64,000 nucleotides of DNA, taken from Candidatus Omnitrophota bacterium. Its GTDB lineage: Bacteria > Omnitrophota > JACPQZ01. The position numbers and the translations under genes are program-made. The notes below the pieces were generated by a model, which searched no databases, had not been told where the DNA came from, and saw only the letters and a program-made list of their open reading frames with translations. Every line of letters starts with the position of its first letter. Positions within the stretch are counted from its first letter, which is position 1. Of the stretch, positions 1 to 64,000 are shown one piece after another. Where the stretch lies: contig JACPQZ010000076.1 in the NCBI GenBank assembly GCA_016190205.1, positions 4,632 through 68,631 of the forward strand, read 5' to 3'.

Positions 1-314
1 CCCTCCTCAAAGTGGAGCTCGCAGGAGGCTTCATGTTTGAGCAAGGCCTCGGGCAGTCTCACATTAAAATCCATATCGCCTCCGTCCCAAACAATGTGTA
101 CGGGTTCCAGGGCGCGCCGCCAGAGCGCCTCCGCGCGGGCCCTCAAGACATCCCCGGCCTGGGCGGCGCGCCCAAGCGGGGCACCGAGCGCGCATAAGAC
201 TGCCAGGAGCGCCTCTTCGTCCGCACGCTTCACCCTTCCAAACGCGTCGCGATAGGCGGTCAGGACGCCGCAGGATTCGGCCAGGCGGTCAAGATCCGAC
301 TTAAACAGGTGCAT
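1..314 (-). CDS. malQ: 4-alpha-glucanotransferase (amylomaltase) MalQ, N-terminal portion only; gene continues past the window edge
   Basis: Minus-strand translation from ATG at 314 reads MHLFKSDLDRLAESCGVLTAYRDAFGRVKRADEEALLAVLCALGAPLG..., typical of a MalQ N-terminus. There is no stop before position 1. The start is 10 nt downstream of the treS-mak stop. Confidence 0.55.
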   Translation of the reverse strand, partial: MHLFKSDLDRLAESCGVLTAYRDAFGRVKRADEEALLAVLCALGAPLGRAAQAGDVLRARAEALWRRALEPVHIVWDGGDMDFNVRLPEALLKHEASCELHFEE

Positions 315-323
315 GGACCCGTC

Positions 324-3300
324 TCACGCCCCGTCCGACACAAGGTCCAAGATGGCCTGGAGGGGAATTCCGGCCCAGTCGGGTCTATTGTTGAGCTCAT
401 ACGAAAGCTCGTAAAACGCCCGTTCGAGGAGATACGAGTCCAGGAGATTTCTGACCTCGTCCCGGGCGCGCGGGAGGAAGGCGGCCTCGCGCGCCGTTTG
501 AATATAGGACTTTAAAAATGCGGCGCTTACCCATTCGTACCAAAGCGCGCTCCAGGGCTCCACGAGCGCGAGGTCCTGCGCGTGGGAGACCGCCCTTCCC
601 TGCCCCCCGTTTCCGGAAAAGGTAAGATACGCCACGGAGGCCGCGTAATGAAATGACCGGATCATACCGGCGACATCCGAGAGCGGCGAGCGCTTGAGAC
701 GCCGCTCGGTCAAAGAGCGCTCGGGCTCGCCCTCGAAGTCCATGATCACAAAATCCTTGCCGCTCGTCGCGAGCACCTGACCGAGGTGGTAATCGCCGTG
801 ACAGCGGATTCTCTGGGCCGTGATCCGTGCCCCCCGCAGCCAGTTAAAGCGCTTGGCGACTTCGGGTGCGAACGTCAAGAGCCGCTGGGCCTTCTCCCCC
901 GCCGCGCCGGTCAGGGAGGATTGGTGTTTCCGTAAAAGCTCCAGCCCCTGGCTCACGGTCCCGCTCATGGATTGGTACATGGCGCGCTGGTAGAATGGTG
1001 TAAAGGGCTCGGGATCAAACGCAGGATCCCCTTTGCTCAAGGCGAGCGCCTGGTGGAGCTCGGCCGTCCGCTTGCCCAAAAGCGACACGGAATCAAGATA
1101 GGGACCGATCATCTCGATGGCGGTCGAGCTCACGGGTTCGTCTACCAGCGCGATGAGCGGCTTTCCGGAACGCGACGCCCCCTGCGACACCTTGACGGAC
1201 GCAAGCGCGCGCTCATAAAAACGGCTCAAGGCGTCCAGGGCAAGCGACCAGGTGTCGCCCTGGTTGGCCGCATAACCCTGAAGGACTCCGAGAGTTAGGG
1301 GCTCACCGCGTTCACCGCGCTTAAACTCGAGATAACCGGCCACGGGCGGCACATTTTTAAACGCAGTGCGTTCAGTTAGAAACTTTCCGATCTCGAGGTC
1401 GGGATTCATGCCCTCCTGCACGCGGCGGAAGAGCTTAAAGATCGAGAGTTCCCCGTACACGATGGAGGTATTGCTCTGCTCCGAGCCCAGGACGCGGGGT
1501 TCCAGGGCCGCATCCGTCAACCCGTGCAGGGCGCGCAAGGCAGGGGTGGGAATCGATGCGAGCTCCCCCGTGGAACCCTTAAAGACGCGCCGCTTCTCGA
1601 TGGCCCCCAAGACAAACCGGCAAAACTCCGTATCGTAGACGGCGTCGACCAAAAGCCCCTCGGCCTTGGATTCGCGCACGACGCTCAACACGGAACCCGG
1701 AGAGACCTCCTTCACCTTGGCCGCCCTCTCCCCCGTAATAAAGGAAAGGGGGAGGCTGTATAAATCGGGCTCGCCTTCCACAAAATGGACGCGCACGAGG
1801 GCGATGACCGATTGCGGCCTCATCACGATCACCTCCACAATCTCCGCAGAAAGGACCGTCCTGGCCTTTCCGGCAAACCACCTCCGGCCCGCGAGATAGG
1901 AGGGTAAAAGGTCTTCCAGGGCGCGCTTCGACTTGCCTCTGAAAAGGGTCTGCCAGCGTCCCGAGGTCTCGAGCACCGGGACCCCGGGCTCCCGCATTTC
2001 CGCAAGGCCCTTCCCCCCTCCCGCAGATTCCAGTGAAAACCAGTAGAAGGAATGCGGCCCCAGGGTCACGGTGTACGGGGCGTCCGTGATCGCGGGAAAT
2101 TCCGTGCGGCCGAAGAGCTCCACCGGAAGGGCGCCCTTATACGCCGATAGATCCAGCGTGGCGTACTGCACGAAGCGCGAAAGATTCGCCACGACCAAGA
2201 TAATTTCGCCCTCATGCGCGCGCACAAAGGCCAGGACCTTCGGGTTTTGCGGAATGAGGAGCTTGAACGAGCCCCTGCCGAAAACCGTATGCCTCGCCCG
2301 GATGGCGAGGATGCGCTTCATCCACCTCAAGAGCGAATGCGGATTTTTCTCCTGGGTCTCGACGTTTACGGCCTCATAATGCGACGCGGGATCGATAATT
2401 ATAGGAAGATAGAGCCTTTGGGGATTGGCGTGGGAAAAGCCTGCGTTCTGGTCGGCGCTCCACTGCATGGGGGTGCGCACCCCGTTGCGGTCTCCCAGAT
2501 ACACGTTGTCCCCCATGCCGATCTCATCGCCGTAGTAAATGACCGGAGTTCCCGGGAGGGATAAAAGCAGGCCGTTTAAGAGCTCAATGGTGCGGCGGTG
2601 GAAACCCAAAAGGGGCGCGAGGCGCCTGCGAATGCCTAAATTGATGCGCATCTCCTGCTCCTGGGCGAAGGCGCGGTACATGTAATCACGCTCCTCGTCG
2701 GTCACCATCTCCAAGGTGAGCTCGTCATGGTTTCTTAAAAAAATCGCCCACTGGCTGACTTTGGAAATCTCGGGCGTCTGCTCGAGGATATCCACGATGG
2801 GCTGGCGGCTCTCCTTGCGCAGGGCCATAAAGAGACGCGGCATGAGGGGAAAGTGAAACGCTATCTGACACTCGTCCCCCGACCCGAAATACTTGGCGGC
2901 GTCTTCCGGCCATTGGTTGGCCTCACCCAGGAACATGCGGTTTTTGAAGCGGGCGTCAACATGCCGGCGAAGCGCCTTTAAGAAATCATGGGTCTCGGGC
3001 AGGTTTTCACAATTCGTCCCCTCTTTTTCGAAAAGGTACGGCACGGCGTCCAGGCGCAGGCCGTCGACACCCAGCCCCAGCCAGAAATCGAGCACCCTTT
3101 TCACCGCCTTGACCACCAGGGGGTTCTCGTAATTGAGATCCGGCTGGTGGGAATAAAAGCGGTGCCAGTAGTAGGCCTTGGCGATAGGGTCCCAGGCCCA
3201 GTTGGAGGTCTCGAAGTCCTTGAAGATAACGCGGGCATCGCGGTATTTCTCCGGCGATTCGCTCCAGACATAAAACTGGCGGTAGGGGCTCGAGGGCTTT

Positions 3301-3710
3301 TCCCGACGGGCGCGCTTAAACCACGGGTGCTCATTGGAGGTGTGATTCAAGACAAGCTCCGTGATGACCCGCAGGCCCCGCCGGTGCGCCTCCCTTAAAA
3401 AGACGTTAAAATCCCTTAAGGAGCCGTAGGCCGGATGGACGTCCGTGTAATCCGCGATGTCGTAGCCGTCGTCTTTTAACGGCGAAGGATAAAAAGGAAG
3501 GAGCCACAGGGCCGTCACCCCCAGGTCCTGGAGGTAGTCCAGCTTCCGGGTGAGGCCTACGAAATCTCCGATGCCGTCTCCGTCGCTGTCCTGAAACGCG
3601 CGCACATGGAGCTCGTAGATGATGGCGTCCTGGTACCACAGCGGGTTGTCCGCGAGAAGCGTACTGGATGCCTTGGCACCGGCCTTGGCTTCAAGCTTGG
3701 GTTCAGTCAT
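324..3710 (-). CDS. treS: Trehalose synthase / maltokinase fusion (TreS-Mak/Pep2)
   Basis: 1128-aa ORF. The N-terminal half carries GH13 TreS motifs (LWYQDAIIYELHVRAFQDSDGDGIGDF, GVDGLRLDAV, RNHDELTLEM). The C-terminal ~450 aa is a maltokinase-like domain. Confidence 0.9.
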   Translation of the reverse strand: MTEPKLEAKAGAKASSTLLADNPLWYQDAIIYELHVRAFQDSDGDGIGDFVGLTRKLDYLQDLGVTALWLLPFYPSPLKDDGYDIADYTDVHPAYGSLRDFNVFLREAHRRGLRVITELVLNHTSNEHPWFKRARREKPSSPYRQFYVWSESPEKYRDARVIFKDFETSNWAWDPIAKAYYWHRFYSHQPDLNYENPLVVKAVKRVLDFWLGLGVDGLRLDAVPYLFEKEGTNCENLPETHDFLKALRRHVDARFKNRMFLGEANQWPEDAAKYFGSGDECQIAFHFPLMPRLFMALRKESRQPIVDILEQTPEISKVSQWAIFLRNHDELTLEMVTDEERDYMYRAFAQEQEMRINLGIRRRLAPLLGFHRRTIELLNGLLLSLPGTPVIYYGDEIGMGDNVYLGDRNGVRTPMQWSADQNAGFSHANPQRLYLPIIIDPASHYEAVNVETQEKNPHSLLRWMKRILAIRARHTVFGRGSFKLLIPQNPKVLAFVRAHEGEIILVVANLSRFVQYATLDLSAYKGALPVELFGRTEFPAITDAPYTVTLGPHSFYWFSLESAGGGKGLAEMREPGVPVLETSGRWQTLFRGKSKRALEDLLPSYLAGRRWFAGKARTVLSAEIVEVIVMRPQSVIALVRVHFVEGEPDLYSLPLSFITGERAAKVKEVSPGSVLSVVRESKAEGLLVDAVYDTEFCRFVLGAIEKRRVFKGSTGELASIPTPALRALHGLTDAALEPRVLGSEQSNTSIVYGELSIFKLFRRVQEGMNPDLEIGKFLTERTAFKNVPPVAGYLEFKRGERGEPLTLGVLQGYAANQGDTWSLALDALSRFYERALASVKVSQGASRSGKPLIALVDEPVSSTAIEMIGPYLDSVSLLGKRTAELHQALALSKGDPAFDPEPFTPFYQRAMYQSMSGTVSQGLELLRKHQSSLTGAAGEKAQRLLTFAPEVAKRFNWLRGARITAQRIRCHGDYHLGQVLATSGKDFVIMDFEGEPERSLTERRLKRSPLSDVAGMIRSFHYAASVAYLTFSGNGGQGRAVSHAQDLALVEPWSALWYEWVSAAFLKSYIQTAREAAFLPRARDEVRNLLDSYLLERAFYELSYELNNRPDWAGIPLQAILDLVSDGA

Positions 3711-3717
3711 GTTCCCT

Positions 3718-5760
3718 CTATTTTCCGGCGGGTTTTACAACGCGAAAGATGTGCGCCGGCTGGCTGTTGGGATCGAGCTTCACAAAATTACGCGCCCCCC
3801 GCCAGGTGTACACGGCGCCGCCCAAAAGGTCTTGGAGTTCATACGGCCGCGCGAGGTCAAGCCCGAGCGCCGCGAGGTCAAGCTCCACCCAGCCCGACTG
3901 CGCGTTCCGGGGATCGAGATTGACGATCACAATCACCGTCTCCCCCGAACCCGCGTCCTGTTTACTGTAGGCGATAAGCTCCTTGTTATCCGCCGGGTGA
4001 AACTTAAGGCTCAAATCCTGCCGCAAGGCCTGGCATTCCTTCCGGATCATGTTCACGCGCGTGATGAGATCGCAGAGGCTTTCTTTCCTTTCTATATCCC
4101 AGTGCCGGAGCTCGTACTTTTCGGAGTTCAGGTACTCCTCGCCCCCCTTTTCCCGCGGACGGCTCTCGCACAGCTCAAAGGCTGGTCCGTAAATACCGTA
4201 GTTGGCGCCCAGGGTCGCGGCAAGCACCAAGCGCGCGCGGAAGGCGGGGGGACCGCCGGACTGCAGGGTCTCGTGCAGGATATCCGGGGTATTGGGCCAC
4301 AGGTTCGGCCGGAAGAACTCGCGCACGGGGCTCTGGGTGAGCTCCGTGAAATACTGCTCGAGCTCGCGCTTCGTGTTGCGCCAGGTAAAATACGTGTACG
4401 ATTGCGTGAACCCCAGCTTGGCCAGGTGATACATGACCTTCGGCCGCGTGAAGGCCTCGGACAGAAAGATCACGTCGGGATGCTCCTTCTTCACCTGCGT
4501 GATGAGCCATTCCCAGAAGCGAAAGGGTTTGGTGTGGGGATTATCGGCTCGGAATATCTTGACGCCCTGATGAATCCAAAAGAGCACGATCCCTTTAAGC
4601 TCGAGCCAGAGCTTCTGCCAGTCTTCCGTCTCAAAATTAAAAGGATAGATATCCTCGTATTTCTTGGGGGGATTTTCCGCATACTGAATCGTCCCGTCGG
4701 GGCGTACGACAAACCAGTCCGGATGCGCCAGGCAATACGGGTGGTCGGGCGAAGTGTGAAAGGCGAGATCCAGGGCGACCTCAAGTCCCAGGGCCTTCGC
4801 CTGCGCCACGAACTTCCGGAAGTCTTCCAGGGTCCCCAGTTCGGGATGCACCGACTTATGCCCGCCTTCGGGGGATCCGATGGCCCAGGGGCTTCCGGGT
4901 TCCCCGGGGGCCGCCGACATTTCGTTATTCTTTCCCTTCCGGTTCGTGCGCCCTACGGGGTGAATGGGGGGAAGGTACACCACGTCAAAGCCCATCCCGG
5001 CAATATAGGAAAGGCGCGCCTCACACTCCGCAAAGGTGCCGTGCCGGGCCGGCTCCCTGCCCGCCGAGCGCGGGAAAAACTCGTACCAGGATCCGAACGA
5101 GGCCCTCTCCCAGTCCACCCAGACGCCCAGCTCACGGGGATAGCTCACCGCGCCTCTTCTGTCCGGATAGCGGTTCATCAGAAATTCCAGGTCGCCGCCC
5201 AAGGCAAGCTTGATCCGGATGTGCGGGGCGATGTCGCGCTCCTCCTTAAGACACCGCGCAAAATCGCGCAGGGACTCCTGGTCAGCCCCCTCGGCCCGCT
5301 GGGCGGCGGCCTCTACAAGAACTCCCCCCAGCGCGAGATCTGACGACACATCCACATCCGCCGCCACCTTCTTTTCCAGATCGCGCCTCCAGGTCGCAAA
5401 GGGATCCACCCAGGCCTCCACGCAATAAAGATACCGCCCCAGCTCGCCCAAGCGAAACGAGCCGCGCCACCTGTCGTTCGAGAGCTGGCCCATGGGCGAG
5501 CAGCGCCATTCCGGCTCCCGCTCATGCCGGTAAAGTATCTGGGCAGAAACCGTCCCGTCGCCGTCGGCAAAGATATCCGCCTCCACGTAAAGCTCCTCTC
5601 CAACCGTGCGCTTCACCGAAAAGCGGCCCCCGTCGATTTCCGGAGTGACCGACTCGATCACCATGCGGGAGGGACTTAAGGGCGGTACGGGGCCGGCGCC
5701 ACCCGAAGACCCCTGGTTCCCCGCTCCTCTTTCCGGATCCACGCGCGAAGGGCGGTTCAT
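3718..5760 (-). CDS. glgE: Alpha-1,4-glucan:maltose-1-phosphate maltosyltransferase GlgE
   Basis: 680-aa ORF with a GlgE-type N-terminus (IESVTPEIDGGRFSVKRTVGE) and a GH13 core. Its ATG overlaps the glgX stop in an ATGA arrangement. Confidence 0.9.
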   Translation of the reverse strand: MNRPSRVDPERGAGNQGSSGGAGPVPPLSPSRMVIESVTPEIDGGRFSVKRTVGEELYVEADIFADGDGTVSAQILYRHEREPEWRCSPMGQLSNDRWRGSFRLGELGRYLYCVEAWVDPFATWRRDLEKKVAADVDVSSDLALGGVLVEAAAQRAEGADQESLRDFARCLKEERDIAPHIRIKLALGGDLEFLMNRYPDRRGAVSYPRELGVWVDWERASFGSWYEFFPRSAGREPARHGTFAECEARLSYIAGMGFDVVYLPPIHPVGRTNRKGKNNEMSAAPGEPGSPWAIGSPEGGHKSVHPELGTLEDFRKFVAQAKALGLEVALDLAFHTSPDHPYCLAHPDWFVVRPDGTIQYAENPPKKYEDIYPFNFETEDWQKLWLELKGIVLFWIHQGVKIFRADNPHTKPFRFWEWLITQVKKEHPDVIFLSEAFTRPKVMYHLAKLGFTQSYTYFTWRNTKRELEQYFTELTQSPVREFFRPNLWPNTPDILHETLQSGGPPAFRARLVLAATLGANYGIYGPAFELCESRPREKGGEEYLNSEKYELRHWDIERKESLCDLITRVNMIRKECQALRQDLSLKFHPADNKELIAYSKQDAGSGETVIVIVNLDPRNAQSGWVELDLAALGLDLARPYELQDLLGGAVYTWRGARNFVKLDPNSQPAHIFRVVKPAGK

Positions 5761-7895
5761 CGCAGCCTCTCCGTCATTCGAAATACGGCCAGGGAGTGGC
5801 CCGCCAGCTCAAATTGTGAACTGTGCTCTAAAGTCATGGAATCCGCCGCCGGCCTGGCCGTGTTGAGCGCGCAGTGCCAGGAAGCCTTCCGTGCCGCGGG
5901 AGGAAGATGGAACAGAACGGCATCGTTCGCGGAATTAGCGAGTATTAAAAGCTGGTCCTGCCCGGCCATAAGCGCCCCGAGACATCTCAACTCCTTGTCA
6001 GCCCACTCGGACTCTGTCATCTCCCTGCCCGAAGGCGCGAGCCACGTAATATCCTTTAACCCTGTGCCGGAGACAGGGACTCCTTCAAAGAAGGATGTCC
6101 GGAAGATGACCGCCTCGTCTTTGCGCAGGCGGATGACCCTGGTCACGAATTCGAGAAACTCTTTTTTTGCTTCATCCAAATCCCAATCCACCCACGTCAG
6201 AGGGCTGTCATGACAGTAGGCGTTGTTGTTGCCTTTCTGGGTGCGGCCCAGTTCGTCGCCGTGGGAAAGGAGCGGAACGCCCTGCGACAAGAGCAATGTG
6301 GCCATCAGATTACGCTTTTGCCGCTGTCTCAACGCCCGTACGTGAGGGTCCCGCGACGGACCCTCAACCCCGCCGTTTGAACTAAAATTCTCGCGATCGC
6401 CGTCGGCATTCTTTTCCTGGTTGGCCTCATTGCGCTTCTCGCTGTAACTCACCACGTCCTCCAGGGTAAACCCGTCATGCACCGTCACGTAGTTAATACT
6501 GGCTTGAGGCGTGCGTCCGTTCCGGCCAAAAAGGTCGCTCGAACCGGCCAGCCGGGTGGCAAACTCTCCTGCTGAACCCGCATCCCCCCTCCAGAAACGC
6601 CTCACCGCGTCGCGGTACCTTCCGTTCCACTCGGACCACCCGTGCGGAAAATGGCCCAGACGGTACCCGCCTGGTCCGGTATCCCAAGGCTCGGCCATCC
6701 ACTTGACCCCCGAGAGGGCCGCGTCGTCCCGGATGGAGCCGTAAAATTCAGCAAGCGCATCCTCACCGTCCAGACCGCGCGCCAGGGCCGGGGCCAGATC
6801 AAAACGGAATCCATCCACATGCATCTCCTCAACCCAATAGCGCAAGCTGTCCAGAACGAGCGCGCGCGTCCGCGGGTGCTTCATATTGAGGGTATTCCCG
6901 CATCCGGTGTAATCCACATAGGCGCGGGGATCATCCCCCCTGACCAGGTAGTAGCTTTTGTTGTCGATTCCGCGCAAAGAGAGGGTGGGTCCCAAGGGTC
7001 CTCCCTCCGCCGTGTGGTTATATACCACATCCAAAATAACCTCGATCCCCTCGCGGTGCAGGGCGCGGACCATGGTCTTAAACTCCCGCACCGCGTCCCC
7101 CGGCCCGCCCTGCAAGCCCCCGGCCGGGGCGGGTTCGGGCCTTGCGGTTGACGAAAACCGAATGTCCGGAGCAAACCAGCCCAGGGTGTTGTAGCCCCAA
7201 AAGTTCGTCAGCCCGACCTCTGCCAAATGCCGGTCCAGGGAGTGCTGATGGACCGGCATAAGCTCAACGGCCGTAACCCCAAGCTTCTTTAAGTGCCGGA
7301 TGGCCGGCTCGCTCGCCAGCCCCGCGTACGTCCCCCGCAGCTCCTTACGAACTTCCGGATGGAGCGCAGTAAATCCCTTGACATGCAGTTCGTAGATAAT
7401 CGACTTTTGCCACGGAACGAGGGGGGGTCTGTCCTCCTCCCAGTCAAAGGCCGGATCAATTACGAGCCCCAGGGCCGCACACTTCGCGCTATCGCGCCGG
7501 TCAAAGGCAAGATCCAGCCTGGGATCGCCGCTCCGGTACGCGAAGAGCTCATTACCCCAACGCGTGGCGCGCCCGACACCCCGCGCGTACGGATCAAAAA
7601 CCACCTTATGCGGGTTGAAACGGTGGCCCTTTCTGGGATCGTAAGGACCATGGACGCGATAGCCATAAAGCTGTCCCGGCCCCGCCGGGAGAGCGTAACC
7701 GTGCCATACCCCCTCATAAGGGCCGAAAAGCTGAAAGCGGTAAGTCTCGGAACGCGCGTCAGGGGAGTTAAAAAGGCAAAGCTCTACCTTTGTGGCATGG
7801 TCCGAAAAAAGCGCATAGTTTACCCCTGATCCGTCCCACGTGGCTCCTAAAGGATAAGGCCTTCCGGGCCGTATGCGGATCCGACGCTTGAAAAT
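5757..7895 (-). CDS. glgX: Glycogen debranching enzyme GlgX. The ORF track begins at GTG 7604, but the conserved N-terminal domain extends upstream with no canonical start codon.
   Basis: The ORF 5757..7604 continues in frame upstream as RIRIRPGRPYPLGATWDGSGVNYALFSDHATKVELCLF..., the conserved GlgX N-terminus, up to a TAA at 7917-7919. There is no ATG, GTG or TTG in these ~105 codons. The 5-prime end given here assumes the ATT at 7895. Confidence 0.8.
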   Translation of the reverse strand: MFKRRIRIRPGRPYPLGATWDGSGVNYALFSDHATKVELCLFNSPDARSETYRFQLFGPYEGVWHGYALPAGPGQLYGYRVHGPYDPRKGHRFNPHKVVFDPYARGVGRATRWGNELFAYRSGDPRLDLAFDRRDSAKCAALGLVIDPAFDWEEDRPPLVPWQKSIIYELHVKGFTALHPEVRKELRGTYAGLASEPAIRHLKKLGVTAVELMPVHQHSLDRHLAEVGLTNFWGYNTLGWFAPDIRFSSTARPEPAPAGGLQGGPGDAVREFKTMVRALHREGIEVILDVVYNHTAEGGPLGPTLSLRGIDNKSYYLVRGDDPRAYVDYTGCGNTLNMKHPRTRALVLDSLRYWVEEMHVDGFRFDLAPALARGLDGEDALAEFYGSIRDDAALSGVKWMAEPWDTGPGGYRLGHFPHGWSEWNGRYRDAVRRFWRGDAGSAGEFATRLAGSSDLFGRNGRTPQASINYVTVHDGFTLEDVVSYSEKRNEANQEKNADGDRENFSSNGGVEGPSRDPHVRALRQRQKRNLMATLLLSQGVPLLSHGDELGRTQKGNNNAYCHDSPLTWVDWDLDEAKKEFLEFVTRVIRLRKDEAVIFRTSFFEGVPVSGTGLKDITWLAPSGREMTESEWADKELRCLGALMAGQDQLLILANSANDAVLFHLPPAARKASWHCALNTARPAADSMTLEHSSQFELAGHSLAVFRMTERLR

Positions 7896-7935
7896 AGGAA
7901 TCCTTGCCGGAGGAAATTAAGTTTGAAGACCGGTT

Positions 7936-8193
7936 TCAAACAAAAGTACGGGTGGTGCTGGCCGATTCTCTCCTGATTTCCCTCTCGGCCTGCAGCCAAT
8001 CTTGTTGAGCACTACCCTGCTGCCTGCCCTTCCGTTCCCAAATTGCGTACGCCCGCTCCCGAATTTTTTGTTCGAGTCTCGGTTCGCGTCTTTGCTGCGG
8101 AGCGGCCCCTTGATTCTGCGGAGCGCCCGGAGAGGCTGTCCACTCTCTTTCTCTTCTTGGCCGAGTTGCGACTTCCCTTTTCATTTGACACAC
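7936..8193 (-). CDS. DUF2934 family small protein
   Basis: 85-aa ORF containing ERAYAIWERKGRQQGSAQQDWLQAEREI, the DUF2934 signature. Confidence 0.55.
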   Translation of the reverse strand: MCQMKREVATRPRREREWTASPGAPQNQGAAPQQRREPRLEQKIRERAYAIWERKGRQQGSAQQDWLQAEREIRRESASTTRTFV

Positions 8194-8361
8194 CTCCTTT
8201 TTTAGCTATGAGCTTTCAGCTTTCAGCCGACAGCTGATCGCTCCTTACCTATTAATTGTATTGTGAAAACTGATGCTGGCACTTCATTATACCAAAGCCC
8301 GTATCTTTTTCTATGATATAGTGCTACAATAACGACTCAACCAACTATGGCATAACGAGTA

Positions 8362-10044
8362 ATGAAACCTCGAATTGCATATTTTTCAATGGAAATAGGC
8401 CTGGATAACACCCTGCCGACCTACGCGGGGGGGCTGGGCATCGTGGCAGGAGATACCATCTATTCGGCCGCAGACCAGGGGATTTCCATGGCTGCAGTCA
8501 CCCTGCTTTACCGCAAGGGTCATTTCCGGCAGACCCTGGAGGCGGATGGCACCCAACGCGAAGAACCAGTGACCTGGCCCATTGAAAATTATCTCAAGGA
8601 GTGCGGCCCGCGGGCCCAGGTAGAGATCGCGGGGCGGAAGGTCACCGTGCGGGCCTGGGAATACCAGGTAAAAGGACACGGCGGATTCGTCGTCCCCGTC
8701 TATTTTTTGGATACGGATCTCCCTGAAAATAGCGATGTAGACCGCGGGCTGACCGATGTCCTTTATGGCGGGGACGAGCGCTACCGGATCTCGCAGGAGG
8801 TGATCTTGGGGATCGGAGGCGTGCGCGTCTTGCGCGCGATGGGGTATGACTCCATCGAGCGTTTTCATATGAATGAGGGTCACGCGGCGTTTCTCGTGCT
8901 GGAACTTTTGCAGGAGCGGCTGCAGGCGACAAACCGCACTCAATTACAGGATGAAGATCTTGAAGCAGTAAGAAAGTCATGCGTCTTTACGACGCACACC
9001 CCCGTAGCTGCAGGCCACGACCAGTTCCCGCTCGCCCTGGCCCACGATGTGCTCTCCAGATGCCCCCTCCTCGGCAGAGAGGATCTCTGCAGCCATGAAG
9101 GCAAATGCAACATGACGTACCTGGCGCTGCGCTTCAGCCGGTACGTGAATGGCGTGGCCAAAAAGCACGCAGAGGTCACCCGGAATCTTTTCACTGAATA
9201 CCCCATTGACTCCATCACGAACGGCGTGCACGCGGTCCGCTGGACCTCGGAACCCTTCCAGGCCGTGTATGACCGATATATCCCGGGCTGGAGACAGGAC
9301 CACAGCCTCCTGCGCTATGCGATCCGGCTCCCGAGGAGGGAGCTTATCGATGCTCATGAAAAAGCTAAACTCGCCCTATTGGGTTACGTCGAAAAATGCA
9401 CGGGGTCGGTGCTCAAACCTGACGTCTTGACGCTGGGTTTCGGACGCAGGGCCACCGCGTACAAGCGCATGAACCTTTTGTTCCAGGACATGGAGCGTCT
9501 GCGTGCGATCGCGAAAGCGGAAACGCCGATTCAGGTTGTCTTCTCGGGTAAGGCCCATCCCATGGATGGGGAGGGAAAAGCCCTCATCAGGCAGATCCAC
9601 CAGGCCAAGGCGGAACTCAATGGTGCTATTCCCATCGTGTACCTTCCCGAATACAACATGGAGCTCGGAAAGCTCCTCACGTCAGGTGTGGACATCTGGC
9701 TCAACACGCCCCAGCCCCCGCTGGAGGCCTCGGGCACGAGCGGCATGAAGGCCGCCTTAAACGGAGTTCCTTCATTGAGTATCCTGGACGGCTGGTGGGT
9801 GGAAGGCTGCATCGAGGGCGTTACGGGATGGGCCATCGGTTCGAGCTCCCGAAATTACGAGCCCACCGTCTCAAACGACTCACGGTCTTTGTATGTGAAG
9901 CTGGAGAAGAAGATCTTACCCCTGTTTTACGAGAACAAGGAGCACTTTACCGACATCATGGCGCAATGCATCGCACTGAATGGTTCCTTTTTTCACTCAC
10001 AGCGGATGATCGAACAATATGTGGTCAAGGCGTATTATAAATGA
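8362..10044 (+). CDS. glgP: Alpha-glucan phosphorylase (GT35, short maltodextrin/glycogen phosphorylase type)
   Basis: 560-aa ORF with the PLP-site motif LEASGTSGMKAALNG and an N-terminal MKPRIAYFSMEIG segment. It is divergent from the glgX cluster. Confidence 0.85.
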   Translation: MKPRIAYFSMEIGLDNTLPTYAGGLGIVAGDTIYSAADQGISMAAVTLLYRKGHFRQTLEADGTQREEPVTWPIENYLKECGPRAQVEIAGRKVTVRAWEYQVKGHGGFVVPVYFLDTDLPENSDVDRGLTDVLYGGDERYRISQEVILGIGGVRVLRAMGYDSIERFHMNEGHAAFLVLELLQERLQATNRTQLQDEDLEAVRKSCVFTTHTPVAAGHDQFPLALAHDVLSRCPLLGREDLCSHEGKCNMTYLALRFSRYVNGVAKKHAEVTRNLFTEYPIDSITNGVHAVRWTSEPFQAVYDRYIPGWRQDHSLLRYAIRLPRRELIDAHEKAKLALLGYVEKCTGSVLKPDVLTLGFGRRATAYKRMNLLFQDMERLRAIAKAETPIQVVFSGKAHPMDGEGKALIRQIHQAKAELNGAIPIVYLPEYNMELGKLLTSGVDIWLNTPQPPLEASGTSGMKAALNGVPSLSILDGWWVEGCIEGVTGWAIGSSSRNYEPTVSNDSRSLYVKLEKKILPLFYENKEHFTDIMAQCIALNGSFFHSQRMIEQYVVKAYYK

Positions 10045-10823
10045 CCGCGTTTAACCTTACGGATTTTGCGATCCTCTCCTTTACCACCCTATTTGTCATC
10101 GTCGACCCCATCGGACTCGTGCCGACCTTCCTGGCCATGACCGCGTCCAACAGCTTGAGCGAAAAGCGGCACATGGCCTTGGTCGCAACCGCAACCTGCG
10201 CCGTGCTGCTCATCGTGTTCACCCTGGCAGGTCAGGCCATCCTCCGTGCCTTAAGTCTCACGCTCTCCGCATTCGAGCTCGCGGGCGGGATGGTGCTCAC
10301 CGTGATCGCCCTGGATATGCTCAAGGCCCGCCGCACGCCGATTAAGGAAACGCCCGAGGAAAAAAAAGAGGGCATCGACAAGGATGATATCGCCATCACA
10401 CCCCTCGCCGTGCCCATGCTCGCGGGACCCGGCGCCCTGACCACTGTAATTCTATTAAGCAGCAGGGCGGAAAATTGGATTTATAGTTCCGTGCTCCTCC
10501 TCAATATCATACTGGTTTCGGTCTCCGCCTACCTCATCCTGCGCATTTCACTCAGCCGGGCCAACCTCTTTGGGGTGCTCCCCATGAAAATCGCGACGCG
10601 GCTCATGGGCCTATTTCTTTTGGCCATCGCGGCCCAGTTCCTCATGAACGCGCTTGCGTCCCAAATTCAATCTTCCTTCTCGCTTTCCTCTTCTTCCTCT
10701 TCAATGCCCTCCTCCAACTCTTCCGGCTCATCCTCGCTGGGACTGGGCCTGCCGGGACCAGAGCCGGGAGAAACAGAATCGTCGCCTGACCCGATCAGCC
10801 TTCTCTCTTCCGAGAACATCTAA
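10041..10823 (+). CDS. marC: MarC family (UPF0056) integral membrane protein with a Ser-rich C-terminal tail
   Basis: Several transmembrane segments plus the MarC N-terminal pattern FVIVDPIGLVPTFLAM. The ATGA overlaps the glgP stop. The last ~55 aa are low-complexity Ser/Pro. Confidence 0.7.
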   Translation: MTAFNLTDFAILSFTTLFVIVDPIGLVPTFLAMTASNSLSEKRHMALVATATCAVLLIVFTLAGQAILRALSLTLSAFELAGGMVLTVIALDMLKARRTPIKETPEEKKEGIDKDDIAITPLAVPMLAGPGALTTVILLSSRAENWIYSSVLLLNIILVSVSAYLILRISLSRANLFGVLPMKIATRLMGLFLLAIAAQFLMNALASQIQSSFSLSSSSSSMPSSNSSGSSSLGLGLPGPEPGETESSPDPISLLSSENI

Positions 10824-10866
10824 CTCACCCCCTTTCATGAACCGTGCCCCTCGCACGGCGTACGAA

Positions 10867-11931
10867 TTATAGGGCCCGCGACTCGGACTTGTCAAGCGGT
10901 TTTAAGACGCCGGTCACGAGCTGGCCGCAGGCTGCCTGGATGTCGTCCCCCATGGTCTTCCGCAGGGTGACTTGAAGACCCCGCTCCTTAAGATGATCGG
11001 CAAAATTCCTGATCTGTGCAGGCAGTGAGGACTCAATCGCCTCGCGCGGGATGGCGTTATAGGGAATGAGATTGATGCGCACGCGGCCGATGGGAAGCGT
11101 AAAGCGGGCCAGGGCCTCCGCCTCTTCTAAAGAATCATTGATCCCCTTGAGCATGACGTATTCGAAGGTGAGGTGATGGCGGCGGTTTCCGTGCCGCCTG
11201 ACGTAGCGCCGGGCCCAGTCCTGGATTTTTGGAAGAAAATTTTCGGGGCCTGTGGGAACAAGACGTGCATGGGTGCCACGCACCGCGCTGTGGAGGGAAA
11301 CCGCCATGCGCACACGCGGCCAGCCGGGATCTTTGAGGATGTGCTCAAGAGGCGTTAAGAGCCCCACGGTGGAGACTGTGATGCGCGTGGGGCCCAAGGG
11401 GGTTGAGGTAAGCCAGGTATGAAGGGCCGCCTGGACCTCGTCCATATTCGCGAGGGGCTCCCCCATTCCCATGAGGACCATGTTGGTGATCCGGCCGAGT
11501 CCGCGCCGCTCTTTAAGATAATCCTGCCAGAACCGGTATTGATCCGTAATTTCATCCCGCGTGAGATTACGTCGGAATCCCATATGTCCGGTGGCGCAGA
11601 AAATGCATGCCATCGCGCATCCCACTTGGGTCGAGACACAAACCGTCCACCCGCTCCTTGCGTTCGCCATGAGAACGGTCTCAACAGCCCTGCCGTCGTC
11701 CAGCTTCAGCAGTGCCTTGAAGGTGTCATGGCTTGCACTTTCAAAAACCTGCGCGTCCCGGTAGGCTGTCCAGGGGATCTGCTCCCCAACCTTTGCGCGC
11801 ATCGCGGCAGGGAGCACCGTGGCCTCGTCCCAGTTATTCCACTTTCCGGCAAATAATCCCTGCTCCACCTGCCGCCAGCGGTAGGAGGGCGCATCTGGAA
11901 AAATGGTTTGAAATAACTCCTGTCTATTCAA
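10867..11931 (-). CDS. rlmN: 23S rRNA/tRNA (adenine-C2)-methyltransferase RlmN (radical SAM)
   Basis: Contains the radical SAM motif CAMACIFCATG and RlmN-like termini. Confidence 0.85.
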   Translation of the reverse strand: MNRQELFQTIFPDAPSYRWRQVEQGLFAGKWNNWDEATVLPAAMRAKVGEQIPWTAYRDAQVFESASHDTFKALLKLDDGRAVETVLMANARSGWTVCVSTQVGCAMACIFCATGHMGFRRNLTRDEITDQYRFWQDYLKERRGLGRITNMVLMGMGEPLANMDEVQAALHTWLTSTPLGPTRITVSTVGLLTPLEHILKDPGWPRVRMAVSLHSAVRGTHARLVPTGPENFLPKIQDWARRYVRRHGNRRHHLTFEYVMLKGINDSLEEAEALARFTLPIGRVRINLIPYNAIPREAIESSLPAQIRNFADHLKERGLQVTLRKTMGDDIQAACGQLVTGVLKPLDKSESRAL

Positions 11932-11934
11932 AAT

Positions 11935-13530
11935 TTAGTGCCGGGTGCTGTGATGTGGGGAATAGGATCCGCGGCGGCTGGCGAGGTAAATGAGGGCCAC
12001 GACGCCGAAAAGGATCCCAAGTATGAGAAAGCGGGCAAACCAAATGTAGGGCTGGTTTTCGGCAGGGACCCCTTCCATCGAAAGCACCCGAAGTCCTTCC
12101 TGGGAAAACCAGATGAAGAGGAGTACCACCAGAAATGCGGGCGTTACATATTTTACAACCGGGATGAAGATGCGCGGCACGGTGAAATGCGCCCCCCTAT
12201 GGATTTCTTGCCACGCCCTCCGCGAGCCGAATATCCACATGAAAAGGATCACCTCAATAGCCGCAAGCGATACAGGCCCCAGCGTCCCGATCCAGAAATC
12301 CATCTCGTTTAAGAAACCGTATTTTAAGAAAAGGATGACGGGCTGGGCGAAGAAAAAAAGCGCAAGGCCCACCACCCACGCCGCCTGGCGGCGGGTAAAT
12401 TTAAGCTCCTCCTGCAAAAATGCCATAAGGGGCTGAAGGAGGCCCACCGAAGACGTGATACCCGCCAAAAAAAGCAGCAAAAACCAAAAGGTTCCGAAGG
12501 CCTGGCCGAACGGAAGGCGTTGAAACACCATCGGCATGGCGAAAAACCCGAGGTCAAACGACCCGCCCGAGGCGATCTGGGCCGTTTGCGCAAGGCCAAA
12601 GAAGGCTACCGTCGCGGGGATCGCTATCGAACCTCCCAGTCCCACTTCGGCCACTTCGTTCATACAGGCCGTCGTAAGTCCCCCGGCCACCAAGTCGTCC
12701 TTTTTGGAGAGATAGCTCGCGTAAGTTTGAATGGCCCCGAACCCCAGGCTTAACGTAAAAAAGATCTGCCCCGTTGCCGCGAGCCAGACCTTGACATCTG
12801 AAAGCCGCGAGTAGTCCGGGCGCCACATAAAAGCAAACCCCGAAGCGGCATTCTGCTCCGGATGAAGGGGATCAGGAGCGCCCAATGTGATCACCCGGAT
12901 GAGAAGGATAATCCCAAATAGATAAATGAGCGGAAGCGCGATATTCGCAAGCCTCTCTATGCCGCGCGACACACCTCCCAGCAGAATCCAAATATTGACA
13001 GCCAGGGTGACCAGAAAGAAAAAATACGCCGGGGCGATGCTCGGGAAATAGTGATTGGACATCTTGCCCTGAAAACCGGAGAGAAAAGCACTCATCTCGC
13101 CAAACTCGCTGATCCCGAAATAGCTTCCGGACATGGAGAAGAAACTGTAGGCGAGCGTCCAAGACTCGATGTAGAGGTAATAAACGGTCACGCAGAAAGG
13201 GATAAAGATCCCGAGCGCCCCCAAATATTTGGCGATGGGATTGGCCCACAGCCGGTGGAACATGCCAGGTGTCGTACTGTGTCCGAACTGGCCCCCGTAA
13301 CGCCCCATCGCCCATTCCACCCACATGAGCGGGATCCCCATGAGGATGAGCGCCGTAAAATAAGGAATGAGAAAGACACCGCCGCCGTTTTGGGCGCATT
13401 GCACTGGAAAGCGGAGGAAATTCCCCAGCCCGATGGCATTTCCCGCCATGGCGAGGATGAGTCCCATCCGGGTGGCCCAGCGTTCCCGCTCCCTGGCTGG
13501 GGAGCCCGCCCCGTGTCCTTTGTGGGTCAT
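11935..13530 (-). CDS. Sodium-dependent transporter, SNF/NSS family
   Basis: Contains the NSS signature GLILAMAGNAIGLGNFLRFP and has about 12 transmembrane segments. Confidence 0.85.
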   Translation of the reverse strand: MTHKGHGAGSPARERERWATRMGLILAMAGNAIGLGNFLRFPVQCAQNGGGVFLIPYFTALILMGIPLMWVEWAMGRYGGQFGHSTTPGMFHRLWANPIAKYLGALGIFIPFCVTVYYLYIESWTLAYSFFSMSGSYFGISEFGEMSAFLSGFQGKMSNHYFPSIAPAYFFFLVTLAVNIWILLGGVSRGIERLANIALPLIYLFGIILLIRVITLGAPDPLHPEQNAASGFAFMWRPDYSRLSDVKVWLAATGQIFFTLSLGFGAIQTYASYLSKKDDLVAGGLTTACMNEVAEVGLGGSIAIPATVAFFGLAQTAQIASGGSFDLGFFAMPMVFQRLPFGQAFGTFWFLLLFLAGITSSVGLLQPLMAFLQEELKFTRRQAAWVVGLALFFFAQPVILFLKYGFLNEMDFWIGTLGPVSLAAIEVILFMWIFGSRRAWQEIHRGAHFTVPRIFIPVVKYVTPAFLVVLLFIWFSQEGLRVLSMEGVPAENQPYIWFARFLILGILFGVVALIYLASRRGSYSPHHSTRH

Positions 13531-13572
13531 ACGGTGAAGTATTTTAACACATTGTCGCGCATCGTGCTTCGT

Positions 13573-14397
13573 TCAGCGCGGTTCGTGAAGGCAGCTCCGT
13601 AGAAAGGCGCACAGGACCAGGCACACGCCAAAGGTGCACACGACCGCGGCGCCTGTGGGAAGATCCCATGCGTAAGACGCGGCCATCCCCGCCATGCTGG
13701 TTATGATGCCCGTGATCCAGCCCACCGCGAGCCGGCTCCCCACAGAGCGGGCCAGAAGCACCCCGCAGACCGCAGGGACGATGAGAAATGAAAAAACGAG
13801 GAGCACTCCGGCCATCTCGACCGAGCTCGCCACCACAAACCCAAACGTGGCGTAGAACAAAAAATCCCACGCCCGGACTTTGAACCCCCGCGCAAAGGCG
13901 GCCTCCGGGTCGCGGGAGATGAGCAATAACTCTCGGCGAGCCATCCAGTGCACTAACCCGATGGCGCTGTAAAGAGCAAAAGTCTTAGCGATCTCGGGCC
14001 AGCCGACGAATAGAAGATGTCCTACCATGAGCGACTTAAGCTCTTCCCCGCCCTCGGGCGCGCGGCTTAAAGCGAGAATGGCCGCGGCTGCCGCGACTGC
14101 GTACACGATTCCGATCAGGGCTTCTTGGGGAACCACAGGCTTTTTAAGGCGTGTGAGCGAAAAAACCGCGGCCCCCAGCAGCGTAAACACGAGCGCAAAG
14201 GTATAGCTCTCCGCAGTATGAAGGCCAAATCCCAGGAGAAATCCCACGGTGGAGCCCAGGGCCGCTACCTGGGCCAGCGCGAGATCCACAAAGATGACCT
14301 CCCGCTCTATCACGTGAAGACCCAAATAGGCGTGTATCCCCGTAAGGATCAAACAGGCCGCGAATGGCTTTAGCATGACTTCCAGAAACTCGGTCAT
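13573..14397 (-). CDS. Metal ABC transporter permease (ZnuB/MntB/TroC-like, ABC-3 family)
   Basis: 274-aa polytopic membrane protein with ABC-3 family features. It lies immediately downstream of the substrate-binding protein gene. Confidence 0.8.
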   Translation of the reverse strand: MTEFLEVMLKPFAACLILTGIHAYLGLHVIEREVIFVDLALAQVAALGSTVGFLLGFGLHTAESYTFALVFTLLGAAVFSLTRLKKPVVPQEALIGIVYAVAAAAAILALSRAPEGGEELKSLMVGHLLFVGWPEIAKTFALYSAIGLVHWMARRELLLISRDPEAAFARGFKVRAWDFLFYATFGFVVASSVEMAGVLLVFSFLIVPAVCGVLLARSVGSRLAVGWITGIITSMAGMAASYAWDLPTGAAVVCTFGVCLVLCAFLRSCLHEPR

Positions 14398-14406
14398 AAC
14401 GGTCTC

Positions 14407-15318
14407 CTATCGAAAATGGCTTGTAAGCTGCGATAGATTGTAATCCATAAGCGCGAAATAATCCCCGCACTCGGGCCTTTCCCCCACGTTCTGGCACAAA
14501 AGAACCACCTCGGCACCTGTTTTGCGCGCCAGGGAGTCGGAGGAACCCCGCGGGTAAAACGAAGCCTGGAGTATGGCCCCGATCCCGCGCTCCGCGATAT
14601 AACCCTCGAGGAACTGAATCTGCCTTGGGGTCGGAGGGATACCCGGTTTCGGCTCGAGGTATTGCGCGACGCGCAACCCTAAAAATTCCGCCAGGTAAAC
14701 CAGATCGTTGTGATACGCGACGGCCTCCTTTCCTCGGATCCCCTGGGCATCCTGCCTCCATTTCTCAACACGCCGGTCGAGCTCATCCAAAAACGCGCGC
14801 AGACGGCCTTGATAGGCCTCGGAATGAACCGGGTCCACCTCGCTCAACTTCTCCGCGATAGCAACAGCCATCACGCGGACATTATCCGGAATGAGCCAGT
14901 AGTGCGGGTTTCCGTATATATGAATGTCTCCGGCTGCGCGCGTGGGAACTTGCGCCGGCACCTCCAGGAGCCTCACCCCCTGTGAAAGATCGAGTTCCCT
15001 TTGACCCCCGGGTCTTAACTCGGACTTCCCGGCGGCATCCACGAGCGGATAGCGCCAGGGCTCGAGGTCAAGCCCGGCATGCACGAATAGATCCGCCCTT
15101 CTCACCTTGAGCACATCCCCGGGCCTGGGCTCGATGAAGTGTGGGTTAAAGCGCGGCGGGGCCACGAACGATACCTCCACGTCCTCTCCCCCGATTTTTT
15201 CCACAAGATCGGCAAATGTGGAGAGCGTTGCGACCACACGGATGGTCTCCGCCTTCACCGCACCCGCACTGAAATGAAGTGCCCAAAGGGCACCGAGTAC
15301 TGCAAAAAAATGTTTCAT
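14407..15318 (-). CDS. Metal ABC transporter substrate-binding protein (ZnuA/TroA-like)
   Basis: Has a signal peptide and a TroA-like fold signature (IRVVATLSTFADLV...EPRPGDV...ADLFVHAGLDLEPW). Confidence 0.8.
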   Translation of the reverse strand: MKHFFAVLGALWALHFSAGAVKAETIRVVATLSTFADLVEKIGGEDVEVSFVAPPRFNPHFIEPRPGDVLKVRRADLFVHAGLDLEPWRYPLVDAAGKSELRPGGQRELDLSQGVRLLEVPAQVPTRAAGDIHIYGNPHYWLIPDNVRVMAVAIAEKLSEVDPVHSEAYQGRLRAFLDELDRRVEKWRQDAQGIRGKEAVAYHNDLVYLAEFLGLRVAQYLEPKPGIPPTPRQIQFLEGYIAERGIGAILQASFYPRGSSDSLARKTGAEVVLLCQNVGERPECGDYFALMDYNLSQLTSHFR

Positions 15319-15341
15319 GTTGGGTGCTCCTATTTAGAAAT

Positions 15342-16613
15342 CTACTGAAGCTGGTGCTTGTGTACGCCGATCGCGACAGTTCCCTGCAGGAACACCTTGT
15401 CATCGTTTCCCCCGTCGGCCTCTTCGAGGTGCTGGTACTGCGCCCGCCAGCGCGCAAATTCGCTCTGATAAAAAGTGAGATAGCCGTTCCAGGCGACGTC
15501 CTCATCGCGGGGGTTTTCCACGGCATTGTCCACGGGCTCGACAAAATCAAAACGCCCGCCTATTCCAAAGCGCGGCGAAAGCCGGTAGTCCGCCAGGGCG
15601 TAGAGGCCCCAGGGATTATCATCAAGCCCCGCATCGGTCTCGTCCCGGTTCTGGAGATAGAGCTCGCTCTGAAGCTTGAGCTTGTTTTGAGGGGTAAAAT
15701 AGTGCACAAGCGTCGCATCGAATCCGACGGCGTTCACCTCAAAATGCTCGTCCGCATCTTTGGAGCCCGTTAAGTGAGTGAAGCCAAGCTCCAGATTGGT
15801 CAAGTCGGAAAAGTCCACGAAGTTTTTAAGGTGGGTGTATAAGGACGGGCGCCTCCGCGTAGAGCCAAAGAGCGTTCCGTCTTCCCCAATGCCGCCCTCC
15901 ATTACCCCGGCAGTCACCTCATGCGTAACTCTTTCCCAAGGAAGCGGCAGAAAGTACGAGAGCTCTGCGGCTGTCCGATAAAGGCCTTCCACCCCGAGAT
16001 AACTCTGCACGACCAAGGGTTCATCGACAGTGTCCAATTGATCACGATGGACGGAGCTCGCTTTTCCTATCTTGGGACGTATTCTTCCCAGTCGCCCCTT
16101 GAGATCCAATGGAAGCCCCCAGTGCGTGATATACGCCTCCTCGAGCGCCACGTCCTCAAAATCCGAGAACGTGATGGTTGAATCAAAGCGGCTGTAGGGG
16201 TCCACATCGTGTCCAATGATAAGCTCCAGTTCCCGCACGCTCAATTTATCATTCCCTTCCGTATCCGCACGGGACTGACTTAAATTCGCCGTGACGTCAG
16301 CCAGCATACCGATTTCAGGATTAAACGCCGAAAGTCCCGGAGCAGTCACGGGGGCGCGCTCGGGGGCCGGGGACGCAAGCACAACCTGAGGCCCGACACT
16401 TCCCTCCCGAAGAGCCCGGTTGGCCTGCTCCAGGTCTTCAAGCCTCGCCTGTTGCGATCGAACCATGGCCTCCAAATCCACCACGAGAGCCTTGAGCTCG
16501 TCCATTTGCGCCGTGAGCCCTTCCATATCTAAAGGCGGGGCACCGGCCCGTACGCTATGGGGAAATACACAGCACAGGCATAAGACTGCCAATAATATTG
16601 ACTTTTTCATCAC
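15342..16613 (-). CDS. Outer-membrane beta-barrel protein with an N-terminal coiled coil (putative metal-associated porin)
   Basis: Has a signal peptide, a heptad-rich segment (LTAQMDELKALVVDLEAMVRSQQARLEDLEQ) and a C-terminal region of alternating beta-strand pattern. It is adjacent to the metal ABC genes. Confidence 0.5.
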   Translation of the reverse strand: MMKKSILLAVLCLCCVFPHSVRAGAPPLDMEGLTAQMDELKALVVDLEAMVRSQQARLEDLEQANRALREGSVGPQVVLASPAPERAPVTAPGLSAFNPEIGMLADVTANLSQSRADTEGNDKLSVRELELIIGHDVDPYSRFDSTITFSDFEDVALEEAYITHWGLPLDLKGRLGRIRPKIGKASSVHRDQLDTVDEPLVVQSYLGVEGLYRTAAELSYFLPLPWERVTHEVTAGVMEGGIGEDGTLFGSTRRRPSLYTHLKNFVDFSDLTNLELGFTHLTGSKDADEHFEVNAVGFDATLVHYFTPQNKLKLQSELYLQNRDETDAGLDDNPWGLYALADYRLSPRFGIGGRFDFVEPVDNAVENPRDEDVAWNGYLTFYQSEFARWRAQYQHLEEADGGNDDKVFLQGTVAIGVHKHQLQ

Positions 16614-16690
16614 ACACCTCTTATGGATGAGTTCTTAATGAAAAACTGGTGATAATTTCTTGAACAAACGCCGAGAACTACTAGGAACTG

Positions 16691-16948
16691 CTAGGCTAAG
16701 CTGGGGGGTGAACGGGGAGATGTTGTAAAAACGTCAATCTGCTGATGGAATGCTTCTTGGAACACGGAACTTAATAAAGGGGGAACGCCCAATGGGTACA
16801 GGGCGTAATTTGAAGGCGCCGGCAGGACGGACGAATGGCTCAACAGCCGGCAAGCTAGACAGAGATCGCCGTCGTGCGGATTGGAAAGGGCGAGATGGAG
16901 GCATGGGACTAGAAGGCAAAAAACAAGGGCAAAGGCGGCACAAGCCAT
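16691..16948 (-). CDS. DUF2946-like small secreted Cys/His protein (putative metal binding)
   Basis: Signal peptide MACAAFALVFCLLVPCLHLALS followed by HDGDLCLACRLLSHSSVLPAP. This matches the DUF2946 pattern H-x-G-D-x-L-x-A-C-x-x-C-x-L-L-x-H-x-x-x-x-P. Confidence 0.5.
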   Translation of the reverse strand: MACAAFALVFCLLVPCLHLALSNPHDGDLCLACRLLSHSSVLPAPSNYALYPLGVPPLLSSVFQEAFHQQIDVFTTSPRSPPSLA

Positions 16949-17228
16949 CGCCGCACGTTGAACTCGTTCGGGCTTCTGGAGGTTCGTCATTACTCGCACA
17001 TCGTACTCCTGACGCGTGAAGCCGTCAACCCTCCCTGATCTGAATTAACTTATCTCTTGCCTGCACGCTTCCGGCCCACGTCAATAGAACCAAAGACGCA
17101 ATAACTTTTATCATGTTGGCCTCTTTCATGGATAACTCAAAACATCTTCGTCAACAATTTCCCGAGGACCCGTTCCACGGGCAGGCCCGCCACATTCGAG
17201 CGCAGCCCTCTTACAGTCTGAAGGTAGA

Positions 17229-18512
17229 TCATGAGACGAGCGCGCGCGCGGCGCCCCGGCCGGCCAGCGCCCCCGTACTCCATGCCCATTGGAAATTGAA
17301 CCCGCCGATGCGGCCGTCCACATCCAAGACCTCACCCGCGAAATAAAGGCCTGCTACGAGCTTCGACTCCATGGTGGATACATCTACCTCCCGTAAATCC
17401 ACTCCCCCCGCCGTCACCTCCGCCTTTTTATAGCCGTACACCCCTTCAACTTCAAGAGGATACTCGAGCAGTGCATGGACAAGCCGTCTGCGGGTTTCGT
17501 TTGAACTTGCCCCGATCGTTTGGGTTCCGTCAATGCCCAGCTTTTTAAGAAGTGTCTCTGCAAACCGGCCGGGCAGCGAGAGCTCCCTAACCAAGACGCT
17601 TTGAATATGTCTTTTCGGCATTTTCACGTGCTCGGACTCAACCGCGCGGCTCAATGTCTCTTCACGATGTCCGGGCAGAAAGCTGATCACGACCTTGGGT
17701 TTTTCCTCGGGTCGAGCCGTCGCCACGTGCCGGCTGATATCGAGCGCCGCGGGTCCGCTGAACCCAAAATGCGTGAACAAAAATGCACCCCGGTTCTCGC
17801 ACTGTTTTCTTCCGTCCTTAGAAAACGTGAGCCGCGCCTCAAGGGATAAACCGCTTAAGTTTCTCCAATCGCGGTCATTCGTAAGAAGCGGAGTGAGCGC
17901 GGGGTGCGTGCCGACGATCGTGTGGCCGAAACCGCTTGCGAACCTGTATCCCGCGCCGTCACTTCCCGTGGTCGGATACGACAAGCCGCCTGTTGTTATG
18001 ATGACTTTCCGGGCCGAAACGCAGAACGCATCGCCCTGGCCGCTGAGCCGAAACCTGTCTCCCGATCGCTTAACATCTGTAACCCGGGCGTCCGTTTTTA
18101 AAGCAGTGCCCGCACGGCCTACTTCCTTGATGAGTGCATCCAATACGGTTTGCGCGGAATGTGAAACGGGAAAGAATTTACCGGGTGGCTCCAGGACCAG
18201 CTCCACCCCGATACCATTGAAAAACCCCATAGCGTCGGCGGGCGTAAACGCCTCGAGGACATGCTTGACAAAATGGCGGGGCCCGCCCTGGAAGTCGGAC
18301 GGCTTTACTTCCTTGTGGGTCACATTGCAACGCGTCCCGCCCGACATGAGGATCTTGGCCCCGACCTTCCGGCTGGTTTCCAAGAGAAGGATCTCGAGAG
18401 GCGCGCGCTTCTCTTGAGCGGTTCTACCCGCGCAGATTGCGGCCATGAGGCCCGCCGCCCCGGCCCCGACTATAGCGATATCTACGACAAGCGTTGGAGA
18501 GGGTCCTATCAT
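17229..18512 (-). CDS. NAD(P)/FAD-dependent oxidoreductase, HI0933/aminoacetone-oxidase family flavoprotein
   Basis: N-terminal dinucleotide motif DIAIVGAGAAGLMAAI and HI0933-like overall length and architecture. Confidence 0.8.
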   Translation of the reverse strand: MIGPSPTLVVDIAIVGAGAAGLMAAICAGRTAQEKRAPLEILLLETSRKVGAKILMSGGTRCNVTHKEVKPSDFQGGPRHFVKHVLEAFTPADAMGFFNGIGVELVLEPPGKFFPVSHSAQTVLDALIKEVGRAGTALKTDARVTDVKRSGDRFRLSGQGDAFCVSARKVIITTGGLSYPTTGSDGAGYRFASGFGHTIVGTHPALTPLLTNDRDWRNLSGLSLEARLTFSKDGRKQCENRGAFLFTHFGFSGPAALDISRHVATARPEEKPKVVISFLPGHREETLSRAVESEHVKMPKRHIQSVLVRELSLPGRFAETLLKKLGIDGTQTIGASSNETRRRLVHALLEYPLEVEGVYGYKKAEVTAGGVDLREVDVSTMESKLVAGLYFAGEVLDVDGRIGGFNFQWAWSTGALAGRGAARALVS

Positions 18513-18572
18513 AAAGGGAGATCTAGCGGGCGAAGGCCGTGAACGCCGGTAAGGATACTTCCGCTCTTGCCG

Positions 18573-18941
18573 TTATATCTTGAGCGCCCTATTCACCTTC
18601 TCGATAAGGGCCGCAGGCGAATAAGGCTTGACGATATAATCTACGGCGCCGCAGGCGTGGGCCATGGCGACATCATCCGCCTGCGCCCGCAGCGTCAGCA
18701 TGATGACCGGGATGCCGCGCGTGGCTTCATCCTTCTTCAGGGTATCGGCCGCTTGGAAGCCGTCCAGAACCGGCATGATAAGATCCATCAGCACGAGATC
18801 CGGTCTTTCCGTCCGGGCCTTCTCCACCCCTTTTTTCCCGTTCTCCGCCGTCACCACCTCAAAGCCGCAGGCCTTCAGGCGCTCCAAAATCCCCTCGCGG
18901 ATTTCCGGCTCATCGTCCACGACCAGTATTTTTTTGGCCAT
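18573..18941 (-). CDS. Single-domain response regulator (CheY-like receiver)
   Basis: 122 aa with receiver-domain hallmarks: ILVVDDEPEIRE, DLVLMDLIMP and the conserved K. Confidence 0.85.
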   Translation of the reverse strand: MAKKILVVDDEPEIREGILERLKACGFEVVTAENGKKGVEKARTERPDLVLMDLIMPVLDGFQAADTLKKDEATRGIPVIMLTLRAQADDVAMAHACGAVDYIVKPYSPAALIEKVNRALKI

Positions 18942-18985
18942 TGGCTCTCTAACGGTTCATAAAATACAAATCCAATTGCCCCATC

Positions 18986-20284
18986 TTAATTCCTCACGAG
19001 ACCCCAATTTATTTCAAGCAGATTGAGAATCGAATCGCGCAGGATACTGAGCCCGGAGTCATTGAGATGAACGGCGTCCGTATAGAGCGTTTCCCGGTGA
19101 TCCCTGAAAACACCCGCCAGACCATAAACCGGGATTTTCTCTTCTATCCTGAGCAACTCCATCGAGTTGGCAACAATTAAATATCCCAGCGCGCGCTCCC
19201 GCGTAATGGTGCCCACCGTCTTCATCTCCTCTTCTGACAAGTCCTTTCCTATGGCCGGGACGGGCTGAAGCGCAAAGAGAGTTTTAACATTCAGGCGGGT
19301 TCCGATGGCGTGCATCATCCGAATATATTTTTTGTACATATCGAAGTCGAGCAACACCCCTTCATCAGGTTCCATTCCCCCCGGGGGCGCAAAGAAAAGA
19401 GTTGTTTTTTTACGCAAGGATTTCGTTCCTCCCGCCTCGCCGCGCGCGTAGATACCGCGGGCCCATCGACGCACTCCGTTGGTTACAAGGTATGAGAGCC
19501 TGGAGTGTCGGAACAGCCACACCTCCCTCTGAAAGCGCAGGAGGGCGCCGTCCAGCCGGAGCGGCCACATGGACTTTAGCCCGCCTCCCTCCTTTTCTAT
19601 GGCGGCAAAATAGTGGTCTGGCGGCTGTTCGAAACCGTAGCCCAGGGACTTCGAGATCCCATTCATATTGGTCATTTCGTTGACACCATCGAGGGTGATA
19701 ACCCCGTCCAGAAGGTGGGCATAGAGCGCAAAGAGAATAAACTGCTGTGGCTGGTGCCAGGCAGGACCCCCCCCATTCAAAACGATGAATCGCTTGATTC
19801 CCTCACTCTTGTAGTGCTGGTTTAGCGCTTCTTCGAGGATGTTTTTCTCAGGGACGAGGCCGGCCAGTTGTGCAGCGACAGAACCTCCCGTGAGCAGGAT
19901 GACAAATGTCCCCTCTTCCTTTCTTTCAGGCCAGTCCCGTCCGGCCATGCCCCGCTCATTGACACGCATGCGATCACCCGTTAGCTCCGGATCATGAACG
20001 AAGGAAAGGTAGGGATGGGGCATGATCAAATCAGCATGAGTCAAACCCTTGGGGACCACGTCCTCCATAAAACTGTTTCTTTGTGCAAGCATTTTGTCTG
20101 GGACGGACACAAAAAAACCGTCTGTTTTGCGGTAATAGATTAGGCAGGCTAACTCCAACAGGATAAGCGTTGCAAGGATGGAACAAATAACTAGTTCAAG
20201 TCGGACAAGGAGCCGTTTCACAATTTCGTCAGTTCGCAACCGACTGCCCGGTCCGTTCCTTCGGTTCATAAAATACAAACTCAA
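18986..20284 (-). CDS. Membrane-anchored SGNH/GDSL-hydrolase-like protein (hypothetical)
   Basis: Has an N-terminal transmembrane helix, a GGS block (FVILLTGGSVAA) and a C-terminal DAVHLN (DxxH) motif typical of the SGNH fold. Confidence 0.45.
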   Translation of the reverse strand: MSLYFMNRRNGPGSRLRTDEIVKRLLVRLELVICSILATLILLELACLIYYRKTDGFFVSVPDKMLAQRNSFMEDVVPKGLTHADLIMPHPYLSFVHDPELTGDRMRVNERGMAGRDWPERKEEGTFVILLTGGSVAAQLAGLVPEKNILEEALNQHYKSEGIKRFIVLNGGGPAWHQPQQFILFALYAHLLDGVITLDGVNEMTNMNGISKSLGYGFEQPPDHYFAAIEKEGGGLKSMWPLRLDGALLRFQREVWLFRHSRLSYLVTNGVRRWARGIYARGEAGGTKSLRKKTTLFFAPPGGMEPDEGVLLDFDMYKKYIRMMHAIGTRLNVKTLFALQPVPAIGKDLSEEEMKTVGTITRERALGYLIVANSMELLRIEEKIPVYGLAGVFRDHRETLYTDAVHLNDSGLSILRDSILNLLEINWGLVRN

Positions 20285-21248
20285 AAAACACCCTCATCTC
20301 CTGCCATGACTTTTGATCGGCATCCGCGTGATAGGCCACGCCCTTGGCTGGATCGTCCCCCGCTTCGGGCACGGTGAAGCTATGCACAGCCCCGGGGAAG
20401 ATGATCAACCGGTAGTCCACATCCCCCTTTTGCATCTCCTCCTCGAAGGTCCTTCTTTCCTCGGCGGAAATATGGGGATCATCTGCCCCTGTTAGGACAA
20501 GCACCTTTCCTTTTATGTTTTGAGCATCCTCCGGGTGCGGCGTCGAAAGCCCTCCGTGAAAGCTCACCACCCCCTTCAAATCCTCCCCCGCCCGGGCCAA
20601 TTCAAGTACCGCCATGCCTCCGAAACAATACCCGATGGCCCCCAACCGGGAGCTGTCCGTCAGAGGGTGCCCCTTCAATACGTCCAGGCCTGCCGCAGCC
20701 CGGGCCCGCATGAGATTTCGCTCCTGCCGGAAAACTCCGGAGAGCTGAGCCGCCTCTTCATGCGTCTGGGCGTAGACGCCCTTGCCATACATGTCTACCG
20801 CAAACGCGATGTACCCGAGTTCCGCAAGCTCGCGGGCACGTCTTTTTGCATACTCATTAAGCCCTTTCCACTCATGCACCACAAGCACGCCCGGCCGTTT
20901 ACCTTGCAAAGCGTCGTCATAGGCAAGATAGCCTTCCAGTTCCACATCCCCGTGCGTGTAGGGAACAGCCTCTGTGCGTATGGCCGCCTGCCCCGTCCCA
21001 GGGTAAAATAGAAAGAATGCGAAACACAAACACGCAATTTCCACGAGCTTCCTGCGCCCGCGCTCGTTTCTTAGGATTCTCACGCCGGATTTTTTCACGC
21101 CAAAATGCCCCGCCAGAAGTTCTATGACCGCCTGATTGGCCCGGCCGTCCTCGGCCGGCGCAGTCACGTACACCTTGAGCCCTCCCTCCATGGGCACCAC
21201 CCGGTTGTGCCGGGCCCTCGGCACCACCCTAATTTCTACACGCTGCAT
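20229..21248 (-). CDS. DUF167 (YggU) domain fused in frame to a signal-peptide-bearing dienelactone hydrolase
   Basis: Residues 1-71 form a complete DUF167 domain ending in GRRKLVEI. A hydrophobic segment (IACLCFAFFLFYPGTGQAA) follows, and then a dienelactone hydrolase domain with the GYCFGG nucleophile. Confidence 0.7.
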   Translation of the reverse strand: MQRVEIRVVPRARHNRVVPMEGGLKVYVTAPAEDGRANQAVIELLAGHFGVKKSGVRILRNERGRRKLVEIACLCFAFFLFYPGTGQAAIRTEAVPYTHGDVELEGYLAYDDALQGKRPGVLVVHEWKGLNEYAKRRARELAELGYIAFAVDMYGKGVYAQTHEEAAQLSGVFRQERNLMRARAAAGLDVLKGHPLTDSSRLGAIGYCFGGMAVLELARAGEDLKGVVSFHGGLSTPHPEDAQNIKGKVLVLTGADDPHISAEERRTFEEEMQKGDVDYRLIIFPGAVHSFTVPEAGDDPAKGVAYHADADQKSWQEMRVFFEFVFYEPKERTGQSVAN

Positions 21249-21287
21249 ATTTCGTCCACGGCTCGAAAAACAAGTGCAGAAACGAAC

Positions 21288-22988
21288 TTATTTTAACTTA
21301 AAACGCCGGGGCCGTGAGAATTTTCGAAAGCCCTGCGTGTTGAACACTCCACGTTCGAGGGAACCGCGCGTGCGAGTTAAGCTTCGCCCGGGATAACGGA
21401 AAACTTTACGCGACCCGCTTCCAGTGATCTCCCCTGGGATAGGGTATCCCAAAGTTTCCCAGACATACCGTGTCAGCGTCTGGCCGGGAGCGGCAAAACC
21501 CCTGGCCGGGTTATTGACGACCGTGTAAGGGTTTCCCTGCCAGTCTGCGGTGGGATATTCAAATCCATCCGGTTCGGAAAAGAGGACGTGTATGCGGTCC
21601 TCATAGGGCCAGGGCCAGAGGTTTTCGCCTGTGAGGGCATCATACCCGGTTTCACCCCACAAGGTGCCCGATTCACCGTAACGTTTGAGGAGAGTCGCCC
21701 CGCGAATCCTTCCTCCCTCGCCCGTACCAGCGTCCGGACTCCGGACTATGTATCTGAAACCGGGATCGGTGACCGAAGCATTCGTTCCCTGCGCCTGCCA
21801 TCCGGGAACATAGGTATTGTAGCGGACAAAATCGCCGCCCTGGTTCGCACCCGAATTATGGAAAAATAAGCTGTTCTGGATCGTTGTGAAAACGTTGGTA
21901 CCCGCCGACCCCGACCACTGATCTATCCCCCGCGACGTCGTTCCCACCGTAACCTGATCAATCAGCGTGGCGCCTTGAGGGTGTCCGTCACGCATGGCAA
22001 TGCCGACGTCCTCCACATCCCAGACCACGCTGTTCACCACGTCATTGCCCCGCGCCGGATAATCCTCATTGATCAAAAATCCTACGGCGGGGATGTGAAG
22101 AGCGAGACAACCCCGATACTTAATATCCTCGGCCGCGTGTACGTTCTGCATGCCCGCCCCCAGGCCCGGGTTTGCGTTGTAGTCCACCACCACGCAATTT
22201 TGCGCGAGCGAGGCGCGCGCGGCCGCGATGGTGCCCACTGCGCCATAAAAGGCGATCCCGGATTTAGGTTCTCGCTCGGTATTTCCATCAAAACGCACGA
22301 CACAACGGCGCAGGATTACGTTTTCGGATTCGAAGACGATAATGCCATAGACCATGGTGCCCACGACCCACACATCTTCTAAAAGGACGTGGTGACTGCC
22401 TTCACTGATCGAGATGACCTCACCGTAGCGCGAATCAATCGGGACGCCATTCTTGACCCCCGTACGCATAAGTTTAATATGATCGGAATGACGTATCCGG
22501 ACACCTCCACGCCGTAAGGTAAGCCCTTCGATCTGGACATAGGACGACCCCCTGGCGGTTCCGTCGACCGGACCTCCGAGGAAGATGCCGGCATCTTCCA
22601 GGACGGCGAGGCCGTCGTGTTCAGCTTTGATCACCGTGTAGGCGTATGAGAATCCGCTGGGGGGCGAGTAGGAGTTATAGGGCTGGCCGGGAAAAAACCG
22701 GCCCATGGGCTCACGGTAAGTCCCGTCGAGAAGAATCAGCGTATCCCCGGCCGCCATGACATCTTTGAAGGCGTGGCTGAAGGTGGCCCAAGGCAGGTCA
22801 CGGGTGCCAGGATTACCGTCATTTCCGGAGGGGGAAACGTAATAAGCGGCGGGGGGTTGCTGGACGAACGGCGAAATGACTTTTCGCACCACCGCCGCCG
22901 GCGCAGTTTCCGGAACCACCAAGAGGTACATGGCAGCGGCCAAAAAAACGAACGCCGAGAGCGAATCTTCCTTCGCGGCCAGGCACAA
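21288..22988 (-). CDS. Right-handed parallel beta-helix repeat protein (secreted, DUF1565-like); the start is uncertain
   Basis: Contains YYVSPSGNDGNPGT...PWATF, characteristic of beta-helix proteins. The ORF is open to 23135, but a probable signal peptide (LSAFVFLAAAMYLLVV) suggests a TTG start near 22988. Confidence 0.5.
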   Translation of the reverse strand: MCLAAKEDSLSAFVFLAAAMYLLVVPETAPAAVVRKVISPFVQQPPAAYYVSPSGNDGNPGTRDLPWATFSHAFKDVMAAGDTLILLDGTYREPMGRFFPGQPYNSYSPPSGFSYAYTVIKAEHDGLAVLEDAGIFLGGPVDGTARGSSYVQIEGLTLRRGGVRIRHSDHIKLMRTGVKNGVPIDSRYGEVISISEGSHHVLLEDVWVVGTMVYGIIVFESENVILRRCVVRFDGNTEREPKSGIAFYGAVGTIAAARASLAQNCVVVDYNANPGLGAGMQNVHAAEDIKYRGCLALHIPAVGFLINEDYPARGNDVVNSVVWDVEDVGIAMRDGHPQGATLIDQVTVGTTSRGIDQWSGSAGTNVFTTIQNSLFFHNSGANQGGDFVRYNTYVPGWQAQGTNASVTDPGFRYIVRSPDAGTGEGGRIRGATLLKRYGESGTLWGETGYDALTGENLWPWPYEDRIHVLFSEPDGFEYPTADWQGNPYTVVNNPARGFAAPGQTLTRYVWETLGYPIPGEITGSGSRKVFRYPGRSLTRTRGSLERGVFNTQGFRKFSRPRRFKLK

Positions 22989-23040
22989 GCGGTTCTTTCG
23001 CTCTTCGTCTTTGAATGCGCACTTTTTAAGGTGCGGGGAC

Positions 23041-23373
23041 TTAGCGGTCTCGGCGGGCGGCATAGGTGAGATGTGAAAAGTAGCGCCGCCAGGCCTCCTC
23101 CGTGGAACCATACTCGTTGGCTCCGAGGAAGTCATCGGCCAGGGCCTCCCTCATACGGGCAAGCTCTTTAAGACGGGGGGCTTCCCAGCCGCCTTCCAGG
23201 GTCAAGTCCACGAGCTCGAGGGCCCTTTCGAGTGCCCTCAGACTGTAGGCGGCGTTTTGCTTAGCCCGCCAGTTGAGCGCCCGCTCGACCTCACTTCCGA
23301 TGTTCGCCATCTGTTCGAGAAACGATAATCGGTACCAGCGCCCTGCTGCAAGGGATTTGTGCTGAACACTCAC
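23041..23373 (-). CDS. Hypothetical small protein with a C-terminal Rx4H (HEPN-like) motif
   Basis: 110 aa with a C-terminal EEAWRRYFSHLTY segment (R-x4-H...Y). It overlaps the upstream gene by 4 nt. Confidence 0.4.
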   Translation of the reverse strand: MSVQHKSLAAGRWYRLSFLEQMANIGSEVERALNWRAKQNAAYSLRALERALELVDLTLEGGWEAPRLKELARMREALADDFLGANEYGSTEEAWRRYFSHLTYAARRDR

Positions 23374-23711
23374 CGGGTGATCCTCTTTCCGACGATTGCC
23401 ATGATCTTTTTGCGGGTAGCCTCGCTCTCCACGCCGCGGCTCCTGTTACCCTGCGACGGGCGCATGTTGATCATGGAATCGAACTCCACCCATTCGTCCG
23501 CCTTCGCCGCCGGATAGAAGTTGATGCCCCAGAGACCCCGCTGCTTCGAACCATTCTCCAGGAGGAGTGCTTCGAGATCCGCGTGCAGCTCGGCATCCAG
23601 CGCGATGAGCTCCCGCTCCACATCCACGACCGCCTTGACCATATCCCCGAAGCCCCGGGCGGCTATTTCGTTAACCTCGTTCAGCGTGATCGCGTCCGTA
23701 ATAATCTTCAT
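23370..23711 (-). CDS. Hypothetical small protein, translationally coupled partner of 23041..23373
   Basis: 113-aa ORF whose stop overlaps the start of the downstream gene by 4 bp (ATGA), the usual toxin-antitoxin layout. Confidence 0.4.
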   Translation of the reverse strand: MKIITDAITLNEVNEIAARGFGDMVKAVVDVERELIALDAELHADLEALLLENGSKQRGLWGINFYPAAKADEWVEFDSMINMRPSQGNRSRGVESEATRKKIMAIVGKRITR

Positions 23712-23792
23712 GAGAAATATTTACTGATCACCTCACGATATCCGTGTGCTCACGCCAGCGTACTTCAATGCCTTCGCGGGCTTCGATCACGA

Positions 23793-24281
23793 TCAATTTT
23801 GGTCTTTAATCTTCTCTTGAATCCTGCGCCTGGCGCGCTTATTAAACTCGGAAAAGGCCATGTCCATCTGCCGGTCTGAGATGACCACCCAACGTACCTT
23901 CCGGCTCCCGGCATAACGTTCAAACTCGCTCAACGTTTGGGCATCGGTCGGATTGACAGTCGCAGCCGTTAATGACCACTCATCCTGAAAGAGGGGTAAG
24001 CATCTCTTTTCAACCGCCAGCGTCGGATTCACCTTCTGGACCACATCCCAGTCTATTTGATCGAAAACTAAATTGAGATACGGGAGCTCGAATTTTTCCG
24101 ATAGTGCCTGGGCCAAATCGCTGTCTGAAATGATACTTCTCTTGAGGAGAATTTGACCTAAAAACTCGTGGGTTCTTTGCTGCTCCGCCAGCGCCGAAAT
24201 AAGCTGGATTTCATTGATCAATCCCCGATCACGCAGAATTTCCCCGATCTGCTTTTTATTTTTCTTTTGTTCAACAGTCAT
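23793..24281 (-). CDS. Standalone MshEN (T2SSE_N) domain protein, putative c-di-GMP receptor
   Basis: The N-terminus KQIGEILRDRGLINEIQLISALAEQQ fits the 24-residue MshEN motif RLGxxLLxxGLIxxxQLxxALxxQ. A second degenerate copy follows (FLGQILLKRSIISDSDLAQALSEK). Confidence 0.6.
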   Translation of the reverse strand: MTVEQKKNKKQIGEILRDRGLINEIQLISALAEQQRTHEFLGQILLKRSIISDSDLAQALSEKFELPYLNLVFDQIDWDVVQKVNPTLAVEKRCLPLFQDEWSLTAATVNPTDAQTLSEFERYAGSRKVRWVVISDRQMDMAFSEFNKRARRRIQEKIKDQN

Positions 24282-24412
24282 GGGGGGTCCTTTCGGGAGA
24301 CTTTATTATCTATTTTATTGCTTCATCAACTTTTCATTCGGTACCATCATTCGGTACCAGGTACCGGATAGGGTTTAAACTGGGTTTCACTGTCGTGCCA
24401 GGCACCGAAACT

Positions 24413-24943
24413 TCATCCAATATCCAACAGGTTCTTATAGCGCTTTAGAAATTGGCGGTCCTTGGGCCGACCGGCAATCTCTTTTGAGCGCAAAAGTTTT
24501 TCCAACCGACCCACCTTCACAGGTATCTGGTCTACCGTAAAAGTTGCTGCATCCTTGGCTAAATCCGAGAAGGGATAGCCTGACACCTTGAGCAATAATT
24601 CAATCATGACGCCATCCGGGGTGGTTGCTACAAGAGTGCGCTGCTCTTTGACGAGCCGCGCGAGACTGGCTGCCTCTAACTTTCCCTGCGCTGTGCCAAG
24701 GGAAAAACCCAGCGCCTCAAGATTTACAACCGCCTTTTTTACATTCGCCAGAGTGGGATCCAGAAATATATCATAATCCATCGTTGCAAACATTTCGGAA
24801 GGATTACGGGCGTAGTAATTAATGCCGGACATTCCCACCACCACATAACGCACGCCCTTGCGATTAAATTCATCCACCACCCTCTGGTACGGGTCTCCCC
24901 CCTCAATCTTATTTACCATACGGTCACGAACGCTTCTTGCCAT
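24413..24943 (-). CDS. Pol-beta-superfamily nucleotidyltransferase-fold protein (AbiEii/DUF6036-like toxin candidate)
   Basis: Carries the G-[GS]...D-x-D motif (VVGMSGINYYARNPSEMFATMDYDIF) and a C-terminal GRPKD segment. It overlaps the upstream HTH gene by about 20 nt. A paralog lies at 32024..32485. Confidence 0.5.
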   Translation of the reverse strand: MARSVRDRMVNKIEGGDPYQRVVDEFNRKGVRYVVVGMSGINYYARNPSEMFATMDYDIFLDPTLANVKKAVVNLEALGFSLGTAQGKLEAASLARLVKEQRTLVATTPDGVMIELLLKVSGYPFSDLAKDAATFTVDQIPVKVGRLEKLLRSKEIAGRPKDRQFLKRYKNLLDIG

Positions 24944-25268
24944 AGTGACGCTGCCATGCGAGCAAGGTCCTGTGAACCCAGGTCTTCTCCGCCCCGTCCG
25001 GGCTATCCAGATCCCGTGCGCGGACCCTGCCTAACAGCTCGGGTTGCTTAGAGAGGGAGCCTGCCTCAGCGGGCACGTTCTCTAACAAGTCGGAAGGACT
25101 TACTCCCAGAAAGGCGGCGAGTTTGGCCAAGGCGTGGAGCGAAACTGACCGCTTGCCCGAGTCCATCGCTGAGACGTTCGAACGGTAGAGCCCCAGGCTC
25201 CTGGCCACCTGTGAAGCGGTCCAGCCTCTTTCCCGGGCCACCTGCGTAATACGGGTTCGGATTGGCAT
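24924..25268 (-). CDS. XRE-family helix-turn-helix transcriptional regulator (antitoxin candidate)
   Basis: HTH segment ITQVARERGWTASQVARSLGLYRSNVSAMDSGKRSVSLHALAKLAAFLG. The probable start is the internal ATG at 25268. Confidence 0.65.
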   Translation of the reverse strand: MPIRTRITQVARERGWTASQVARSLGLYRSNVSAMDSGKRSVSLHALAKLAAFLGVSPSDLLENVPAEAGSLSKQPELLGRVRARDLDSPDGAEKTWVHRTLLAWQRHYGKKRS

Positions 25269-25302
25269 CTCTGTAATGTTATCATATACTGATAACAAAA
25301 GC

Positions 25303-25461
25303 AACTCATCTTATTTCACCTCATTCGGAGAAATGAGGACGGTCTTGCCGTTTTTCCATATCGCCAGCGGCCGGCCTGTTTTCTTATGCCGCTTAACCAC
25401 CTCCCGAACCGCTTTTTTCAGAGCCGCTTCAGCTTTATCCTGCAAAGACATTCTTTTTTTC
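25303..25461 (-). CDS. Small ORF (51 aa) immediately downstream of the zeta-toxin gene; possible partner protein
   Basis: Minus-strand ATG at 25461 gives MKKRMSLQDKAEAALKKAVREVVKRHKKTGRPLAIWKNGKTVLISPNEVK. It starts 3 nt after the zeta stop. It is not in the ORF track because it is under 60 aa. Confidence 0.3.
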
Positions 25462-25463
25462 AT

Positions 25464-26042
25464 TTACCGTCTCGCACTTCTTTGAACCATCGCAAATAAA
25501 TCATCGTTCATTATTTCTCTGTGACCGTTTCGTTTTTTCGCGATCAATACCGGCTTCGACTTGGAATTATCAAACAACATCCAGGAATCGAGCAATGGCT
25601 CATACAGGTTGGAAAAATTATCGAGGCCGCGAGTGAATCTTCTGCGCACGTCTTCCGCAGGCACATGATGGCCGCCTTCCGCCACCCGGTCTTTAATACG
25701 TGCGATCGCCAGTTCCGCGCTCGGAATCCAGAGAAAGAAAAGATGAACCGTATAGCCTTTCTTTTTTAGATCAGTGAGTAGAGTTGCGTAGGATTTACCG
25801 GATAAAGTCGTCTCAAATGCAAAAACAACGCCGCGCCTGGCGTATTCATGGATCTCATGAAGAACGAGCTTACCGGCTTTGATCGCCGCGGCGCGAGGCC
25901 CAAAGGGGGCCAGTCCTTGAGCGATGAGGTCTGCATTTACAAAATTCGGGCAATTCACATAATCCGGTAAGAACAGCCTCGCAAAGGTCGTCTTACCCGA
26001 TCCATTGGGTCCCGCAATAATGTAAACCGCTTTATGCTTCAT
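25464..26042 (-). CDS. Zeta-toxin family P-loop kinase (AAA-like)
   Basis: Walker A motif IIAGPNGSGKTT and zeta-toxin family architecture in 192 aa. Confidence 0.75.
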   Translation of the reverse strand: MKHKAVYIIAGPNGSGKTTFARLFLPDYVNCPNFVNADLIAQGLAPFGPRAAAIKAGKLVLHEIHEYARRGVVFAFETTLSGKSYATLLTDLKKKGYTVHLFFLWIPSAELAIARIKDRVAEGGHHVPAEDVRRRFTRGLDNFSNLYEPLLDSWMLFDNSKSKPVLIAKKRNGHREIMNDDLFAMVQRSARR

Positions 26043-26077
26043 AGTCGGCCTGTTCAGCCTTAGTGAACGGAGTCATG

Positions 26078-26107
26078 TCTTGCAAAATAATATGTGATAT
26101 TGCAAGA
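26078..26107. promoter_or_regulatory. Perfect 8-bp inverted repeat (TCTTGCAA-N14-TTGCAAGA) in the zeta-toxin promoter region; putative operator
   Basis: The sequence tcttgcaaaataatatgtgatattgcaaga lies 36 bp upstream of the zeta-toxin start codon. Confidence 0.45.
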
Positions 26108-26116
26108 CCTGACCCT

Positions 26117-26878
26117 TCACGCGAACTCACGTTTCCTGAAATGGATTCCCGTATTGTCCGTAGGCCTCAACTCGTGTTTGATCCCCCGCCTGAGCATAAA
26201 CTCATCCACCGCTTTCTTACAGCCCTTCCAATAGCAGTAATCGTCGATCACCACGTAGCCATCTGGAACCACTTGATCGTAGAGTTCCTCCAGACAAATT
26301 TTAATTGATTCATAGTAATCGCCGTCCAAGTGGAGCAATGCAATGTCACCCATTGCTTTCTTATGCGAGGGGATAGTTTCATGAAACCAACCCTTGACGA
26401 AATGACCACGGCCCGCCGGAAACCTCAATGTTTTGTATAAAAGGCCTTTGGCGATCGTTTCCGGAGCGGATAATGCCCCTTTAGGAAACGTTTCGCCACT
26501 GGCTGTTTCATCCAACGCAGAAGCGTCCGGTAAGCCCTGCCATGAGTCGAAAAGCCACACGTGCCTTTTCGGATGCCGGTTGGCGACGGTATGAAGGACG
26601 GCGGCGCTCCCACCCCGGCACACGCCAAACTCCGCGAAACACCCTTTGACCCGGTCCCGGTTTAATATGGTTCCCAGCTCGAACAGCGTCAACAGTCGCG
26701 GGTACGTCAACATCGTATACGGTTTGATCTTCAAAAAAAGGTTGATCTTGCCCAGTTTCCAAAGATCTTTCTTTGGAACGCCCCGGATAAAATGCCACTC
26801 TGAATTCAGACGCGTCAGGAGCAGGTTTCTCTTCACCCATGCCTTGATAGGTTTAACCATCTGGGTGCGGACATTCAT
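26117..26878 (-). CDS. TylF/MycF-family SAM-dependent O-methyltransferase
   Basis: Contains CFAEFGVCRGGSA, LHLDGDYYESI and DGYVVIDDY, motifs of the macrocin-O-methyltransferase family. Confidence 0.7.
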   Translation of the reverse strand: MNVRTQMVKPIKAWVKRNLLLTRLNSEWHFIRGVPKKDLWKLGKINLFLKIKPYTMLTYPRLLTLFELGTILNRDRVKGCFAEFGVCRGGSAAVLHTVANRHPKRHVWLFDSWQGLPDASALDETASGETFPKGALSAPETIAKGLLYKTLRFPAGRGHFVKGWFHETIPSHKKAMGDIALLHLDGDYYESIKICLEELYDQVVPDGYVVIDDYCYWKGCKKAVDEFMLRRGIKHELRPTDNTGIHFRKREFA

Positions 26879-27004
26879 AACTCATCTTTCGGTACCAGGT
26901 ACAAAAGTGCCACTTATATACTGATAACAAAAGCAACTCATCGCGATTTGGCGCCGCAGTCCGTACAATGACATCGAACCTGGTACCTATAGGTAAAAGT
27001 CATC

Positions 27005-27703
27005 TCAAGCCATATCAAACAATAGTAATTCCGCGTCACTAAGGGCGGCGATCGTTAAAAGCTTTTCCCCGCTGACTGCGGCGCCGTCGCTCTCCTTAAA
27101 CGAGACTCCATTGACTTGAACCGAGCCGCGGGCCGCCTGTATCCAGGCGTGACGGTACATGTCTATGGCATATTCCACCTTTTTGCCTTTTTCGAGGGAT
27201 GAGATATAGAGACTGGCATCCTGATGGATTTTTAGGGCGCCTGCGGACGGCCGGCCGGCCGCGGCAAGGCACAACCGGTTTTTTCGCAGCTCGGGCTTGA
27301 AAGCACGCTGCTCATAACCAGGCTTGAGCCCATTTTTCTCCGGCAAGATCCAAATTTGCAGTAAATGCACGGGGTTCGTCCGGGACGGGTTGAACTCACT
27401 GTGAGTCACGCCCGTTCCGGCACTCATGCGCTGTACTTCCCCGGGCCGGATGACTGCACCGCTCCCCATACTGTCCCTGTGTTCCAGCTCGCCTTCCAGG
27501 ATATAGGTTATGATCTCCATATCTCTGTGCCCGTGCGTGCCAAAACCCTTTCCGGGCTCAATCCGATCCTCATTGATGACCCGAAGGCACCTAAAACCCA
27601 TATGCTTGGGGTCATGATAATCAGCAAATGAGAAGGTGTGATAGGAATCCAGCCAACCGTGATTGGCATGACCCCGCTCACCGGCTTTTCTGATTTGAAT
27701 CAT
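27005..27703 (-). CDS. Pirin family protein
   Basis: Pirin N-terminal cupin motifs HGWLDSYHTFSF, GFGTHGHRDMEIITYILEG and THSEFN. Confidence 0.85.
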   Translation of the reverse strand: MIQIRKAGERGHANHGWLDSYHTFSFADYHDPKHMGFRCLRVINEDRIEPGKGFGTHGHRDMEIITYILEGELEHRDSMGSGAVIRPGEVQRMSAGTGVTHSEFNPSRTNPVHLLQIWILPEKNGLKPGYEQRAFKPELRKNRLCLAAAGRPSAGALKIHQDASLYISSLEKGKKVEYAIDMYRHAWIQAARGSVQVNGVSFKESDGAAVSGEKLLTIAALSDAELLLFDMA

Positions 27704-27752
27704 CGTTCATGCCTTTGAATATGCCGTTTTTACGGGCCGCTTTGCTTTCCAC

Positions 27753-28319
27753 TCATCGTAACCGCGTGAACGAAAACACGGCATCCGTATCCTTGGCCCC
27801 CTCCTTGTAACAATTCCAGGACTGGTTCATCTGACCACCCCCATCGGCCAGTGAGATCTCGAGACCATGCATGTGCTGCTCGTGGGCTACATCGATATCC
27901 GTGTCGGCGGCCAGTTGAAATTTCCAGTTTGTACCGGACGATTCGTTCAGCACCATGCGCGGCTGGTTGCCCAACATGCAGTAATGGGTCATTTCAAGCC
28001 TGCCCGCGCGGTCGTGATAGACACTTACCATCTCGCTTGGCGTCCCTACGCAAAATCGCTCCAGAAGAACAGAGCCTCCCGACGTAAGTTCATAGCGGAC
28101 CTTTACTTTTTCCTCTTTGCCGTCCTTGACAGATGTTCCTTCCCACTCGCCCACGAGCCCCTTCAGGCGCTCAAACTCTGCTGAGGAAGGAGGACGCGGC
28201 GGCATTTCCTCTTCCGCAGCCTTCGAAATAGCGCCCGAAAGCAAGGCGCTCAGAAATGATACAAGAATGATACGCGCAAACACGTTAACCTCCTTTACAT
28301 GCAGGTAACACTGTTTCAA
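27753..28319 (-). CDS. Secreted DUF1579-like protein
   Basis: Has a signal peptide and the segment GEWEGTSVKDGKEEKVKVRYELTSGGSVLLERF, consistent with DUF1579. Confidence 0.45.
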   Translation of the reverse strand: MKQCYLHVKEVNVFARIILVSFLSALLSGAISKAAEEEMPPRPPSSAEFERLKGLVGEWEGTSVKDGKEEKVKVRYELTSGGSVLLERFCVGTPSEMVSVYHDRAGRLEMTHYCMLGNQPRMVLNESSGTNWKFQLAADTDIDVAHEQHMHGLEISLADGGGQMNQSWNCYKEGAKDTDAVFSFTRLR

Positions 28320-28384
28320 GCCATGTTAAACAATAAAAACTCTCTAACCTTCATACTGAGTGCCTATTGTTTCACTTTATGAGC

Positions 28385-28496
28385 TCTGCATTTACAAAAT
28401 TCGGGCAATTCACATAATCCGGTAAGAACAGTCTCGCAAAGGTCGTCTTACCCGATCCATTTGTCCCGCGATGATGTAAACCGCTTTGTGCTTCAT
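28385..28496 (-). pseudogene. Truncated, frameshifted duplicate of the 5-prime end of the zeta-toxin gene
   Basis: About 130 bp at 28385-28515 are about 95% identical to 25930-26060, which is the upstream region plus the first ~37 codons of the zeta gene. The copy has a 1-nt deletion and substitutions and no continuation. Confidence 0.65.
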
Positions 28497-28549
28497 AGTC
28501 GGCCTGTGCAGCCCTGGCGAACGCTAGGATATAACACCGCCATGCGGGC

Positions 28550-28585
28550 GGGGTCGACGGGCGCCATACGCGCTTTCGCGCTACT
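28550..28585. repeat. 36-nt direct repeat, copy 1 (GGGGTCGACGGGCGCCATACGCGCTTTCGCGCTACT); its first 12 nt equal the tRNA-Asp 3-prime end
   Basis: 34/36 identity with copy 2 at 29672..29707. The two copies flank the yjbQ-tag segment. Confidence 0.85.
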
Positions 28586-28606
28586 TACCAGGTGCAAAAG
28601 TGCCAC

Positions 28607-29020
28607 TTAATTTCCCATCACCTTGACCACGACGCGTTTTTTGCGCTTGCCGTCAAATTCGGCGTAAAAAATCTGCTCCCAGGGGCCTAGATCCAGCTTC
28701 CCCCCGGTAACAGGCAGGACCGCCTGATGGTGAACCAAGGTGCGTTTGAGATGGGCGTCGCCGTTGTCCTCTCCCGTGAGGTGGTGGCGGTAGTCCTCGC
28801 GGAAAGGCGCGAGCCGCTCTAAAAGCTCCCATAAATCCTCCCACAGCCCTTCCTCGTTATCGTTCACCCAAATCCCGGCAGTAATGTGCATGGCCGAGAC
28901 CAGGCACATTCCTTCCTGGACGCCGCTTTTTTTGACGATCCCCTCGAGCTTGTCCGTGATATTGACCAGATCCCTGCGCTTGGGGGTGTTAAACCAAAGG
29001 TATTCGGTGAGGGTGGTCAT
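28607..29020 (-). CDS. yjbQ: YjbQ/UPF0047 family protein (secondary thiamine-phosphate synthase-like)
   Basis: Reads [50 protein letters not shown]..., typical of UPF0047. Confidence 0.7.
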
Positions 29021-29022
29021 GA

Positions 29023-29616
29023 TTATGGGTGCTGCACTTCGCGGTGTCTGAAACAACTGACAAGGTGATCGTTCACCATGCCTGTCGCCTGCATGTGGGC
29101 ATAGCAGATGGTGGATCCTACGAACCGGAAGCCTTTCTCCTTAAGGGCATGGCTCAAGGCGTCGGACTCTGACGTTCGCGCGGGCAAGTCTTTTAGAGAC
29201 CTGCGCTTGTTCTGGATGGGCTTGCCGTCCACAAACCGCCATATAAAGGAAGAGAAACTCCTTTCCTCTTTTTGAATCTTGAGAAAAGCCCGAGCGTTTG
29301 TGATCGCCGCTTCGATCTTGAGACGGTTACGGATGATGCCAGTATTTTGAAGCAACCGGCTCACGTCACGCCTGCCATAGCGGGCTATTTTCTCGGCGTC
29401 GAACCCATGGAAAGCCTTGCGGTAATTTTCCCGCTTTTTAAGCACCGTGAGCCAGCTTAAACCCGCCTGTGCCCCTTCGAGCACTAAAAATTCAAACAAC
29501 TTGCCGTCGTCATACAAAGGCACTCCCCATTCCCGGTCGTGGTAAGCTCGCATGAGGGGATCGGATTCAGCCCATTCACAGCGGTGGTTGGCAGACATGT
29601 ATCGAAATGAAGCCAA
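29023..29616 (-). CDS. tag: DNA-3-methyladenine glycosylase I
   Basis: Contains [45 protein letters not shown], a close match to Tag. Confidence 0.85.
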
Positions 29617-29671
29617 TTATCCTTACCAGGTACAAGAGTGCCACGTCGAATTGACGACGGGAAATAATTAC

Positions 29672-29707
29672 GGGGTCGACGGGCGCCATACGCGCCTTTG
29701 CGCTACT
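29672..29707. repeat. 36-nt direct repeat, copy 2 (GGGGTCGACGGGCGCCATACGCGCCTTTGCGCTACT)
   Basis: See copy 1 at 28550..28585. Confidence 0.85.
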
Positions 29708-29757
29708 GGCACTTCCCTGGCGTGCCAGGCACCGAAGGCCGAAGAGAAGAAAAGAAA

Positions 29758-29979
29758 TTAAGCTGCCTTCAACCCCTGCAACGTTCTTTTCCGAAATCCT
29801 ATGATGGTCAACCCTACCACTTCTTTTTTCTTTTGGTCGTAACGGACGATGACACCCTCTCCGATATCCACACCTACTGCGGGACGTGGTTTGCCGACGG
29901 AAATATAAAGGACATCGGCTTCCTCGTCGTATTCCCAATTCAATGAGCGTTTTCCCTCAAGAATTCTCAGCGCTTCCAT
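29758..29979 (-). CDS. DUF2283 family small protein (antitoxin-like)
   Basis: 73 aa with YDEEADVLYISV and VVGLTII segments, the DUF2283 pattern. It overlaps the upstream gene. Confidence 0.55.
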   Translation of the reverse strand: MEALRILEGKRSLNWEYDEEADVLYISVGKPRPAVGVDIGEGVIVRYDQKKKEVVGLTIIGFRKRTLQGLKAA

Positions 29980-30278
29980 ATTACCTCCCTCCTCTTCGAA
30001 AAGGAGCCCGCAAAATATGCTGTTAGAACAAATCCTTCTTGTCCGCCAGCCTCTTTGTAGGCAACCACCAAGTGCTTTTGCGTAAGGGGCGTTTTTGAAT
30101 AGAATCGCACGGCCAGCAACTCGCCGAAATCACCTTCCTGGATTAAATCAGGGTCTGAAATGGTTTCCACGACCCTATCCCTCTGACCCTCCATTTCCGG
30201 ATGGCGCCTCAGAATGTGCTCCCACCGCTCGCGCGTTAAGCGGATTGGGATCCCTTTCTTAGAATGAATAATAATCAT
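29967..30278 (-). CDS. Small protein paired with DUF2283 (DUF4258-like toxin candidate)
   Basis: 103-aa ORF overlapping the DUF2283 gene by 13 nt. It has the genomic arrangement typical of DUF4258/DUF2283 pairs. The family assignment is tentative. Confidence 0.4.
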   Translation of the reverse strand: MIIIHSKKGIPIRLTRERWEHILRRHPEMEGQRDRVVETISDPDLIQEGDFGELLAVRFYSKTPLTQKHLVVAYKEAGGQEGFVLTAYFAGSFSKRREVIWKR

Positions 30279-30430
30279 CTATCTAACTGAACCGGTTTAT
30301 TTCATCCACTTCCCAATGCGCGTATTTCGTATGCGCTCCAAGTGTCCCTGGCGTACCAGGCACCGACAATTTAATTTTCAGTTTTAGTGCCAGTTAAAAT
30401 GGAATTGTCGTGCGCTCCTGGCTCCAGAGT

Positions 30431-31258
30431 TTAAACTCCGGGGTTGTTATCAGTGCTTGGTACCGTGTTGCCGGGTACTGTATTTTTCCTTTCCGAAGAC
30501 CGGCGGTAAGGTTTTAATTCCTCATCACTTTGGTAATCTCTAATGATTTCGCGAACCCGTTGGCTTATTGAAGAGGAATCAGTTATAACTGGACCACGAG
30601 CGATTAACTTCCGCTCTTCTGAGAATGTGTTTCCGCTTTTATCTTTATAACAAACCGAAATAATTAGAAAAGGCGGCCTCTCAGGCTCAAATATACTCCC
30701 TTTCTCGGAAATTGGAATCTCACGTTCTTCTTCAGGAGCTATTATATAGTGGAATTTTGGTTGGCGCCCTTTCTTATAAATTTGGGAAATATGCTCACCA
30801 TCAACAATGTATGGGCGAGGAGCACTAAGATCAAAATATTCATGTACCCCTGTGATAGGATTAACAATCACGACCTCGGAATCTAACGCCTCGCCGGTAC
30901 CGATATTTTTTAGAGTTACTTTTCCAACGCCGTTTTCAATATCGACAATTTCATAGCGGCTTACAACTAATCGAGGCTCATATGAATCAGCGCGCTTGGA
31001 TGCAGTCACAACGAGGAGAATCGTAGAAATAAGTAAAGAGAGCAGTGCTGTTAACGTTGCTGGTTGCACATTTCCAAACCTGTCTCTCTCCCAGGAGAAA
31101 AAAATTATTATGCACGCAATCAGATAAATCCAGATCCAAGTTTTGATAGGAAGAGTATTCACAATAAGTGACGGTAGGAAAAAATAACCTGAAATGAAAA
31201 ATGGCAATGGTAGGAGTAATGATGCAACTAAGTGCCGCAATAAGGTCATTATTCCCAT
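30431..31258 (-). CDS. Hypothetical membrane protein in an AT-rich (foreign-looking) segment
   Basis: 275-aa ORF with N-terminal transmembrane helices. Local GC is visibly lower than its surroundings. Tandem GTTAACACA repeats lie in its upstream region. Confidence 0.45.
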   Translation of the reverse strand: MGIMTLLRHLVASLLLPLPFFISGYFFLPSLIVNTLPIKTWIWIYLIACIIIFFSWERDRFGNVQPATLTALLSLLISTILLVVTASKRADSYEPRLVVSRYEIVDIENGVGKVTLKNIGTGEALDSEVVIVNPITGVHEYFDLSAPRPYIVDGEHISQIYKKGRQPKFHYIIAPEEEREIPISEKGSIFEPERPPFLIISVCYKDKSGNTFSEERKLIARGPVITDSSSISQRVREIIRDYQSDEELKPYRRSSERKNTVPGNTVPSTDNNPGV

Positions 31259-31711
31259 ACCGACATTCTTGATAGGTGCGCTATTGTTAACACAATGTTA
31301 ACACAGGTCTATTTTATATAAGCAGGGAGTTATGGCTTAATCATCATTACCACTTCTGTATATTTAAAGTATGCATAACGGAGTCGACGGGATTTGGCGG
31401 TTTGGGCTCGCCACTTAGTCGATTACTCCTTCGGTTATCGGTGTTCGGTGCTCGGTTATCGCAAGAAAAAGAAATATTATGAGCCTTCAGCCGTCGGCTA
31501 TCTGCCTTGGGCTTTTGCTGATGGCTGATGGCTGATAGCCAACAGAGTTTGCGAGCACCGATAACCGATCCACGATCACCGAATCAAATGCTCGCCCAAA
31601 CTCGGCCACTCGCCGCGCCAAGGAAGGCGGTGCTCCCATATAGGTCGCACCGCATGTGTTGGGGGGCGCGGCTCACTTCAAATCCCGTCGACCTTTTGAC
31701 GGAAAAGAAGA

Positions 31712-31787
31712 CGGGGTCGACGGGATTTGAACCCGCGGTCTCCTGATCGACAGTCAGGCGCTTTAAGCCGGACTAAGCTACGACCCC
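31712..31787 (-). tRNA. tRNA-Asp (anticodon GTC)
   Basis: Reverse complement reads GGGGTCGTAGCTTAGTCCGGCTTAAAGCGCCTGACTGTCGATCAGGAGACCGCGGGTTCAAATCCCGTCGACCCCG. It folds as a cloverleaf with anticodon loop CTGTCGA. Confidence 0.85.
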
Positions 31788-31920
31788 TTTAAAACCGTGA
31801 CTCGTCGCTCGTGAATCGTGGTTTTAGCAAGAAACACGCTTGTCGTGAGTGAAGCGTGATGTGTGGTGAAACCGTCACTTCACTCACCCCTCACCACACA
31901 TGACAATCTTTACTCGCCAA

Positions 31921-31994
31921 GAGTAGTCATTGGGCGAAACAGGACTCGAACCTGTAACCCCTCGGATGTAAACCGAGTGCTCTGACCGATTGAG
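31921..31994 (-). tRNA. tRNA-Val (anticodon TAC)
   Basis: Reverse complement reads GGGCGAATAGCTCAATCGGTCAGAGCACTCGGTTTACATCCGAGGGGTTACAGGTTCGAGTCCTGTTTCGCCCA. Confidence 0.85.
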
Positions 31995-32023
31995 CTATTC
32001 GCCCGAAAGCGTATATGATGTAG

Positions 32024-32485
32024 TCACGAATAACCTGATTTTCTTTTCTTCACGATTCGCGCCAGATCCAGTTTGTCCTGCGGGCGTCCGCTTGCCTTTT
32101 TAGACAGTATGAGCTCATCGAGGCCCATGATGTTGATGGCGATTTTCCCATACCGGCTATGTCTCCGGTGTTTCCATGCCTCAATTGCAGAGACCCCCGG
32201 CACCTTAATCAAAATGTCCACTCTTACCGGCGCAATACCTATTTGAAGTATTACGGATTGATCCTGAAAATCACCCGGGCGCACCCCTTTCAGAGGAGCA
32301 CCATAGAACTTCAGGGCCTTGTAGACGCTGCGTGGATCGTTCAGTTCTGCCGGGATCCAGATGTCCAGATCTTTCGTAAATCGGGGCTCGGAATAAAATA
32401 TAACGGCGTGAGCGCCGATAACAAGATACTTGATCTTATGCGCGTTTAAGGCGCTGAACAGATCTTCGTAATCGGAGCTCGGCAA
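32024..32485 (-). CDS. Pol-beta-superfamily nucleotidyltransferase-fold protein, paralog of 24413..24943
   Basis: Contains YLVIGAHAVIFYSEPRFTKDLDIWI (G...D-x-D motif) and a C-terminal SGRPQDKLDL segment. It has the same architecture as the first nucleotidyltransferase gene. Confidence 0.5.
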   Translation of the reverse strand: MPSSDYEDLFSALNAHKIKYLVIGAHAVIFYSEPRFTKDLDIWIPAELNDPRSVYKALKFYGAPLKGVRPGDFQDQSVILQIGIAPVRVDILIKVPGVSAIEAWKHRRHSRYGKIAINIMGLDELILSKKASGRPQDKLDLARIVKKRKSGYS

Positions 32486-32633
32486 CTGGCTTCCCCCGCA
32501 TCTTCAGAAACGTACTGACCATAGCCCAAGCGGCTTCAAAACGCGCCGCCGCACCCGCACGCCGCCAAAACCACCGGTCAAACGCATCGGCTTCTTTAAA
32601 AGATTTCGACTTGTGAATCCATGTCTTGCTCAT
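32436..32633 (-). CDS. Small ORF overlapping the 5-prime end of the second nucleotidyltransferase gene (possible antitoxin partner)
   Basis: 65-aa ORF with a 50-nt overlap onto the downstream nucleotidyltransferase gene. No recognisable domain. Confidence 0.25.
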   Translation of the reverse strand: MSKTWIHKSKSFKEADAFDRWFWRRAGAAARFEAAWAMVSTFLKMRGKPVAELRLRRSVQRLKRA

Positions 32634-32728
32634 CGCATTCCTACCCCCTTGCCCACCTAAACTATGCGAACCTTAGCACATAGCCTCGAAGCCCCCCGAA
32701 GCATCATGCGAAGGGGAGCGAAGAAGTG

Positions 32729-32803
32729 CGTCCCCAACGGGATTTGAACCCGTGTTGACGGCTCGAAAGGCCGTTGTCCTAGACCGGGCTAGACGATGGG
32801 GAC
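32729..32803 (-). tRNA. tRNA-Glu (anticodon TTC)
   Basis: Reverse complement reads GTCCCCATCGTCTAGCCCGGTCTAGGACAACGGCCTTTCGAGCCGTCAACACGGGTTCAAATCCCGTTGGGGACG. Confidence 0.85.
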
Positions 32804-32959
32804 AGTAATCAGAACCAAATCCGGCCTCGTGAAGCGTCGATCGTGAAGACTATCTCACAACCCTGTAATAGAACCTCGCGCCGCTGCCCCTCGTAGCCGC
32901 ATCTTCCTGATACGAGATACGCTTCACGAGATACGAGATACGAAAATGTGGACAGCGTG

Positions 32960-34972
32960 TTACTCGAAAACAACGTCCGCAATCCAAATCGTCCGCGACC
33001 CAGCGGCTCCCTTGACGCCGGCCTCATCCGCAAGAAGAATATTCGAGATGCGCGACGCGTCGAGCCGGCCGTCCTGGCGTTTCTTCTCGTCCACCGAAAG
33101 GTCGTTCAAGGGGTACTCAAAACGCTTCCATTCGGCACCCACCGGCACCATGACAAAGAAAGCCTCTCCCCCGCTCTCCTCCACTTGGACGAACACCTGG
33201 CCGTCGCGGTCGCTCCGCGCCCAAAAGCCAAGGGTACGGGCATCCCGCAGCCGGTCTGACGGGAGCGGCTTGACCGCCCAGATCCACTGGCCCTGGTAAT
33301 GGTAGTTCCATTGCATGGACGTCGTGCCGACCGCCGGCCCCTCTGAAACGGCTGTCACGCTGGTGCCGGGAGAGACGGTAAAAACATCAGCCGCTTTTGA
33401 AAAATCAAGCTGGAAGCTGCCAGGCCTATCCTGCCGCGTCTGGGGCACAAGGGGTGCCGGCTCATGCCGGGCACCGGAGTCAACGTCATCTTTAGGGCCG
33501 CCGGCAAGAACCGCCCTCCATTCCTCCCAGCCGAGCTTCGGACGCAGAGAGCTATCAAAGAATCCAATGTTCCGCCAGATGAGATTTGCCTCGCTTCCGG
33601 GAACCCCCGACATCTTCTCAAATAGCGCATCATAATCAACGGCTAAAAACCAGGTTACAAAGAGCCAGCCGTCACGCCGGGCGAATCGGCCGAGATCCCT
33701 TACGTAATCGGCCTGTGTCTTTTCATCTCCGTACATCTTGAGCCCGTAGGTCGGGATGGAGATATCACGGGTCGTGTAGCCTGTCTCGCAGATCGCGACG
33801 GGTTTTCGGGTGTATCCGCGCAGCCACTCGAATGGCTCGCGCCAAGCGCCCGGCGCCGCGGGAAGGGGCGGGTCACCCATGGCCTCGCCGAAAGACGACG
33901 TGTACGGATAGAAACTAAGTCCCAGGTAGTCACATTTTTCAACGAGTGGCTTCACACGCTCGGCGACGTCGGGCCTGCGCAACGACCCCAAACCGAAGGA
34001 GATACCGATCCAAAGATCCGGATACTCCTCTTTCAGACGGCTATACACATAATCAAAGAGCGCTTCAAACTGCGGCCAGCGAGTAGGATCATTCCGAGCA
34101 AGTTCACCGGCTTCGATGCCAACGTTGAGGAACTTCGGGTGAAACTTTTCGACCGCCTGGCGGGCGTACCTCAAATACGCCTCTTTGACTGTGGGGTTAT
34201 CCAACCCTGCGCCTTGCAGTTCCTTCGGAAGCGGCGTCCCATCAAGTCCCCCTACGAGGCTCTTGCGGTCTGTGGCGAGAGGGGCCAACCCCACGTACAC
34301 CACATGTCCCTTGGGGATTCTCCGTACCTCGTCATCCCACTTCTCACCCGCCTTGCCCGAAATCACCCGGTCGGCGAGGAGGTCATCCCACGGCACTCCG
34401 TCGTCGAAATGCAGGGCATAGAGCGTGGAATGGGGCACGATGATTTCGCGTGTGCGGGTCACCGCCTCGAGTGTGAAGTCATACGGAAAAGGGGTAAAAC
34501 CAAAGTAGGGGGCGTCCTCCGGGTCCGGTTTTCCGGCCCAGGCAGTCCCAGTGAATGTGACTGCGTTTGAAGTATCCTTTGAAGTTACCCTTTCGCTCTC
34601 CATTGAGACCGTACCTTCTAGAAACCTGACGGCGATCCCCTCGACCCTCCGTCCCTGCTCCCAATCCAGCAAGCCGGGGGCAAAGGTCTTGTGACTATAT
34701 GTTACGCGGATCACCCCATCCACCCGGCCATAGAGTTTCAACGCCTCTTTACGAAGGCGTTTATGGAGAGTGGAGTCGGAAACGGGAAACAAACCGCTGG
34801 CTGCCTCTACGCCGACCGGGCCGAGTTCTTCGTATCGCTCAGCCGGTGCGAGTTGGCTTATCAGGAAATTATCTTTTGAGATAGAGCGTTCGGGTCCGGC
34901 AATGGGAGACACAGCACACCCCAATAAGGAGATCCCGAACATGAGACCTGCCATCCCTAATCTCATATTCAT
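32960..34972 (-). CDS. Lipoprotein with a TIM-barrel glycoside-hydrolase-like domain and a C-terminal carbohydrate-binding-like domain
   Basis: Has a lipobox (LLGCAV), a GH-like segment with ICETGY (putative catalytic Glu) and an aromatic-rich beta domain at the C-terminus. Confidence 0.5.
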   Translation of the reverse strand: MNMRLGMAGLMFGISLLGCAVSPIAGPERSISKDNFLISQLAPAERYEELGPVGVEAASGLFPVSDSTLHKRLRKEALKLYGRVDGVIRVTYSHKTFAPGLLDWEQGRRVEGIAVRFLEGTVSMESERVTSKDTSNAVTFTGTAWAGKPDPEDAPYFGFTPFPYDFTLEAVTRTREIIVPHSTLYALHFDDGVPWDDLLADRVISGKAGEKWDDEVRRIPKGHVVYVGLAPLATDRKSLVGGLDGTPLPKELQGAGLDNPTVKEAYLRYARQAVEKFHPKFLNVGIEAGELARNDPTRWPQFEALFDYVYSRLKEEYPDLWIGISFGLGSLRRPDVAERVKPLVEKCDYLGLSFYPYTSSFGEAMGDPPLPAAPGAWREPFEWLRGYTRKPVAICETGYTTRDISIPTYGLKMYGDEKTQADYVRDLGRFARRDGWLFVTWFLAVDYDALFEKMSGVPGSEANLIWRNIGFFDSSLRPKLGWEEWRAVLAGGPKDDVDSGARHEPAPLVPQTRQDRPGSFQLDFSKAADVFTVSPGTSVTAVSEGPAVGTTSMQWNYHYQGQWIWAVKPLPSDRLRDARTLGFWARSDRDGQVFVQVEESGGEAFFVMVPVGAEWKRFEYPLNDLSVDEKKRQDGRLDASRISNILLADEAGVKGAAGSRTIWIADVVFE

Positions 34973-35334
34973 TTGTACCGTGCCAGGCCCCTCTCATCCG
35001 TTACGTACTCATAGTCGACCACCACCCCGTCCCGAAACGTCACGGTGAGAGTCTGGCCGCTGCCACCCGATCGGCTCCAGGTGATGAGAAAAGGAATGCC
35101 AAAGACCTTTTCCACGCCGTGCCGATACACAAAGACCTCAGTCCCGGAAGGTTTGTAGATGACCTGCTGAGGTCTCCCGATCAAATTGACGATATCATCC
35201 TTAGTGCTGGTGCCAATCACGATCCTTTGAACCTCATGGGGATGAATCTCGGCCAGGCGGCCGTGCGAGGCGATCGAGCAGCCCGATACCCAGACGAACC
35301 CGAATAATAGAAGGATGTAGCCCTTGATTTTCAT
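34969..35334 (-). CDS. Small lipoprotein, BamE/SmpA-OmlA-like
   Basis: Has a lipobox (VSGCS) and a TKDDIVNLIGRP segment similar to the BamE fold. It overlaps the downstream lipoprotein gene in an ATGA arrangement. Confidence 0.4.
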   Translation of the reverse strand: MKIKGYILLLFGFVWVSGCSIASHGRLAEIHPHEVQRIVIGTSTKDDIVNLIGRPQQVIYKPSGTEVFVYRHGVEKVFGIPFLITWSRSGGSGQTLTVTFRDGVVVDYEYVTDERGLARYK

Positions 35335-35428
35335 GTAGTTATCACCTCTCTAAAGATGGCAATCGTGAGGGCAGATGGATTCGGCGGTTTGGCAGAGAAT
35401 CCATCTGCCCAATACATGTAAAGAACTC

Positions 35429-35502
35429 TGAGGGCAGATGGATTCGAACCATCGACACCCGCCTTAAAAGGGCGGTGCTCTACCAGACTGAGCTATGCCC
35501 CC
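35429..35502 (-). tRNA. tRNA-Lys (anticodon TTT)
   Basis: Reverse complement reads GGGGGCATAGCTCAGTCTGGTAGAGCACCGCCCTTTTAAGGCGGGTGTCGATGGTTCGAATCCATCTGCCCTCA. The 5-prime end abuts the frr stop codon. Confidence 0.85.
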
Positions 35503-36062
35503 TAAACCGTGTGGATTTCCTTTTCCTTGTCAGAGAGGAGGCGGTCGATGTCCTTCGCGTAACGGTCGGTGACCTTCTGCAGCTCCTCCTGCGCCCGGCG
35601 GCCCTCGTCTTCAGACAGCCGGCCCTCGTCCTCCTCCTTTTCGAGGGCCTCCTTCGCCTCACGCCGGATATTGCGTAAGGACACGCGGCTCTGCTCAGAC
35701 ATGTGCCGGACCACCTTCTCAAGCTCCTGGCGGCGCTCCGCCGTCGGCTGGGGCATGGTGAGGCGGACATGCTTGCCGTCGTTCTGGGGCGTGATCCCCA
35801 AGCCCGACTCCTGAATGGCCTTCTCGATATTGGAAATCTGCCCGGCATCCCAAGGCTGAATCACGATGACCCTTGCCTCGGGTATGGTCAGGGATGCCAT
35901 CTGCTTGAGAGGTGTAGGCGTGCCGTAGTAATCCACACGGAGGCTGTCCAAAAGCGCTGTGTTTGCACGTCCGGTCCGAACCGTGTGGAACTCATTGACC
36001 AATGCCTCAAGTGCCTTCTTCATCTTGACTTCGCCGTGATGAATGATCTCTTTGGCGGGCAT
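35502..36062 (-). CDS. frr: Ribosome recycling factor
   Basis: Full-length RRF similarity (ALEALVNEFHTVRTGRANTALLDSLRVDYYGTPTPL...). The probable start is the internal M at 36062. Confidence 0.9.
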   Translation of the reverse strand: MPAKEIIHHGEVKMKKALEALVNEFHTVRTGRANTALLDSLRVDYYGTPTPLKQMASLTIPEARVIVIQPWDAGQISNIEKAIQESGLGITPQNDGKHVRLTMPQPTAERRQELEKVVRHMSEQSRVSLRNIRREAKEALEKEEDEGRLSEDEGRRAQEELQKVTDRYAKDIDRLLSDKEKEIHTV

Positions 36063-36111
36063 ACCAAACCCTCCTTGTCGCGAGCTCAAACTAAAGTTTC
36101 ATTAATTTTTA

Positions 36112-36894
36112 TTACGATCCGACGCGGGTTCCTATCTTTTCGCCGCAGATGACACGCTTGATGTTTCCGGGACGCGTGGTATTGAACACGATGATGGGGA
36201 GCTTGTTCTCCATACACAGCGACACGGCTGTGGAATCCATGACCTTTAGACCCTTGTTCAAGACATCGATGTACCGAAGCTCATTAAACTTCTTGGCCGT
36301 GCGGTCCTTGACCGGATCGCTGGTATAAACCCCGTCCACCTTGGTCGCTTTTAAAACCACATCGGCGTTGATCTCGATGCCGCGCAGCGCGGCAGTGGTA
36401 TCGGTGGTAAAGTAGGGATTGCCCGTGCCGCCCGCAAGGATAACGACGCGGCCTTTTTCCAAATGGCGGATCGCACGCCTGCGGATATAGGGCTCGGCGA
36501 TCTGGGACACCTCGATGGCCGTCATGACGCGCGTATAGACACCCTGCTTTTCCAGGGCATCTTGGAGCGCCATGCCGTTAATGATGGTGGCCAGCATCCC
36601 CATGTAATCCGCCGTGGCGGGCGCGATGGTGTGCTGGGCGCGGGCCGCGCCGCGGAAGATATTCCCCCCTCCCACAACGATCGCGACGTCCACTTTGAGC
36701 GCATGGACCTCACGGATTTCCCTGGCTAGGTGGGTAAGGGCGTCGGGGTCAATGCCATGTCCCTGGCTCCCCTGGAGGGCCTCGCCGCTCAACTTGAGGA
36801 TGACCCTTTTGTAGGCTGGCTTTTCCTGCGCCGGGCGGGCGCGGCCGCGCCCTGCGGCAGACGAAGCCTGCTCCGCTTGGCTAGGTTGTGACAT
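36112..36894 (-). CDS. pyrH: UMP kinase
   Basis: Contains [12 protein letters not shown] and GGGNIFRG motifs. Confidence 0.9.
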
Positions 36895-37501
36895 GCGGTC
36901 TTATGTCTTCTCCCAGTTCGTACCGGGTGAACCGCCGGATCACGATATTTTCGCCGATCCTCGCGATCGTCTCGACCAGATAGGCCTGAATGTTCACATC
37001 GGGTCTTTTGATAAAAGGCTGGTCCAGAAGGCAGGTCTCCTGATAGAACTTTTCAAGCTTGCCCGCCACGATCTTTTCGACCACGGCAAGAGGTTTGCCG
37101 GAGATCTGGGATGCGTAAATGTTCTTCTCACTTTCCACCACGGCCGGCGGCACATCCTGACGCGTGATATAGCGGGGGCGGGAGGCAGCGACCTGTAACG
37201 CTACGTCTTTGACAAAGGCCTGGAAATCCGAATTGCGGGCCACGAAATCGGTCTCGCACGCCACCTCGATCAGGACGCCCACCCTGCTCCCCGGGTGAAT
37301 ATAGGAATAAACGAGGCCTTCCTTGACCTCGCGGCCGCTCTTTTTTTCCGCGACCTGAATCCCTTTCCTGCGCAAAATTTGAACGGCGCGGTCCACATCA
37401 CCGCCCGTTTCCTGAAGGGCGTCTCTGCACTCCATGAAGCCTGCGCCGGTCTTTTCGCGCAGCTTGAGGATGTCTTCCTTGCTCACAACGGCCGTGCTCA
37501 T
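36881..37501 (-). CDS. tsf: Elongation factor Ts (short form)
   Basis: Reads [36 protein letters not shown]. Confidence 0.9.
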
Positions 37502-38463
37502 TCTCCGTGGGATTCTGGTTTGGGTTTGCGGCGCCTCCGGTGGAGGCCCTCTTTAACATCCAGCTCCGTACCCCGGCCCACAACGGTGTCTTCGATCTCC
37601 TCTACAGGCAATCCGGGACCCGCTTCCGGTTCTGGAACGGCAGGTTCAACTTCTGCGGCCGGTTCAGGCGCCTTTTCGCTCTCGGCGGCCGGCGCCTCCG
37701 CTTGGGGAGCCTCCTCTGGAGCCTCCGGCGGCGCCTCTGGTTTTCCCTTATTCACCTTCACGTTGAGCCCTTTTTGATAGGCCGCCCACCCTTCCGCCGC
37801 GGCATCCGCCACGCAACGGACCAAGAGGGCGATGGAACGTATCGCGTCATCGTTACCCGGAAGCGGATAATCGATAAGGTCGGGGTTGCAATTGGTATCC
37901 GCTATGGCCACCACGGGAATCCCCAGCTTGTTGGCCTCCTTGACCGCTATGATCTCCCGGGTGGGATCGACCACGAACACGGCCCCGGGGAGCCTTCGCA
38001 TCTCGATGATTCCATTCAAATAGCGCGTCAGCCGCGCCGCCTCGCGCTCAATCTGCGCGCTCTCCTTCTTGGTCAGGAACTTGAATACGCCTTCCTCCTT
38101 CATGCGCTGGATCTCTTCATACCGAGAAACGCTCCGGCGTATGGTCTGGTAATTTGTCAGAATGCCCCCCAGCCAGCGCTCGCTGACATAAAACATATGG
38201 CAGCGCTGGGCCTCGCGCACCACAATGTCCCGCGCCTGCGGTTTGGTCCCCACAAAAAGCACCGTACCCCCCTGGGACGTCAGGTCGATTAAAAACCGCT
38301 GGGCCTCCTGAATGGCGCGGTATGTCTTCTCAAGATCAATAATATACACCCCGCTGCGCTCGCCGAATATAAACCGCTTCATCTTGGGATTCCAACGGTG
38401 CGTCAGGTGTCCAAAATGAACGCCCGCTGCCAAAAGATCCTTCATCGTAATGTTGCTTTCCAA
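37498..38463 (-). CDS. rpsB: 30S ribosomal protein S2 with an Ala/Pro/Glu-rich C-terminal extension
   Basis: Has the S2 core (GVHFGHLTHRWNPKM...). The C-terminal ~70 aa are low complexity. Confidence 0.9.
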   Translation of the reverse strand: MESNITMKDLLAAGVHFGHLTHRWNPKMKRFIFGERSGVYIIDLEKTYRAIQEAQRFLIDLTSQGGTVLFVGTKPQARDIVVREAQRCHMFYVSERWLGGILTNYQTIRRSVSRYEEIQRMKEEGVFKFLTKKESAQIEREAARLTRYLNGIIEMRRLPGAVFVVDPTREIIAVKEANKLGIPVVAIADTNCNPDLIDYPLPGNDDAIRSIALLVRCVADAAAEGWAAYQKGLNVKVNKGKPEAPPEAPEEAPQAEAPAAESEKAPEPAAEVEPAVPEPEAGPGLPVEEIEDTVVGRGTELDVKEGLHRRRRKPKPESHGE

Positions 38464-38564
38464 GCCATCACCTCCTTTTTACGCAGTGTAAGTCGCTAAA
38501 CGTGCCCCATAGTATATCATATATAGCTCATATCAGAAACCGGCTGAAAGATTTGGGACATAGT

Positions 38565-40367
38565 TTATACCGACATCCCTTCGACCTGCATCTGATAAGC
38601 CTTCTGATATAACCCGCCTTTTTCCATCAGTTCCTCATGCGTGCCGACCTCCTGAATGCGGCCCCTTTCCAGCACAAAAATGCGGGAAGCCCGGCGTATG
38701 GTGGACAAGCGGTGCGCCACCACGAGACAGGTACGGTTGAGCATCAAGCGCTCGATCGCCTCCTGCACCAGACGCTCGCTCTCGGTATCCAGATGGGAGG
38801 TGGCCTCATCCAGAATGAGTATGGGCGGATCTTTTACCAGGGCCCGCGCAATAGAAAGCCTCTGCCTCTCCCCGCCCGAGAGCTTGACTCCCCGCTCGCC
38901 AATGATCGTGTCGTAGCCCCGAGGAAGCGCCTCAATAAAGCTGTGGGCGTTTGCCAAGCGGGCCGCGTGCTCGATTCTTACTTGATCAATCGCCAGGGCG
39001 CGTCCATACGCGATATTATTGCGTATGCTGTCGTTGAACAATATGGTTTCCTGCGTCACGATGCCGATCTGCTCGCGCAGGGATTTCACCGTGACGGCAC
39101 GAACATCCCTTCCATCGATCAGGACGCGTCCCTCGGTGGGGTCGGAAAAACGCGGGATGAGATTTAAAAGCGTGGTCTTCCCCACGCCGCTGGGTCCCAC
39201 GAAGGCCGCGATCTCTCCCTTGCGGATCTCACAGCTTACCCGGTCCAGCACCTTGCGCCTCCCCCCATACGTAAAACTCACGTCCTCGAGCCTGATGTGC
39301 GAGGAGATAGGGGCAAGGGGCGCCGCATCCGGCGCCTCCTGAATCTCTATCTCCTCGTCCAGAAGCCCAAAGATACGCTTCCCGGCCGCCACGAGCTGCT
39401 GGTTGACGGCATGGCAGCGGGCGAGTCTCTTGACCGGCTTCATGAGCGATAGGAGGTAGACCACGAACGAGCCGAATATGCCCGCCGAGAGGCTCCCGGC
39501 CAGGACTTCCCGGCCGCCGTAATAGATGATGACCGCCCCGCACATCACGCCGGAAAGCTCCGTAAGAGGAGCGATGGCCGCCATCCGCTTGACGGTCTTC
39601 ATGACGATTCCGACATAGGCCCTCGTCTCCTGCTTGAATTTCTCGATCTCGTACCGCTCCATGGAAAATGCCTGAATGATGCGCATCCCCGAGATCGTCT
39701 CAAAAAGCCGGGACTGGATGTCGGCCATCTTCGATTGTTCCTGCGTGCTCAAAGATCGGAGGCGCCGCGTCACTGCAAGCACCGGGAGCATGATGAGCGG
39801 AAGGAGGACAAATGAGATGAGGGCCAGCCGCGCGTGGATGAGAAATACCATCACAAGGAACGAAACCAGCTGCACGCTTTGGAAAATAAGATCCGACAGA
39901 TTTTCACTTACCGAATTCTTGACGAGCGCGACGTCATAGGTCACCCGCGAGGCGAGCTCCCCCGTGCGCTTGCGGCCAAAAAAGGGCATGGAGAGCGCGG
40001 CGAGCTTTTCATAGATGCGGTCCTGGAGATCTTTGGCAAGCCCCTGGGCGGTCTTATTCATGAGATACGATTGACCAAAGAGGGCAAGCCCCTTCACCAG
40101 GAACATGCAGGGCACGAAGATCACCATGGCTTGTAGAAGCCACACGCGGTCGATCCCGTTTATTGCGCGCACCCCCTCCTCTACCCATGCCGGCATCGGC
40201 TGGGCAAAACGTATCGCCTGATCGGTCAAAACGCGGTCGATCACGATGGGGATGGTCCCCAACTCCGCCACGCTGAACAGGTTGCCTGCCAACATGCAAA
40301 GGGAGGCGCCGATAAAACATCCCAGGTGCGGCCCAAGCAATCGCAGCAGCCTAATATAAACTTGCAC
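38565..40367 (-). CDS. msbA: ABC transporter ATP-binding/permease protein, MsbA-like lipid exporter
   Basis: Six transmembrane segments plus a nucleotide-binding domain with Walker A (GPSGVGKTT), signature (LSGGERQR) and Walker B (ILILDEATS). Confidence 0.8.
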   Translation of the reverse strand: MQVYIRLLRLLGPHLGCFIGASLCMLAGNLFSVAELGTIPIVIDRVLTDQAIRFAQPMPAWVEEGVRAINGIDRVWLLQAMVIFVPCMFLVKGLALFGQSYLMNKTAQGLAKDLQDRIYEKLAALSMPFFGRKRTGELASRVTYDVALVKNSVSENLSDLIFQSVQLVSFLVMVFLIHARLALISFVLLPLIMLPVLAVTRRLRSLSTQEQSKMADIQSRLFETISGMRIIQAFSMERYEIEKFKQETRAYVGIVMKTVKRMAAIAPLTELSGVMCGAVIIYYGGREVLAGSLSAGIFGSFVVYLLSLMKPVKRLARCHAVNQQLVAAGKRIFGLLDEEIEIQEAPDAAPLAPISSHIRLEDVSFTYGGRRKVLDRVSCEIRKGEIAAFVGPSGVGKTTLLNLIPRFSDPTEGRVLIDGRDVRAVTVKSLREQIGIVTQETILFNDSIRNNIAYGRALAIDQVRIEHAARLANAHSFIEALPRGYDTIIGERGVKLSGGERQRLSIARALVKDPPILILDEATSHLDTESERLVQEAIERLMLNRTCLVVAHRLSTIRRASRIFVLERGRIQEVGTHEELMEKGGLYQKAYQMQVEGMSV

Positions 40368-40582
40368 CGTCTAACACCTTTCTCCGGGGTCTTTTACAGG
40401 CTAGTTCTAAGAAAAACACGGGGCGTTGGTATCAACTGCCCACCTCGGCCCCGCACAGATGCAAATAATCGCTAAGTCTAAGAGTTTAGCACAGTTATTG
40501 ACATTTGCCAAGTCCCTGTGATAGGCTCTTAATCACCCAAGAGGAAGCTATCTACTAACGCAGTAACCAACGTACACATAAC

Positions 40583-41545
40583 ATGTTACCAAGAATCGAA
40601 GGCAAGGGGATACCCATCGGGGTTGTGGGTGTAGGCCATCTGGGATTTCACCATGCCCGGATCCTCAAGAAAACCCCCGGGGCAGAGCTCATCGGTATCG
40701 CAGATACCAATCCCAGCCGCCTCCAGTGGGTCTCGCGCAAGCTCGGGTGTCGCGCCTTTTCCTCGCCCGAGGAGCTCCTTGGGCGGGTCAAGGCGGTCAC
40801 GATCTGTGTCCCCACCGCGAGCCACCATGCGGCCTCGCTCCCCTTTCTAAAGGCCGGAGTGCATACATTCATAGAGAAGCCCATTACGCGCGATCTCAAG
40901 GAAGCGGATGACTTAATCCGCGAGGCCCGGGCCATGAACGTACTGCTCGAGGTCGGCCATGTGGAACGCTTTAACCAGGCTGTCCAGGCGCTGGCGCAGT
41001 ACCCGGGCCGCGTGTACTTCATCGAGTGCCACCGCTTGAGCCCCTTTAAAAAGCGCAGCCTGGATATCGGGGTCACCCTGGACCTCATGATACATGATAT
41101 CGATATCATCCTGGGGCTCATACCGTCTCCGCTGGTCTCGATCGAAGCGGTGGGGGCGCGCGTTCTGACCCAGCAGGAAGACATCGCGAACGCCAGACTC
41201 CGGTTTGAGAATGGTTGTATCGCAAACATCACCACGAGCCGTTTGACCCACCGCGCCATGCGGAAAATTCGCATATTTCAGGAAAACTGCTACATCTCGA
41301 TTGATTATGCCCGGCAGGCGGCCGCGGTATACCATAAGGAATCAAACCGCATCGTTTCGCGCAAAATTAGGATCCGCCGGCGGGAGCCCTTACGGCTCGA
41401 ACTCGCCCATTTTGTCAGCGAGGTCGCCCAACACAACGGCGTGCCCCGCGGGGCCGGGGCCGTGGATACCAAGGCCCGTGATGCCCTGGCTACGGCCATC
41501 GAGATAACGCGGCAGATCGCACAGGCGCCGCATACCGCCGCTTAA
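40583..41545 (+). CDS. Gfo/Idh/MocA-family oxidoreductase, possibly the UDP-GlcNAc 3-dehydrogenase GnnA of the GlcN3N-lipid A pathway
   Basis: N-terminal Rossmann fold (IGVVGVGHLGFHHARIL) of Gfo/Idh/MocA type. It sits immediately upstream of lpxB in the same orientation. Confidence 0.55.
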   Translation: MLPRIEGKGIPIGVVGVGHLGFHHARILKKTPGAELIGIADTNPSRLQWVSRKLGCRAFSSPEELLGRVKAVTICVPTASHHAASLPFLKAGVHTFIEKPITRDLKEADDLIREARAMNVLLEVGHVERFNQAVQALAQYPGRVYFIECHRLSPFKKRSLDIGVTLDLMIHDIDIILGLIPSPLVSIEAVGARVLTQQEDIANARLRFENGCIANITTSRLTHRAMRKIRIFQENCYISIDYARQAAAVYHKESNRIVSRKIRIRRREPLRLELAHFVSEVAQHNGVPRGAGAVDTKARDALATAIEITRQIAQAPHTAA

Positions 41546-41548
41546 AGT

Positions 41549-42700
41549 ATGGCTCCCCCTCCCCAAGGCAACTCCCTTTTTCTGGTCGCGGGTGAGCCCA
41601 GCGGTGATCTCATGGGGGCACTCCTGGCCCGGGAACTGAAGGAGATCGACCCCGCGGCGCGGCTCTACGGCATGGGGGGACCCAAGATGCAGGCGGAGGG
41701 TGTTGCAATCGTCCGCGATCTCACCCAGCACGCTGTCGTAGGCTTTTTAGAGGTCCTCAAACACCTCCCCCACTTTTTGAAAACGCTCAAGGCCCTGGTG
41801 CAGGAGGTCGAACGCCTGAAACCCCGTGCGGTCATCCTGATTGATTACCCCGGCTTCAATTTAAGACTCGCGCATGAGCTCAAGAAAAGGGGCATCCGAG
41901 TCATCTACTTCATCAGCCCGCAGATCTGGGCCTGGCGCCGGGACAGGGTGAAGAAGATTGCGCGCCGCGTGGATAAGATGATCTGTCTCTTTGAGTTCGA
42001 GGTCCCCCTTTACGAAAGCCAGGGGCTCCCGGTCCGCTGCGTCGGCCATCCCTTTCTCGATATCGTCCGCACCCCATGGACCCCCGCTCAAGCGAGGCGC
42101 GAGCTAGGCCTTCAGGAAGGTATCCGCACGATCGGCCTCCTTCCCGGCTCCCGCGAAAACGAAATCAGGCGCCACCTGCCCGTTCTTATCCAGTCCGCCG
42201 GCCTTTTGGTAAAGCGCATCGGACCCTGCCAGTTCGTGATTTCCCAATCTGAAGGCACCGACAGAGATCTCTTCACGCGCGTCTTAAGCGAGAAGGACTC
42301 CTCCCGCTTCCGGCTCATACAGGGACATTTCTTGGATCTGGTGAACTCGTGCGACTTCATAGTGACTGCGAGCGGCAGCGCCACGCTCATTACCGGCATC
42401 CTGGAAAAACCCATGATTGTCATTTACCGGGTGGGATTTTTGACGGCGCTGCTCGCGCGCCTATTCATAACCATTCCCCATATAGGATTGGTGAACGTGG
42501 TGGCGGGTAAGACGATAGTCCCAGAGCTCCTCCAACAAAATGCCACACCCCAAAAGCTCGCAGGACTTGCGGCTTCCATCCTGACCGACCCATCGCGCCT
42601 CGACGAGATGAAACAGTCTTTGCGCAAGGTGCGCGAACTGCTGGGCCAGCCGGGGGCCGCGCGCCGCGCCGCCCAGGAGGTTCTTTCCAGCCTATGTTGA
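41549..42700 (+). CDS. lpxB: Lipid-A-disaccharide synthase
   Basis: Full-length LpxB (FLVAGEPSGDLMGALLAREL...). Confidence 0.85.
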   Translation: MAPPPQGNSLFLVAGEPSGDLMGALLARELKEIDPAARLYGMGGPKMQAEGVAIVRDLTQHAVVGFLEVLKHLPHFLKTLKALVQEVERLKPRAVILIDYPGFNLRLAHELKKRGIRVIYFISPQIWAWRRDRVKKIARRVDKMICLFEFEVPLYESQGLPVRCVGHPFLDIVRTPWTPAQARRELGLQEGIRTIGLLPGSRENEIRRHLPVLIQSAGLLVKRIGPCQFVISQSEGTDRDLFTRVLSEKDSSRFRLIQGHFLDLVNSCDFIVTASGSATLITGILEKPMIVIYRVGFLTALLARLFITIPHIGLVNVVAGKTIVPELLQQNATPQKLAGLAASILTDPSRLDEMKQSLRKVRELLGQPGAARRAAQEVLSSLC

Positions 42701-43941
42701 AAACTGTCCTCGCGATCATGATCGCCCTCCATTTACTTAGCTCCTGGACAGAGGCCCAAGAGGATGGCGTCGCGCTTGAGCCGCCGCAGACGGAAGACAC
42801 AGCAACCCCTCTCAGCGCCCAGGACATGGGCGCGGCGTCCGAGAGCCCCGAGGGCGAAGAGGCCCTCCCGGAGGCCCCACCCGAGGCCCCTCGAGAAGGC
42901 GTCATAGAAATCTTCTACGATTCCGGCGCCCTGCGCGGGAAACTCTCATACCAGGCCGGGGTCTTAAACGGAATGAGCTTTTATTACTACATCACGGGCG
43001 AGCTTAAGGCGGAGCGCGAATTTAAAGATGGACTGCGTGAGGGGACGTCTCGGTCCTATCATCGAAACGGCCAGGTCTTTACCGAGGAGGCATTCAGCCA
43101 GGACAAACCGGCTGGTCCTTCCAAGAGATATTTCGAGGACGGCACCCTCGAAGAAGAAAAAGAATTCGAGGGCGGGGTTCCGCACGGAACGGCCAGGAGC
43201 TGGCACGCAAACGGGAACCTCAAATCAGAGGCCTCGTATAAACAAGGCCTGCTGGAGGGGACGATGAAACGCTATTACGAAAGCGGCGCCCTCCTCGAAG
43301 AGGCGCCTTATGCGAATGACAAACTTGACGGCGTCCTGCGCAGTTTCTTCGAGACAGGCGGGCTGTACGCGGAAATGGAATACGCAGAAGGCGTGCTGAA
43401 TGGTCTACACAAGATCTACGATGAGGCGGGAATCCTGCGCCGGGTGTGGCGATATGAAGATAATGTCCCCTCGGGAGTCAGCAGGGAGTACGACGCGGAA
43501 GGGAGACTGGAGGCCGAATGGCGTTACTCGGATGGAGAGCGGGACGGGATATCCAAAACCTATTACGAAGACGGAACGCCCCGGGCGGAATGGAACTACC
43601 TCAAGGGGCGCCTGAACGGTTTAAGCCGCATCTACGACAAGAAAGGTATCCTGCAGGAAGAGCGCATGTACGCCGAAGATGTCCGGCACGGCCTCTCGCG
43701 GCAGTTTGCAATGGGCGGAAGCCTCGTGATTGAACAGGAATACGCGGACGGAAAACCTGCCAATCCTCCTCGCCTCATCCGGCCAGGTACAGAAGCGCCC
43801 GAGCCCGTAACACCTCCAGAGACAGCGCCTGCTACGGAATCCAAAGTTACGCCCGGACTCGCGACAACTCCTGAAGAACCTTCTTCCACCAAACCGGGAA
43901 CAACAGCGCCGCCTTCGGAAACCGAAGCGTCTCGCCAATAA
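42694..43941 (+). CDS. Secreted MORN-repeat (YwqK-like) protein
   Basis: Has a signal peptide and at least 10 tandem MORN-variant repeats (G.L.G....Y...G.L..E..Y..G). It overlaps the lpxB stop by 7 nt. Confidence 0.6.
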   Translation: MLKTVLAIMIALHLLSSWTEAQEDGVALEPPQTEDTATPLSAQDMGAASESPEGEEALPEAPPEAPREGVIEIFYDSGALRGKLSYQAGVLNGMSFYYYITGELKAEREFKDGLREGTSRSYHRNGQVFTEEAFSQDKPAGPSKRYFEDGTLEEEKEFEGGVPHGTARSWHANGNLKSEASYKQGLLEGTMKRYYESGALLEEAPYANDKLDGVLRSFFETGGLYAEMEYAEGVLNGLHKIYDEAGILRRVWRYEDNVPSGVSREYDAEGRLEAEWRYSDGERDGISKTYYEDGTPRAEWNYLKGRLNGLSRIYDKKGILQEERMYAEDVRHGLSRQFAMGGSLVIEQEYADGKPANPPRLIRPGTEAPEPVTPPETAPATESKVTPGLATTPEEPSSTKPGTTAPPSETEASRQ

Positions 43942-43947
43942 GGCGCT

Positions 43948-45993
43948 TTATGCGGAGAAGTCGGCTAAGATTTGAGCCGCCTGTTCGACCTCTTCGCGGG
44001 TAGCAGCGTCCCGAATAACGGCAAGCCCGCCTTCCAAAACGTGCTTAATATGATCCACCGAAATGGAGATGATGCGGCGGTATTTCGGGTCAGGGTCAGG
44101 TACATAGCCCGGATCGGAAATGACATAGTGGAGAGTCTCTCCTTTCCAGATACGGGATAGATATTCCTCGACCCTGGCCACCCTGATCCGGTTCTCAAGC
44201 GCCACGTCCTCAAGCTCAAGGATGTCACAACCCTGGCGCTTTAGTTCCTCACGCAGACCGGAGCTCGCCTTTGGCAGGGCAGCCGCCACGTGCTCAAGTT
44301 CGATGAGGCCCTGGGCCCTCAGGGCTTGAATGAGCGCAACCGACTCCACTCCCACAGCTACAACGTTAAGAGCCTTTCGTGGCTTTACATCCCCCTCACC
44401 TAGAAGAATTCCTCGCCGGGCCGCCGCTTCCCTGATGAGTTCGAGCGCCGGGACGGGGCTCCTTTGAGCACCGCTTTCCGCGCTGACCGCCGCGACCACC
44501 TCATCCGCTGAAACCAACACATAGGGAGGCACCGGTTCCAGAAGATGGCTTGCCACCGAAATCACGCCGTCGCCGGATTGCGGGGCCGCAGGTTCGCTGC
44601 GAGCAACCATTTTCTGAAGGAAGACCAGTTCCTTATTCGCTGAACCAAGGTTCTTGCTTTGGAAATCAGGGTGTTGTTCAGCCGCGCGGGCAAGCATGCG
44701 CCAAATGTCCCCCTCCGTCGAAGCAGTAATGTTCTCGTGTTTCAAATCTTCAGGCATATTCCTCAAAAGAACAACGACTGCGTGCGGATCGACATTGTAC
44801 GTGAGCCAGTAGACGTAGAGTTGTTCACATATCTTTATATCGCGTTGGCTAAGGTGTCTCATAGTTCTTTTGTATCCTACTTCTCCTTCTCCCCCGGCGC
44901 CAGAGGAGAATAACAACTTTCCATCCGCAACGGCATACGCCTTATCCTTAATTTGCGAAACTCCCCAGCTCAATATCCACGCGAGGTCATTAAAGGAATC
45001 TGCCGGCGCGCCCGCCTCCGTCATCCCATCCCCCCGGGCCACTTCCATGAGTCCATCGCCTTCTACACGATCCACAATCTCGCGCTGCAGCTGTTCGAGT
45101 TCCGTAAGCGTCGAAATGATTTCTGGAGTCGCTGGAACAACCGGGATAGGTACTGCGAAGTGCTTAAGATAATAGAGCGAATTATGAATAATGTAAATAA
45201 CAACGTCGCTCTCCTCGATGCGCGCGCGCTGCAACAACAACCTCACAGCTTTGTTTACTTCAGCTTGGACCCTATGCAGGTTACGGTGTTGGACGAAACC
45301 CAGGCCATAGGCAACGGCGGCCCGGACCTTGACGTCATCGTCATTCAAAAATGTGTCCAGCTCCTGCCAATCAACAGAGTACAAGACATGGTATTGCCAT
45401 AAAACAACCCGTCCCAGCGCTTGAGCGACTCGATCCCAATCCCGCTCCGCAAGAAACATTGCTAACCTATGATTTCTTTTTAAAATCACTTCATTCTCCG
45501 GATCGCCCACTCCGTCACCCTGCGCAGCAGGCTTCCGGGCAGACGGGTCCAGGATATTTACATACACGCCGTCTCCAAAAGGGCCCTCGGTTTGGATGGA
45601 AGCAGGCTCGGGATAAGAAGAGACCAGAAAACGAACGGGGTTGGCATCCAGAGCGGCGGTGACCAGAACACCACCCTCTTTAATCTCGAATGAAGCGTCC
45701 TCCAAGGCAGTGCCCTTGACCAGAGGGCCTATATCGGGAAAATCCTGTGTGAGATGAACACGTCCCGGTACAAGCGAAAACCCGGGTTCCTGTGCCAGGG
45801 CCCTCTCGTGAAGTTCAGTTAAAACCGTGAAGGTCCGTAACTCCTGCGAGAAACCCCTAAGCTTTTGAAACGCAGATTCGGATGCGAGATAGTGGGGGGA
45901 AAAATCAGAGGCCACACCTGGTGAGACATTGCCCAGGAAGAGAGTAGTAAACAACAAACAAACGGATATCGGTTTTTTGAGGCAGTCTTTCAT
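43948..45993 (-). CDS. Large secreted hypothetical protein
   Basis: 681-aa ORF with an N-terminal signal peptide. No confidently recognised domain. Confidence 0.4.
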   Translation of the reverse strand: MKDCLKKPISVCLLFTTLFLGNVSPGVASDFSPHYLASESAFQKLRGFSQELRTFTVLTELHERALAQEPGFSLVPGRVHLTQDFPDIGPLVKGTALEDASFEIKEGGVLVTAALDANPVRFLVSSYPEPASIQTEGPFGDGVYVNILDPSARKPAAQGDGVGDPENEVILKRNHRLAMFLAERDWDRVAQALGRVVLWQYHVLYSVDWQELDTFLNDDDVKVRAAVAYGLGFVQHRNLHRVQAEVNKAVRLLLQRARIEESDVVIYIIHNSLYYLKHFAVPIPVVPATPEIISTLTELEQLQREIVDRVEGDGLMEVARGDGMTEAGAPADSFNDLAWILSWGVSQIKDKAYAVADGKLLFSSGAGGEGEVGYKRTMRHLSQRDIKICEQLYVYWLTYNVDPHAVVVLLRNMPEDLKHENITASTEGDIWRMLARAAEQHPDFQSKNLGSANKELVFLQKMVARSEPAAPQSGDGVISVASHLLEPVPPYVLVSADEVVAAVSAESGAQRSPVPALELIREAAARRGILLGEGDVKPRKALNVVAVGVESVALIQALRAQGLIELEHVAAALPKASSGLREELKRQGCDILELEDVALENRIRVARVEEYLSRIWKGETLHYVISDPGYVPDPDPKYRRIISISVDHIKHVLEGGLAVIRDAATREEVEQAAQILADFSA

Positions 45994-46139
45994 ACCGTGG
46001 GGCGGTATGAACTAAAGAAATGGAATGTTCTGAGCGTGGGGGCGGGGTTTGGCATCTCTAGTGGTTAATTCTAAAATACAAAATTGCCTTAGTCAAGTAG
46101 AAACTTTTGTAACACACAAAAACAATATGAAAATTACAA

Positions 46140-46178
46140 CACGAAGGCCAACCGTAACTTACGGCTGGCCTAGGTGTT
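46140..46178 (-). terminator. Putative intrinsic terminator downstream of glnA
   Basis: On the minus strand, the hairpin AGGCCAGCCGTAAGTTACGGTTGGCCT is followed by a T-rich tract. Confidence 0.4.
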
Positions 46179-46197
46179 GTTGAGCCTTAAATTGAAC

Positions 46198-47754
46198 TTA
46201 AATATCGAAATACAGGTGGAACTCGTACGGGACCGGGCGGGTATTGACGGCCGCGATCTCGCGCTCCCTCTTGTACTCGAGCCACACATCAATCACATCC
46301 TGGGTGAAAACCCCTCCCTCTTTGAGGAAGTCCTGGTCTTTCTCCAGGGCGTTCAAGGACTGTTCGAGGGAACCCGGGACCTGCCGGACCTTCTTCGCCT
46401 CTGCGGGCGAAAGGTCGTAGAGGTCCTTATCAACCGGCTCTCCCGGTTCCAGTTTTCTGCGTATTCCGTCTAAGCCGGCCATGAGACAGGCCGAAAAAGC
46501 GAGATACGGGTTGCACGACGGATCAGGGCAGCGGAACTCGATGCGCTTGGCCCTGGGGTTTTTCGAATAGACTGGTATGCGGATGGCCGCGCTGCGGTTC
46601 CTCTGCGAATACATGAGGTTCACCGGGGCCTCGTAACCAGGCACCAGCCTCTTGTACGAATTCGTGGTCGGGGCGCAGAAGGCCATCAGGGCATCGGCGT
46701 GCTTCAAGAGCCCGCCGATGTACCAGCGGGCCGTCTGGCTCAAAAGACCGTAACCTTTCGGATCATAAAAGAGGTTACGGCCTTCCTTCCACAAGCTCTG
46801 GTGCACGTGCATGCCGCTTCCGTTGTCGCCAAAAATGGGCTTCGGCATGAACGTCGCCACCTTGTTGTACTTGCGGCACACGTTCTTCACCACGTACTTG
46901 TACATCATGAGGTTATCCGCCATGCGCACGAGCGTCGTGAATCTCATGTCGATCTCGGCCTGGCCGGGGCTTCCGACCTCATGATGCTGGACCTCGATGG
47001 GCACCCCGGTCTTGATGAGCGTGAGTATTATCTCGCTCCTTAAATCCTGCTGTGAATCATGCGGGGGCACGGGGAAGTAGCCTTCTTTGTAACGGCACTT
47101 GTAGCCTAAGTTCGGATTTTCCACCCTGCCGGTGTTCCACTGGCCTTCAATACTGTCGACGAAATAGGAGGCCGTGTTCTCTTTCTGCTCGAAGCGCACA
47201 TCGTCAAAGATGTAGAACTCCGCCTCGGGGCCCCAATAGCTGGTTGTGGCAATGCCCGTTTTAATGAGATACTGCTCCGCCTTTTCGGCGATAAAACGGG
47301 GGTCCCGCGAATACGCCTGACGGGTAACGGGATCGTAGATGTCGCAGATGATGCTCACGGTGGGAACGGTGCACACCGGATCGACCACCGCGGTCGAGGG
47401 ATCCGGGATCAGGATCATGTCGCTTTCCTGGATCTTTTGAAAGCCCCGGATGCTGGACCCGTCAAACCCTATGCCGTCCACCCAGATGCTCGTCTCGATG
47501 TCTTCAAAATGGGTGAGCTCCGACACGGGGATAGAAAAGTGCTGCCAAATCCCGGGCAGGTCATTAAATTTAAAATCCACGATCTGAATGTTGTTGTCCC
47601 GGATGAGTTTGGCCACCCGCTGGGCTTCCTGGGGGCTTGTGCCCTGCCGGACTCGGGATTTGCCCACTTGAATCACATCATTCAGCGGGGTCTCCGCGCG
47701 CCGGGACCGATTTCGTTTTTCTACGTCTAATACAGCACTCACACGTTTAGCCAT
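46198..47754 (-). CDS. glnA: Glutamine synthetase type I (with an N-terminal extension or an uncertain start)
   Basis: Contains the GS signatures KPIFGDNGSGMHVHQSLW and NIQIVDFKFNDLPGIWQHF, and a C-terminal YEFHLYFDI segment. Confidence 0.85.
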   Translation of the reverse strand: MAKRVSAVLDVEKRNRSRRAETPLNDVIQVGKSRVRQGTSPQEAQRVAKLIRDNNIQIVDFKFNDLPGIWQHFSIPVSELTHFEDIETSIWVDGIGFDGSSIRGFQKIQESDMILIPDPSTAVVDPVCTVPTVSIICDIYDPVTRQAYSRDPRFIAEKAEQYLIKTGIATTSYWGPEAEFYIFDDVRFEQKENTASYFVDSIEGQWNTGRVENPNLGYKCRYKEGYFPVPPHDSQQDLRSEIILTLIKTGVPIEVQHHEVGSPGQAEIDMRFTTLVRMADNLMMYKYVVKNVCRKYNKVATFMPKPIFGDNGSGMHVHQSLWKEGRNLFYDPKGYGLLSQTARWYIGGLLKHADALMAFCAPTTNSYKRLVPGYEAPVNLMYSQRNRSAAIRIPVYSKNPRAKRIEFRCPDPSCNPYLAFSACLMAGLDGIRRKLEPGEPVDKDLYDLSPAEAKKVRQVPGSLEQSLNALEKDQDFLKEGGVFTQDVIDVWLEYKREREIAAVNTRPVPYEFHLYFDI

Positions 47755-48036
47755 GCTACTTCCTTTCCTTTTTTATTGCCTTGCGAAGCCGCCACCGCGA
47801 ACCTTAACCCTGTGGATCACCTTGGAGAAACTCACATCCGGGGCAAAACGGAGGAATTTCCAGAATTTCTGCAACACGTAATGTTAACACAGGTTACGGC
47901 AACAAGTCAACTTAAAAATTCCTGACACAAGTGGCGCGAAGGTTGCCTATGAACCTGTTACACAATAAGTTACACAAACGAACCGCCCGCATGTGAAGGT
48001 CCCCCTCTCGCGGGGCGCTCTTGAGTCCCAGATAAG

Positions 48037-48052
48037 GCAATCACCATGCCAA
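48037..48052 (-). promoter_or_regulatory. Candidate sigma-54 promoter (TGGCAT-N5-TTGCC) upstream of glnA
   Basis: The minus strand reads TGGCATGGTGATTGCC, with the GG/GC spacing of sigma-54 promoters. It lies about 280 nt upstream of the glnA start and 3-prime of the sigma-54 activator gene. Confidence 0.35.
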
Positions 48053-48103
48053 CCGGTACAAGGCGTGGGCATGACGCGGGTCACGGTTCACAGAACAAAA
48101 GTG

Positions 48104-49676
48104 TCAGATGGAACTGACAATTTTGTATTTTTTGGCCTTGTAACCTAAAATGCGTTCCGTGATGCCCAGCATCTTCGCCGCGCGGCTTTGATTTCCCCGG
48201 CTCGTGTTTAAGGCTTCCTGGATGAGCCGGGCCTCCAAAGCCTTTACAGAATCCGTCAGACTCAACCGGCCCGCGTTCCCCTCATGAAACCGTTCCTCGG
48301 CATAGTGCGGCACAACCTTATGCCTTATGTTGGAGGGTAAATCCCTCCTGCGGACGACGTGACCCTCCGCCATCACCACCGCCCGCTCCATGCAGTTTTC
48401 GAGCTCTCTGACGTTTCCAGGCCAGGGGTAGGTGATGAGGACATCCATTGCGTCCTGGGCCGGGCGCTCTACCGCCTTCCCATGTTCCTTCCCGGAGCGG
48501 CTGATAAAGTAATCGACGAGCTCCGGGATATCCTCCCTGCGCTCCCTTAAAGGCGGAAGGTAGATGGTGATGACGTTCAGGCGGTAGTAGAGATCCTCTC
48601 GGAACCGTTTCTCCCGCACCTCCTGATCGAGGGGACGGTTGGTGGCCGCTATGATGCGCACGTCCACCTTGATGGTCTCGGTCCCTCCCACCCGCTCAAA
48701 TTCGCGCTCCTGCAGCACCCGCAGCATCTTCACTTGGGCGGCCAGCGTGAGATCCCCTACCTCGTCCAGAAAAAGGGTCCCCCCATGGGCGAGTTCGAAA
48801 CGACCGGGTTTTCTGGCGAGGGCCCCCGTGAACGCCCCCTTTTCGTAACCGAAGAGTTCGCTCTCGAGGAGGGTCTCGGGGATCGACGCTGCGCTTATTC
48901 TGACAAAGGGTCCGTCCGAGCGCGGGCTCATGTAATGGAGGGCGCGTGCAATAAGCTCCTTTCCCGTTCCGCTCTCTCCTAAAAGCAGCACGGTAGCCTT
49001 GGAGCGGGCGCATTGATGGACGACGCGAAAGACGTCCTGCATGGCGCGGCTGGACCCTATGATGTTCTCGACATGGTAGCGGGTCTTGAGCTGCCGGCGG
49101 AGATCTGTATTTTCTTCTTCCAACCTGACGTGCTCCGTACGGACCTGCTGCCTCAAACGGACCGCCTGGGCGATCATAGAGGCGATGGTCGCAAGGAGGC
49201 GAACGTCCTCCTGCAGAGACACGGGCTGCTCAAAGAGCCTGTCCACGCTTAGGGCCCCAATCGTCTTACCGGCATATTTGATCGGAACACAGATGAAGGC
49301 GATGGTCTGCCGGGAGAGATCTCCGCGGGACCGCGTCCGGTTTAGGAAAAGGGGTTCCTTCCCGATGTTGGGGATTGCGATCGGTTCGCCCGCCTCCACC
49401 ACCTTGCCCGTGATCCCCTCGCCCAGCTTATACCGGCCCCGCCGCATTTGCCGCCGGTCCATGCCCTTGGCCGCCTCGATCATGATCTTCTGGGTCTGGG
49501 GGTCCAAGAGCGTGAGTGTTCCGCGCTCCATGCCCATTTCCCGGGCGAGGATATCCAGCACCGAGCGCAGGACATCGAGCTCAAGCGAGGAGGCCAGGGC
49601 CTGGCTGATTGAATGCAGGACATTGAGCTCTTTAAGCCCCTGGCGTAACTCGCCGTTCTTAAGATGATCGGTCATT
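48104..49676 (-). CDS. Sigma-54-dependent transcriptional activator with an N-terminal GAF domain (NifA/NtrC-like)
   Basis: Sigma-54 AAA module ([21 protein letters not shown]) and a C-terminal Fis-type HTH. The start is set at MTDHLKNG (ATG 49676). The upstream in-frame extension translates the repeat element. Confidence 0.85.
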
Positions 49677-49691
49677 TTAACCTTAAATAAC

Positions 49692-50005
49692 TCTGTCCGT
49701 GATTCGTGTTTCGTGATTCGTGAAACGTAGTTGACGACTTGAGTAACCAGAAACCAGCAACCAGATACCAGAAGATTCCAGAGACCAGATACCAGAGTGA
49801 TACGATAAAATTCGAAATACGAAACTCGAAGCACGAAGCAAATTCGAATGACCGAAATTCAAAACTCGAAAACGGTTGTTTTGAATTTCTGATTTCGAAT
49901 TTCTAACTTGCTTCTAATTTCGATCTTCGAATTTCGTATTTTTTCTGGTTACTGGTATCTGGTATCTGGTTTCTTTTTTTCACGATTCACGATCAACGAT
50001 CCACG
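49692..50005. repeat. About 310-bp composite palindrome built from three families of tandem hexamer repeats arranged A-B-C|C-prime-B-prime-A-prime
   Basis: Left arm: (CGTGATT/TCGTGAA)n, then (AACCAG/ATACCAG)n, then (TTCGAAA/ACTCGAA)n. The centre is near 49875. The right arm holds the reverse-complement families (TTCGAATTT..., CTGGTATCTGG..., CACGATTCACGATC...). Confidence 0.85.
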
Positions 50006-50008
50006 AAC

Positions 50009-50824
50009 CTACACTGCGACAATGCACACTCCCCGGGTGTCGGCTTCACAAAGCACCCGCTCACGTTCCAGGATGAGGGTCTCACCCGCCTCAATGGCGA
50101 GGACGCCTGTTTGGGCGTCGGCGAGCGCCTGAACTGTCTTTAGACCGATACAGGGAACATCAAATCGCACATCCTGTTTCGCCTTGCTTACCTTGACGAT
50201 AACGATCCCCGGGCCCGCCACCTGAAAGGCGCGGCGGATCATGTCATCCGTTCCCTCCATGGCCTCCACCGCGACCACGGCCTTGGCCTTTACAGCCACT
50301 GCCTGTCCGACATCCAGGGCAGAGACCTTTTTGGCCAACTCGAACCCAAAGCGGATGTCCGCTTCCTGCTCCGGTGATGGGTTTCTCCGCGTCAAAACCC
50401 CCCTCGATGGGATGAGATCGCTCAAGTACGTCTTTGAGCTCAAGAGGGTAAGGCCCTTCCTGGCCAGATATTTGGCGACAGCCTTGAGCAGGGTGTCCGC
50501 CCGCTTATCCGGCGCCGTAGCCAAGATGAAGGCGAGGGCCGGATCGGGTTTAAAACCTGAAAAGAGTTTTTTATGTTTTATCTGCCCGGCCATCACAACA
50601 TCCGTGACCCCCTCGGACTTCAAATATTCTGTCAGGCGTTCGAGATCCGTGACCTCGATCCAGTGTACCTTGTCTGCGAGCTCCTCGATGCCGCTCTCGG
50701 TCTCACCCCGCACAGCGACCGCCACCACCCGATGGCCGCGCTCCCGCGCCTTGCCCGCAAAAATCAGCGGGTATTGGCCGTTTCCGGCGATCAAACCGAT
50801 CGTTTTAGGAGCTACTTTTTGCAT
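50009..50824 (-). CDS. lpxI: UDP-2,3-diacylglucosamine diphosphatase LpxI (DUF1009)
   Basis: LpxI family similarity (GLIAGNGQYPLIFAGKARERGHRVVAVAV...). It sits in lipid A gene context next to lpxA. Confidence 0.75.
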   Translation of the reverse strand: MQKVAPKTIGLIAGNGQYPLIFAGKARERGHRVVAVAVRGETESGIEELADKVHWIEVTDLERLTEYLKSEGVTDVVMAGQIKHKKLFSGFKPDPALAFILATAPDKRADTLLKAVAKYLARKGLTLLSSKTYLSDLIPSRGVLTRRNPSPEQEADIRFGFELAKKVSALDVGQAVAVKAKAVVAVEAMEGTDDMIRRAFQVAGPGIVIVKVSKAKQDVRFDVPCIGLKTVQALADAQTGVLAIEAGETLILERERVLCEADTRGVCIVAV

Positions 50825-50910
50825 GCGTGTGTGATTCGGGATCCGGGAAGCGGGAACAGGGAACCGCCACCGCTTCCCGCTTCCCGTTTCCCGGTTCCCG
50901 AACCGTCGTT

Positions 50911-51699
50911 TTACTTTGTTATTCCCCGCTCGGACTCTCGGATGAAGCGGACGAGGTGGGTCAATTCGGGGTACGAAGCGAGCTCTTTTTCGATGCGGGC
51001 AAGCGCTTGCGTGACCGCTAAATCAGAACGGTACAGGAGCCGGTGAGCCTTTTTGAGTTCATCTCGACAACGGGGCTCCAAACCAGCGCGCTCGAGACCC
51101 AGCCGGTTGATGCCAAAGACCTTCACCGGGTGGCCATCGGCCATCATAAAGGGGGGGATATCCTTGACCAGTTTGGAAAAGCCCCCGATGATGGAAAGGC
51201 GCCCCACGCGCACGAACTGATGGATTCCGACCATTCCGCCCACGATGGCCTGGGATTCTATCGTGACATGCCCCCCCATGGTAACCGCATTGGCAATAAT
51301 AACGCCGTCTTCGATCCTGCAATCATGGGCGATATGGGCGTAGGCCATGATGAGATTCCGGTCCCCGATAAACGTCTCGCTTTCTTCGCCCGTGGCCGTA
51401 TGCACGGTGACATATTCCCGGACCGTGTTTTGGTCTCCGATTCTTACGCGCGTGACCCCGCCCCTGTATTTGAGGTCCTGGGAGCGGGTCCCGATGACCG
51501 CACCCGGGTAGATCTCACAGCGCTCGCCGATTTCCGTATAGCCGTCCAGGACCACGTGCGACATCAGGCGGGTCCCCGGCCCTATCGTGACGTGTTCCCC
51601 AACCACGCAGTAGGGACCTACGTCGACACCTTCGCCTATCTGGGCCTTGGGATGGACACACGCGGTGGGGTGAATCTGGACCGTATAATTCGTTGCCAT
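50911..51699 (-). CDS. lpxA: Acyl-ACP--UDP-N-acetylglucosamine O-acyltransferase
   Basis: Left-handed beta-helix hexapeptide repeats and an LpxA-like N-terminus (IHPTACVHPKAQIGEGVDVGPYCVVG). Confidence 0.9.
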   Translation of the reverse strand: MATNYTVQIHPTACVHPKAQIGEGVDVGPYCVVGEHVTIGPGTRLMSHVVLDGYTEIGERCEIYPGAVIGTRSQDLKYRGGVTRVRIGDQNTVREYVTVHTATGEESETFIGDRNLIMAYAHIAHDCRIEDGVIIANAVTMGGHVTIESQAIVGGMVGIHQFVRVGRLSIIGGFSKLVKDIPPFMMADGHPVKVFGINRLGLERAGLEPRCRDELKKAHRLLYRSDLAVTQALARIEKELASYPELTHLVRFIRESERGITK

Positions 51700-51711
51700 G
51701 GACTTGGGTTT

Positions 51712-53028
51712 TTAGGCATCCACCAGGCTGAACATGAGTCTCGCCTCCGCCACCACCTTATTCCCGACCTTGGCCACACCCTCGGTCAGCGTGGTGCGAG
51801 ACTTAATCTTCAAGACGTTCACTTCCAGGATAAGCTCATCCCCCGGGAGTACCGTCCTCCTGAACTTCGCCCGCTCGATGCTCATGAAATACGCAATCTT
51901 CTTTAAGTTCTCCTGGCGCGAGAGCATGAGGATCCCGCTCACCTGCGCCAAGGCCTCTACGATCAAGACGCCCGGCATGACCGGATGGCCCGGAAAATGG
52001 CCGCCGAAATAGGCTTCGTCCGCTAGCACATGCTTGACCCCAACTGCCCGCTTGTTGGGAATAAACTCAACCACCTCGTCGACAAAGAGAAAAGGTTGGC
52101 GATGAGGAATAATGCGCTCGATCTCTGTCTGTCCCATCACTGTTCCTTCAGAGAGAGGTTCCTGTACCACACTGGCGACCCCGGCGGCGCCGTCGCGCAC
52201 GGCCTGCCGTTTGATTCGCTGGATGAGCGCAATATTGAGAGAGTGTCCGCTCCTCACGGCGATGACATGACCCTTTAGATGCATCCCCAGGAGATACAAA
52301 TCCCCGATGAGATCCAGGATTTTATGCCGCACAAATTCATCCTGAAAGCGCAGCTCGTTGCGGATCACCCCCTCCGGGCCCACCACCAGGGTATTGTCGA
52401 AATCAGCCCCCTTCCCTAGGCCCTTTTCCCTTAAAAGCTGTCCTTCCGACTCCGTGCAGAACGTGCGGGCGGGCGCGATCTGGTTCACGAAGACGTCGTC
52501 CTTCAAGGTAAAGCTCGCGAATTGCGATTTCATTTCGGGGTGATCGAACATATAGCTCACCTTGAACGCATCATGCGGCAGAACGACAATGCTGGCATCT
52601 TGTTCCTGGATGTAAATCGGCTCTCGAACGGCGTAGACCTTGCGAGGCGCCTCCTGCTCCTGGTAACCGGCCTTGGCAAGCACCTGGGTAAATCCGAGCG
52701 CGCTTCCGTCCAGCCCGGGGAGTTCCTCCCCGTCTATCTCAATGATGATATTGTCAATCCGCAGTCCCACCAGGCACGCCATGAGATGCTCGATGGTGTG
52801 CACCTCATAGGAGTTCACGCCCACGGAAGAGCGGCGCGGCCTCTTATTGAGGTCGATCACATGGTAGATTTCGGCGGGGATGGAAGGTTTTTCAGGAAGG
52901 TCAGACCGGACGAAACGAACGCCCGACTGCGGGGGGGCTGGCTTGAAAACGCAGTTGACCGTCTTGCCTGTGTGCAGGCCGACCCCGGAGAGCCTAGCCG
53001 GCTTTTTTATTGTCCGCTGAGACTCCAC
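51712..53028 (-). CDS. lpxC: Bifunctional UDP-3-O-acyl-GlcNAc deacetylase / 3-hydroxyacyl-ACP dehydratase (LpxC-FabZ fusion)
   Basis: N-terminal LpxC ([19 protein letters not shown]...) and C-terminal FabZ ([11 protein letters not shown]...[20 protein letters not shown]). The likely start is GTG 53028, since the ORF track start at 53166 would overlap lpxD by 170 nt. Confidence 0.85.
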
Positions 53029-54058
53029 CGAGCTTTCTCTCCAGACGTGCCACCTTGTCTTCCAAGGTGGAAAAAGACTTGAACATCTCGGGAAGCTTGG
53101 CCATGCAGGCGAAGATCCTCTTGGCCCGGTTAAAGGGCTTGGCCGGCTGGCCAAGGACACAGGCATTGTCGGGAACGGATTTGGTCACCCCGCTCTGTGC
53201 TGCGATGGTGACATTATCTCCGATGGTGATATGCCCCACGATGCCCGCCTGACCCGCCATCACCACGCCGTTTCCGACCGTAGTGCTCCCGCTGATACCG
53301 CACTGCGCGACGATGATGGAGTGCTCTCCAATCGTCACGTTATGCGCGATTTGAACCAGATTGTCAATCTTCGTCCCCCTCCCGATAAAGGTGGTGCCGA
53401 AACGGGCGCGATCAATCGTCACGTTGGAACCGATCTCCACGTCGTCGGAGAGAACCACGTTGCCGATTTGGGGGATCTTGTGATGCACGCCCTTGACCGT
53501 AGCAAAACCGAATCCGTCGCTCCCGATCACAGAGCCGGAATGAATGATGACGCGCGCCCCGATCTCGACATATTCCCGGATCGAGACGTTCGGATAAATC
53601 ACCGTTGCCTTACCGATCTTGGTGTGGTGGCCCACGTACACCCCCGCATACAGGATGACGTCATCGGCAATCTCGGCATAGTCATCCACTACCACGTAGG
53701 GCTGCATGGCTACGTTCTTCCCCAGCTTGACATGCTGGCCCAGAACTGCCGTCGAATGAATGCCCTTAGGCGTCACGGTCTCATTGGGAGCCAAGAGCGT
53801 GACGATGCGCGCAAAGGCAAGTGATGGATTTTCCGCGCGGATCAGGGAATGGTTGGGGATCGGCTCGAGATCTTCAGAAACAATGATGGCGGAGGCCTGC
53901 GTCGTATCGGCCAGGGGGACGTATTTGGGATTGGCCAGGAACGTGATATCCCCTTCCGAGGCTTCTTTAATACCGCTCACGCCCGTAATCACCGTATTGG
54001 GATCGCCGTCCACGCGGCCCCCGACGATTCGGGCGAGCTCCGAGAGGGTCTTTTTCAC
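52994..54058 (-). CDS. lpxD: UDP-3-O-acylglucosamine N-acyltransferase
   Basis: LpxD-like N-terminus ([42 protein letters not shown]) and hexapeptide repeats. Confidence 0.9.
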
Positions 54059-54582
54059 TGGACCCTCCTCTGGTACTGGTCATTCAAGATCGTAAGAATC
54101 TCATTCGTGACATCTACCTCGCCGCTGGAATACACGAGGGCCCGGCCATGGAAGATAATATCATACCCCTTGCTCTTGCCGTACGAATCGATGACCGCTT
54201 GAATCTCGGTCAGGATATCCTTGACCAGATTGTCGCGGCGCGACCGCAATTCCTCGCGCGCCTTGCGGTCAAACTCCTGGAGTTCCTTGATCTTGGCATC
54301 GATATCCTGCTGCTTGCCTTGGCGGTTGTCTTGGGCCAGGAGCTCCAGCTCGTCCTTCAAGCGGCGCACCTCTTGAACCACCTTATCGCGCTCCTTCTGC
54401 TTGGCCTGGCCTTCCTGCTCCAGATCGGCGTCGGCCTCCTGGGTCCTCTTATAATCGTCAAAGAGCTTGGCAATATCCACGTATCCCATCTTGAGCCCGT
54501 CCTCGCGGGCATCGGCATGAGAGGGCGGCGCCAGGGTCCCGCAGGCCGTAAGGAGAATGACTGTCATCATTTTGAAACGCAT
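54055..54582 (-). CDS. skp: Periplasmic chaperone Skp/OmpH
   Basis: Signal peptide followed by a coiled-coil OmpH domain ([25 protein letters not shown]...). It overlaps lpxD in an ATGA arrangement. Confidence 0.8.
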
Positions 54583-54596
54583 CTCACACCTCCGTG

Positions 54597-56894
54597 CTAA
54601 AATCCGCGCTCGATATCAAAGTAAAACCGGCCCTTGTCGTTTTCCTCGCCTTCCGGCAGATCCAGCGGAAAACCATAATCGATCCGCACAGGACCAATAG
54701 GCGTCTTAATCCGAATGCCCGCACCTACACCTTCGCGCAGATCCGTGATGTTAAAGTCGTAACTTTCGCGAAAAACGTTTCCGGTGTCAAAAAAGACCGC
54801 CCCTTTGATCAAATCCTCCACCAGGGGAATGGTGTATTCGGCATTGGCGATGATCAGGGTGTTTCCGCCGATGGGGTCACCCCCGTCGATGGGACCTAAG
54901 CGCCGGTAGTTATACCCGCGAACGGTACTGGAGCCCCCCGCGAAGAAACGCTCATACACGGGGACCCGGTCGCTCGCGCCGAATTCCTCGGCGATGCCGA
55001 GCCTGAAGCGCAGATCCAGGACATGGTCCGTGAAAAAGGGGAAATACTTTCGCGCATCCAGCTGGAGCTTGTAGAAATCCTTGTCTCCACCCAGAAAACT
55101 GCCGAAGAGGCCCCCCTCCAGGGATACAACGTTTCCCGTGCTGGGCACAAAACGGTTATCCGTCGTATTGTGTGTAAGATCCAGGCTTAAGGCGCTTACC
55201 TGGGCCTTACCCTCTTCCGCCCGGATGTCCGCGGAGGCGTCCTCCGAAAGATCGGTCACGTCGATCTCCTGAAATGTGTAGTTCAAGCGGGCCGTATCGT
55301 ACTCCGTAAACTCTTTTCCGAGGCGGAGCGTCCCCCCCAGCCGTTCCTCATCATAGTCTTCGCGCACATACGTCCGGCTGAAGAGATCGACCCCGAAAGA
55401 GAAGGGATAACCCAGCATCCACGGCTCCGTAAAATTGAACTCGAAATCCTGGAAAACGGACCCCGCCTCGGCCCGCAGGCGGACTCTTTGACCCCCTCCC
55501 ACGAAATGGGGCCAGTCGGTCAAATCAAAATTGCGCTGGATCACGTCTACGAACCCGACAAACCGCTGCGAGGTGCTGAAACCCGCCCCAAACGTAAACT
55601 CGCCTGTCTTGCGCTCCTTTACGTTGATGACTAGATCGTTCGTGTCGGGGGCCCGGCCGGGTTCGGTATCATACGTGACCTCTTCAAAATAGCCGAGATT
55701 GACGAGCCTCTGCTGGCTCCGTTTGAGTTTCTCACCGTCAAAGCGGTCGCCCGGTTTCAGCCGCATTTCCCGCCGGATGACATGGTCTTTCGTACGGTCA
55801 TTGCCCGTGATCCGTATTTGATCAACAAAGGCCAGATTGTTTTCGGTGATCCGGTACGAGACGGCGACCACCTGCCCGGTCTCGTCCAGACGCGTATCGG
55901 CGGCCACGCCGGCGTTCACATAACCCCTCTCAAAATAGTAGGCCTGGATCTTGTTCAGGTCATCGCGCAGGTGAAAGCGGCTGAAAGGAGCCCCCTGCGA
56001 CATGGACGTGTGGGACAGGATGTCGGAGGACGGGAAAAGGACATTCCCCTTGACCTCCACCGGCCCGGTCAGATACTGGCTGCCCTCGTCCACGGCAATA
56101 ACGATATACATGTGCGACTTGCGCTCACCCAAGTCATAGTGAAAAGAAGGGGTCACTTCTACATCCGCGTACCCCTTCTGCCAATACTTATATTTTATTC
56201 TTTCGAGGTCCACCTCAAACGCATCTTCGTCCAGGATGCCGGACGTGAACAAGGTGTCCCGCCGCGTCTGGATGGCCTTAAGGAGCTCTTTATCCGAAAA
56301 GACGGAATTGCCTGTCACAAATATCTTCCGGATCTTAAGCTTGCCTCCTTCTTGAATGGTCACATACACCGTGGAGCGGTTGCGGTCTGGGTCGGTGTCG
56401 ATCTCATACTCTACGGTAGCCAGCTGGTACCCTTTCTCGGCGTACAAAGAACGAACGGCCTTGATGCCCGACTTAAGCCCGCGCTCATCCAGCGGCTCGC
56501 CCACCACTGATTTAAACTGATCGCGAATCTGGCGCGTGCCCAACGCCTTATTGCCCTCTATCACGATTTCCTCAAGACGGCTTTTTTCTTCAACCGTAAA
56601 GAGGACATGCACGCCCTCGTCATCCTGTTCCGTCTCCACCCGGACATCGGAGAAAAAACCGCTGGCGTACAGGCGTTTGATGTCCTCATTCAGGACATCT
56701 TGATCAAAGATCAGGCCCGGACGGGTCTTGACCTTGGCGAGCACCGTAACGCTGCTGACTTCACGGTTGCCCCGCACCTCTACCGATTTGACCGCTGCGC
56801 CCGCTTCATCAGCAAAGGTCTCCAAGACGCCGTAACCACCCGCAAGCCATAGAAATGCACAGATGCCGAACGCGATTCTCTTGGGTATGGTCAC
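54597..56894 (-). CDS. bamA: Outer membrane protein assembly factor BamA
   Basis: POTRA repeats plus a C-terminal Omp85 barrel ending in ...RFYFDIERGF. The likely start is GTG 56894, which gives a signal peptide (TIPKRIAFGICAFLWLAGG). Confidence 0.85.
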   Translation of the reverse strand: MTIPKRIAFGICAFLWLAGGYGVLETFADEAGAAVKSVEVRGNREVSSVTVLAKVKTRPGLIFDQDVLNEDIKRLYASGFFSDVRVETEQDDEGVHVLFTVEEKSRLEEIVIEGNKALGTRQIRDQFKSVVGEPLDERGLKSGIKAVRSLYAEKGYQLATVEYEIDTDPDRNRSTVYVTIQEGGKLKIRKIFVTGNSVFSDKELLKAIQTRRDTLFTSGILDEDAFEVDLERIKYKYWQKGYADVEVTPSFHYDLGERKSHMYIVIAVDEGSQYLTGPVEVKGNVLFPSSDILSHTSMSQGAPFSRFHLRDDLNKIQAYYFERGYVNAGVAADTRLDETGQVVAVSYRITENNLAFVDQIRITGNDRTKDHVIRREMRLKPGDRFDGEKLKRSQQRLVNLGYFEEVTYDTEPGRAPDTNDLVINVKERKTGEFTFGAGFSTSQRFVGFVDVIQRNFDLTDWPHFVGGGQRVRLRAEAGSVFQDFEFNFTEPWMLGYPFSFGVDLFSRTYVREDYDEERLGGTLRLGKEFTEYDTARLNYTFQEIDVTDLSEDASADIRAEEGKAQVSALSLDLTHNTTDNRFVPSTGNVVSLEGGLFGSFLGGDKDFYKLQLDARKYFPFFTDHVLDLRFRLGIAEEFGASDRVPVYERFFAGGSSTVRGYNYRRLGPIDGGDPIGGNTLIIANAEYTIPLVEDLIKGAVFFDTGNVFRESYDFNITDLREGVGAGIRIKTPIGPVRIDYGFPLDLPEGEENDKGRFYFDIERGF

Positions 56895-57003
56895 ACCCTC
56901 CCGACAAGGAGGTAAGTAAAATAATTGGGTCAGTTTAACACAAGACCCTTGGGTTTGTAAACTCCGAGCTACAACATATTGCAAATATTGTATGTTTCTT
57001 CCC

Positions 57004-58377
57004 TCATACCGGCTGACTTGCCGTTGGGGGCCCCTCTCTTAAAGACACGTTTTCAAAACGCGTATATTCCTTCACAAATGACAGGGTCAGCGACCCCACA
57101 GGACCATTCCGCTGCTTGCCGATGATGACCTCGGCCAGCCCCTTGTTCTCTTCAGTCGGACTGTAATATTCCTCGCGCAATAGAAGTATGACGACATCGG
57201 CGTCCTGTTCTATCGCCCCTGATTCCCGCAGGTCGGAAAGCTGCGGCCGGCGATCCGACCGGGATTCCACGGCCCGGGAAAGCTGACTCACTGCAATGAG
57301 AGGCACGGAGAGCTCCCGGGCCAGAGACTTCAAGCCGCGGGAAATATCGGATATCTCCTGCTGGCGGTTCTCCACGTTCCCCGTTCCTCTCATAAGCTGA
57401 AGGTAGTCCACAACGATGAGCTCGATCTTCTCCTGCACCTTGAGCCTGCGGGCCTTCGCCTTCAGTTCGAGGGCGGAGATGCCGGGCGTGTCGTCAATAA
57501 AAATCGGGGCCTCGCTTAACCTGCCCGCAGCTCCGGTAAGACGCGTCCAGTCGGTCTGCGACAGCCACCCGGTGCGAACCTTATGGGCGTCTACCCGGGC
57601 ATGCGAGCAGAGCATGCGCTGGACCAGCTGTTCCTTGCTCATCTCCAGGCTGAAGATGGCGACGGGCCGGCGTTCAATAACGCCCACATGCTCGGCCAGG
57701 CACGCAATAAACGCGCTCTTTCCCATGGAGGGCCTGCCCGCCACCACGATAAGATCGGAAGGATGAAAACCGGACGTCATGGCATCCAGATCGATGTAGC
57801 CCGTGGCCAGCCCCGTCACGGCCTCCTGCTTTTGATAAACCCGCTCGATCATCTCGATGCTTTCCTTGACCACTTCCTTGAAAGGCACGAAGCGGCCTTC
57901 GATACGCTTCTCGGAAATGGCCAGGATGGTCTGCTCCGCCTGATCCAGCACGCCGTCCACCTCGCGCGTAGGGTCAAACGAGTCTGTCACGATGCCCGTC
58001 GCCGCCTGAATCAGGCTGCGCAGGAGATATTTTTCCTTGACGATGCGAATGTAATGGCCGACATTCGCGGCGGTGGGGACGGCGGTCGAGAGTTCGGCCA
58101 GGAAGCTCGCTCCGCCGACCTCTTCTAAAGACCCCTCCTTGCGAAGCTGGTCCGTCAGGGTGACGAGATCGACCGCCCGTTCGCTGTCGAACAGCCTGAC
58201 GACAGCTTGAAATATCTTGGCGTGCTCTTTCCGGTAGAAACTGGAGGGGGAGAGAAGCTCGATGGCCCGGCGAATCGCCTCCTCATCGATGAGCATCGAG
58301 CCCAAGACACTCGTCTCGGCCTCGACATCCTGTGGGGGGAGCCGCTCGGTGCGTAACTCGGTGTCGACCTGCTGCAA
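57004..58377 (-). CDS. dnaB: Replicative DNA helicase
   Basis: DnaB N-terminal domain and RecA-like core with Walker A (GRPSMGKSAF). Confidence 0.9.
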   Translation of the reverse strand: MQQVDTELRTERLPPQDVEAETSVLGSMLIDEEAIRRAIELLSPSSFYRKEHAKIFQAVVRLFDSERAVDLVTLTDQLRKEGSLEEVGGASFLAELSTAVPTAANVGHYIRIVKEKYLLRSLIQAATGIVTDSFDPTREVDGVLDQAEQTILAISEKRIEGRFVPFKEVVKESIEMIERVYQKQEAVTGLATGYIDLDAMTSGFHPSDLIVVAGRPSMGKSAFIACLAEHVGVIERRPVAIFSLEMSKEQLVQRMLCSHARVDAHKVRTGWLSQTDWTRLTGAAGRLSEAPIFIDDTPGISALELKAKARRLKVQEKIELIVVDYLQLMRGTGNVENRQQEISDISRGLKSLARELSVPLIAVSQLSRAVESRSDRRPQLSDLRESGAIEQDADVVILLLREEYYSPTEENKGLAEVIIGKQRNGPVGSLTLSFVKEYTRFENVSLREGPPTASQPV

Positions 58378-58464
58378 AGTAACCTCTATCAGCTTTCAGC
58401 TTTCAGCTATCAGCTATTAGCTATCAGCTTTCAGCTAACGGCTGAAGGCTGAAGGCTGACTTCG

Positions 58465-58908
58465 CTATTGCTTCACGACCCAAACTTTAAGTTTGCCTGC
58501 GGCGTCCGGGTGGAGTTTGACTTCCACTGTGTAGACACCCAGCTTTTTGATGGGTTCGGGGATCAGGATGTCTTTTCGGTCGATCGAAAGACCTTCCTGC
58601 TGAAGCGCCTGAGCAATATCAGCCGTCGTGAGCGACCCGAACAGCTTATCGTCCGGTCCGGCCTTTTGAGCCACGGTGACCGACATGGAACTCAACCGCC
58701 GGGCGAGTTTCTGGGCCTCTTCCAGCGCCCTCTTTTGCCTCGCCTCTCCCGCCAGGCGCTTGCGCTCCAGCATCTTGACCTGTCCGGGCGTCACTTCCAC
58801 AGCCAGCCGCTGAGCCATGAGATAATTCCGCGCAAAACCGTCGCTCGCCTGGACCCGCTCTCCGGCCTTACCTACCTTTTCTACGTCTTTCAGTAATAAT
58901 ATTTCCAT
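58465..58908 (-). CDS. rplI: 50S ribosomal protein L9
   Basis: Starts MEILLLKDVEKVGKAGERVQASDGFARNYL, as L9 does. Confidence 0.9.
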   Translation of the reverse strand: MEILLLKDVEKVGKAGERVQASDGFARNYLMAQRLAVEVTPGQVKMLERKRLAGEARQKRALEEAQKLARRLSSMSVTVAQKAGPDDKLFGSLTTADIAQALQQEGLSIDRKDILIPEPIKKLGVYTVEVKLHPDAAGKLKVWVVKQ

Positions 58909-58920
58909 AACAAACCTCTA

Positions 58921-59043
58921 CGATCGTTCTTCGTTCATCGTTCTTCGTTCTTCGTTCTTCGTTCGACAACCCGGGTATTTGACATGGATTTCATTTTTTT
59001 GCTGTTACGAAGCACGATGCACGATGAACGAAGCACGTCGTGC
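58921..59043. repeat. Dyad-symmetric hexamer-array element (CTTCGTT/CATCGTT)n ... (CGAAGCA/CGATGCA)n between rplI and rpsR
   Basis: The tandem array cgttcttcgttcatcgttcttcgttcttcgttcttcgttcg is mirrored by cgaagcacgatgcacgatgaacgaagcacg around a ~45-nt core. Confidence 0.8.
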
Positions 59044-59046
59044 CAT

Positions 59047-59355
59047 CTATTCCCCTGTGAATGGCGTCAGCGCCACCATACGCGCGCGCTTGATGGCCCG
59101 CGCGAGCTCACGCTGATGCCAGGCACAGTTTCCGCTGATCCGGCGCGGGACGATCTTGCCCTTTTCCGTCACGAACTTCACGAGCCGCAAGACATCCTTG
59201 TAATCCACCCGTTCCACTTTTTCAGAACAAAACTTGCACACCTTCTTCCTAAAGAATTTGCGCGCCTGGGCCTGCGCCTTCCCCTTCTTCCCTGCCAGCG
59301 CCTTTTTTCCTCTGGGGGGACGTTCACTTTCATACTTTGATCCGAAATCTCTCAT
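59047..59355 (-). CDS. rpsR: 30S ribosomal protein S18
   Basis: S18 signature (...[35 protein letters not shown]...). Confidence 0.9.
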
Positions 59356-59811
59356 CTAAAAGGGTACCTCATCTTGGGGGTGCGCCTGGGTTTCATGCCC
59401 CGTTTTTTCTTCCTGCACAAGGGGAACCTCTTCCACCTGGACACTGGGCACTTCATTCAGCTCCTGCTCGACCTTACCCTGCCCTTTGCCCAAAAATTGG
59501 ACGTTATTCGCGACGACCTCGAGGGTGCTTCGCTTCTGCCCGTCCTGGGTCTCCCAGGACCGTGACTGGAGACGCCCCTCCACAAAAACGGGGCTCCCCT
59601 TCTTAAGATACTGCGCGCAAACCTCTGCCCGCCGCGCCCAAACAACCACCCGCACGAAACTGGCCTCTTCCCGGCGCTCCCCGTTCGTAGTAAAGGCGCG
59701 GTTCATCGCAAGGGTAAAGCTAGCCACGGCCTGCCCGCTGGGGATGTACCGGAGCTCGGGGTCGCGCGTCAGGTTGCCCATCAATAAGACGCGATTTAAG
59801 CTGGCCATCAT
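59356..59811 (-). CDS. ssb: Single-stranded DNA-binding protein
   Basis: OB-fold SSB N-terminus (MASLNRVLLMGNLTRDPELRYIPSGQAVASFTLA) and an acidic C-terminus. Confidence 0.9.
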   Translation of the reverse strand: MMASLNRVLLMGNLTRDPELRYIPSGQAVASFTLAMNRAFTTNGERREEASFVRVVVWARRAEVCAQYLKKGSPVFVEGRLQSRSWETQDGQKRSTLEVVANNVQFLGKGQGKVEQELNEVPSVQVEEVPLVQEEKTGHETQAHPQDEVPF

Positions 59812-60128
59812 GCACCTCCTGTTTGAGGAGTTACGGTGAGTGTGTTTTTAGCAATCAAGTGTCTCATGACCTTGGGGTTAAGTGTCAAGGCGCGCGAGAA
59901 GTCTTTAACGCGCCCGGGATCCATCTCGAGGTGAATAACGAAATAATGACCCTCCAGTTTCTTGTCAATCCGGTAAGCAAGCGGGCGCTTCTGAAGGTCG
60001 CGCCGGTCCACCACCTTCCCGCCCTCTTCCACCACCTGCCGCTCGATACCCTGAATCACCTTGGCCAGGTCCTCCCCGCTGCCCTCCGCCTGTAAGATGA
60101 GCAATGCCTCATATGTTTGGGTCTTCAC
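59808..60128 (-). CDS. rpsF: 30S ribosomal protein S6
   Basis: S6 core (YEALLILQAEGSGEDLAKVIQ...RRDLQKRPLAYRI...HYFVIHLE). The probable start is GTG at 60128, overlapping the pth stop in a GTGA arrangement. Confidence 0.85.
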   Translation of the reverse strand: MKTQTYEALLILQAEGSGEDLAKVIQGIERQVVEEGGKVVDRRDLQKRPLAYRIDKKLEGHYFVIHLEMDPGRVKDFSRALTLNPKVMRHLIAKNTLTVTPQTGGA

Positions 60129-60700
60129 AAGATCTCCTCTAGCCCGTTGTAAACGTTCATAACGTGAGCGGCGCCCTCCCGAACCCAATCCTCACAAATC
60201 TGCGCCGCGTGATCCACCAGCCGCTTTAATCGGTCTTTCTCCTTCCGGTCCGCGGGGGCAAGGACATAATCCGTGAGGTCCTTAGGCAGGCTGGACTCGC
60301 CAATCCCGCAGCGTAAACGGGGAATCGCGTGGGAACCGACCTCTTCCAGGATATTTTCCAGGCCCTGATGTCCCCCGCTCGTCCCGTGATCCCGGATGCG
60401 GAAACGGCCCAGCGGGAGATGGACATCATCCAGGACCACCAAGATCTCGCTTGCCTCGACCGACCGGGCCTCCTGAAAGGAACGCACGGCCACCCCGCTT
60501 TGATTCATAAAGAGCAGTGGTTTGACGAGCCAGACCGTCTCCCGGCCCACCGCCCCGCGGCCTTCCTCGTAACCGGGGTCCCGCCCGCAAAACTTGAGGC
60601 CCTGACGCCTTGCCAATTCGTCCAGCACCCAGAAGCCGAAGTTGTGCCACGTATTCCGGTAACGCTGGCCTGGATTACCCAGGCCCACGATGGCCTTCAC
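60125..60700 (-). CDS. pth: Peptidyl-tRNA hydrolase
   Basis: Starts MKAIVGLGNPGQRYRNTWHNFGF. Confidence 0.9.
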   Translation of the reverse strand: MKAIVGLGNPGQRYRNTWHNFGFWVLDELARRQGLKFCGRDPGYEEGRGAVGRETVWLVKPLLFMNQSGVAVRSFQEARSVEASEILVVLDDVHLPLGRFRIRDHGTSGGHQGLENILEEVGSHAIPRLRCGIGESSLPKDLTDYVLAPADRKEKDRLKRLVDHAAQICEDWVREGAAHVMNVYNGLEEIL

Positions 60701-61438
60701 CCTTGCCCTTCTCTTCGGTCTTTTCCGGAGCAGCCTTTTCCTTGGCCGACGCCGGCGGTTTCTCCGCCGCTGGTGTGCCTTCCGGCACTTCTTCCTTCTT
60801 ACCCTTGGTTATAACCTCGGGCTCCTGGGTCTCTGCCCCTTCCACAGCAACAGGCTCGGGTTCCTTTTCAGGATGCACCACCGTCACCACCACCGCATCG
60901 GGCTCATTCAGCACCTTTAAAGAGGAGGCGAGAACCAGATCCTTGACATGGATCGCCTCGCCCATCTTAAGCAGGGAGCAGTCCACCTCGATCCGCTCCG
61001 GGATATCGGCAGGAAGGCATTCGACTTCCAGTTCCCATAAGATGCGTTCCAAAATTCCTCCATCCTGAACCACACCCACAGCCTCTCCCTTCACAGCGAC
61101 AGGGACCTTGATCTTGATGCGTTGGGTGAGCGATATGTGGTCAAAATCCACATGCTGGATGACCCCGGTGACCGGGTCCTGCTGGACCTCCCGGACGAGG
61201 ACCGTCTTGGAATGGGCCTTCACGCCGCCCCTGATTTCAAGGTCGATGATCACGTTCCCGCCCAGTCCAGTGCGGAGGGCACGCTCCAGATCAGACCTGG
61301 GAACCTTGAGATGTACCGAGGCCTCTTTCTTTCCGTACACAACTGCGGGGATAAATCCCCCGCGCCTTAAACGCCGAGCCTCGGCACTCCCGATCGTCGA
61401 CCTTTCTTCAGTCTTCAGCTTGTATTTTTCTGGCATAC
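60675..61438 (-). CDS. ctc: 50S ribosomal protein L25 / general stress protein Ctc with a C-terminal extension
   Basis: Starts MPEKYKLKTEERSTIGSAEARRLRRGGFIPAVVYGK and has a Lys/Glu/Pro-rich C-terminal tail. The start is set at ATG 61438. The upstream in-frame extension covers the hexamer-array element. Confidence 0.85.
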
Positions 61439-61561
61439 ACTGCCCCTCTATGACTTTCGCGGGATTCGCGTTTCGTGATTCGGGAATCGGGAACAGGGAA
61501 TCAAAACCTTTTTTCAGCGGTACCCGCTTCCCGGTTCCCTGTTCCCGTGTCCCGGACACGG

Positions 61562-62515
61562 CTACACAAACAAGCTACTAACGGACTCCTCCAAATGAAT
61601 CCTCCGGATCGCCTCTCCCAAAAGTGGAGCCACGCTCAAGACCTTAATTTTGCGGTGCCTCCTGCCCGGCCCCAGCGGGATCGTATCCGTCACAACCAGC
61701 TGCTGTAACGGGGCCTTGGCGATGCGTTCCATCGCCGGTCCCGACAGCACCGGATGCGTGACCGCCGCATAAATATCCTGCGCGCCGTGCTTCTTAAGGG
61801 CATGGGCCGCCTCGCAGAGAGAGCCTCCCGTGGCCACGATGTCGTCCACAATCACAGCGGTACGGCCCCGCACCTCACCGAGGAGATTCATCACCTCGGC
61901 CTCTTCGTCGCTCACGCGCCGCTTGTCCACTATGGCGAGCTCGGCATGGAGCCGCTTGGCAAACGCCCTCGCCATCTTGATGCCGCCTACATCGGGCGAG
62001 ACCACCACCAGGTTCTTAAACTGAGGCCTCTTAAAGTAATTGATAAAGACCGGGGCCGCATAGAGATGATCCACCGGTATATCGAAAAAACCTTGAATCT
62101 GCCCCGCGTGCATGTCCATGGAAAGCACGCGCTGGGCCCCAGCGCCTACCAATAGATTCGCGACGAGTTTCGCGGTGATGGGGACGCGCGGCTGGTCCTT
62201 TCGGTCCTGCCGGGCATAGCCATAATACGGCATGACGGCCGTGATCCGGCTCGCAGATGACCTCCGCAGGGCATCGAGAAAGATCAAGAGCTCCATGAGG
62301 TTGTCGTTGGCCGGCGGCGACGTGGACTGAATGACGAAGACGTCTTGCCCCCGCACATCGTCGTTGACCTTGAGGCGGATCTCGCCCTCGCTGAACCGGC
62401 CCACGTCCGCACTGCCCACCGCGAGCTTGAGATACGCGCAGATCGCCTTTGCCAGATCGGGATTGCTATTTCCGGTAAATACCAGAATGCCGTTTTTCGG
62501 TTTGCCGCGGGTCAA
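61562..62515 (-). CDS. prs: Ribose-phosphate pyrophosphokinase
   Basis: Prs core (ILVFTGNSNPDLAKAI...DRKDQPRVPITAKLVANLL). The likely start is TTG 62515, overlapping the glmU stop in a TTGA arrangement. Confidence 0.9.
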   Translation of the reverse strand: MTRGKPKNGILVFTGNSNPDLAKAICAYLKLAVGSADVGRFSEGEIRLKVNDDVRGQDVFVIQSTSPPANDNLMELLIFLDALRRSSASRITAVMPYYGYARQDRKDQPRVPITAKLVANLLVGAGAQRVLSMDMHAGQIQGFFDIPVDHLYAAPVFINYFKRPQFKNLVVVSPDVGGIKMARAFAKRLHAELAIVDKRRVSDEEAEVMNLLGEVRGRTAVIVDDIVATGGSLCEAAHALKKHGAQDIYAAVTHPVLSGPAMERIAKAPLQQLVVTDTIPLGPGRRHRKIKVLSVAPLLGEAIRRIHLEESVSSLFV

Positions 62516-63636
62516 CGCCTGTCCTCCTTCGACAATCCTTGGGCTTCGGCGGAAATCCACGGGCCCACTGAAAGAGAGCGTTGTGCCATCGTCCCGGCGC
62601 CGACATCCACCCTCCGGGGCACCTTGCAATCCGTCAAGAAGGCGTGGTGATGCACCGTGGTGTCGCTTCCGATGACCGACTCCGCCACCTCCACAAAATT
62701 ACCGAGGGTCACATTGTCTCCCACCACCGTGCCCGACCGGACACGGCAGAACGGTCCAATCCGGCAATTCCGGCCGATGCGGACACGGCCTTCGAGCATG
62801 GTGAAGGGGTAGATGATCGTGTCACGTTCGATCGTCACCTGGCTGTCAATGTACGTGGTGGAGGGGTCGACAATGGTCACCCCATTGGAAAGATGCGCAT
62901 CCAGGATGCGGTCTTTCATCACCTTGTGCGCCAGCGTAAGTTCCCTGCGCGTGTTGACGCCGATGATTTCGCTGGGATCGTTGGTTGACACCGATTCAAT
63001 GCGAAGCCCCTGCTTGGCCAGGACAGCGATGCAATCGGTCAGATAATATTCATTCTTCTCATTGACGGGGGCGATCTCCTTCAGGGCCCTAAAGAGCGGC
63101 TCGACGCGAAAACAATAGGCGCCCGCGTTGACCTCTCCGATCGCCCTCTCAAATTTGGCCGCATCCACTTCTTCCACGACGCGGCGGATACGGTTTCTGT
63201 CATCACGGACAATCCGGCCGTAGCCGGTCGGATTCGAGAGATAGGTCGTTAAAAGCGTGCAGTCGGCCTTGTTGCTGCGATGGCGGACGCACAAGCCCCG
63301 CAGGGTCTCCTCCGACAAAAGCGGCGTGTCGGCATAGAGCACGAGGATGTGTCCCTTATGTCTCTTCAGCGCCGGGTATGTTTCCAAGACGGCATTTCCG
63401 GTCCCGAGAGAGTTTTTCTGCCGGATGGTCTCTATACGGGCTCCCAGGGCGCGCTTGACCCGGCCGCCTTCCTGGCCGGTCACGACAATGATGCGCTTCA
63501 CCCCGATGCTGCGCACGGCAGTCAAGAGATAGTCAAAGATCGCCTGACCGCAGATGTGATGCAGCATCTTGGGGATAGCGGAATTCATCCGCGTATACTT
63601 GCCGGCGGCCAGGATCACGCCTACGATATCTTGCAT
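62512..63636 (-). CDS. glmU: GlmU-like N-acetylglucosamine-1-phosphate uridyltransferase; the acetyltransferase (hexapeptide-repeat) domain appears C-terminally truncated
   Basis: The N-terminal uridyltransferase domain matches GlmU strongly (VILAAGKYTRMNSAIPKMLH). The C-terminal hexapeptide-repeat domain stops about 75 residues short of a typical GlmU (ends ...VDVGAGTMAQRSLSVG...). prs begins immediately after. Confidence 0.75.
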   Translation of the reverse strand: MQDIVGVILAAGKYTRMNSAIPKMLHHICGQAIFDYLLTAVRSIGVKRIIVVTGQEGGRVKRALGARIETIRQKNSLGTGNAVLETYPALKRHKGHILVLYADTPLLSEETLRGLCVRHRSNKADCTLLTTYLSNPTGYGRIVRDDRNRIRRVVEEVDAAKFERAIGEVNAGAYCFRVEPLFRALKEIAPVNEKNEYYLTDCIAVLAKQGLRIESVSTNDPSEIIGVNTRRELTLAHKVMKDRILDAHLSNGVTIVDPSTTYIDSQVTIERDTIIYPFTMLEGRVRIGRNCRIGPFCRVRSGTVVGDNVTLGNFVEVAESVIGSDTTVHHHAFLTDCKVPRRVDVGAGTMAQRSLSVGPWISAEAQGLSKEDRR

Positions 63637-63690
63637 AGGACTTGAGGAGTCGGGCCCCGTCCTGACACTCGATCTAATGGGCGGGGTAGG

Positions 63691-64000
63691 TCAGGCGATC
63701 TTCCGGTCTGAATCCTCGCCTGTCTTGGGAAAGAAAAGCGGCTCCGTTCGCTCGAGTATCACTTCCTCGGTGATCACGCACTCGGAGATGTCCTTCTTTG
63801 AGGGCAGCTCGTACATGATATCCAACATTACAGCTTCCAAAATAGAGCGCAACGCCCGCGCCCCCGTTCCACGCGCCATGGCGGCCTGGGCGACGGCCTT
63901 GAGGGCCTCGGGCGTAAACGTCAGCTTCACGTCTTCCATCTGAAAGAATTTGACATACTGCCGGATCAGGGCGTTTTTGGGCTTCGTCAGGCAGTCCATG
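63691..64000 (-). CDS. clpX: ATP-dependent Clp protease ATP-binding subunit ClpX, C-terminal end only; the start lies beyond the window
   Basis: Reads ...LTKPKNALIRQYVKFFQMEDVKLTFTPEALKAVAQAAMARGTGARALRSILEAVMLDIMYELPS, which is a ClpX C-terminus. Confidence 0.75.
   Translation of the reverse strand, partial: MDCLTKPKNALIRQYVKFFQMEDVKLTFTPEALKAVAQAAMARGTGARALRSILEAVMLDIMYELPSKKDISECVITEEVILERTEPLFFPKTGEDSDRKIA

Follow-up and report, generated by a model that had tools for sequence, protein, structure and literature searches.

Accretion and cis-mobilizable elements are an established route by which genomic islands decay (PMC5704250). In the tandem islands at the ssrA gene of Dehalococcoides, a conserved motif lies just upstream of each direct repeat, and the insertion point is in the T-loop (PMC3146451). 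Integron cassette arrays without their integrase (CALINs) are also common (PMC4889954). Here we describe a locus on a Candidatus Omnitrophica chromosome that resembles cis-mobilizable elements, and that resembles the Dehalococcoides islands in carrying an arm or motif ahead of each copy of a tRNA end. As decayed genomic islands go it is fairly ordinary, but the repeats at its junctions form an unusual set. Some 8 kb of foreign-looking small genes adjoin tRNA-Asp, apparently pasted in piecewise.

Results

Within the 64-kb stretch of Candidatus Omnitrophota DNA that we analysed (the window), the interval from a beta-helix gene to a tRNA-Asp/Val/Glu cluster holds 17 small minus-strand genes and 1 pseudogene fragment (Table 1). 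An original prediction, made from the letters alone, had described them as a cassette-like island of co-oriented genes, and open reading frame (ORF) calls recovered all of its small genes, on the minus strand and where it had placed them. Their orientation has no island-specific meaning, however, since 54 of the 59 window genes are minus. The composition of the region is more telling: GC content at third codon positions (GC3) is atypical over 23.8 to 32.6 kb, compared with 0.70 ± 0.05 in core genes, and the predicted AT-rich segment at 30.4 to 31.4 kb corresponds to the gene for a 275-aa protein that has no match in Pfam, NCBIfam, or PADLOC. The left edge had been set too far out. The atypical block starts near 23.75 kb, its last gene of unusual composition encoding the MshEN protein (GC3 z −2.8), and the leftmost pair, judged by its host-like composition, probably does not belong to the acquired block. 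An independent contig from the Logan assemblies, 99.96% identical, spans 28383 to 25947.

The 3′ end of tRNA-Asp points toward the island, and we found that it has been copied there repeatedly. The original prediction had noted two tRNA-Asp-derived repeat copies, which are real but undercounted: there are three direct copies (at 28549, 29671, and 31379) and one inverted copy (at 31677), all in the first 3.2 kb downstream of tRNA-Asp, with none elsewhere in the 64 kb. The 13-mer CGGGGTCGACGGG occurs four times on the plus strand with at most one mismatch, and a search of both strands gave 5 matches against 0.25 expected. The tRNA-derived part of the first direct copy, X1, runs from C56 of the T-loop through the discriminator base; X2 is an exact 13-nt copy of the T-stem, acceptor 3′ strand, and discriminator, and X3 is likewise an exact 13-nt copy of the 3′ end. 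Each follows conserved sequence that is not tRNA, namely a 24-nt arm common to X2 and X3 and, for X1, CCAAACCGC, which is shared with a matching copy at tRNA-Lys. A degenerate fourth copy is possible at ~26950 to 26966 (13 of 17 nt). The inverted copy, beginning 18 nt past the end of tRNA-Asp, and X1 together close a 280-nt hairpin stretch that terminates in CCAAACCGC and has no Rfam family match. The segments delimited by the copies differ in GC3, at 0.36 to 0.56, then 0.63 to 0.71, then 0.51 to 0.68.

The spacers of the island had been predicted to share repeat families, and they do so well above chance, matching each other at z 6 to 19. Matches to control spacers were absent save for one 15-mer, shared between the 31259-31400 spacer and the spacer upstream of glnA. 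The motif TGGYAC occurs 12 times in 1,494 bp of spacer, compared with 1.1 expected. Two junction repeats, P and W, recur at block boundaries and are found nowhere else in the window. P1 lies 59 nt past the 275-aa gene and 631 bp from P2, P3 begins at the nucleotidyltransferase stop codon, and W1 is 7 nt upstream of the Tag ORF. Gene blocks are in addition bracketed by nested repeats of 27 nt (100% identical), 37 nt (95%), and 146 nt (89 to 98%), all of them direct and none inverted. D7b starts directly past the stop codon of the 50-aa gene, and with D7a it encloses W3, TylF, the zeta-like gene, and the 50-aa gene (1,632 bp); the Tag-YjbQ block is bracketed both by W1/W2 and by the two 37-nt repeats. 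Adjoining X3 is a truncated pseudogene comprising the first ~119 nt of the zeta-like gene and 27 nt upstream of it, with a 1-nt frameshift (D1 and D2 are 98% and 89% identical to 25924-26069, at a 1-nt offset).

The original prediction had put forward a chromosomal integron cassette array as one of its models, and short, co-oriented genes with spacers of ~50 to 290 nt and no integrase would suit a CALIN. Yet the repeats are direct repeats of sequence instead of structure-conserved palindromes, co-orientation holds window-wide, and we found no RYYYAAC...GTTRRRY (R″/R′) core pair anywhere in the island. We folded seven spacers, one of them on both strands, which made eight sequences in all. A single one beat every shuffle, a simple hairpin located after TylF that probably serves as a terminator or operator; the others, at z −2.1 to +0.2, are not attC-like hairpins. 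IntI was not found in searches of the window's large ORFs. We therefore regard a CALIN as extremely improbable.

The same junctions could instead belong to a working cassette system in which a recombinase encoded elsewhere in the genome acts on a site made of P, the tRNA-end core, and W, so that blocks of one to three genes could be excised and re-inserted. Such a system would be a functional analogue of integron cassettes or Acinetobacter pdif modules, but anchored at a tRNA gene. At least five junctions show the same motif order (P after the preceding block, a tRNA-end-like core, W before the next block), the bracketing repeats are all direct, and the blocks are of cassette or dif-module size, several being toxin-antitoxin-like as in pdif modules (PMC6449649, PMC13141974). 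However, no recombinase is known for a system of this kind, W precedes the 37-nt repeat at one junction and follows it at another, and the 1-nt centre of the P dyad appears ill-suited to the core sites of known tyrosine or serine recombinases. Across 2 Mb of other loci, P and W gave one chance match besides contigs of the same organism, and they were not found in the viral contigs searched. We give this possibility only a slim chance.

Most of the predicted gene identities held up. Pfam agreed with the labels for DUF2283, pirin, MshEN, Tag, YjbQ (UPF0047), and the TylF-type methyltransferase, as well as for the zeta kinase (Zeta_toxin/AAA_33, 25464-26042), whose small downstream ORF (25311-25463) is real and conserved, with weak Phd/YefM-like similarity. 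Others did not. The 103-aa protein called DUF4258 has only a weak match to the PBECR2 nuclease family (E 0.005), giving it weak similarity to the BECR/RelE-like nuclease fold; the 176/188-aa protein called DUF1579 has no Pfam match even at E 10; and the "HEPN-like" 110-aa protein is modelled by AlphaFold (pLDDT 94) as a plain four-helix bundle, without a HEPN match and with an Rx4-6H motif that is not conserved among 51 homologues. Of the two predicted pairs of a helix-turn-helix (HTH) protein and a pol-beta-type nucleotidyltransferase, both nucleotidyltransferases (24413-24943 and 32024-32485, their DUF2204/DUF6036 matches in Pfam being weak) and the first, XRE-type HTH (24924-25304) were confirmed, but no HTH was detected in the 65-aa partner of the second.

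Proteins of the zeta-like module are 79 to 88% identical in Omnitrophota, Elusimicrobia, and Bacteroidota metagenome-assembled genomes (MAGs), in many contexts, with one protein recurring unchanged in at least three of them. DNA homology to other genomes runs out at the edges of the module, no more than 9 nt from the start codon and no more than 3 nt from the stop codon. By these comparisons, the gene pair is demonstrably a promiscuous, widely travelling two-gene unit, as expected under piecewise acquisition.

The gene content had also suggested an uncharacterised defence or stress island. As an anti-phage island, it would depend on joint action of the kinase, the methyltransferase, the nucleotidyltransferases, and the nuclease-like proteins. 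Toxin-antitoxin-like pairs can serve as abortive-infection modules, and the HTH protein resembles control proteins and CapH-type regulators. But PADLOC gave no system or component, only generic HTH or P-loop matches; each block differs in history and composition, so they are not one system; and Tag, YjbQ, and pirin are enzymes of ordinary stress response or repair. Joint defence is, in our view, very unlikely.

Table 1. Coordinates of the islet's features and of neighbouring genes in the 64-kb window
Feature	Position	Strand	Evidence or remark
Second nucleotidyltransferase (153 aa) + 65-aa upstream partner	32024..32633	-	Between tRNA-Glu and tRNA-Val
tRNA-Asp (GTC), islet anchor	31712..31787	-	ARAGORN; Rfam tRNA model, 70.8 bits
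Inverted copy of tRNA-Asp T-loop, T-stem, acceptor 3′ strand	31677..31693	.	17 nt, perfect; inverted repeat I4
Non-coding stretch, long imperfect hairpin	31397..31676	-	280 nt; RNA fold -141 kcal/mol, z -5.1
X1, direct copy of tRNA-Asp 3′ end	31378..31396	-	18/19 nt match
275-aa predicted membrane protein, AT-rich gene	30431..31258	-	GC 0.41, GC3 0.355, z -7.2
P1, palindrome-containing junction repeat TCGGTGCCTGGTACGCCAGGGA	30342..30371	-	Direct repeat D3
Toxin-antitoxin-like pair, 103-aa protein + DUF2283 (73 aa)	29758..30278	-	Pfam; bracketed by P1, P2
P2 junction repeat	29711..29740	-	17 nt past DUF2283 stop codon
37-nt repeat copy a	29671..29707	-	24-nt arm AGTAGCGCAAAGGCGCGTATGGCG then X2; direct repeat D6
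W1 junction repeat GTGGCACTCTTGTACCTGGTA	29624..29647	-	Direct repeat D4
Tag (3-methyladenine DNA glycosylase I) + YjbQ/UPF0047	28607..29616	-	Pfam E 1e-83, 4e-38
W2 junction repeat	28586..28609	-	Begins at first base past YjbQ stop codon
37-nt repeat copy b	28549..28585	-	95% identical to copy a; contains X3
Pseudogene of zeta-like gene	28379..28523	-	Direct repeats D1, D2
176/188-aa secreted or lipoprotein-like protein, then pirin	27005..28319	-	No known family for 176/188-aa protein
D7a (27 nt) + W3	26893..26942	-	Immediately upstream of TylF; direct repeats D7, D4
TylF-type O-methyltransferase	26117..26878	-	Pfam PF05711, E 4e-39
Strong hairpin between TylF and zeta-like gene	26071..26114	-	DNA fold z -5.2; 0/200 shuffles as good
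Zeta-like kinase (192 aa) + 50-aa partner, two-gene module	25311..26042	-	Pfam; homologue comparison
D7b	25284..25310	-	27-nt perfect direct repeat of 26916-26942
XRE-type HTH protein + pol-beta-type nucleotidyltransferase, toxin-antitoxin-like pair	24413..25304	-	Overlapping ORFs
P3 + W-like GGTACCTGGTACC region, leftmost junction repeats	24328..24413	-	Direct repeats D3, D11, D13
Stand-alone MshEN-domain protein	23793..24281	-	Pfam E 1e-14
DUF5674 + 110-aa four-helix-bundle protein	23041..23711	-	Host-like composition

Discussion

With moderate confidence, we read ~23.75 to 31.71 kb as a decayed islet without an integrase, accreted at the 3′ end of tRNA-Asp. A tRNA-targeted island built by serial insertions was one of the predicted models, and on intrinsic evidence it is favoured because three direct copies of the tRNA end each follow conserved non-tRNA sequence, the segments between them differ in composition, direct repeats are nested, and a gene copy is truncated and frameshifted. 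Several observations weigh against it. We searched for a close relative and found none, and no empty site was seen, so the islet's accessory status is read from its own features. In agreement with the original prediction, searches of the window's large ORFs turned up no integrase, pseudo-integrase, or transposase. The tRNA match of X2 and X3 extends over 13 nt only, and both belong to one 37-nt repeat, so that they may record one event instead of two; the flanks downstream of the X copies have no significant likeness to each other; and the spans between copies, at 1.1 to 1.7 kb, are below the size of any autonomous integrative element. Furthermore, continuity through the zeta-like gene (25465-25946) comes from the MAG assembly, the independent Logan contigs ending there.

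A native, non-mobile variable region would dispense with integration altogether. The spacer repeats would then be regulatory or terminator sequences shared by a set of stress genes under local co-regulation, and the island's XRE-type HTH protein might, for instance, have its operators there. Local duplication of tRNA-trailer hairpins, as in the 178-bp repeats of E. coli tyrT, would have produced the tRNA-like 13-mers as pieces of those hairpins. The placement of the motifs suits this: W is always 7 to 14 nt upstream of a start codon or on the 5′ side of its block, P sits 0 to 59 nt past stop codons, and both have dyad-symmetric GTRCC-T-GGYAC cores, typical of dimeric DNA-binding proteins. The absence of a recombinase also fits, as does tRNA-Lys, which bears the same hairpin from its own 3′ end without an island, and the 15-nt upstream motif common to the AT-rich gene and glnA suggests host regulation. 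However, the GC3 heterogeneity, the truncated zeta-like copy, the 27-nt and 146-nt bracketing duplications, and the confinement of the motifs to 6 kb are left unexplained. By hand inspection the spacing within W is unlike a sigma-54 promoter, and a sigma-70-type promoter scan picked up only one of three W copies. We consider a native region unlikely, although it has a real chance of being right.

Under the accretion reading, small circular DNAs would have integrated by Campbell-type recombination. Some of these integrations may have been site-specific and have hit tRNA-Asp at the T-loop or T-stem boundary, each moving the previous tRNA 3′ end away from the gene; such events would account for X1, X2, and X3, each after a conserved element-derived arm. 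Later insertions would have relied on the repeats at the junctions (P, W, D7, and the 37-nt repeat) or, across 146 nt of the zeta-like gene, on homology alone. Direct repeats between 13 and 146 nt long now enclose blocks of one to three genes. The recombinase genes would have been lost or have always acted in trans, leaving blocks that are presumably fixed, or mobilisable only in cis.

We speculate that part of the cargo is selfish and addiction-type: the zeta-like kinase with its 50-aa partner, the HTH protein with its nucleotidyltransferase, and the BECR-like nuclease with DUF2283. Toxin-antitoxin-like pairs are plausible in three or four modules. The remaining cargo, comprising Tag, YjbQ, pirin, the TylF-type methyltransferase, and MshEN, would serve as small stress or repair enzymes. 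On the far side of tRNA-Asp, the pair at 32024-32633 looks, from its atypical GC3, like a separate small insertion; its nucleotidyltransferase is distantly related to that of the islet (24% identical, E 2e-10).

The block is set among core genes and has atypical composition

The block of small minus-strand genes that adjoins tRNA-Asp, hereafter the islet, lies between two stretches of core genome. To its right are tRNA-Lys, frr, pyrH, tsf, rpsB, an msbA-like gene, lipid A genes, bamA, dnaB, and ribosomal protein genes; to its left are a beta-helix protein, a DUF167-hydrolase fusion, a zinc ABC transporter, and glycogen/trehalose genes. The core flanks hold three fused genes, encoding LpxC-FabZ (484 aa), DUF167-dienelactone hydrolase (339 aa), and TreS-maltokinase (1128 aa). 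The shared orientation of the small genes had been put forward as an island trait. Since 54 of the 59 gene-sized ORFs in the window lie on the minus strand, co-orientation does not set the island apart; the GC skew stays negative across the window.

The small ORFs listed in the original prediction are present, and Pfam searches bore out most of their labels. The exceptions were the 176/188-aa protein, labeled DUF1579, which had zero Pfam matches even at an E value of 10; the 103-aa protein, labeled DUF4258, which gave only a weak match, to the related PBECR2 nuclease family; and the 110-aa protein, labeled HEPN-like, which had no Pfam or PDB sequence match. A HEPN identity was rejected for the 110-aa protein: the histidine of the Rx4-6H motif lacks conservation across 51 homologues, and the structural model, confident at a pLDDT of 94, shows a simple four-helix bundle with generic bundle matches only (best E value, 0.3). 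This protein belongs to a large uncharacterized family (1091 cluster representatives at E <1e-3) with invariant W13, R31, L54, and E70 and a confidently modeled fold whose relatives are likewise generic bundles.

Coordinates of genes, tRNAs, and repeats in and around the islet (window positions)
Feature	Position	Detail
DUF5674 and 110-aa genes	23041-23711	leftmost pair; 110-aa gene at 23041-23373
Stand-alone MshEN domain	from 23793	
XRE-type HTH and pol-beta-type nucleotidyltransferase		gene pair
50-aa gene and Zeta_toxin/AAA_33 kinase	25311-26042	minus strand
TylF methyltransferase		
Pirin		
176/188-aa protein		without family
YjbQ/UPF0047		
Tag		
DUF2283 and 103-aa proteins		gene pair
275-aa membrane protein		AT-rich gene
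Second nucleotidyltransferase and 65-aa partner	32024-32633	between tRNA-Val and tRNA-Glu
tRNA-Asp	31712-31787	minus strand
tRNA-Lys	35429-35502	
X1, direct copy of tRNA-Asp 3' end	31378-31396	18/19 nt identical
X2, direct copy of tRNA-Asp 3' end	29671-29683	13/13 nt identical
X3, direct copy of tRNA-Asp 3' end	28549-28561	13/13 nt identical
Inverted copy of tRNA-Asp 3' end	31677-31693	17 nt, perfect
Paired structure at tRNA-Lys	35366-35502	
Paired structure at tRNA-Asp	31378-31787	
P repeats	30342, 29711, 24384	TCGGTGCCTGGYACGCCAGGGA
W repeats	29624, 28586, 26893	GTGGCACTYTTGYACCTGGTA
D7 repeats	26916, 25284	27 nt, perfect
Zeta-like duplication	28379-28523, 25924-26069	146 nt
Shared 15-mer	31292-31306, 47878-47892	ACCTGTGTTAACATT
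tRNA-Val/tRNA-Asp spacer	31788-31930	
Spacer upstream of tRNA-Glu	32804-32959	
LpxC-FabZ	51712-53166	core flank
DUF167-dienelactone hydrolase	20229-21248	core flank
TreS-maltokinase	324-3710	core flank

Core genes have a GC3 of 0.70 ± 0.05. From the MshEN gene to the 65-aa gene (23793 to 32633), GC3 is low in 14 of 15 genes (z −1.5 to −7.2), with YjbQ the sole host-like member; the low-GC3 genes are heterogeneous among themselves, and the 275-aa gene has a GC3 of 0.355. The DUF5674/110-aa pair is host-like. Atypical GC3 from MshEN onward, together with this host-like leftmost pair, thus delimits a compositionally foreign block of about 23.75 to 31.71 kb, which is atypical relative to the host. 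The second nucleotidyltransferase and its 65-aa partner, which have atypical GC3 and occupy 0.6 kb between two tRNAs, are a separate compositionally foreign piece. Ending 19 nt before tRNA-Val, this pair has the look of a small insertion that entered the tRNA cluster independently; no repeats were found on its flanks.

Copies of the tRNA-Asp 3' end recur within the islet

The islet begins at 31711, abutting the 3' end of tRNA-Asp, and copies of that end recur inside it. The tRNA-derived part of X1 starts at C56 of the T-loop, and CCAAACCGC directly precedes this copy. X2 and X3 comprise the T-stem 3' strand, the acceptor 3' strand, and the discriminator; each forms the end of a 37-nt repeat whose remaining 24 nt, the arm, are not tRNA-like, and the two may record a single event. 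A search of both strands for the tRNA-end motif gave five matches, against 0.25 expected by chance. X1, X2, and X3 repeat the tRNA 3' end in direct orientation, at positions like the distal boundaries of a tRNA-linked island. No tRNA-end copy was found at the far left limit of the block near 23.75 kb. A candidate fourth copy at about 26950 matched at 13 of 17 nt only and was not counted. With the exception of W, a spacer repeat, the flanks downstream of the X copies show no significant homology to one another.

tRNA-Asp and tRNA-Lys share a common design, in which the tRNA is followed by exactly 18 nt and then by an inverted copy of its own 3' end (14 nt at tRNA-Lys, 17 nt at tRNA-Asp). Next comes a body that ends in CCAAACCGC at both tRNAs and measures 13 nt at tRNA-Lys and 280 nt at tRNA-Asp, where it folds strongly (z −5.1). 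At both tRNAs the body gives way to a second copy of the tRNA 3' end, in direct orientation and starting at C56. The direct copy at tRNA-Lys is 18 nt long, from C56 to the discriminator, and the copies there combine in a 14-bp hairpin (z −4.7). The same design was found at none of 18 other tRNAs in 2 Mb of fetched loci. It could be a trailer hairpin, or it could be the footprint of an insertion made via a folded hairpin that mimics the end of a tRNA gene. Repeated inverted and direct 3'-end copies downstream of two tRNA genes are in themselves a useful by-product of the analysis, testable with complete genomes.

The tRNA-Val/tRNA-Asp spacer and the spacer upstream of tRNA-Glu have in common short tandem units, among them CGTATCT, and inverted repeats of the CGTGAAGCG/CGCTTCACG type (z 4.3 between the two spacers). 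These repeats may serve as promoters or processing signals of the tRNAs; an Rfam scan returned tRNAs only.

Direct repeats bracket the gene blocks

The spacers of the islet also carry repeat families of their own. P lies 0 to 59 nt past stop codons, and W lies 7 to 14 nt ahead of starts or on the 5' side of a block; D7 is a repeat pair (D7a and D7b). Island spacers align pairwise with z scores of 6 to 19, control spacers are unmatched to them except for one shared 15-mer, and the motif TGGYAC is 10-fold enriched in island spacers. Neither P nor W occurs elsewhere in the window, 2 Mb of other fetched loci yielded one chance match in addition to contigs of the same organism, and viral contigs contained none of the junction motifs. 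A promoter role was considered and rejected: when checked by hand, the GG-to-GC spacing in W or TGGCAC is 7 nt rather than the 10 nt of a sigma-54 promoter, and only a single copy of W scores as a sigma-70 promoter. In addition, the start of the zeta-like kinase gene and its upstream region are duplicated, and the copy at the higher coordinates is frameshifted and truncated.

Read on the gene strand and away from tRNA-Asp, a hairpin region and X1 precede the 275-aa gene, which is followed by P1. The nuclease-like gene and DUF2283 come next, trailed by P2, the 37-nt repeat containing X2, and W1; then Tag and YjbQ, with W2 and the 37-nt repeat containing X3; then the zeta-like pseudogene, the 176-aa gene, and pirin, with D7a and W3; then TylF, a hairpin, the zeta-like gene, and the 50-aa gene, with D7b; then the HTH and nucleotidyltransferase genes, with P3 and a W-like region; and finally MshEN as the last block. 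All of the bracketing repeats are in direct orientation, and with gene blocks delimited in this way, "cassette-like" is an apt description. It nevertheless seems improbable to us that the junction repeats belong to a functioning cassette system that is served in trans.

An exact 15-mer, which includes the palindrome TGTTAACA, occurs upstream of both the 275-aa gene and glnA, and a second, partial copy adjoins the 275-aa gene. The 15-mer may be an operator common to the two genes, which would suggest, if so, that the foreign gene has been wired into host regulation.

The region is neither an integron nor a known defense system

The original prediction had seen no integrase or transposase, and this held among the large ORFs of the 64-kb window: none carries a Phage_integrase or other recombinase domain, no integrase remnant was recognised among them, and the integrase of its own that a tRNA-targeted island would encode is missing from this set. 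Any integrase encoded beyond the window edges would have over 20 kb of housekeeping genes between it and the island.

An integron cassette array had been one proposal for the region. We searched for attC sites by their R''/R' core pairs and by comparing spacer folds with those of shuffled sequences. There were zero RYYYAAC...GTTRRRY (R''...R') pairs on either strand of the island, and six of the seven spacers folded no better than shuffles (z −2.1 to +0.2), the seventh being a simple hairpin after TylF (z −5.2). IntI, which a complete integron requires and a CALIN by definition lacks, is likewise absent from the large ORFs of the window. Membership in CALIN needs attC sites, at least two of them (PMC4889954), and since these are absent, the region is not an integron. 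It is like integron arrays and CALIN in its short co-oriented genes, its repeated junctions, and an integrase that is not nearby (PMC4889954), but it differs in having no attC sites, in junctions that share primary sequence, and in being anchored at a tRNA gene rather than attI.

The suggestion of a defense or stress island did not survive a search of PADLOC-DB v2, which gave generic HTH and weak P-loop matches only. A blastn comparison of the islet with plasmids and phages returned only the conserved pirin gene. We reject both the integron and the defense readings.

Serial insertion at tRNA-Asp is the favored origin

Directly repeated copies of the tRNA 3' end, conserved 5' arms that are not tRNA derived, mixed composition, and a gene remnant together match what is seen in tandem t(m)RNA islands, and they favor the remaining proposal, a tRNA-targeted island built by serial insertion. 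We lean toward reading the region as a decayed, integrase-less accretion islet.

The closest documented case is the ssrA islands of Dehalococcoides. These are tandem; the gene's 3' end recurs in several 20-bp repeats, the insertion point is placed in the T-loop, and a conserved motif stands upstream of each repeat (PMC3146451), and some that have no integration genes are read as cis-mobilizable elements joined by accretion (PMC3146451, PMC5704250). The islet has the same small tandem segments downstream of one t(m)RNA gene, bounded by 3'-end repeats, with a non-gene motif just upstream of the repeats and a putative insertion point in or at the T-loop. In contrast, many of the Dehalococcoides islands keep a serine-recombinase integration module (PMC3146451), whereas the Omnitrophota islet has no recombinase; its repeats are 13 to 19 nt rather than 20 bp, its segments are only 1 to 2 kb, and comparative genomes exist for Dehalococcoides. 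By the logic of those islands, the crossover would fall between T55 and C56 for X1 and at the T-loop/T-stem boundary for X2 and X3. The direct repeats of 27, 37, and 146 nt exceed the length of the target duplications that transposases make. Such repeats are what Campbell-type insertion of a circle would leave, and in the 146-nt case crossing over once with a partial copy would produce one intact and one truncated zeta-like gene.

Growth by insertions into an att site at a tRNA 3' end is also a feature of CIMEs and of site-specific accretion of the ICESt1 type in streptococci (PMC5704250). A CIME has attL and attR without integration and transfer genes; in the islet, putative att-like repeats are present and those genes are absent. 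However, CIMEs are defined via a known ICE or IME and demonstrated cis mobilization (PMC5704250), whereas the islet is known from sequence alone. Acinetobacter pdif modules similarly consist of one or two genes, often toxin-antitoxin, flanked by short recombination sites, and they are shuffled between contexts by a recombinase encoded elsewhere (PMC6449649, PMC13141974). Their 28-bp XerC/XerD sites alternate in orientation and lie on plasmids (PMC6449649, PMC13141974), whereas the islet repeats are direct, chromosomal, and unrelated in sequence to dif.

Alternatively, the succession of P, the tRNA-Asp 3'-end core with its arm, and W might constitute an undescribed Omnitrophota cassette recombination site acted on by a recombinase in trans, the structures at tRNA-Asp and tRNA-Lys then being footprints of single-strand-hairpin insertion. 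A folded single-strand hairpin would here mimic the 3' end of a tRNA gene, as in CTX phage or attC sites. We regard this as an unlikely account of the region.

The window belongs to a 116,166-bp contig of an NCBI MAG annotated as Candidatus Omnitrophica bacterium (locus tags HYY14_), in which the zeta-like protein and a 670-aa flank protein each have an entry of 100% identity. Contigs of the same organism were present in an independent Logan assembly of SRR12113385, one corresponding to window positions 28383 to 25947 (L001) and another to 25464 to 11288 (L162), at identities of at least 99.95%. A search with GlgE yielded a Logan contig only, and this one stops within the window. Because these contigs end on either side of the zeta-like gene, the join across it (25465-25946) is supplied by the MAG assembly only and may be chimeric. 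Scans of genome contigs and metagenomes found no close relative, the closest ribosome recycling factor (Frr) being 56% identical. Homologues of the beta-helix protein were 68% and 58% identical, those of the 670-aa flank protein were at most 53% identical, and there was no synteny at these loci.

Omnitrophota is a phylum of mostly tiny uncultured cells. If the accretion reading is true, its members assemble tRNA-linked islands and let them decay in the same way as better-known bacteria, and the islet would be a compact case where nested direct repeats still record the successive insertions.

The zeta-like kinase and its 50-aa partner form a promiscuous unit

The 192-aa kinase has a Zeta_toxin/AAA_33 P-loop domain (PF06414; E value of 1.2e-11, above the gathering score). 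It has thousands of homologues, those listed being 78 to 88% identical, whereas the best matches of this genome's flank proteins are no higher than 53 to 68%. The homologues come from many Omnitrophota MAGs as well as MAGs labeled Elusimicrobia and Rikenellaceae (Bacteroidota), and between MAGs of these groups the proteins of the pair show 79 to 88% identity. In every context examined, the 50-aa gene follows the kinase after 3 nt, and 39 of the 50 residues of its product are invariant. An identical kinase protein is found in no fewer than three different neighborhoods, in one of them beside an integrase. DNA similarity to the window copy (75 to 80%) is confined to the pair: it sets in at the start codon or no more than 9 nt from it and ceases no more than 3 nt from the stop codon. 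The two genes are thus a promiscuous two-gene unit.

From their sequences, the kinase and the 50-aa protein are plausibly a toxin-antitoxin pair with the predicted antitoxin second. As in zeta/PezT-type systems, a Zeta_toxin/AAA_33 kinase is always paired with one small gene across many contexts, but the partner here is downstream rather than upstream, is 50 aa long, and is weakly like Phd/YefM (E value of 0.012). No epsilon or PezA antitoxin lies upstream of the kinase, where the gene is instead the TylF methyltransferase. The kinase, at about 190 aa, is also shorter than classical zeta or PezT and is a putative toxin known from its sequence. A very widespread and highly conserved zeta-like kinase/50-aa module that moves between phyla without conserved flanks is a further useful by-product. 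In several other contexts, a SAM-dependent methyltransferase is the direct neighbor of the module, with Methyltransf_25 downstream there and TylF upstream here.

Follow-up and report, generated by a model that had tools for sequence, protein, structure and literature searches.

A palindrome-centered repeat at the gene-module boundaries of a small island adjoining tRNA-Asp in a Candidatus Omnitrophota bacterium

Why do short palindromes centered on CCWGG recur between the genes of one small part of a bacterial genome? The window, meaning the whole 64-kb stretch of DNA that was analyzed, contains a low-GC mosaic island of ~8 kb that adjoins the 3′ end of a tRNA-Asp gene and is built from modules of one or two genes (0.7-2.3 kb), all on the minus strand. 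Modules 1 to 4 encode MshEN; HTH and nucleotidyltransferase proteins; a small protein and a zeta-like ATPase; and a TylF methyltransferase. Modules 5 to 8 encode a secreted protein and a pirin; tag and UPF0047; PBECR-like and DUF2283 proteins; and a membrane protein. The GC3 of adjacent modules ranges from 0.355 to 0.73, compared to 0.64-0.80 in the flanking core genes. The initial annotation described two families of palindromic repeats in the spacers of this island and proposed that they are operators for the island HTH regulators, recombination sites delimiting cassettes, or methylation targets.

Sequence reading and pattern searches of the window recovered all copies of both families where they had been reported, and the two related palindromes were each one base off (GGTACCAGGTACC at 24353-24365 and ACCTGGTACC at 26978-26987). 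Family 1 (TACCAGGTRCAARAGTGCCAC) has exact plus-strand matches at 26893, 28586, and 29624, and no further match was found in the window at ≤3 mismatches, with 0 expected in shuffled sequences. Family 2 (CGTRCCAGGCACCGA) has exact matches at 24394, 29721, and 30352, with 0.25 expected at ≤2 mismatches. The palindrome TACCWGGTA, which had been assigned to every family-1 copy, is imperfect at 28586 (TACCAGGTG). The conserved block around the family-2 motif extends to ~30 nt, exceeding the length first given. The palindrome common to both families, GTRCCWGGYAC, occurs five times without mismatch in the window, each time in an island spacer; with one mismatch counted, it has 14 window matches vs. 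1.8 expected.

An HMM built from family 2 has its best non-self match on the family-1 copy at 26887-26913, in the opposite strand, and alignments of the plus strand of the spacer S3 copy with the minus strand of the family-2 copies gave 22/30, 22/29, and 23/33 identities. These comparisons suggest that the two families, although their copies are real, are better described as a single element; they are probably one repeat of ~30 nt, referred to here as R, read in opposite orientations. R consists of an outer block (YTTCGGT), a palindromic core (RCCWGGYAC), and an inner block (…AAGTGCCA), and its ends read TTCGGTRCC and GGYACCGAA. The 11-nt core is a palindrome without a loop, GTGG stands at the inner end, and the hairpins of single units are inconsistent among copies.

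Table 1. Coordinates of R copies, associated repeats, and tRNA-Asp features in the window
Feature	Position	Strand	Basis or remark
R copy, forward (family 2), spacer S1	24381..24411	-	nhmmer E = 1e-7
Partial R, reverse: outer half and palindrome GTACCAGGTAC	24334..24366	+	sequence reading, pattern and HMM
R copy, reverse (family 1), spacer S3	26886..26917	+	sequence reading, pattern, HMM, alignment
Partial R-like arm TATAGGTACCAGGTTC, forward	26974..26994	-	inverted-repeat search, alignment
R copy, reverse (family 1), spacer S5	28582..28610	+	sequence reading, pattern, HMM
R copy, reverse (family 1), spacer S6, upstream of tag (3-methyladenine glycosylase) gene	29620..29648	+	
R copy, forward (family 2), spacer S6, downstream of DUF2283 gene	29707..29739	-	
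R copy, forward (family 2), spacer S7	30338..30370	-	sequence reading, pattern, HMM
Degenerate reverse-type R GAAGTGGATGAAATAAACCGGTTCAG, next after the 30338..30370 copy	about 30287-30312		by eye only (14/25)
Repeat D4, copy 1	28549..28585	+	first 13 nt CGGGGTCGACGGG = tRNA-Asp 3′ end
Repeat D4, copy 2	29671..29707	+	95% identical to copy 1; same 13-nt tRNA-Asp 3′-end block
Repeat D17	26916..26942	+	exact 27-nt copy of 25284-25310, fused to R inner end
Truncated duplicate of zeta-toxin-like ATPase gene 5′ end and upstream 27 nt	28379..28523	-	original 25924-26069
Low-GC mosaic island (modules of one or two genes)	23750..31711	-	ORFs, Pfam, composition
tRNA-Asp (GTC)	31712..31787	-	island begins at its 3′ end
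tRNA-Asp 3′ end, direct copy (17/18)	31379..31396	+	
tRNA-Asp 3′ end, inverted copy	31677-31694		

R amounts to eight full or partial copies over five spacers between 24.3 and 30.4 kb (Table 1), and pattern and HMM searches of the remaining ~58 kb of the window gave no credible copy. As first reported, the copies lie at gene boundaries: all are in intergenic spacers between ORFs, and R occupies almost every boundary between the small gene modules of the island. Forward copies are found 4-65 nt after stop codons (the S1 copy begins 4 nt past that of the nucleotidyltransferase toxin gene). Reverse copies are found 12-25 nt before start codons (the S3 copy stops 12 nt short of that of the TylF-like methyltransferase gene), and one provides a stop codon, as the inner end of the S5 copy is the TAA of the UPF0047 gene. 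Inverted pairs of R bracket unrelated centers of 12, ~66, and ~68 nt, and the R-bearing junction sites measure ~62 nt (S1), ~106 nt (S3), and ~120 nt (S6); in S3, the full copy and the partial arm form a 10-bp inverted repeat. The flanks of the R copies are unrelated on both sides, so none of the copies belongs to a larger duplication.

Three further repeats have a border exactly at R. First, both copies of D4 abut it, one at the outer end of the S5 copy and the other at the inner end of the forward S6 copy; D4 begins with GTAG and continues into a GC hairpin, in which it resembles a REP. Second, D17 adjoins the inner end of the S3 copy, and its source at 25284-25310 lies in the promoter/half-operator region of the HTH antitoxin gene, upstream of it. 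Third, in the partial copy at 24334..24366, an exact 13-nt tandem duplication (two units of TCATTCGGTACCA, 24334-24359) precedes the palindrome and terminates at its central base. The island also carries a duplicated 146-nt piece of the 5′ end of the zeta-like gene.

Short direct repeats resembling target-site duplications (TSDs) flank two of the R pairs, TGAAGT/TGAAAAGT in S1 and GATGACTT/GATGAGTT in S3; the S6 pair has no such flanks.

The 3′ end of tRNA-Asp recurs within the island. Exact 13-nt copies at 28549 (S5) and 29671 (S6) lie 22-26 nt from R; like the copy at 31379, both are in direct orientation and end at the discriminator base. At D4 copy 2, similarity to the downstream flank of tRNA-Asp continues over the next ~28 nt (about 23/28 positions, including the 13-nt core). 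By our estimate, ~0.5 random 13-mer matches to any part of the four tRNAs would be expected, and ~0.004 matches to the exact 3′ terminus in direct orientation. The block is present in two of the five junctions, with S1, S3, and S7 lacking it. Immediately downstream of a tRNA-Lys gene in the core region, with no island beside it, lie copies of that gene's 3′ end in both inverted and direct orientation. Since tRNA-Lys has similar local copies, the tRNA 3′-end copies here need not be integration scars.

We tentatively favor, at a little below even probability, the reading in which R is the junction or recognition sequence of a trans-acting recombination system and the island was assembled by accretion at the tRNA. 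This reading has its observed basis in the positions and orientation of R and its restriction to island spacers, the borders of duplications that coincide with R, the copies of the tRNA-Asp 3′ end next to which the island lies, and the mosaic composition seen in GC3. In its favor, too, R lies outside the modules proper: a PBECR-like/DUF2283 pair in another genome (L041), 70% identical, has flanks that lack R. The enzyme that recognizes R would be a recombinase or transposase with its gene elsewhere in the genome, and it would have joined, duplicated, and reshuffled modules acquired independently. A dimeric protein may bind the palindrome, strand exchange may take place at or beside it or within the 13-nt tRNA block, and newer modules would be inserted near tRNA-Asp while older junctions decay. 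Of the three roles first proposed, recombination sites delimiting cassettes fits best, and the module junctions, duplication borders, and tRNA-Asp copies support it; overall, the initial interpretation is partly supported. Several observations count against the favored reading. Pfam searches found no integrase, transposase, or other recombinase in any ORF scanned in the 64-kb window, and no integrase gene or remnant was found in the island. No excision or presence/absence variants were found, and all public contigs carrying island proteins (short contigs from two runs) have the same arrangement. Furthermore, the evidence comes from only eight copies in one genome, relatives come no closer than ~53% in a flanking protein, the R copy in S5 is oriented the "wrong" way for simple pairing of sites, three junctions lack the tRNA block, tRNA-Lys has its own copies, and the prior for the 13-mer match is modest.

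The main rival, because the scan of the source genome for R covered the 64-kb window, is a genome-wide repeat of the REP or MITE kind. R would then be a selfish or structural intergenic repeat (REP/BIME, REPIN, or MITE) whose transposase lies elsewhere and which does not delimit cassettes; we regard this as unlikely, though far from negligible. In its favor, R is confined to intergenic DNA, its inverted pairs are joined by short linkers, and D4 and D17 are interspersed with it as in BIMEs; the TSD-like flanks in S1 and S3 and the GTAG and GC hairpin of D4 may be added to these points. R is also private to its lineage. Public collections of genomes, metagenomes, viruses, plasmids, and phages yielded no R, and the genome collection does not include the source genome. 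In 596 Gb of genomes, 28 R-like matches compared to ~35 expected are at chance level, as are the matches in metagenomes and viruses. However, about 55 other intergenic regions of the window have no R and carry heptamer tandem-repeat hairpins instead, and single R units fold weakly. Host REPs are normally missing from horizontally acquired islands, yet R is confined to one. A MITE was rejected as a candidate: the inverted ends are present, but TSD-like flanks occur in S1 and S3 only, and the pair interiors are unrelated between copies, unlike in MITE families.

It is improbable that the island is an integron-like array of a non-canonical kind that captures genes in Omnitrophota, with cassettes of one or two genes separated by attC-like sites whose conserved inverted ends (TTCGGTRCCWGGYAC…AAGTGCCA) take the place of RYYYAAC/GTTRRRY, the 3′ end of tRNA-Asp as the primary attachment site, and an unlinked recombinase. 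Slightly less credit still is given to R as a passive by-product of local segmental duplication and gene conversion in a decaying island, with no sequence-specific function. Palindromes are hotspots for slippage and template switching, and the other duplicated pieces of the island (the 146-nt zeta-like 5′ end, D4, and D17) would agree with such an origin, but the unrelated flanks on both sides of R, its regular placement relative to stop and start codons, and its presence in both orientations argue against it.

Equally small is the probability that R is regulatory, either as DNA (an operator bound by a dimeric transcription factor, or a promoter element) or as RNA (a stem-loop or terminator between cistrons). 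The 11-bp palindrome is shaped like a dimer-binding site and reverse copies lie close upstream of starts, but forward copies lie downstream of genes. The initial proposal of operators for the island HTH regulators is not supported, since the sole HTH gene (24924-25271) has no R upstream and carries in its promoter an operator-like palindrome of another sequence (TTATCAGTATATGATAA). TGGCAC in the reverse copy resembles the sigma-54 -24 box, but R reads TGGCAC-N5-TACC, with no GC at -12. A sigma-54 promoter (GG-N10-GC; TGGCAC-N5-TTGCW) was accordingly rejected: all three reverse copies read TGGCAC-N5-(T/C)ACC and miss the GC, which a canonical GG-N10-GC site upstream of glnA (48051-48036) contains. 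Long-range pairing through CCWGG is possible in all spacers, but no T-rich terminator tails and no Rfam family match were found, and fold z-scores are only -0.5 to -2.1, with one of +0.8.

True integron attC sites in an integrase-less cluster (CALIN) are very improbable. The modules are co-oriented and rich in toxin-antitoxin pairs, and junction sites of 62-141 nt with imperfect inverted ends around variable centers agree with the attC size range of 57-141 nt. However, a search of both strands of the window (N40-140) for RYYYAAC…GTTRRRY with complementary ends and inner arms found none, no IntI is encoded in the window, and single-strand folding is weak (DNA-fold z = -1.9, -0.5, +0.8, -1.7, and -1.8), with centroid structures that differ between sites. 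The canonical attC was rejected on these three grounds. Least probable of all is that R is a target of Dcm-type methylation or EcoRII-like restriction, as the CCWGG in its core had suggested, since CCWGG is over-represented rather than avoided across the window (276 copies vs. 165 expected) and is thus not island-specific, the conserved block of ~30 nt far exceeds a methylation site, and the island has no DNA methyltransferase or restriction gene, its sole methyltransferase belonging to the TylF O-methyltransferase family.

Should R prove to be a recombination site, the island would represent a system for capturing cassettes, from an uncultivated phylum, that merges two known designs, namely tRNA-anchored accretion of integrase-less modules and attC-style junctions with conserved inverted ends and variable centers. 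Its junction sequences would be unrelated to those of known integrons, and it would offer a further route, beyond classical integrons, for collecting very small gene modules. If R is a genome-wide REP-like repeat, the finding is an ordinary one.

Compared to known systems, R and its island combine features of several. Like REP/BIME, REPIN, BOX, and MITE sequences, R is short, extragenic, and lineage-specific, alternates in orientation, and is combined with varied linker motifs; unlike them, it is known from one island (in the 64-kb scan), its units are not strong hairpins, its pair interiors are unrelated, and no RAYT or transposase was seen. Like integron cassette arrays, the island has short co-oriented cassettes, many of them toxin-antitoxin, and one junction site overlaps a stop codon, while its junctions, like attC, have conserved imperfect inverted ends and centers that vary in length and sequence. 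Unlike integrons, it lacks RYYYAAC/GTTRRRY and IntI, its hairpins are weak, and its array is associated with a tRNA gene, not with attI. Staphylococcal SCC composites (ccr-less pseudo-SCC at rlmH) differ in target gene and repeat sequences and in their serine recombinase, of which none was identified in the island, but they share integrase-less modules stacked at one chromosomal site and short direct repeats with inverted repeats nearby.

In tycheposons, tandem elements separated by partial tRNA copies have been documented (10.1101/2020.12.28.424599). Compared to tycheposon arrays, their degenerate remnants, and Streptococcus CIME/ICE accretion, the island modules are very small, an integrase or fragment of one is absent from the 64 kb, the tRNA block is just 13 nt and is found at two of five junctions, and an additional inverted repeat, R, not described for those systems, flanks the block. 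In common with them, the island adjoins a tRNA gene at its 3′ end, the modules have no integrase of their own and have direct partial copies of that tRNA end between them, composition is mosaic, and decay looks more advanced at junctions farther from the tRNA.

The 24.2- to 30.6-kb part of the window was read directly, and pattern searches were then run for both families of CCWGG-centered palindromic repeats proposed in the initial annotation. The repeats were borne out, as exact matches to family 1 (TACCAGGTRCAARAGTGCCAC) and family 2 (CGTRCCAGGCACCGA) were found where they had been placed and every copy lies in intergenic sequence between ORFs. No additional family-1 match was detected in the window at up to three mismatches, and shuffled sequences are expected to give none. 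The palindrome common to both families, GTRCCWGGYAC, has five exact copies, all within 24.2–30.6 kb, and 14 matches against 1.8 expected when one mismatch is counted. Two details need amendment: the copy at 28586 matches family 1 but is an imperfect palindrome, and the GGTACC-type palindromes are present but start one base away from the positions assigned to them.

The division into two families is better replaced by a single family. When the three family-2 copies were used to build an HMM, its best non-self match was the opposite strand of a family-1 copy (26887–26913). Furthermore, comparison of spacer S3 (plus strand) with the three family-2 copies (minus strand) gave 22/30, 22/29, and 23/33 identities, and these scores exceed those in the wrong orientation by a modest margin, given the palindromic nature of the core. 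The conserved block, R, is about 30 nt long and can be written YTTCGGT-RCCWGGYAC-(0–4 nt)-AAAGTGCCA. Forward copies (family 2) lie 4–65 nt after stop codons on the gene-sense (minus) strand in intergenic spacers S1, S6, and S7, with a partial copy in S3, while reverse copies (family 1) lie 12–25 nt before the next start codon in S3 and S6, with a partial copy in S1. The inverted pairs therefore bracket centers, of 12 nt in S1, about 66 nt in S3, and about 68 nt in S6, which are mutually unrelated. In S5, the reverse copy directly follows the UPF0047 gene and provides its stop codon. The R repeats are real; they are associated with junctions and, within the window, are specific to the island.

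The island that carries them (about 23.75–31.7 kb) has a GC content of 41–55% compared to 55–60% in its flanks, and the GC3 of its genes is 0.355–0.73 compared to 0.64–0.80 in neighboring core genes. These genes form small, mutually unrelated modules, and all genes between 21.3 and 35.3 kb lie on the minus strand. One boundary of the island is the 3′ end of tRNA-Asp, a member of a tRNA-Glu/Val/Asp cluster with frr-pyrH-tsf-rpsB beyond it. No recombinase or transposase domain was found in any scanned ORF of the 64-kb window. HYY14_07215 of a Candidatus Omnitrophica MAG is identical to a 670-aa protein of the flank, whose next-best homolog is only 53% identical. Between tRNA-Val and tRNA-Glu lies a second nucleotidyltransferase gene, whose product shares 24% identity with its island counterpart and which a 65-aa ORF overlaps; the pair looks like another small toxin-antitoxin-like insertion in the tRNA cluster. 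Many core intergenic regions of the window contain tandem arrays of 7-nt units (e.g., CGTGATT, TCAGCTW, CTTCCCG, and TCGTTCT), often inverted, which would form long hairpins; none lies inside the island spacers.

Features of the island and its surroundings, with positions in the window
Feature	Position	Strand	Remark
MshEN-domain protein	island	minus	module
HTH antitoxin + nucleotidyltransferase	island	minus	module
50-aa protein + zeta-toxin-like ATPase	island	minus	module
TylF-family O-methyltransferase	island	minus	module
Secreted protein + pirin	island	minus	module
Tag + UPF0047	island	minus	module
PBECR-like protein + DUF2283	island	minus	module
Low-GC membrane protein	island	minus	module
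Family 1, exact matches	26893, 28586, 29624
Family 2, exact matches	24394, 29721, 30352
D4 repeat, 37 nt	28549–28585, 29671–29707
D17 repeat, 27 nt	26916–26942
Tandem duplication, 13 nt	24334–24359
Zeta-gene duplicate, 146 nt	28379–28523		original 25924–26069
HTH gene promoter and palindrome	25272–25310		TTGCTT-17-TAACAT; TTATCAGTATATGATAA
Hairpin unrelated to R	26072–26113		GTCATGTCTTGCAAAAT / ATATTGCAAGACCTGAC
tRNA-Asp	31712–31787
tRNA-Asp 3′-end copy, 17/18	31379–31396
tRNA-Asp 3′-end copy, 17 bp	31677–31694		inverted
tRNA-Lys 3′-end region, core context	35366–35446
tRNA-Lys 3′-end copy	35397–35410		inverted
tRNA-Lys 3′-end copy, exact 17 nt	35366–35383		direct
Second nucleotidyltransferase + 65-aa ORF	32024–32633
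Sigma-54-type site	48036–48051	minus	TGGCATGGTGATTGCC (TGGCAT-N5-TTGCC)
GAF/sigma-54 activator gene	48104–49834
7-nt tandem arrays	8200–8227, 31430–31456, 31517–31536, 32909–32943, 49698–50006, 50837–50900, 58386–58459, 58924–59037, 61480–61555

Several duplications end at R or lie beside a spacer that carries it. First, the D4 repeat borders a forward copy at its inner end (S6) and a reverse copy at its outer end (S5). Second, D17, an exact copy of the HTH gene promoter plus half of an operator-like palindrome, is fused directly to the inner end of R in S3. Third, an exact 13-nt tandem duplication has the central base of the S1 palindrome as its endpoint. Fourth, beside S5 lies a shortened second copy of the zeta-toxin-like ATPase gene, comprising its 5′ end and the 27 nt upstream. 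R therefore coincides with the places where the island has been cut and rejoined. In the zeta-gene duplicate, four of the few differences fall in one 15-nt stretch, whose sequence there, CGCCAGGGCTGCAC, resembles R. The promoter-like sequence of the HTH antitoxin gene overlaps the palindrome TTATCAGTATATGATAA, which is probably the operator of that gene; an exact second copy of the palindrome's left half lies upstream of the TylF-like methyltransferase gene. A strong hairpin between the methyltransferase and zeta-like genes (DNA fold z = −5.2) may be an operator or a terminator.

D4 starts with CGGGGTCGACGGG, which repeats the final 13 nt of tRNA-Asp exactly and in direct orientation, with homology ending precisely at the discriminator base; in S6, the likeness extends to the downstream flank of tRNA-Asp (about 23 of 28 positions, including the 13-nt core). 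In both D4-bearing spacers, S5 and S6, the 24-nt D4 arm separates the tRNA block from a copy of R on one side; S6 has a second copy, 26 nt away on the block's opposite flank. The two D4 copies enclose a unit of 1,122 bp made up of R, the tag gene, UPF0047, and R, the product to be expected had an insertion occurred by recombination within the 13-nt block. Two further copies of the tRNA-Asp 3′ end, one of them inverted, lie nearer the gene. Where a tRNA gene has repeatedly been the target of site-specific integration, partial copies of the tRNA in direct orientation between modules are the classical trace. However, tRNA-Lys, which is located in the core region, also has both an inverted and a direct copy of its 3′ end behind it, and together these form a strong hairpin (z = −3.8). 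In this genome, therefore, copies of a tRNA end need not be scars left by an island. The copies at tRNA-Lys and tRNA-Asp may represent a terminator derived from the tRNA end or the footprint of a lost element.

The best-supported reading, at slightly less than even confidence, is that a recombination system acting in trans recognizes R or crosses over at it, and that this system assembled the island by accretion beside tRNA-Asp; strand exchange would take place either within the palindrome or within the tRNA block of 13 nt. The main rival, that R is a REP-, BIME-, or MITE-like intergenic repeat, is less likely but has an appreciable chance of being right. The copies are strictly intergenic and form inverted pairs, as this would have it; an HMM scan detected no copy of R in the rest of the window.

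Outside the window, searches turned up R no more often than chance. In 596 Gb of species-representative genomes, the motif gave 28 single matches in unrelated taxa, about the number expected by chance; the flanks of three of them had nothing in common with R beyond the searched motif, and none of the loci contained GTRCCWGGYAC, indicating that the source genome is not in that collection. JGI metagenomes yielded two matches, with flanks unrelated to R and surroundings that look like coding sequence. Viral contigs gave four family-2 matches, three of which have one identical flank, and one family-1 match, all with flanks unrelated to R and the motif unclustered. Plasmid and phage records showed no blastn match to spacer S6.

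A regulatory role for R is less likely. The placement of the reverse copies 12–25 nt before start codons would suit one; the initial annotation's operators for island HTH regulators are not supported, as the sole HTH gene carries a different palindrome. As a sigma-54 promoter, R (TGGCAC-N5-(T/C)ACC) has the wrong spacing and lacks the −12 GC; as a terminator, it lacks T tails; and Rfam searches at gathering thresholds returned four tRNAs only. A canonical sigma-54-type site does occur in the window, about 280 nt upstream of glnA and adjoining a GAF/sigma-54 activator gene. Passive duplication of R is likewise less likely. Duplications do abut R.

The closest homologs of the tag and PBECR-like proteins (70–74% identical) come from diverse phyla. 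In the two contexts inspected elsewhere, the PBECR-like/DUF2283 pair is a stand-alone two-gene insertion in unrelated surroundings, and the one scanned (L041) has no R in its flanks; R therefore belongs to the island junctions and not to the gene modules. Exact-protein look-ups recovered no other arrangement of the island, returning either nothing or short Logan contigs in which the arrangement was identical.

A true integron is also less likely: a scan found no canonical attC pair (RYYYAAC…GTTRRRY), DNA fold z-scores of R-bearing spacers were −0.5 to −1.9 with one of +0.8, and RNA folds were no better. A literature search found no paper on Omnitrophica integrons. Less likely, too, are the proposed Dcm-type methylation targets, since the window contains 276 instances of CCWGG, the core of R, where 165 would be expected, and no DNA methyltransferase is encoded in the island.

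R is unusual in form, and the evidence consists of eight copies in a single genome. Direct partial tRNA copies between modules have been described in tandem tycheposons (10.1101/2020.12.28.424599). The suggestion that the repeats are recombination sites delimiting cassettes agrees with their placement at junctions. Although they fall outside the definition of attC, the R junction sites are organized in the manner of the attC sites of integrons.

Follow-up and report, generated by a model that had tools for sequence, protein, structure and literature searches.

In Dehalococcoides, genomic islands lie in tandem after the ssrA gene, and a 20-bp duplicate of the ssrA 3' end, with a conserved 15-bp motif before it on the element side, delimits each of them (PMC3146451). 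The islands involve a serine recombinase, DsiB, with the crossover in the T-loop, and 15 of the ssrA islands lack an integration module (PMC3146451). The locus described here, in a 64,000-nt stretch of DNA from a Candidatus Omnitrophota bacterium (the window), is a toxin-antitoxin-rich run of small minus-strand genes directly downstream of a tRNA-Asp gene. Like the Dehalococcoides islands, it holds several direct copies of an RNA 3' end downstream of the RNA gene, which separate unrelated low-GC segments; just upstream of each copy stands an element-side motif that does not align to the RNA gene, and some units are without any integration module. Unlike those islands, the present locus has very small units (1.1 and 2.0 kb) with a core of only 13–14 bp; none of them carries a recombinase, the T-loop falls outside the identity block, and any mobility is putative.

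Further described systems share some of these traits. At E. coli tyrT, as Egan and Landy are said to have described in 1978, 178-bp repeats open with the final ~19 nt of tRNA-Tyr. There as here, copies of the tRNA end recur downstream of the tRNA gene; however, the tandem tyrT units are homologous throughout, whereas the intervening DNA here is unrelated and differs in composition. Integron cassettes and CALINs resemble the locus in their small, co-oriented, promoter-poor units without a recombinase and in their repeated, partly palindromic spacers. An integron cassette array or CALIN was nevertheless rejected, as the spacers hold no R''/R' boxes (RYYYAAC ... GTTRRRY) and fold no better than shuffles (z from +0.2 to -2.2), while the core is derived from a tRNA; no IntI integrase was found in the ORFs scanned, although a CALIN does not require one. 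In the hairpin attP of CTX-type phages, which exploit Xer recombinases, and in folded attC sites, an inverted copy of the target near a copy of the target forms a stem that imitates the duplex target. The present locus also has an inverted copy close to a target copy, a likeness in structure only: the target is a tRNA end rather than dif or attI, no Xer/IntI-type gene occurs in the ORFs scanned, and the stems match the native tRNA rather than an element arm.

The tRNA gene and the two principal repeats are the following.

31712..31787, minus strand: tRNA-Asp(GTC), identified by ARAGORN and Rfam; its low-coordinate 3' end is the source of the repeated core.
28549..28585, minus strand: repeat A, with a 13-nt core (28549-28561) and a 24-nt arm (28562-28585).
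29671..29707, minus strand: repeat B, with a 13-nt core (14 nt with 29670) and the same 24-nt arm with two loop mismatches.

An earlier note on this DNA had described A and B as 36-nt direct repeats flanking yjbQ and tag, with 12 nt matching the end of a tRNA-Asp on the same strand as the plus-strand repeat text. The direct repeats are confirmed with two mismatches in 36 nt and prove to be one base longer (35 of 37 nt identical), and both genes do lie between them. The tRNA match is also real and extends to 13–14 nt, but it begins at 31713 (31712 with an extra C), and the strand was misassigned, since ARAGORN and Rfam both place the gene on the minus strand. A third copy of the repeat was sought in the 64-kb window with up to 12 mismatches and none was found, and a match like that of A and B arose in 0 of 100 shuffles. 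An IS element or MITE was rejected because A and B are direct rather than inverted and no transposase was found; for comparison with REP/BIME repeats, there are two copies in 64 kb, both within the island.

The plus-strand sequence CGGGGTCGACGGG is the reverse complement of the last 13 nt of tRNA-Asp, which comprise the 3' strand of the T-stem, the 3' strand of the acceptor stem and the discriminator base. Repeat A shares these 13 nt, and repeat B shares 14 nt, reaching one base past the tRNA end. All copies of the core have the orientation of tRNA-Asp and lie on its 3' side, which places direct repeats of the tRNA 3' end at tRNA-distal boundaries (28549 and 29671 versus 31712). The identity ends sharply at the boundary between T-loop and T-stem, where the same foreign 24-nt arm replaces the tRNA in both repeats. 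In tRNA orientation the arm reads AGTAGCGCrAAGsGCGTATGGCG, followed by the core CCCGTCGACCCCG(T); it lies on the tRNA-proximal side of the core and contains a GCGC-loop-GCGC mini-hairpin. The arms of A and B agree at 22 of 24 positions, a score reached in none of 2000 shuffles, and both mismatches fall on loop positions of the 4-bp GCGC/GCGC hairpin and leave its stem intact. Conserved element-side arms thus accompany the cores of A and B, as in tandem arrays.

That a GC-rich repeat resembles the tRNA end by chance is highly improbable, even though the identity is short (13–14 nt) and itself GC-rich. The check for chance matches that the earlier note had proposed was run: GGGGTCGACGGG with at most one mismatch occurs 5 times in the window against 0.67 expected, a number that 0 of 100 shuffles reach, and chance is disfavoured. 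Four of the five occurrences are tRNA-Asp and its three named copies (A, B and a copy C, described below), and the core is otherwise absent from the 64 kb. The match is moreover tied exactly to the tRNA 3' terminus, keeps the orientation of the tRNA and lies within 3.2 kb downstream, and the probability of matching one particular 13-mer somewhere in the 8-kb island is estimated at ~2e-4.

The copies delimit two segments, E1 next to the tRNA and E2 beyond it, with the following genes in and beside them.

29708..31711, minus strand: segment E1 (GC 0.458), with the trailer hairpin, an ORFan and a two-gene pair.
30431-31258, minus strand: ORFan membrane-like gene in E1.
29758-30278, minus strand: two-gene pair in E1, a 103-aa protein with a weak, sub-threshold match to the PBECR2 nuclease and a DUF2283 protein.
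29023..29598, minus strand: tag, DNA-3-methyladenine glycosylase I (Adenine_glyco), 191 aa, E=1e-83; cargo of E2.
28607..29020, minus strand: yjbQ (UPF0047), 137 aa, E=4e-38; cargo of E2.
28379..28523, minus strand: truncated 5' end of a zeta-toxin gene with its leader, 92.5% identical to 25924-26069.

The GC content is 0.458 in E1, 0.535 in E2 and 0.507 in the rest of the island, compared with 0.574 +/- 0.024 in the surrounding genome, and the step in GC coincides with B. The ORFan has no homologue among 5.8 billion proteins. The best homologues of the tag product are ~70-74% identical and come from several phyla; in another Omnitrophota MAG tag stands in a different, core-like context, and the Tag homologues of two other Omnitrophota MAGs stand in other contexts with neither yjbQ nor a tRNA. 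Elsewhere the island carries a zeta-toxin gene with a 50-aa ORF downstream, as well as an HTH gene adjacent to a weak nucleotidyltransferase-like gene. This gene content, with toxin-antitoxin modules, the ORFan and the nuclease-like/DUF2283 pair, is typical of islands, and both composition and gene content are unlike the surrounding genome, as in genomic islands. The next segment, which is rearranged, begins with the truncated zeta-toxin copy, 26 nt past core A.

In our assessment it is somewhat likely that site-specific recombination at the tRNA-Asp 3' end left A and B behind as attR-type junctions. The earlier note had read the repeats as att-site duplications; the core, its boundary, the arm, the flank of B and the GC step fit that reading, which stops short of proof: no integrase or excisionase was found among the ORFs scanned, no relative or empty site came to light, and the three metagenome runs carrying this organism hold just this one arrangement. 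The repeats are most simply viewed as junction scars of small foreign segments stacked at tRNA-Asp, and the locus is a probable decayed, integrase-less islet array linked to this tRNA. We infer a route in which two related small elements would have entered the last 13–14 bp of tRNA-Asp successively, the yjbQ-tag segment E2 (~1.1 kb) first and E1 (~2 kb, with the ORFan and the DUF2283/weak nuclease-like pair) later. Each insertion would have rebuilt the tRNA end and moved the earlier junction outward, such that a junction would consist of the element's own arm, then the core, then the start of the next unit. A would accordingly represent the distal, attR-like junction of the yjbQ-tag segment and B the junction between the proximal E1 and E2, and recombination between A and B would release a 1,122-bp circle carrying yjbQ and tag. 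Since no recombinase was found in the nearby ORFs scanned, the segments may be fixed remnants, or else they may be cis-mobilisable and depend on an integrase in trans.

The distal side of the cores bears on this scheme.

29645..29670, minus strand: distal flank of core B, resembling the tRNA-Asp trailer, with the U-rich TTATTTCCCGTC and a degenerate inverted core TCGACGTGG.

This flank agrees with the present tRNA-Asp trailer at 17 of 24 positions with a one-base offset relative to the core (p ~ 0.03), while the distal flank of A is like neither the B flank nor the tRNA trailer; this is the pattern predicted by tandem insertion of two related elements. A search left of 28549 for older boundaries, in the form of further degenerate cores or arms, found none. 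Against the att reading, a core of 13–14 bp is short for the identity block of a tRNA att site, and it excludes the T-loop.

Stacked segments at a tRNA gene are nothing unusual among genomic islands; in the present case no integrase remains among the ORFs scanned. If the reading as junction scars is true, the locus would add a minimal case from the phylum Omnitrophota, in which hardly any mobile elements have been characterised, and would illustrate tRNA-linked accretion of integrase-less 1–2 kb packets with housekeeping-type cargo (a DNA glycosylase and YjbQ). Such a case helps the annotation of islands in uncultured lineages and would be no surprise to specialists.

No tyrosine or serine recombinase, excisionase or pseudogene thereof was detected with Pfam in all island ORFs plus 29 flanking ORFs, nor was a recombinase found with PHROGs and NCBIfam in ten ORFs of the island region (nine in the island and one between tRNA-Glu and tRNA-Val). 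The integrase gene expected inside an element is thus missing among the ORFs scanned, and this is one point for a rival explanation, local rearrangement that was not site-specific. A copy of the tRNA-Asp 3' end and trailer, displaced from the gene, would have been duplicated and shuffled by homologous or illegitimate recombination in a plastic, toxin-antitoxin-rich region, with an integrase never involved, and A and B would be paralogous fragments instead of att sites. Integrase-less copies of a tRNA 3' end have a reported precedent at E. coli tyrT, B keeps trailer-like sequence past its core, and the vicinity bears further signs of shuffling: the 145-nt duplicate of the zeta-toxin 5' end beside A, a 27-nt exact duplicate of a promoter/operator fragment, and a second family of repeats whose D4 boxes abut unrelated fragments.

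28586..28609, plus strand: D4a box, TACCAGGTGCAAAAGTGCCACTTA, directly adjoining repeat A and extending over the yjbQ stop codon.
29624..29647, plus strand: D4b box, 25-26 nt from core B, forming an inner direct-repeat pair with D4a.

The D3, D4 and D16 boxes constitute an independent repeat family interleaved with A and B, which indicates that other rearrangement processes act in the region. In the hypothetical A x B circle, one D4 box would stand 24-26 nt from the core on either side. A reading of the D4 box as a sigma-54 promoter (TGGCAC...TTGC) was rejected by inspection, the spacing being 3 nt too short.

Local rearrangement is nonetheless judged unlikely as the origin of A and B themselves. 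The two segments that the copies separate show no relation to each other and have different GC contents (0.458 versus 0.535), and therefore are not duplications of one unit. The homology spans only ~37 nt, with a sharp edge at a structural boundary of the tRNA and a shared foreign arm. In addition, the D4 pair is nested within the 36-nt pair and not colinear with it, a layout that a single Campbell-type homologous insertion cannot give.

Two further sequences lie close to the tRNA gene.

31677..31693, plus strand: inverted copy of the tRNA-Asp 3' end, exact over 17 nt, whose start lies 18 nt past the tRNA.
31379..31397, minus strand: copy C, a direct copy that matches the tRNA-Asp 3' end at 18 of 20 positions and includes part of the T-loop.

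The inverted copy can pair either with the tRNA-Asp end or with copy C, and with the latter it closes a hairpin of ~315 nt (z = -6.4). A partial copy had been noticed before at 31381-31397 and counted among the att duplications; the sequence is present as described, but copy C is probably the 3' strand of this trailer structure rather than an att scar. The tRNA-Lys gene in the same window has the same layout, in which the 3' end is followed by 18 nt, an inverted copy (14-bp) and a direct copy. Given this shared design, the tRNA-Asp trailer looks native, and a trailer of native appearance counts against a simple integration model, where the trailer would be element-derived. This arrangement of tRNA end, 18 nt, inverted copy and direct copy at two tRNA genes is more unusual than the stacked segments, and if general in the lineage it would bear on tRNA 3' processing or on the origin of att sites.

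The same arrangement invites the idea that integrase-less units insert as single strands, folded so that a stem mimics the duplex 3' end of the tRNA, which would give the layout site, ~20-nt loop, inverted site, cargo, site. From tRNA-Asp to B the order is indeed site, 18–21 nt, inverted copy, cargo and site, and from B to A a degenerate version follows. The inverted copies begin 18 nt after both tRNA-Asp (exact, 17 bp) and tRNA-Lys (14 bp), the reconstituted E1 junction folds above shuffles (z = -3.3), and the units are small, free of recombinase genes and in one orientation, with palindromic spacers elsewhere in the island, where the other intergenic spacers are imperfect palindromes built on GTRCCWGGYAC. 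However, the inverted copies correspond to the genuine tRNA, with T-loop bases outside the A/B core among the matched positions, and not to the element arm, which would leave a stem of only 10 bp in the free element. The reconstituted E2 site has no significant structure (z ~ -1), the 'cargo' at tRNA-Lys is only 14 nt long, and neither the integron boxes nor an IntI or Xer-type gene occurs in the spacers and ORFs scanned. Insertion by such hairpins is thus improbable, and it is similarly doubtful that a recombinase acting in trans inserts cassettes of this kind at tRNA ends, as a tRNA-targeted analogue of attC x attI or of CTX-phage x dif. A weaker variant takes the trailer hairpins, with their inverted copy and mimic, as a lineage-specific device for tRNA 3' processing that would serve only incidentally as secondary att sites.

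The position of the repeats relative to genes suggests yet another role. Read on the coding strand, each repeat stands shortly downstream of a stop codon: A is separated from that of yjbQ by the 21-nt D4 box, and B lies ~50 nt past that of the DUF2283 gene (29758-29979). The 37-nt unit might then be a transcript-end or processing element, combining a mini-hairpin with a mimic of the tRNA end, or a protein-binding site, conserved by selection rather than by its recombination history and reused after the DUF2283 gene and yjbQ. Consistent with this, the mismatches spare the GCGC stem, a hairpin resembling a terminator extends over the end of core A, a GC hairpin similar to that of the repeat unit follows the gene at 30431-31258 together with a D3 box, and mimics of tRNA ends are present in tRNA trailers of the same genome. 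Such a signal is hard to reconcile with two copies only in 64 kb, with spacers that fold no better than shuffles (z from +0.2 to -1.5), with a hairpin not followed by a U-tract, and with the lack of a complementary 5' acceptor strand for a tRNA-like helix. Rfam likewise matches only four tRNAs and nothing at the repeats. A selected signal is accordingly a poor candidate, and the reading as junctions of stacked segments remains preferred.

Comparison with relatives is limited by a lineage that is essentially unsampled, which explains why no relatives or empty sites were found. Loci anchored on Frr are at most 55% identical and carry their tRNAs in another order (Lys-Leu-Gly), and the homologues of a 670-aa flanking protein (at most 53%) are located in polysaccharide clusters. 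For the ten island proteins looked up, the 90%-identity clusters have no members beyond the MAG of this organism and Logan contigs. A 24-mer of the repeat has 0 matches in GTDB representative genomes; a 21-mer has 0 in IMG/VR and 3 in JGI metagenomes, the latter being unrelated chance matches inside coding regions, and the D3 and D4 box patterns have 0 matches in IMG/VR. Contigs of three metagenome runs contain no empty site, circular junction or variant arrangement. These Logan contigs, which come from the runs SRR12113385, SRR12113425 and SRR12113433, match the window at 99.9-100% identity and are colinear with it, and they end at repeats and not at alternative junctions.

The window lies on a 116-kb contig of a MAG that carries the annotation Candidatus Omnitrophica bacterium (HYY14_ locus tags). 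An earlier note had taken two direct repeats around the genes of a YjbQ/UPF0047 protein and a Tag glycosylase (yjbQ-tag), together with a third copy, as att duplications left by elements integrating into the tRNA-Asp 3' end. The two repeats, here called A and B, were confirmed as positioned, and a one-base extension brought them to 37 nt with 35/37 identity. The two differences are confined to the loop of a mini-hairpin with a 4-bp GCGC/GCGC stem.

28549-28585: repeat A, 37 nt after extension
29671-29707: repeat B, 37 nt after extension
31379-31397: copy C of the tRNA-Asp 3' end, cited in the earlier note as 31381-31397
31677-31693: exact 17-nt inverted copy of the tRNA-Asp end, 18 nt after tRNA-Asp
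31712-31787, minus: tRNA-Asp(GTC), called by ARAGORN and Rfam

As had been claimed, the repeats begin with the tRNA-Asp 3' end: the reverse complement of its last 13 nt is the first 13 nt of A and B, extending in B to 14 nt, one base past the tRNA end. This core comprises the 3' strands of the T-stem and acceptor stem and the discriminator base, and every copy lies in tRNA-Asp orientation on the 3' side of the tRNA. Within 64 kb, the 12-mer proposed earlier is present five times at no more than one mismatch (0.67 expected), a count reached in 0 of 100 shuffles, and four of the five are tRNA-Asp and the named copies. The repeats derive from the tRNA-Asp 3' end, and a chance match is ruled out.

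ALTERNATIVES

An integron/CALIN reading was rejected, since neither the defining boxes nor the folding bear it out. A and B may instead be a REP-like element, yet only these two copies occur in 64 kb: a search allowing up to 12 mismatches found no third copy of the repeat within the window. It is also possible that they act as a functional terminator or processing signal, since each lies downstream of a stop codon, the two keep the same hairpin stem, and a weak terminator-like hairpin is located at the end of A; however, no structure or family backs this reading.

The four sites (the tRNA-Asp end and the copies) were aligned in tRNA orientation. The identity of A and B to tRNA-Asp ends precisely where T-loop and T-stem meet; beyond this, on the upstream side, they have a common foreign 24-nt arm, AGTAGCGCrAAGsGCGTATGGCG (22/24 identical between them, a score matched by 0 of 2000 shuffles). 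Downstream of the core, the flank of B (TAATTATTTCCCGTCGTCAATTCGACGTGG) aligns with the present tRNA-Asp trailer (TCTTCTTTTCCGTCAAAAGGTCGACGGG) at 17/24 (p ~0.03), with a one-base offset relative to the core, and keeps a degenerate inverted core copy. The flank of A resembles neither, and 26 nt beyond its core lies a truncated copy of the zeta-toxin gene 5' end, 92.5% identical.

Two related elements may have been inserted successively at the tRNA-Asp end. Their proximal starts (the tRNA trailer and the B flank) would then be alike, as would their distal ends (the A and B arms), and the outermost junction alone would adjoin different DNA. Such a combination, as seen here, is the pattern predicted by two successive insertions. 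With their tRNA-end core, foreign arm and trailer-like B flank, A and B are thus read, by a slight preference, as scars at the junctions of two stacked segments that now lack an integrase and form a small decayed tRNA-linked islet array, for which we infer mobility, insertion order and recombinase alike; the att claim is thereby partly supported. Arrays of this sort are a well-known kind of element, and the tandem ssrA islands of Dehalococcoides are defined by the same logic: a conserved 15-bp element-side motif, which does not align with ssrA, precedes each 20-bp copy of the ssrA 3' end, and 15 islands without an integration module have been discussed as cis-mobilisable or fixed units (PMC3146451).

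Recombination between A and B would release a 1,122-bp circle in which two direct 21-nt copies of the D4 box, TACCAGGTrCAArAGTGCCAC, stand 24-26 nt from the core, one on either side. This D4-core-D4 layout could fit a designed recombination site and recalls arm-type sites. Three sequencing runs gave contigs of this organism that are colinear with the window, and no relative close enough for an empty-site comparison turned up in the collections searched.

Copy C differs in kind from A and B. It matches the tRNA-Asp end at 18/20, T-loop bases included, and closes with the inverted copy a ~315-nt structure whose folding far exceeds that of shuffles (z = -6.4). tRNA-Lys (35429-35502) follows the same plan with copies of its own end: after the 3' end come 18 nt, an inverted copy of 14 nt (exact), a loop of 14 nt and a direct copy of 17 nt (exact), the spacing of exactly 18 nt being the same as at tRNA-Asp. 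In both trailers (31379-31711 for tRNA-Asp, 35366-35429 for tRNA-Lys) the inverted copy has two possible pairing partners, the tRNA end and the mimic further downstream. Because of this pairing and the shared design, copy C is read as belonging to a trailer hairpin characteristic of this genome rather than as an att scar, and this part of the earlier claim probably falls. Among 14 tRNAs at other fetched loci (1.3 Mb in all), none had the inverted-plus-direct design. A weak 7-bp version was seen at tRNA-Glu.

The native look of the tRNA-Asp trailer is in tension with a simple integration model, which makes the trailer element-derived; the two agree only if the flanks in the attP regions of the elements resemble the tRNA locus. 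An integron-like mechanism that uses hairpins to insert at tRNA ends may also be considered, as it accounts for the inverted copies and for small recombinase-less units, although it is the genuine tRNA, not the element arm, that the inverted copies match, and the reconstituted site of the yjbQ-tag segment is unstructured. These "anti plus mimic" trailer hairpins of tRNA-Asp and tRNA-Lys are the part most deserving a further look.

From ~23.0 kb to 31.3 kb all genes are small and on the minus strand, in the following order, and the neighbouring tRNA cluster (Lys, Glu, Val, Asp) is split by other probable imports.

Minus: DUF5674 protein and adjoining small gene
Minus: MshEN-domain protein
Minus: weak nucleotidyltransferase-like protein (DUF2204, below Pfam cut-off) and HTH protein
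Minus: zeta toxin and 50-aa partner
Minus: TylF methyltransferase
Minus: pirin
Minus: 188-aa protein, unknown
Minus: yjbQ and tag
Minus: DUF2283 protein paired with 103-aa protein (weak, sub-threshold PBECR2 nuclease match)
30431-31258, minus: 272-aa ORFan, first gene after tRNA-Asp
32024-32633: tRNA-Glu/tRNA-Val gap, weak nucleotidyltransferase-like gene (DUF6036/DUF2204, sub-threshold) and 65-aa ORF
32960-35334: tRNA-Lys/tRNA-Glu gap, 670-aa protein gene and 121-aa ORF

GC in this island is 0.45-0.54 (0.458 from tRNA-Asp to B, 0.535 from B to A) versus 0.574 +/- 0.024 elsewhere, and no recombinase domain was found in any island ORF or in the 29 flanking ORFs scanned. The ORFan had zero homologues among 5.8 billion proteins and no Pfam or NCBIfam match; its length is 272-275 aa (212 aa in the NCBI call, 272 aa in the Logan gene call) and its GC 0.41. 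Homologues of the 670-aa protein show 53% identity at most, and the only one whose gene context was looked at lies in a polysaccharide-export cluster. In other Omnitrophota, frr is followed instead by tRNA-Lys, tRNA-Leu and tRNA-Gly. In another Omnitrophota MAG (GCA_016206805.1, JACQQX010000029.1), a 73% identical tag has an HI0933-like flavoprotein gene as its neighbour and ZnuA/ABC-3 genes ~5.5 kb away, genes that in the window are 10-15 kb left of the island; yjbQ is absent at that locus. This context suggests that tag has moved or been re-acquired in the window genome.

The island also contains an independent family of near-palindromic, intergenic boxes centred on CCAGG and specific to it: GTRCCWGGYAC occurs five times against 0.05 expected, always within 24.3-30.4 kb, and the family had no match in IMG/VR.

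24354, 24395, 26892, 29722, 30353: GTRCCWGGYAC copies
26893, 28586, 29624: D4 boxes
24384, 29711, 30342: D3 boxes
24345, 26883: D16 boxes

The boxes are often paired across 20-100-nt spacers, as in the 10-bp inverted repeat GGTACCAGGT/ACCTGGTACC at 26891 and 26979. A 145-nt duplication of the zeta-toxin gene 5' end and leader (25924-26069 and 28379-28523, 92.5% identical) has its truncated fragment, 28379-28523, 26 nt from repeat A. Between its copies lie ~2.3 kb with the 188-aa, pirin and TylF genes, an arrangement that Campbell-type insertion or unequal recombination would produce. A 27-nt stretch is duplicated exactly. Its first copy, 25284-25310, is part of the perfect palindrome GTTATCA-GTATA-TGATAAC, which lies upstream of the HTH gene and is probably its operator; the second, 26916-26942, breaks off within the palindrome and adjoins a D4 box upstream of the gene for the TylF methyltransferase. 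The box family and both duplicates together show that other rearrangements act in the island. The repeat's GC mini-hairpin and the D3 box recur together downstream of the ORFan (30318-30371 versus 29692-29740), as the composite GCGCGTA-TTTCG-TATGCGC ... CCCTGGCGTACCAGGCACCGA, and so the distal half of the A/B arm may belong to a D3-type spacer module.
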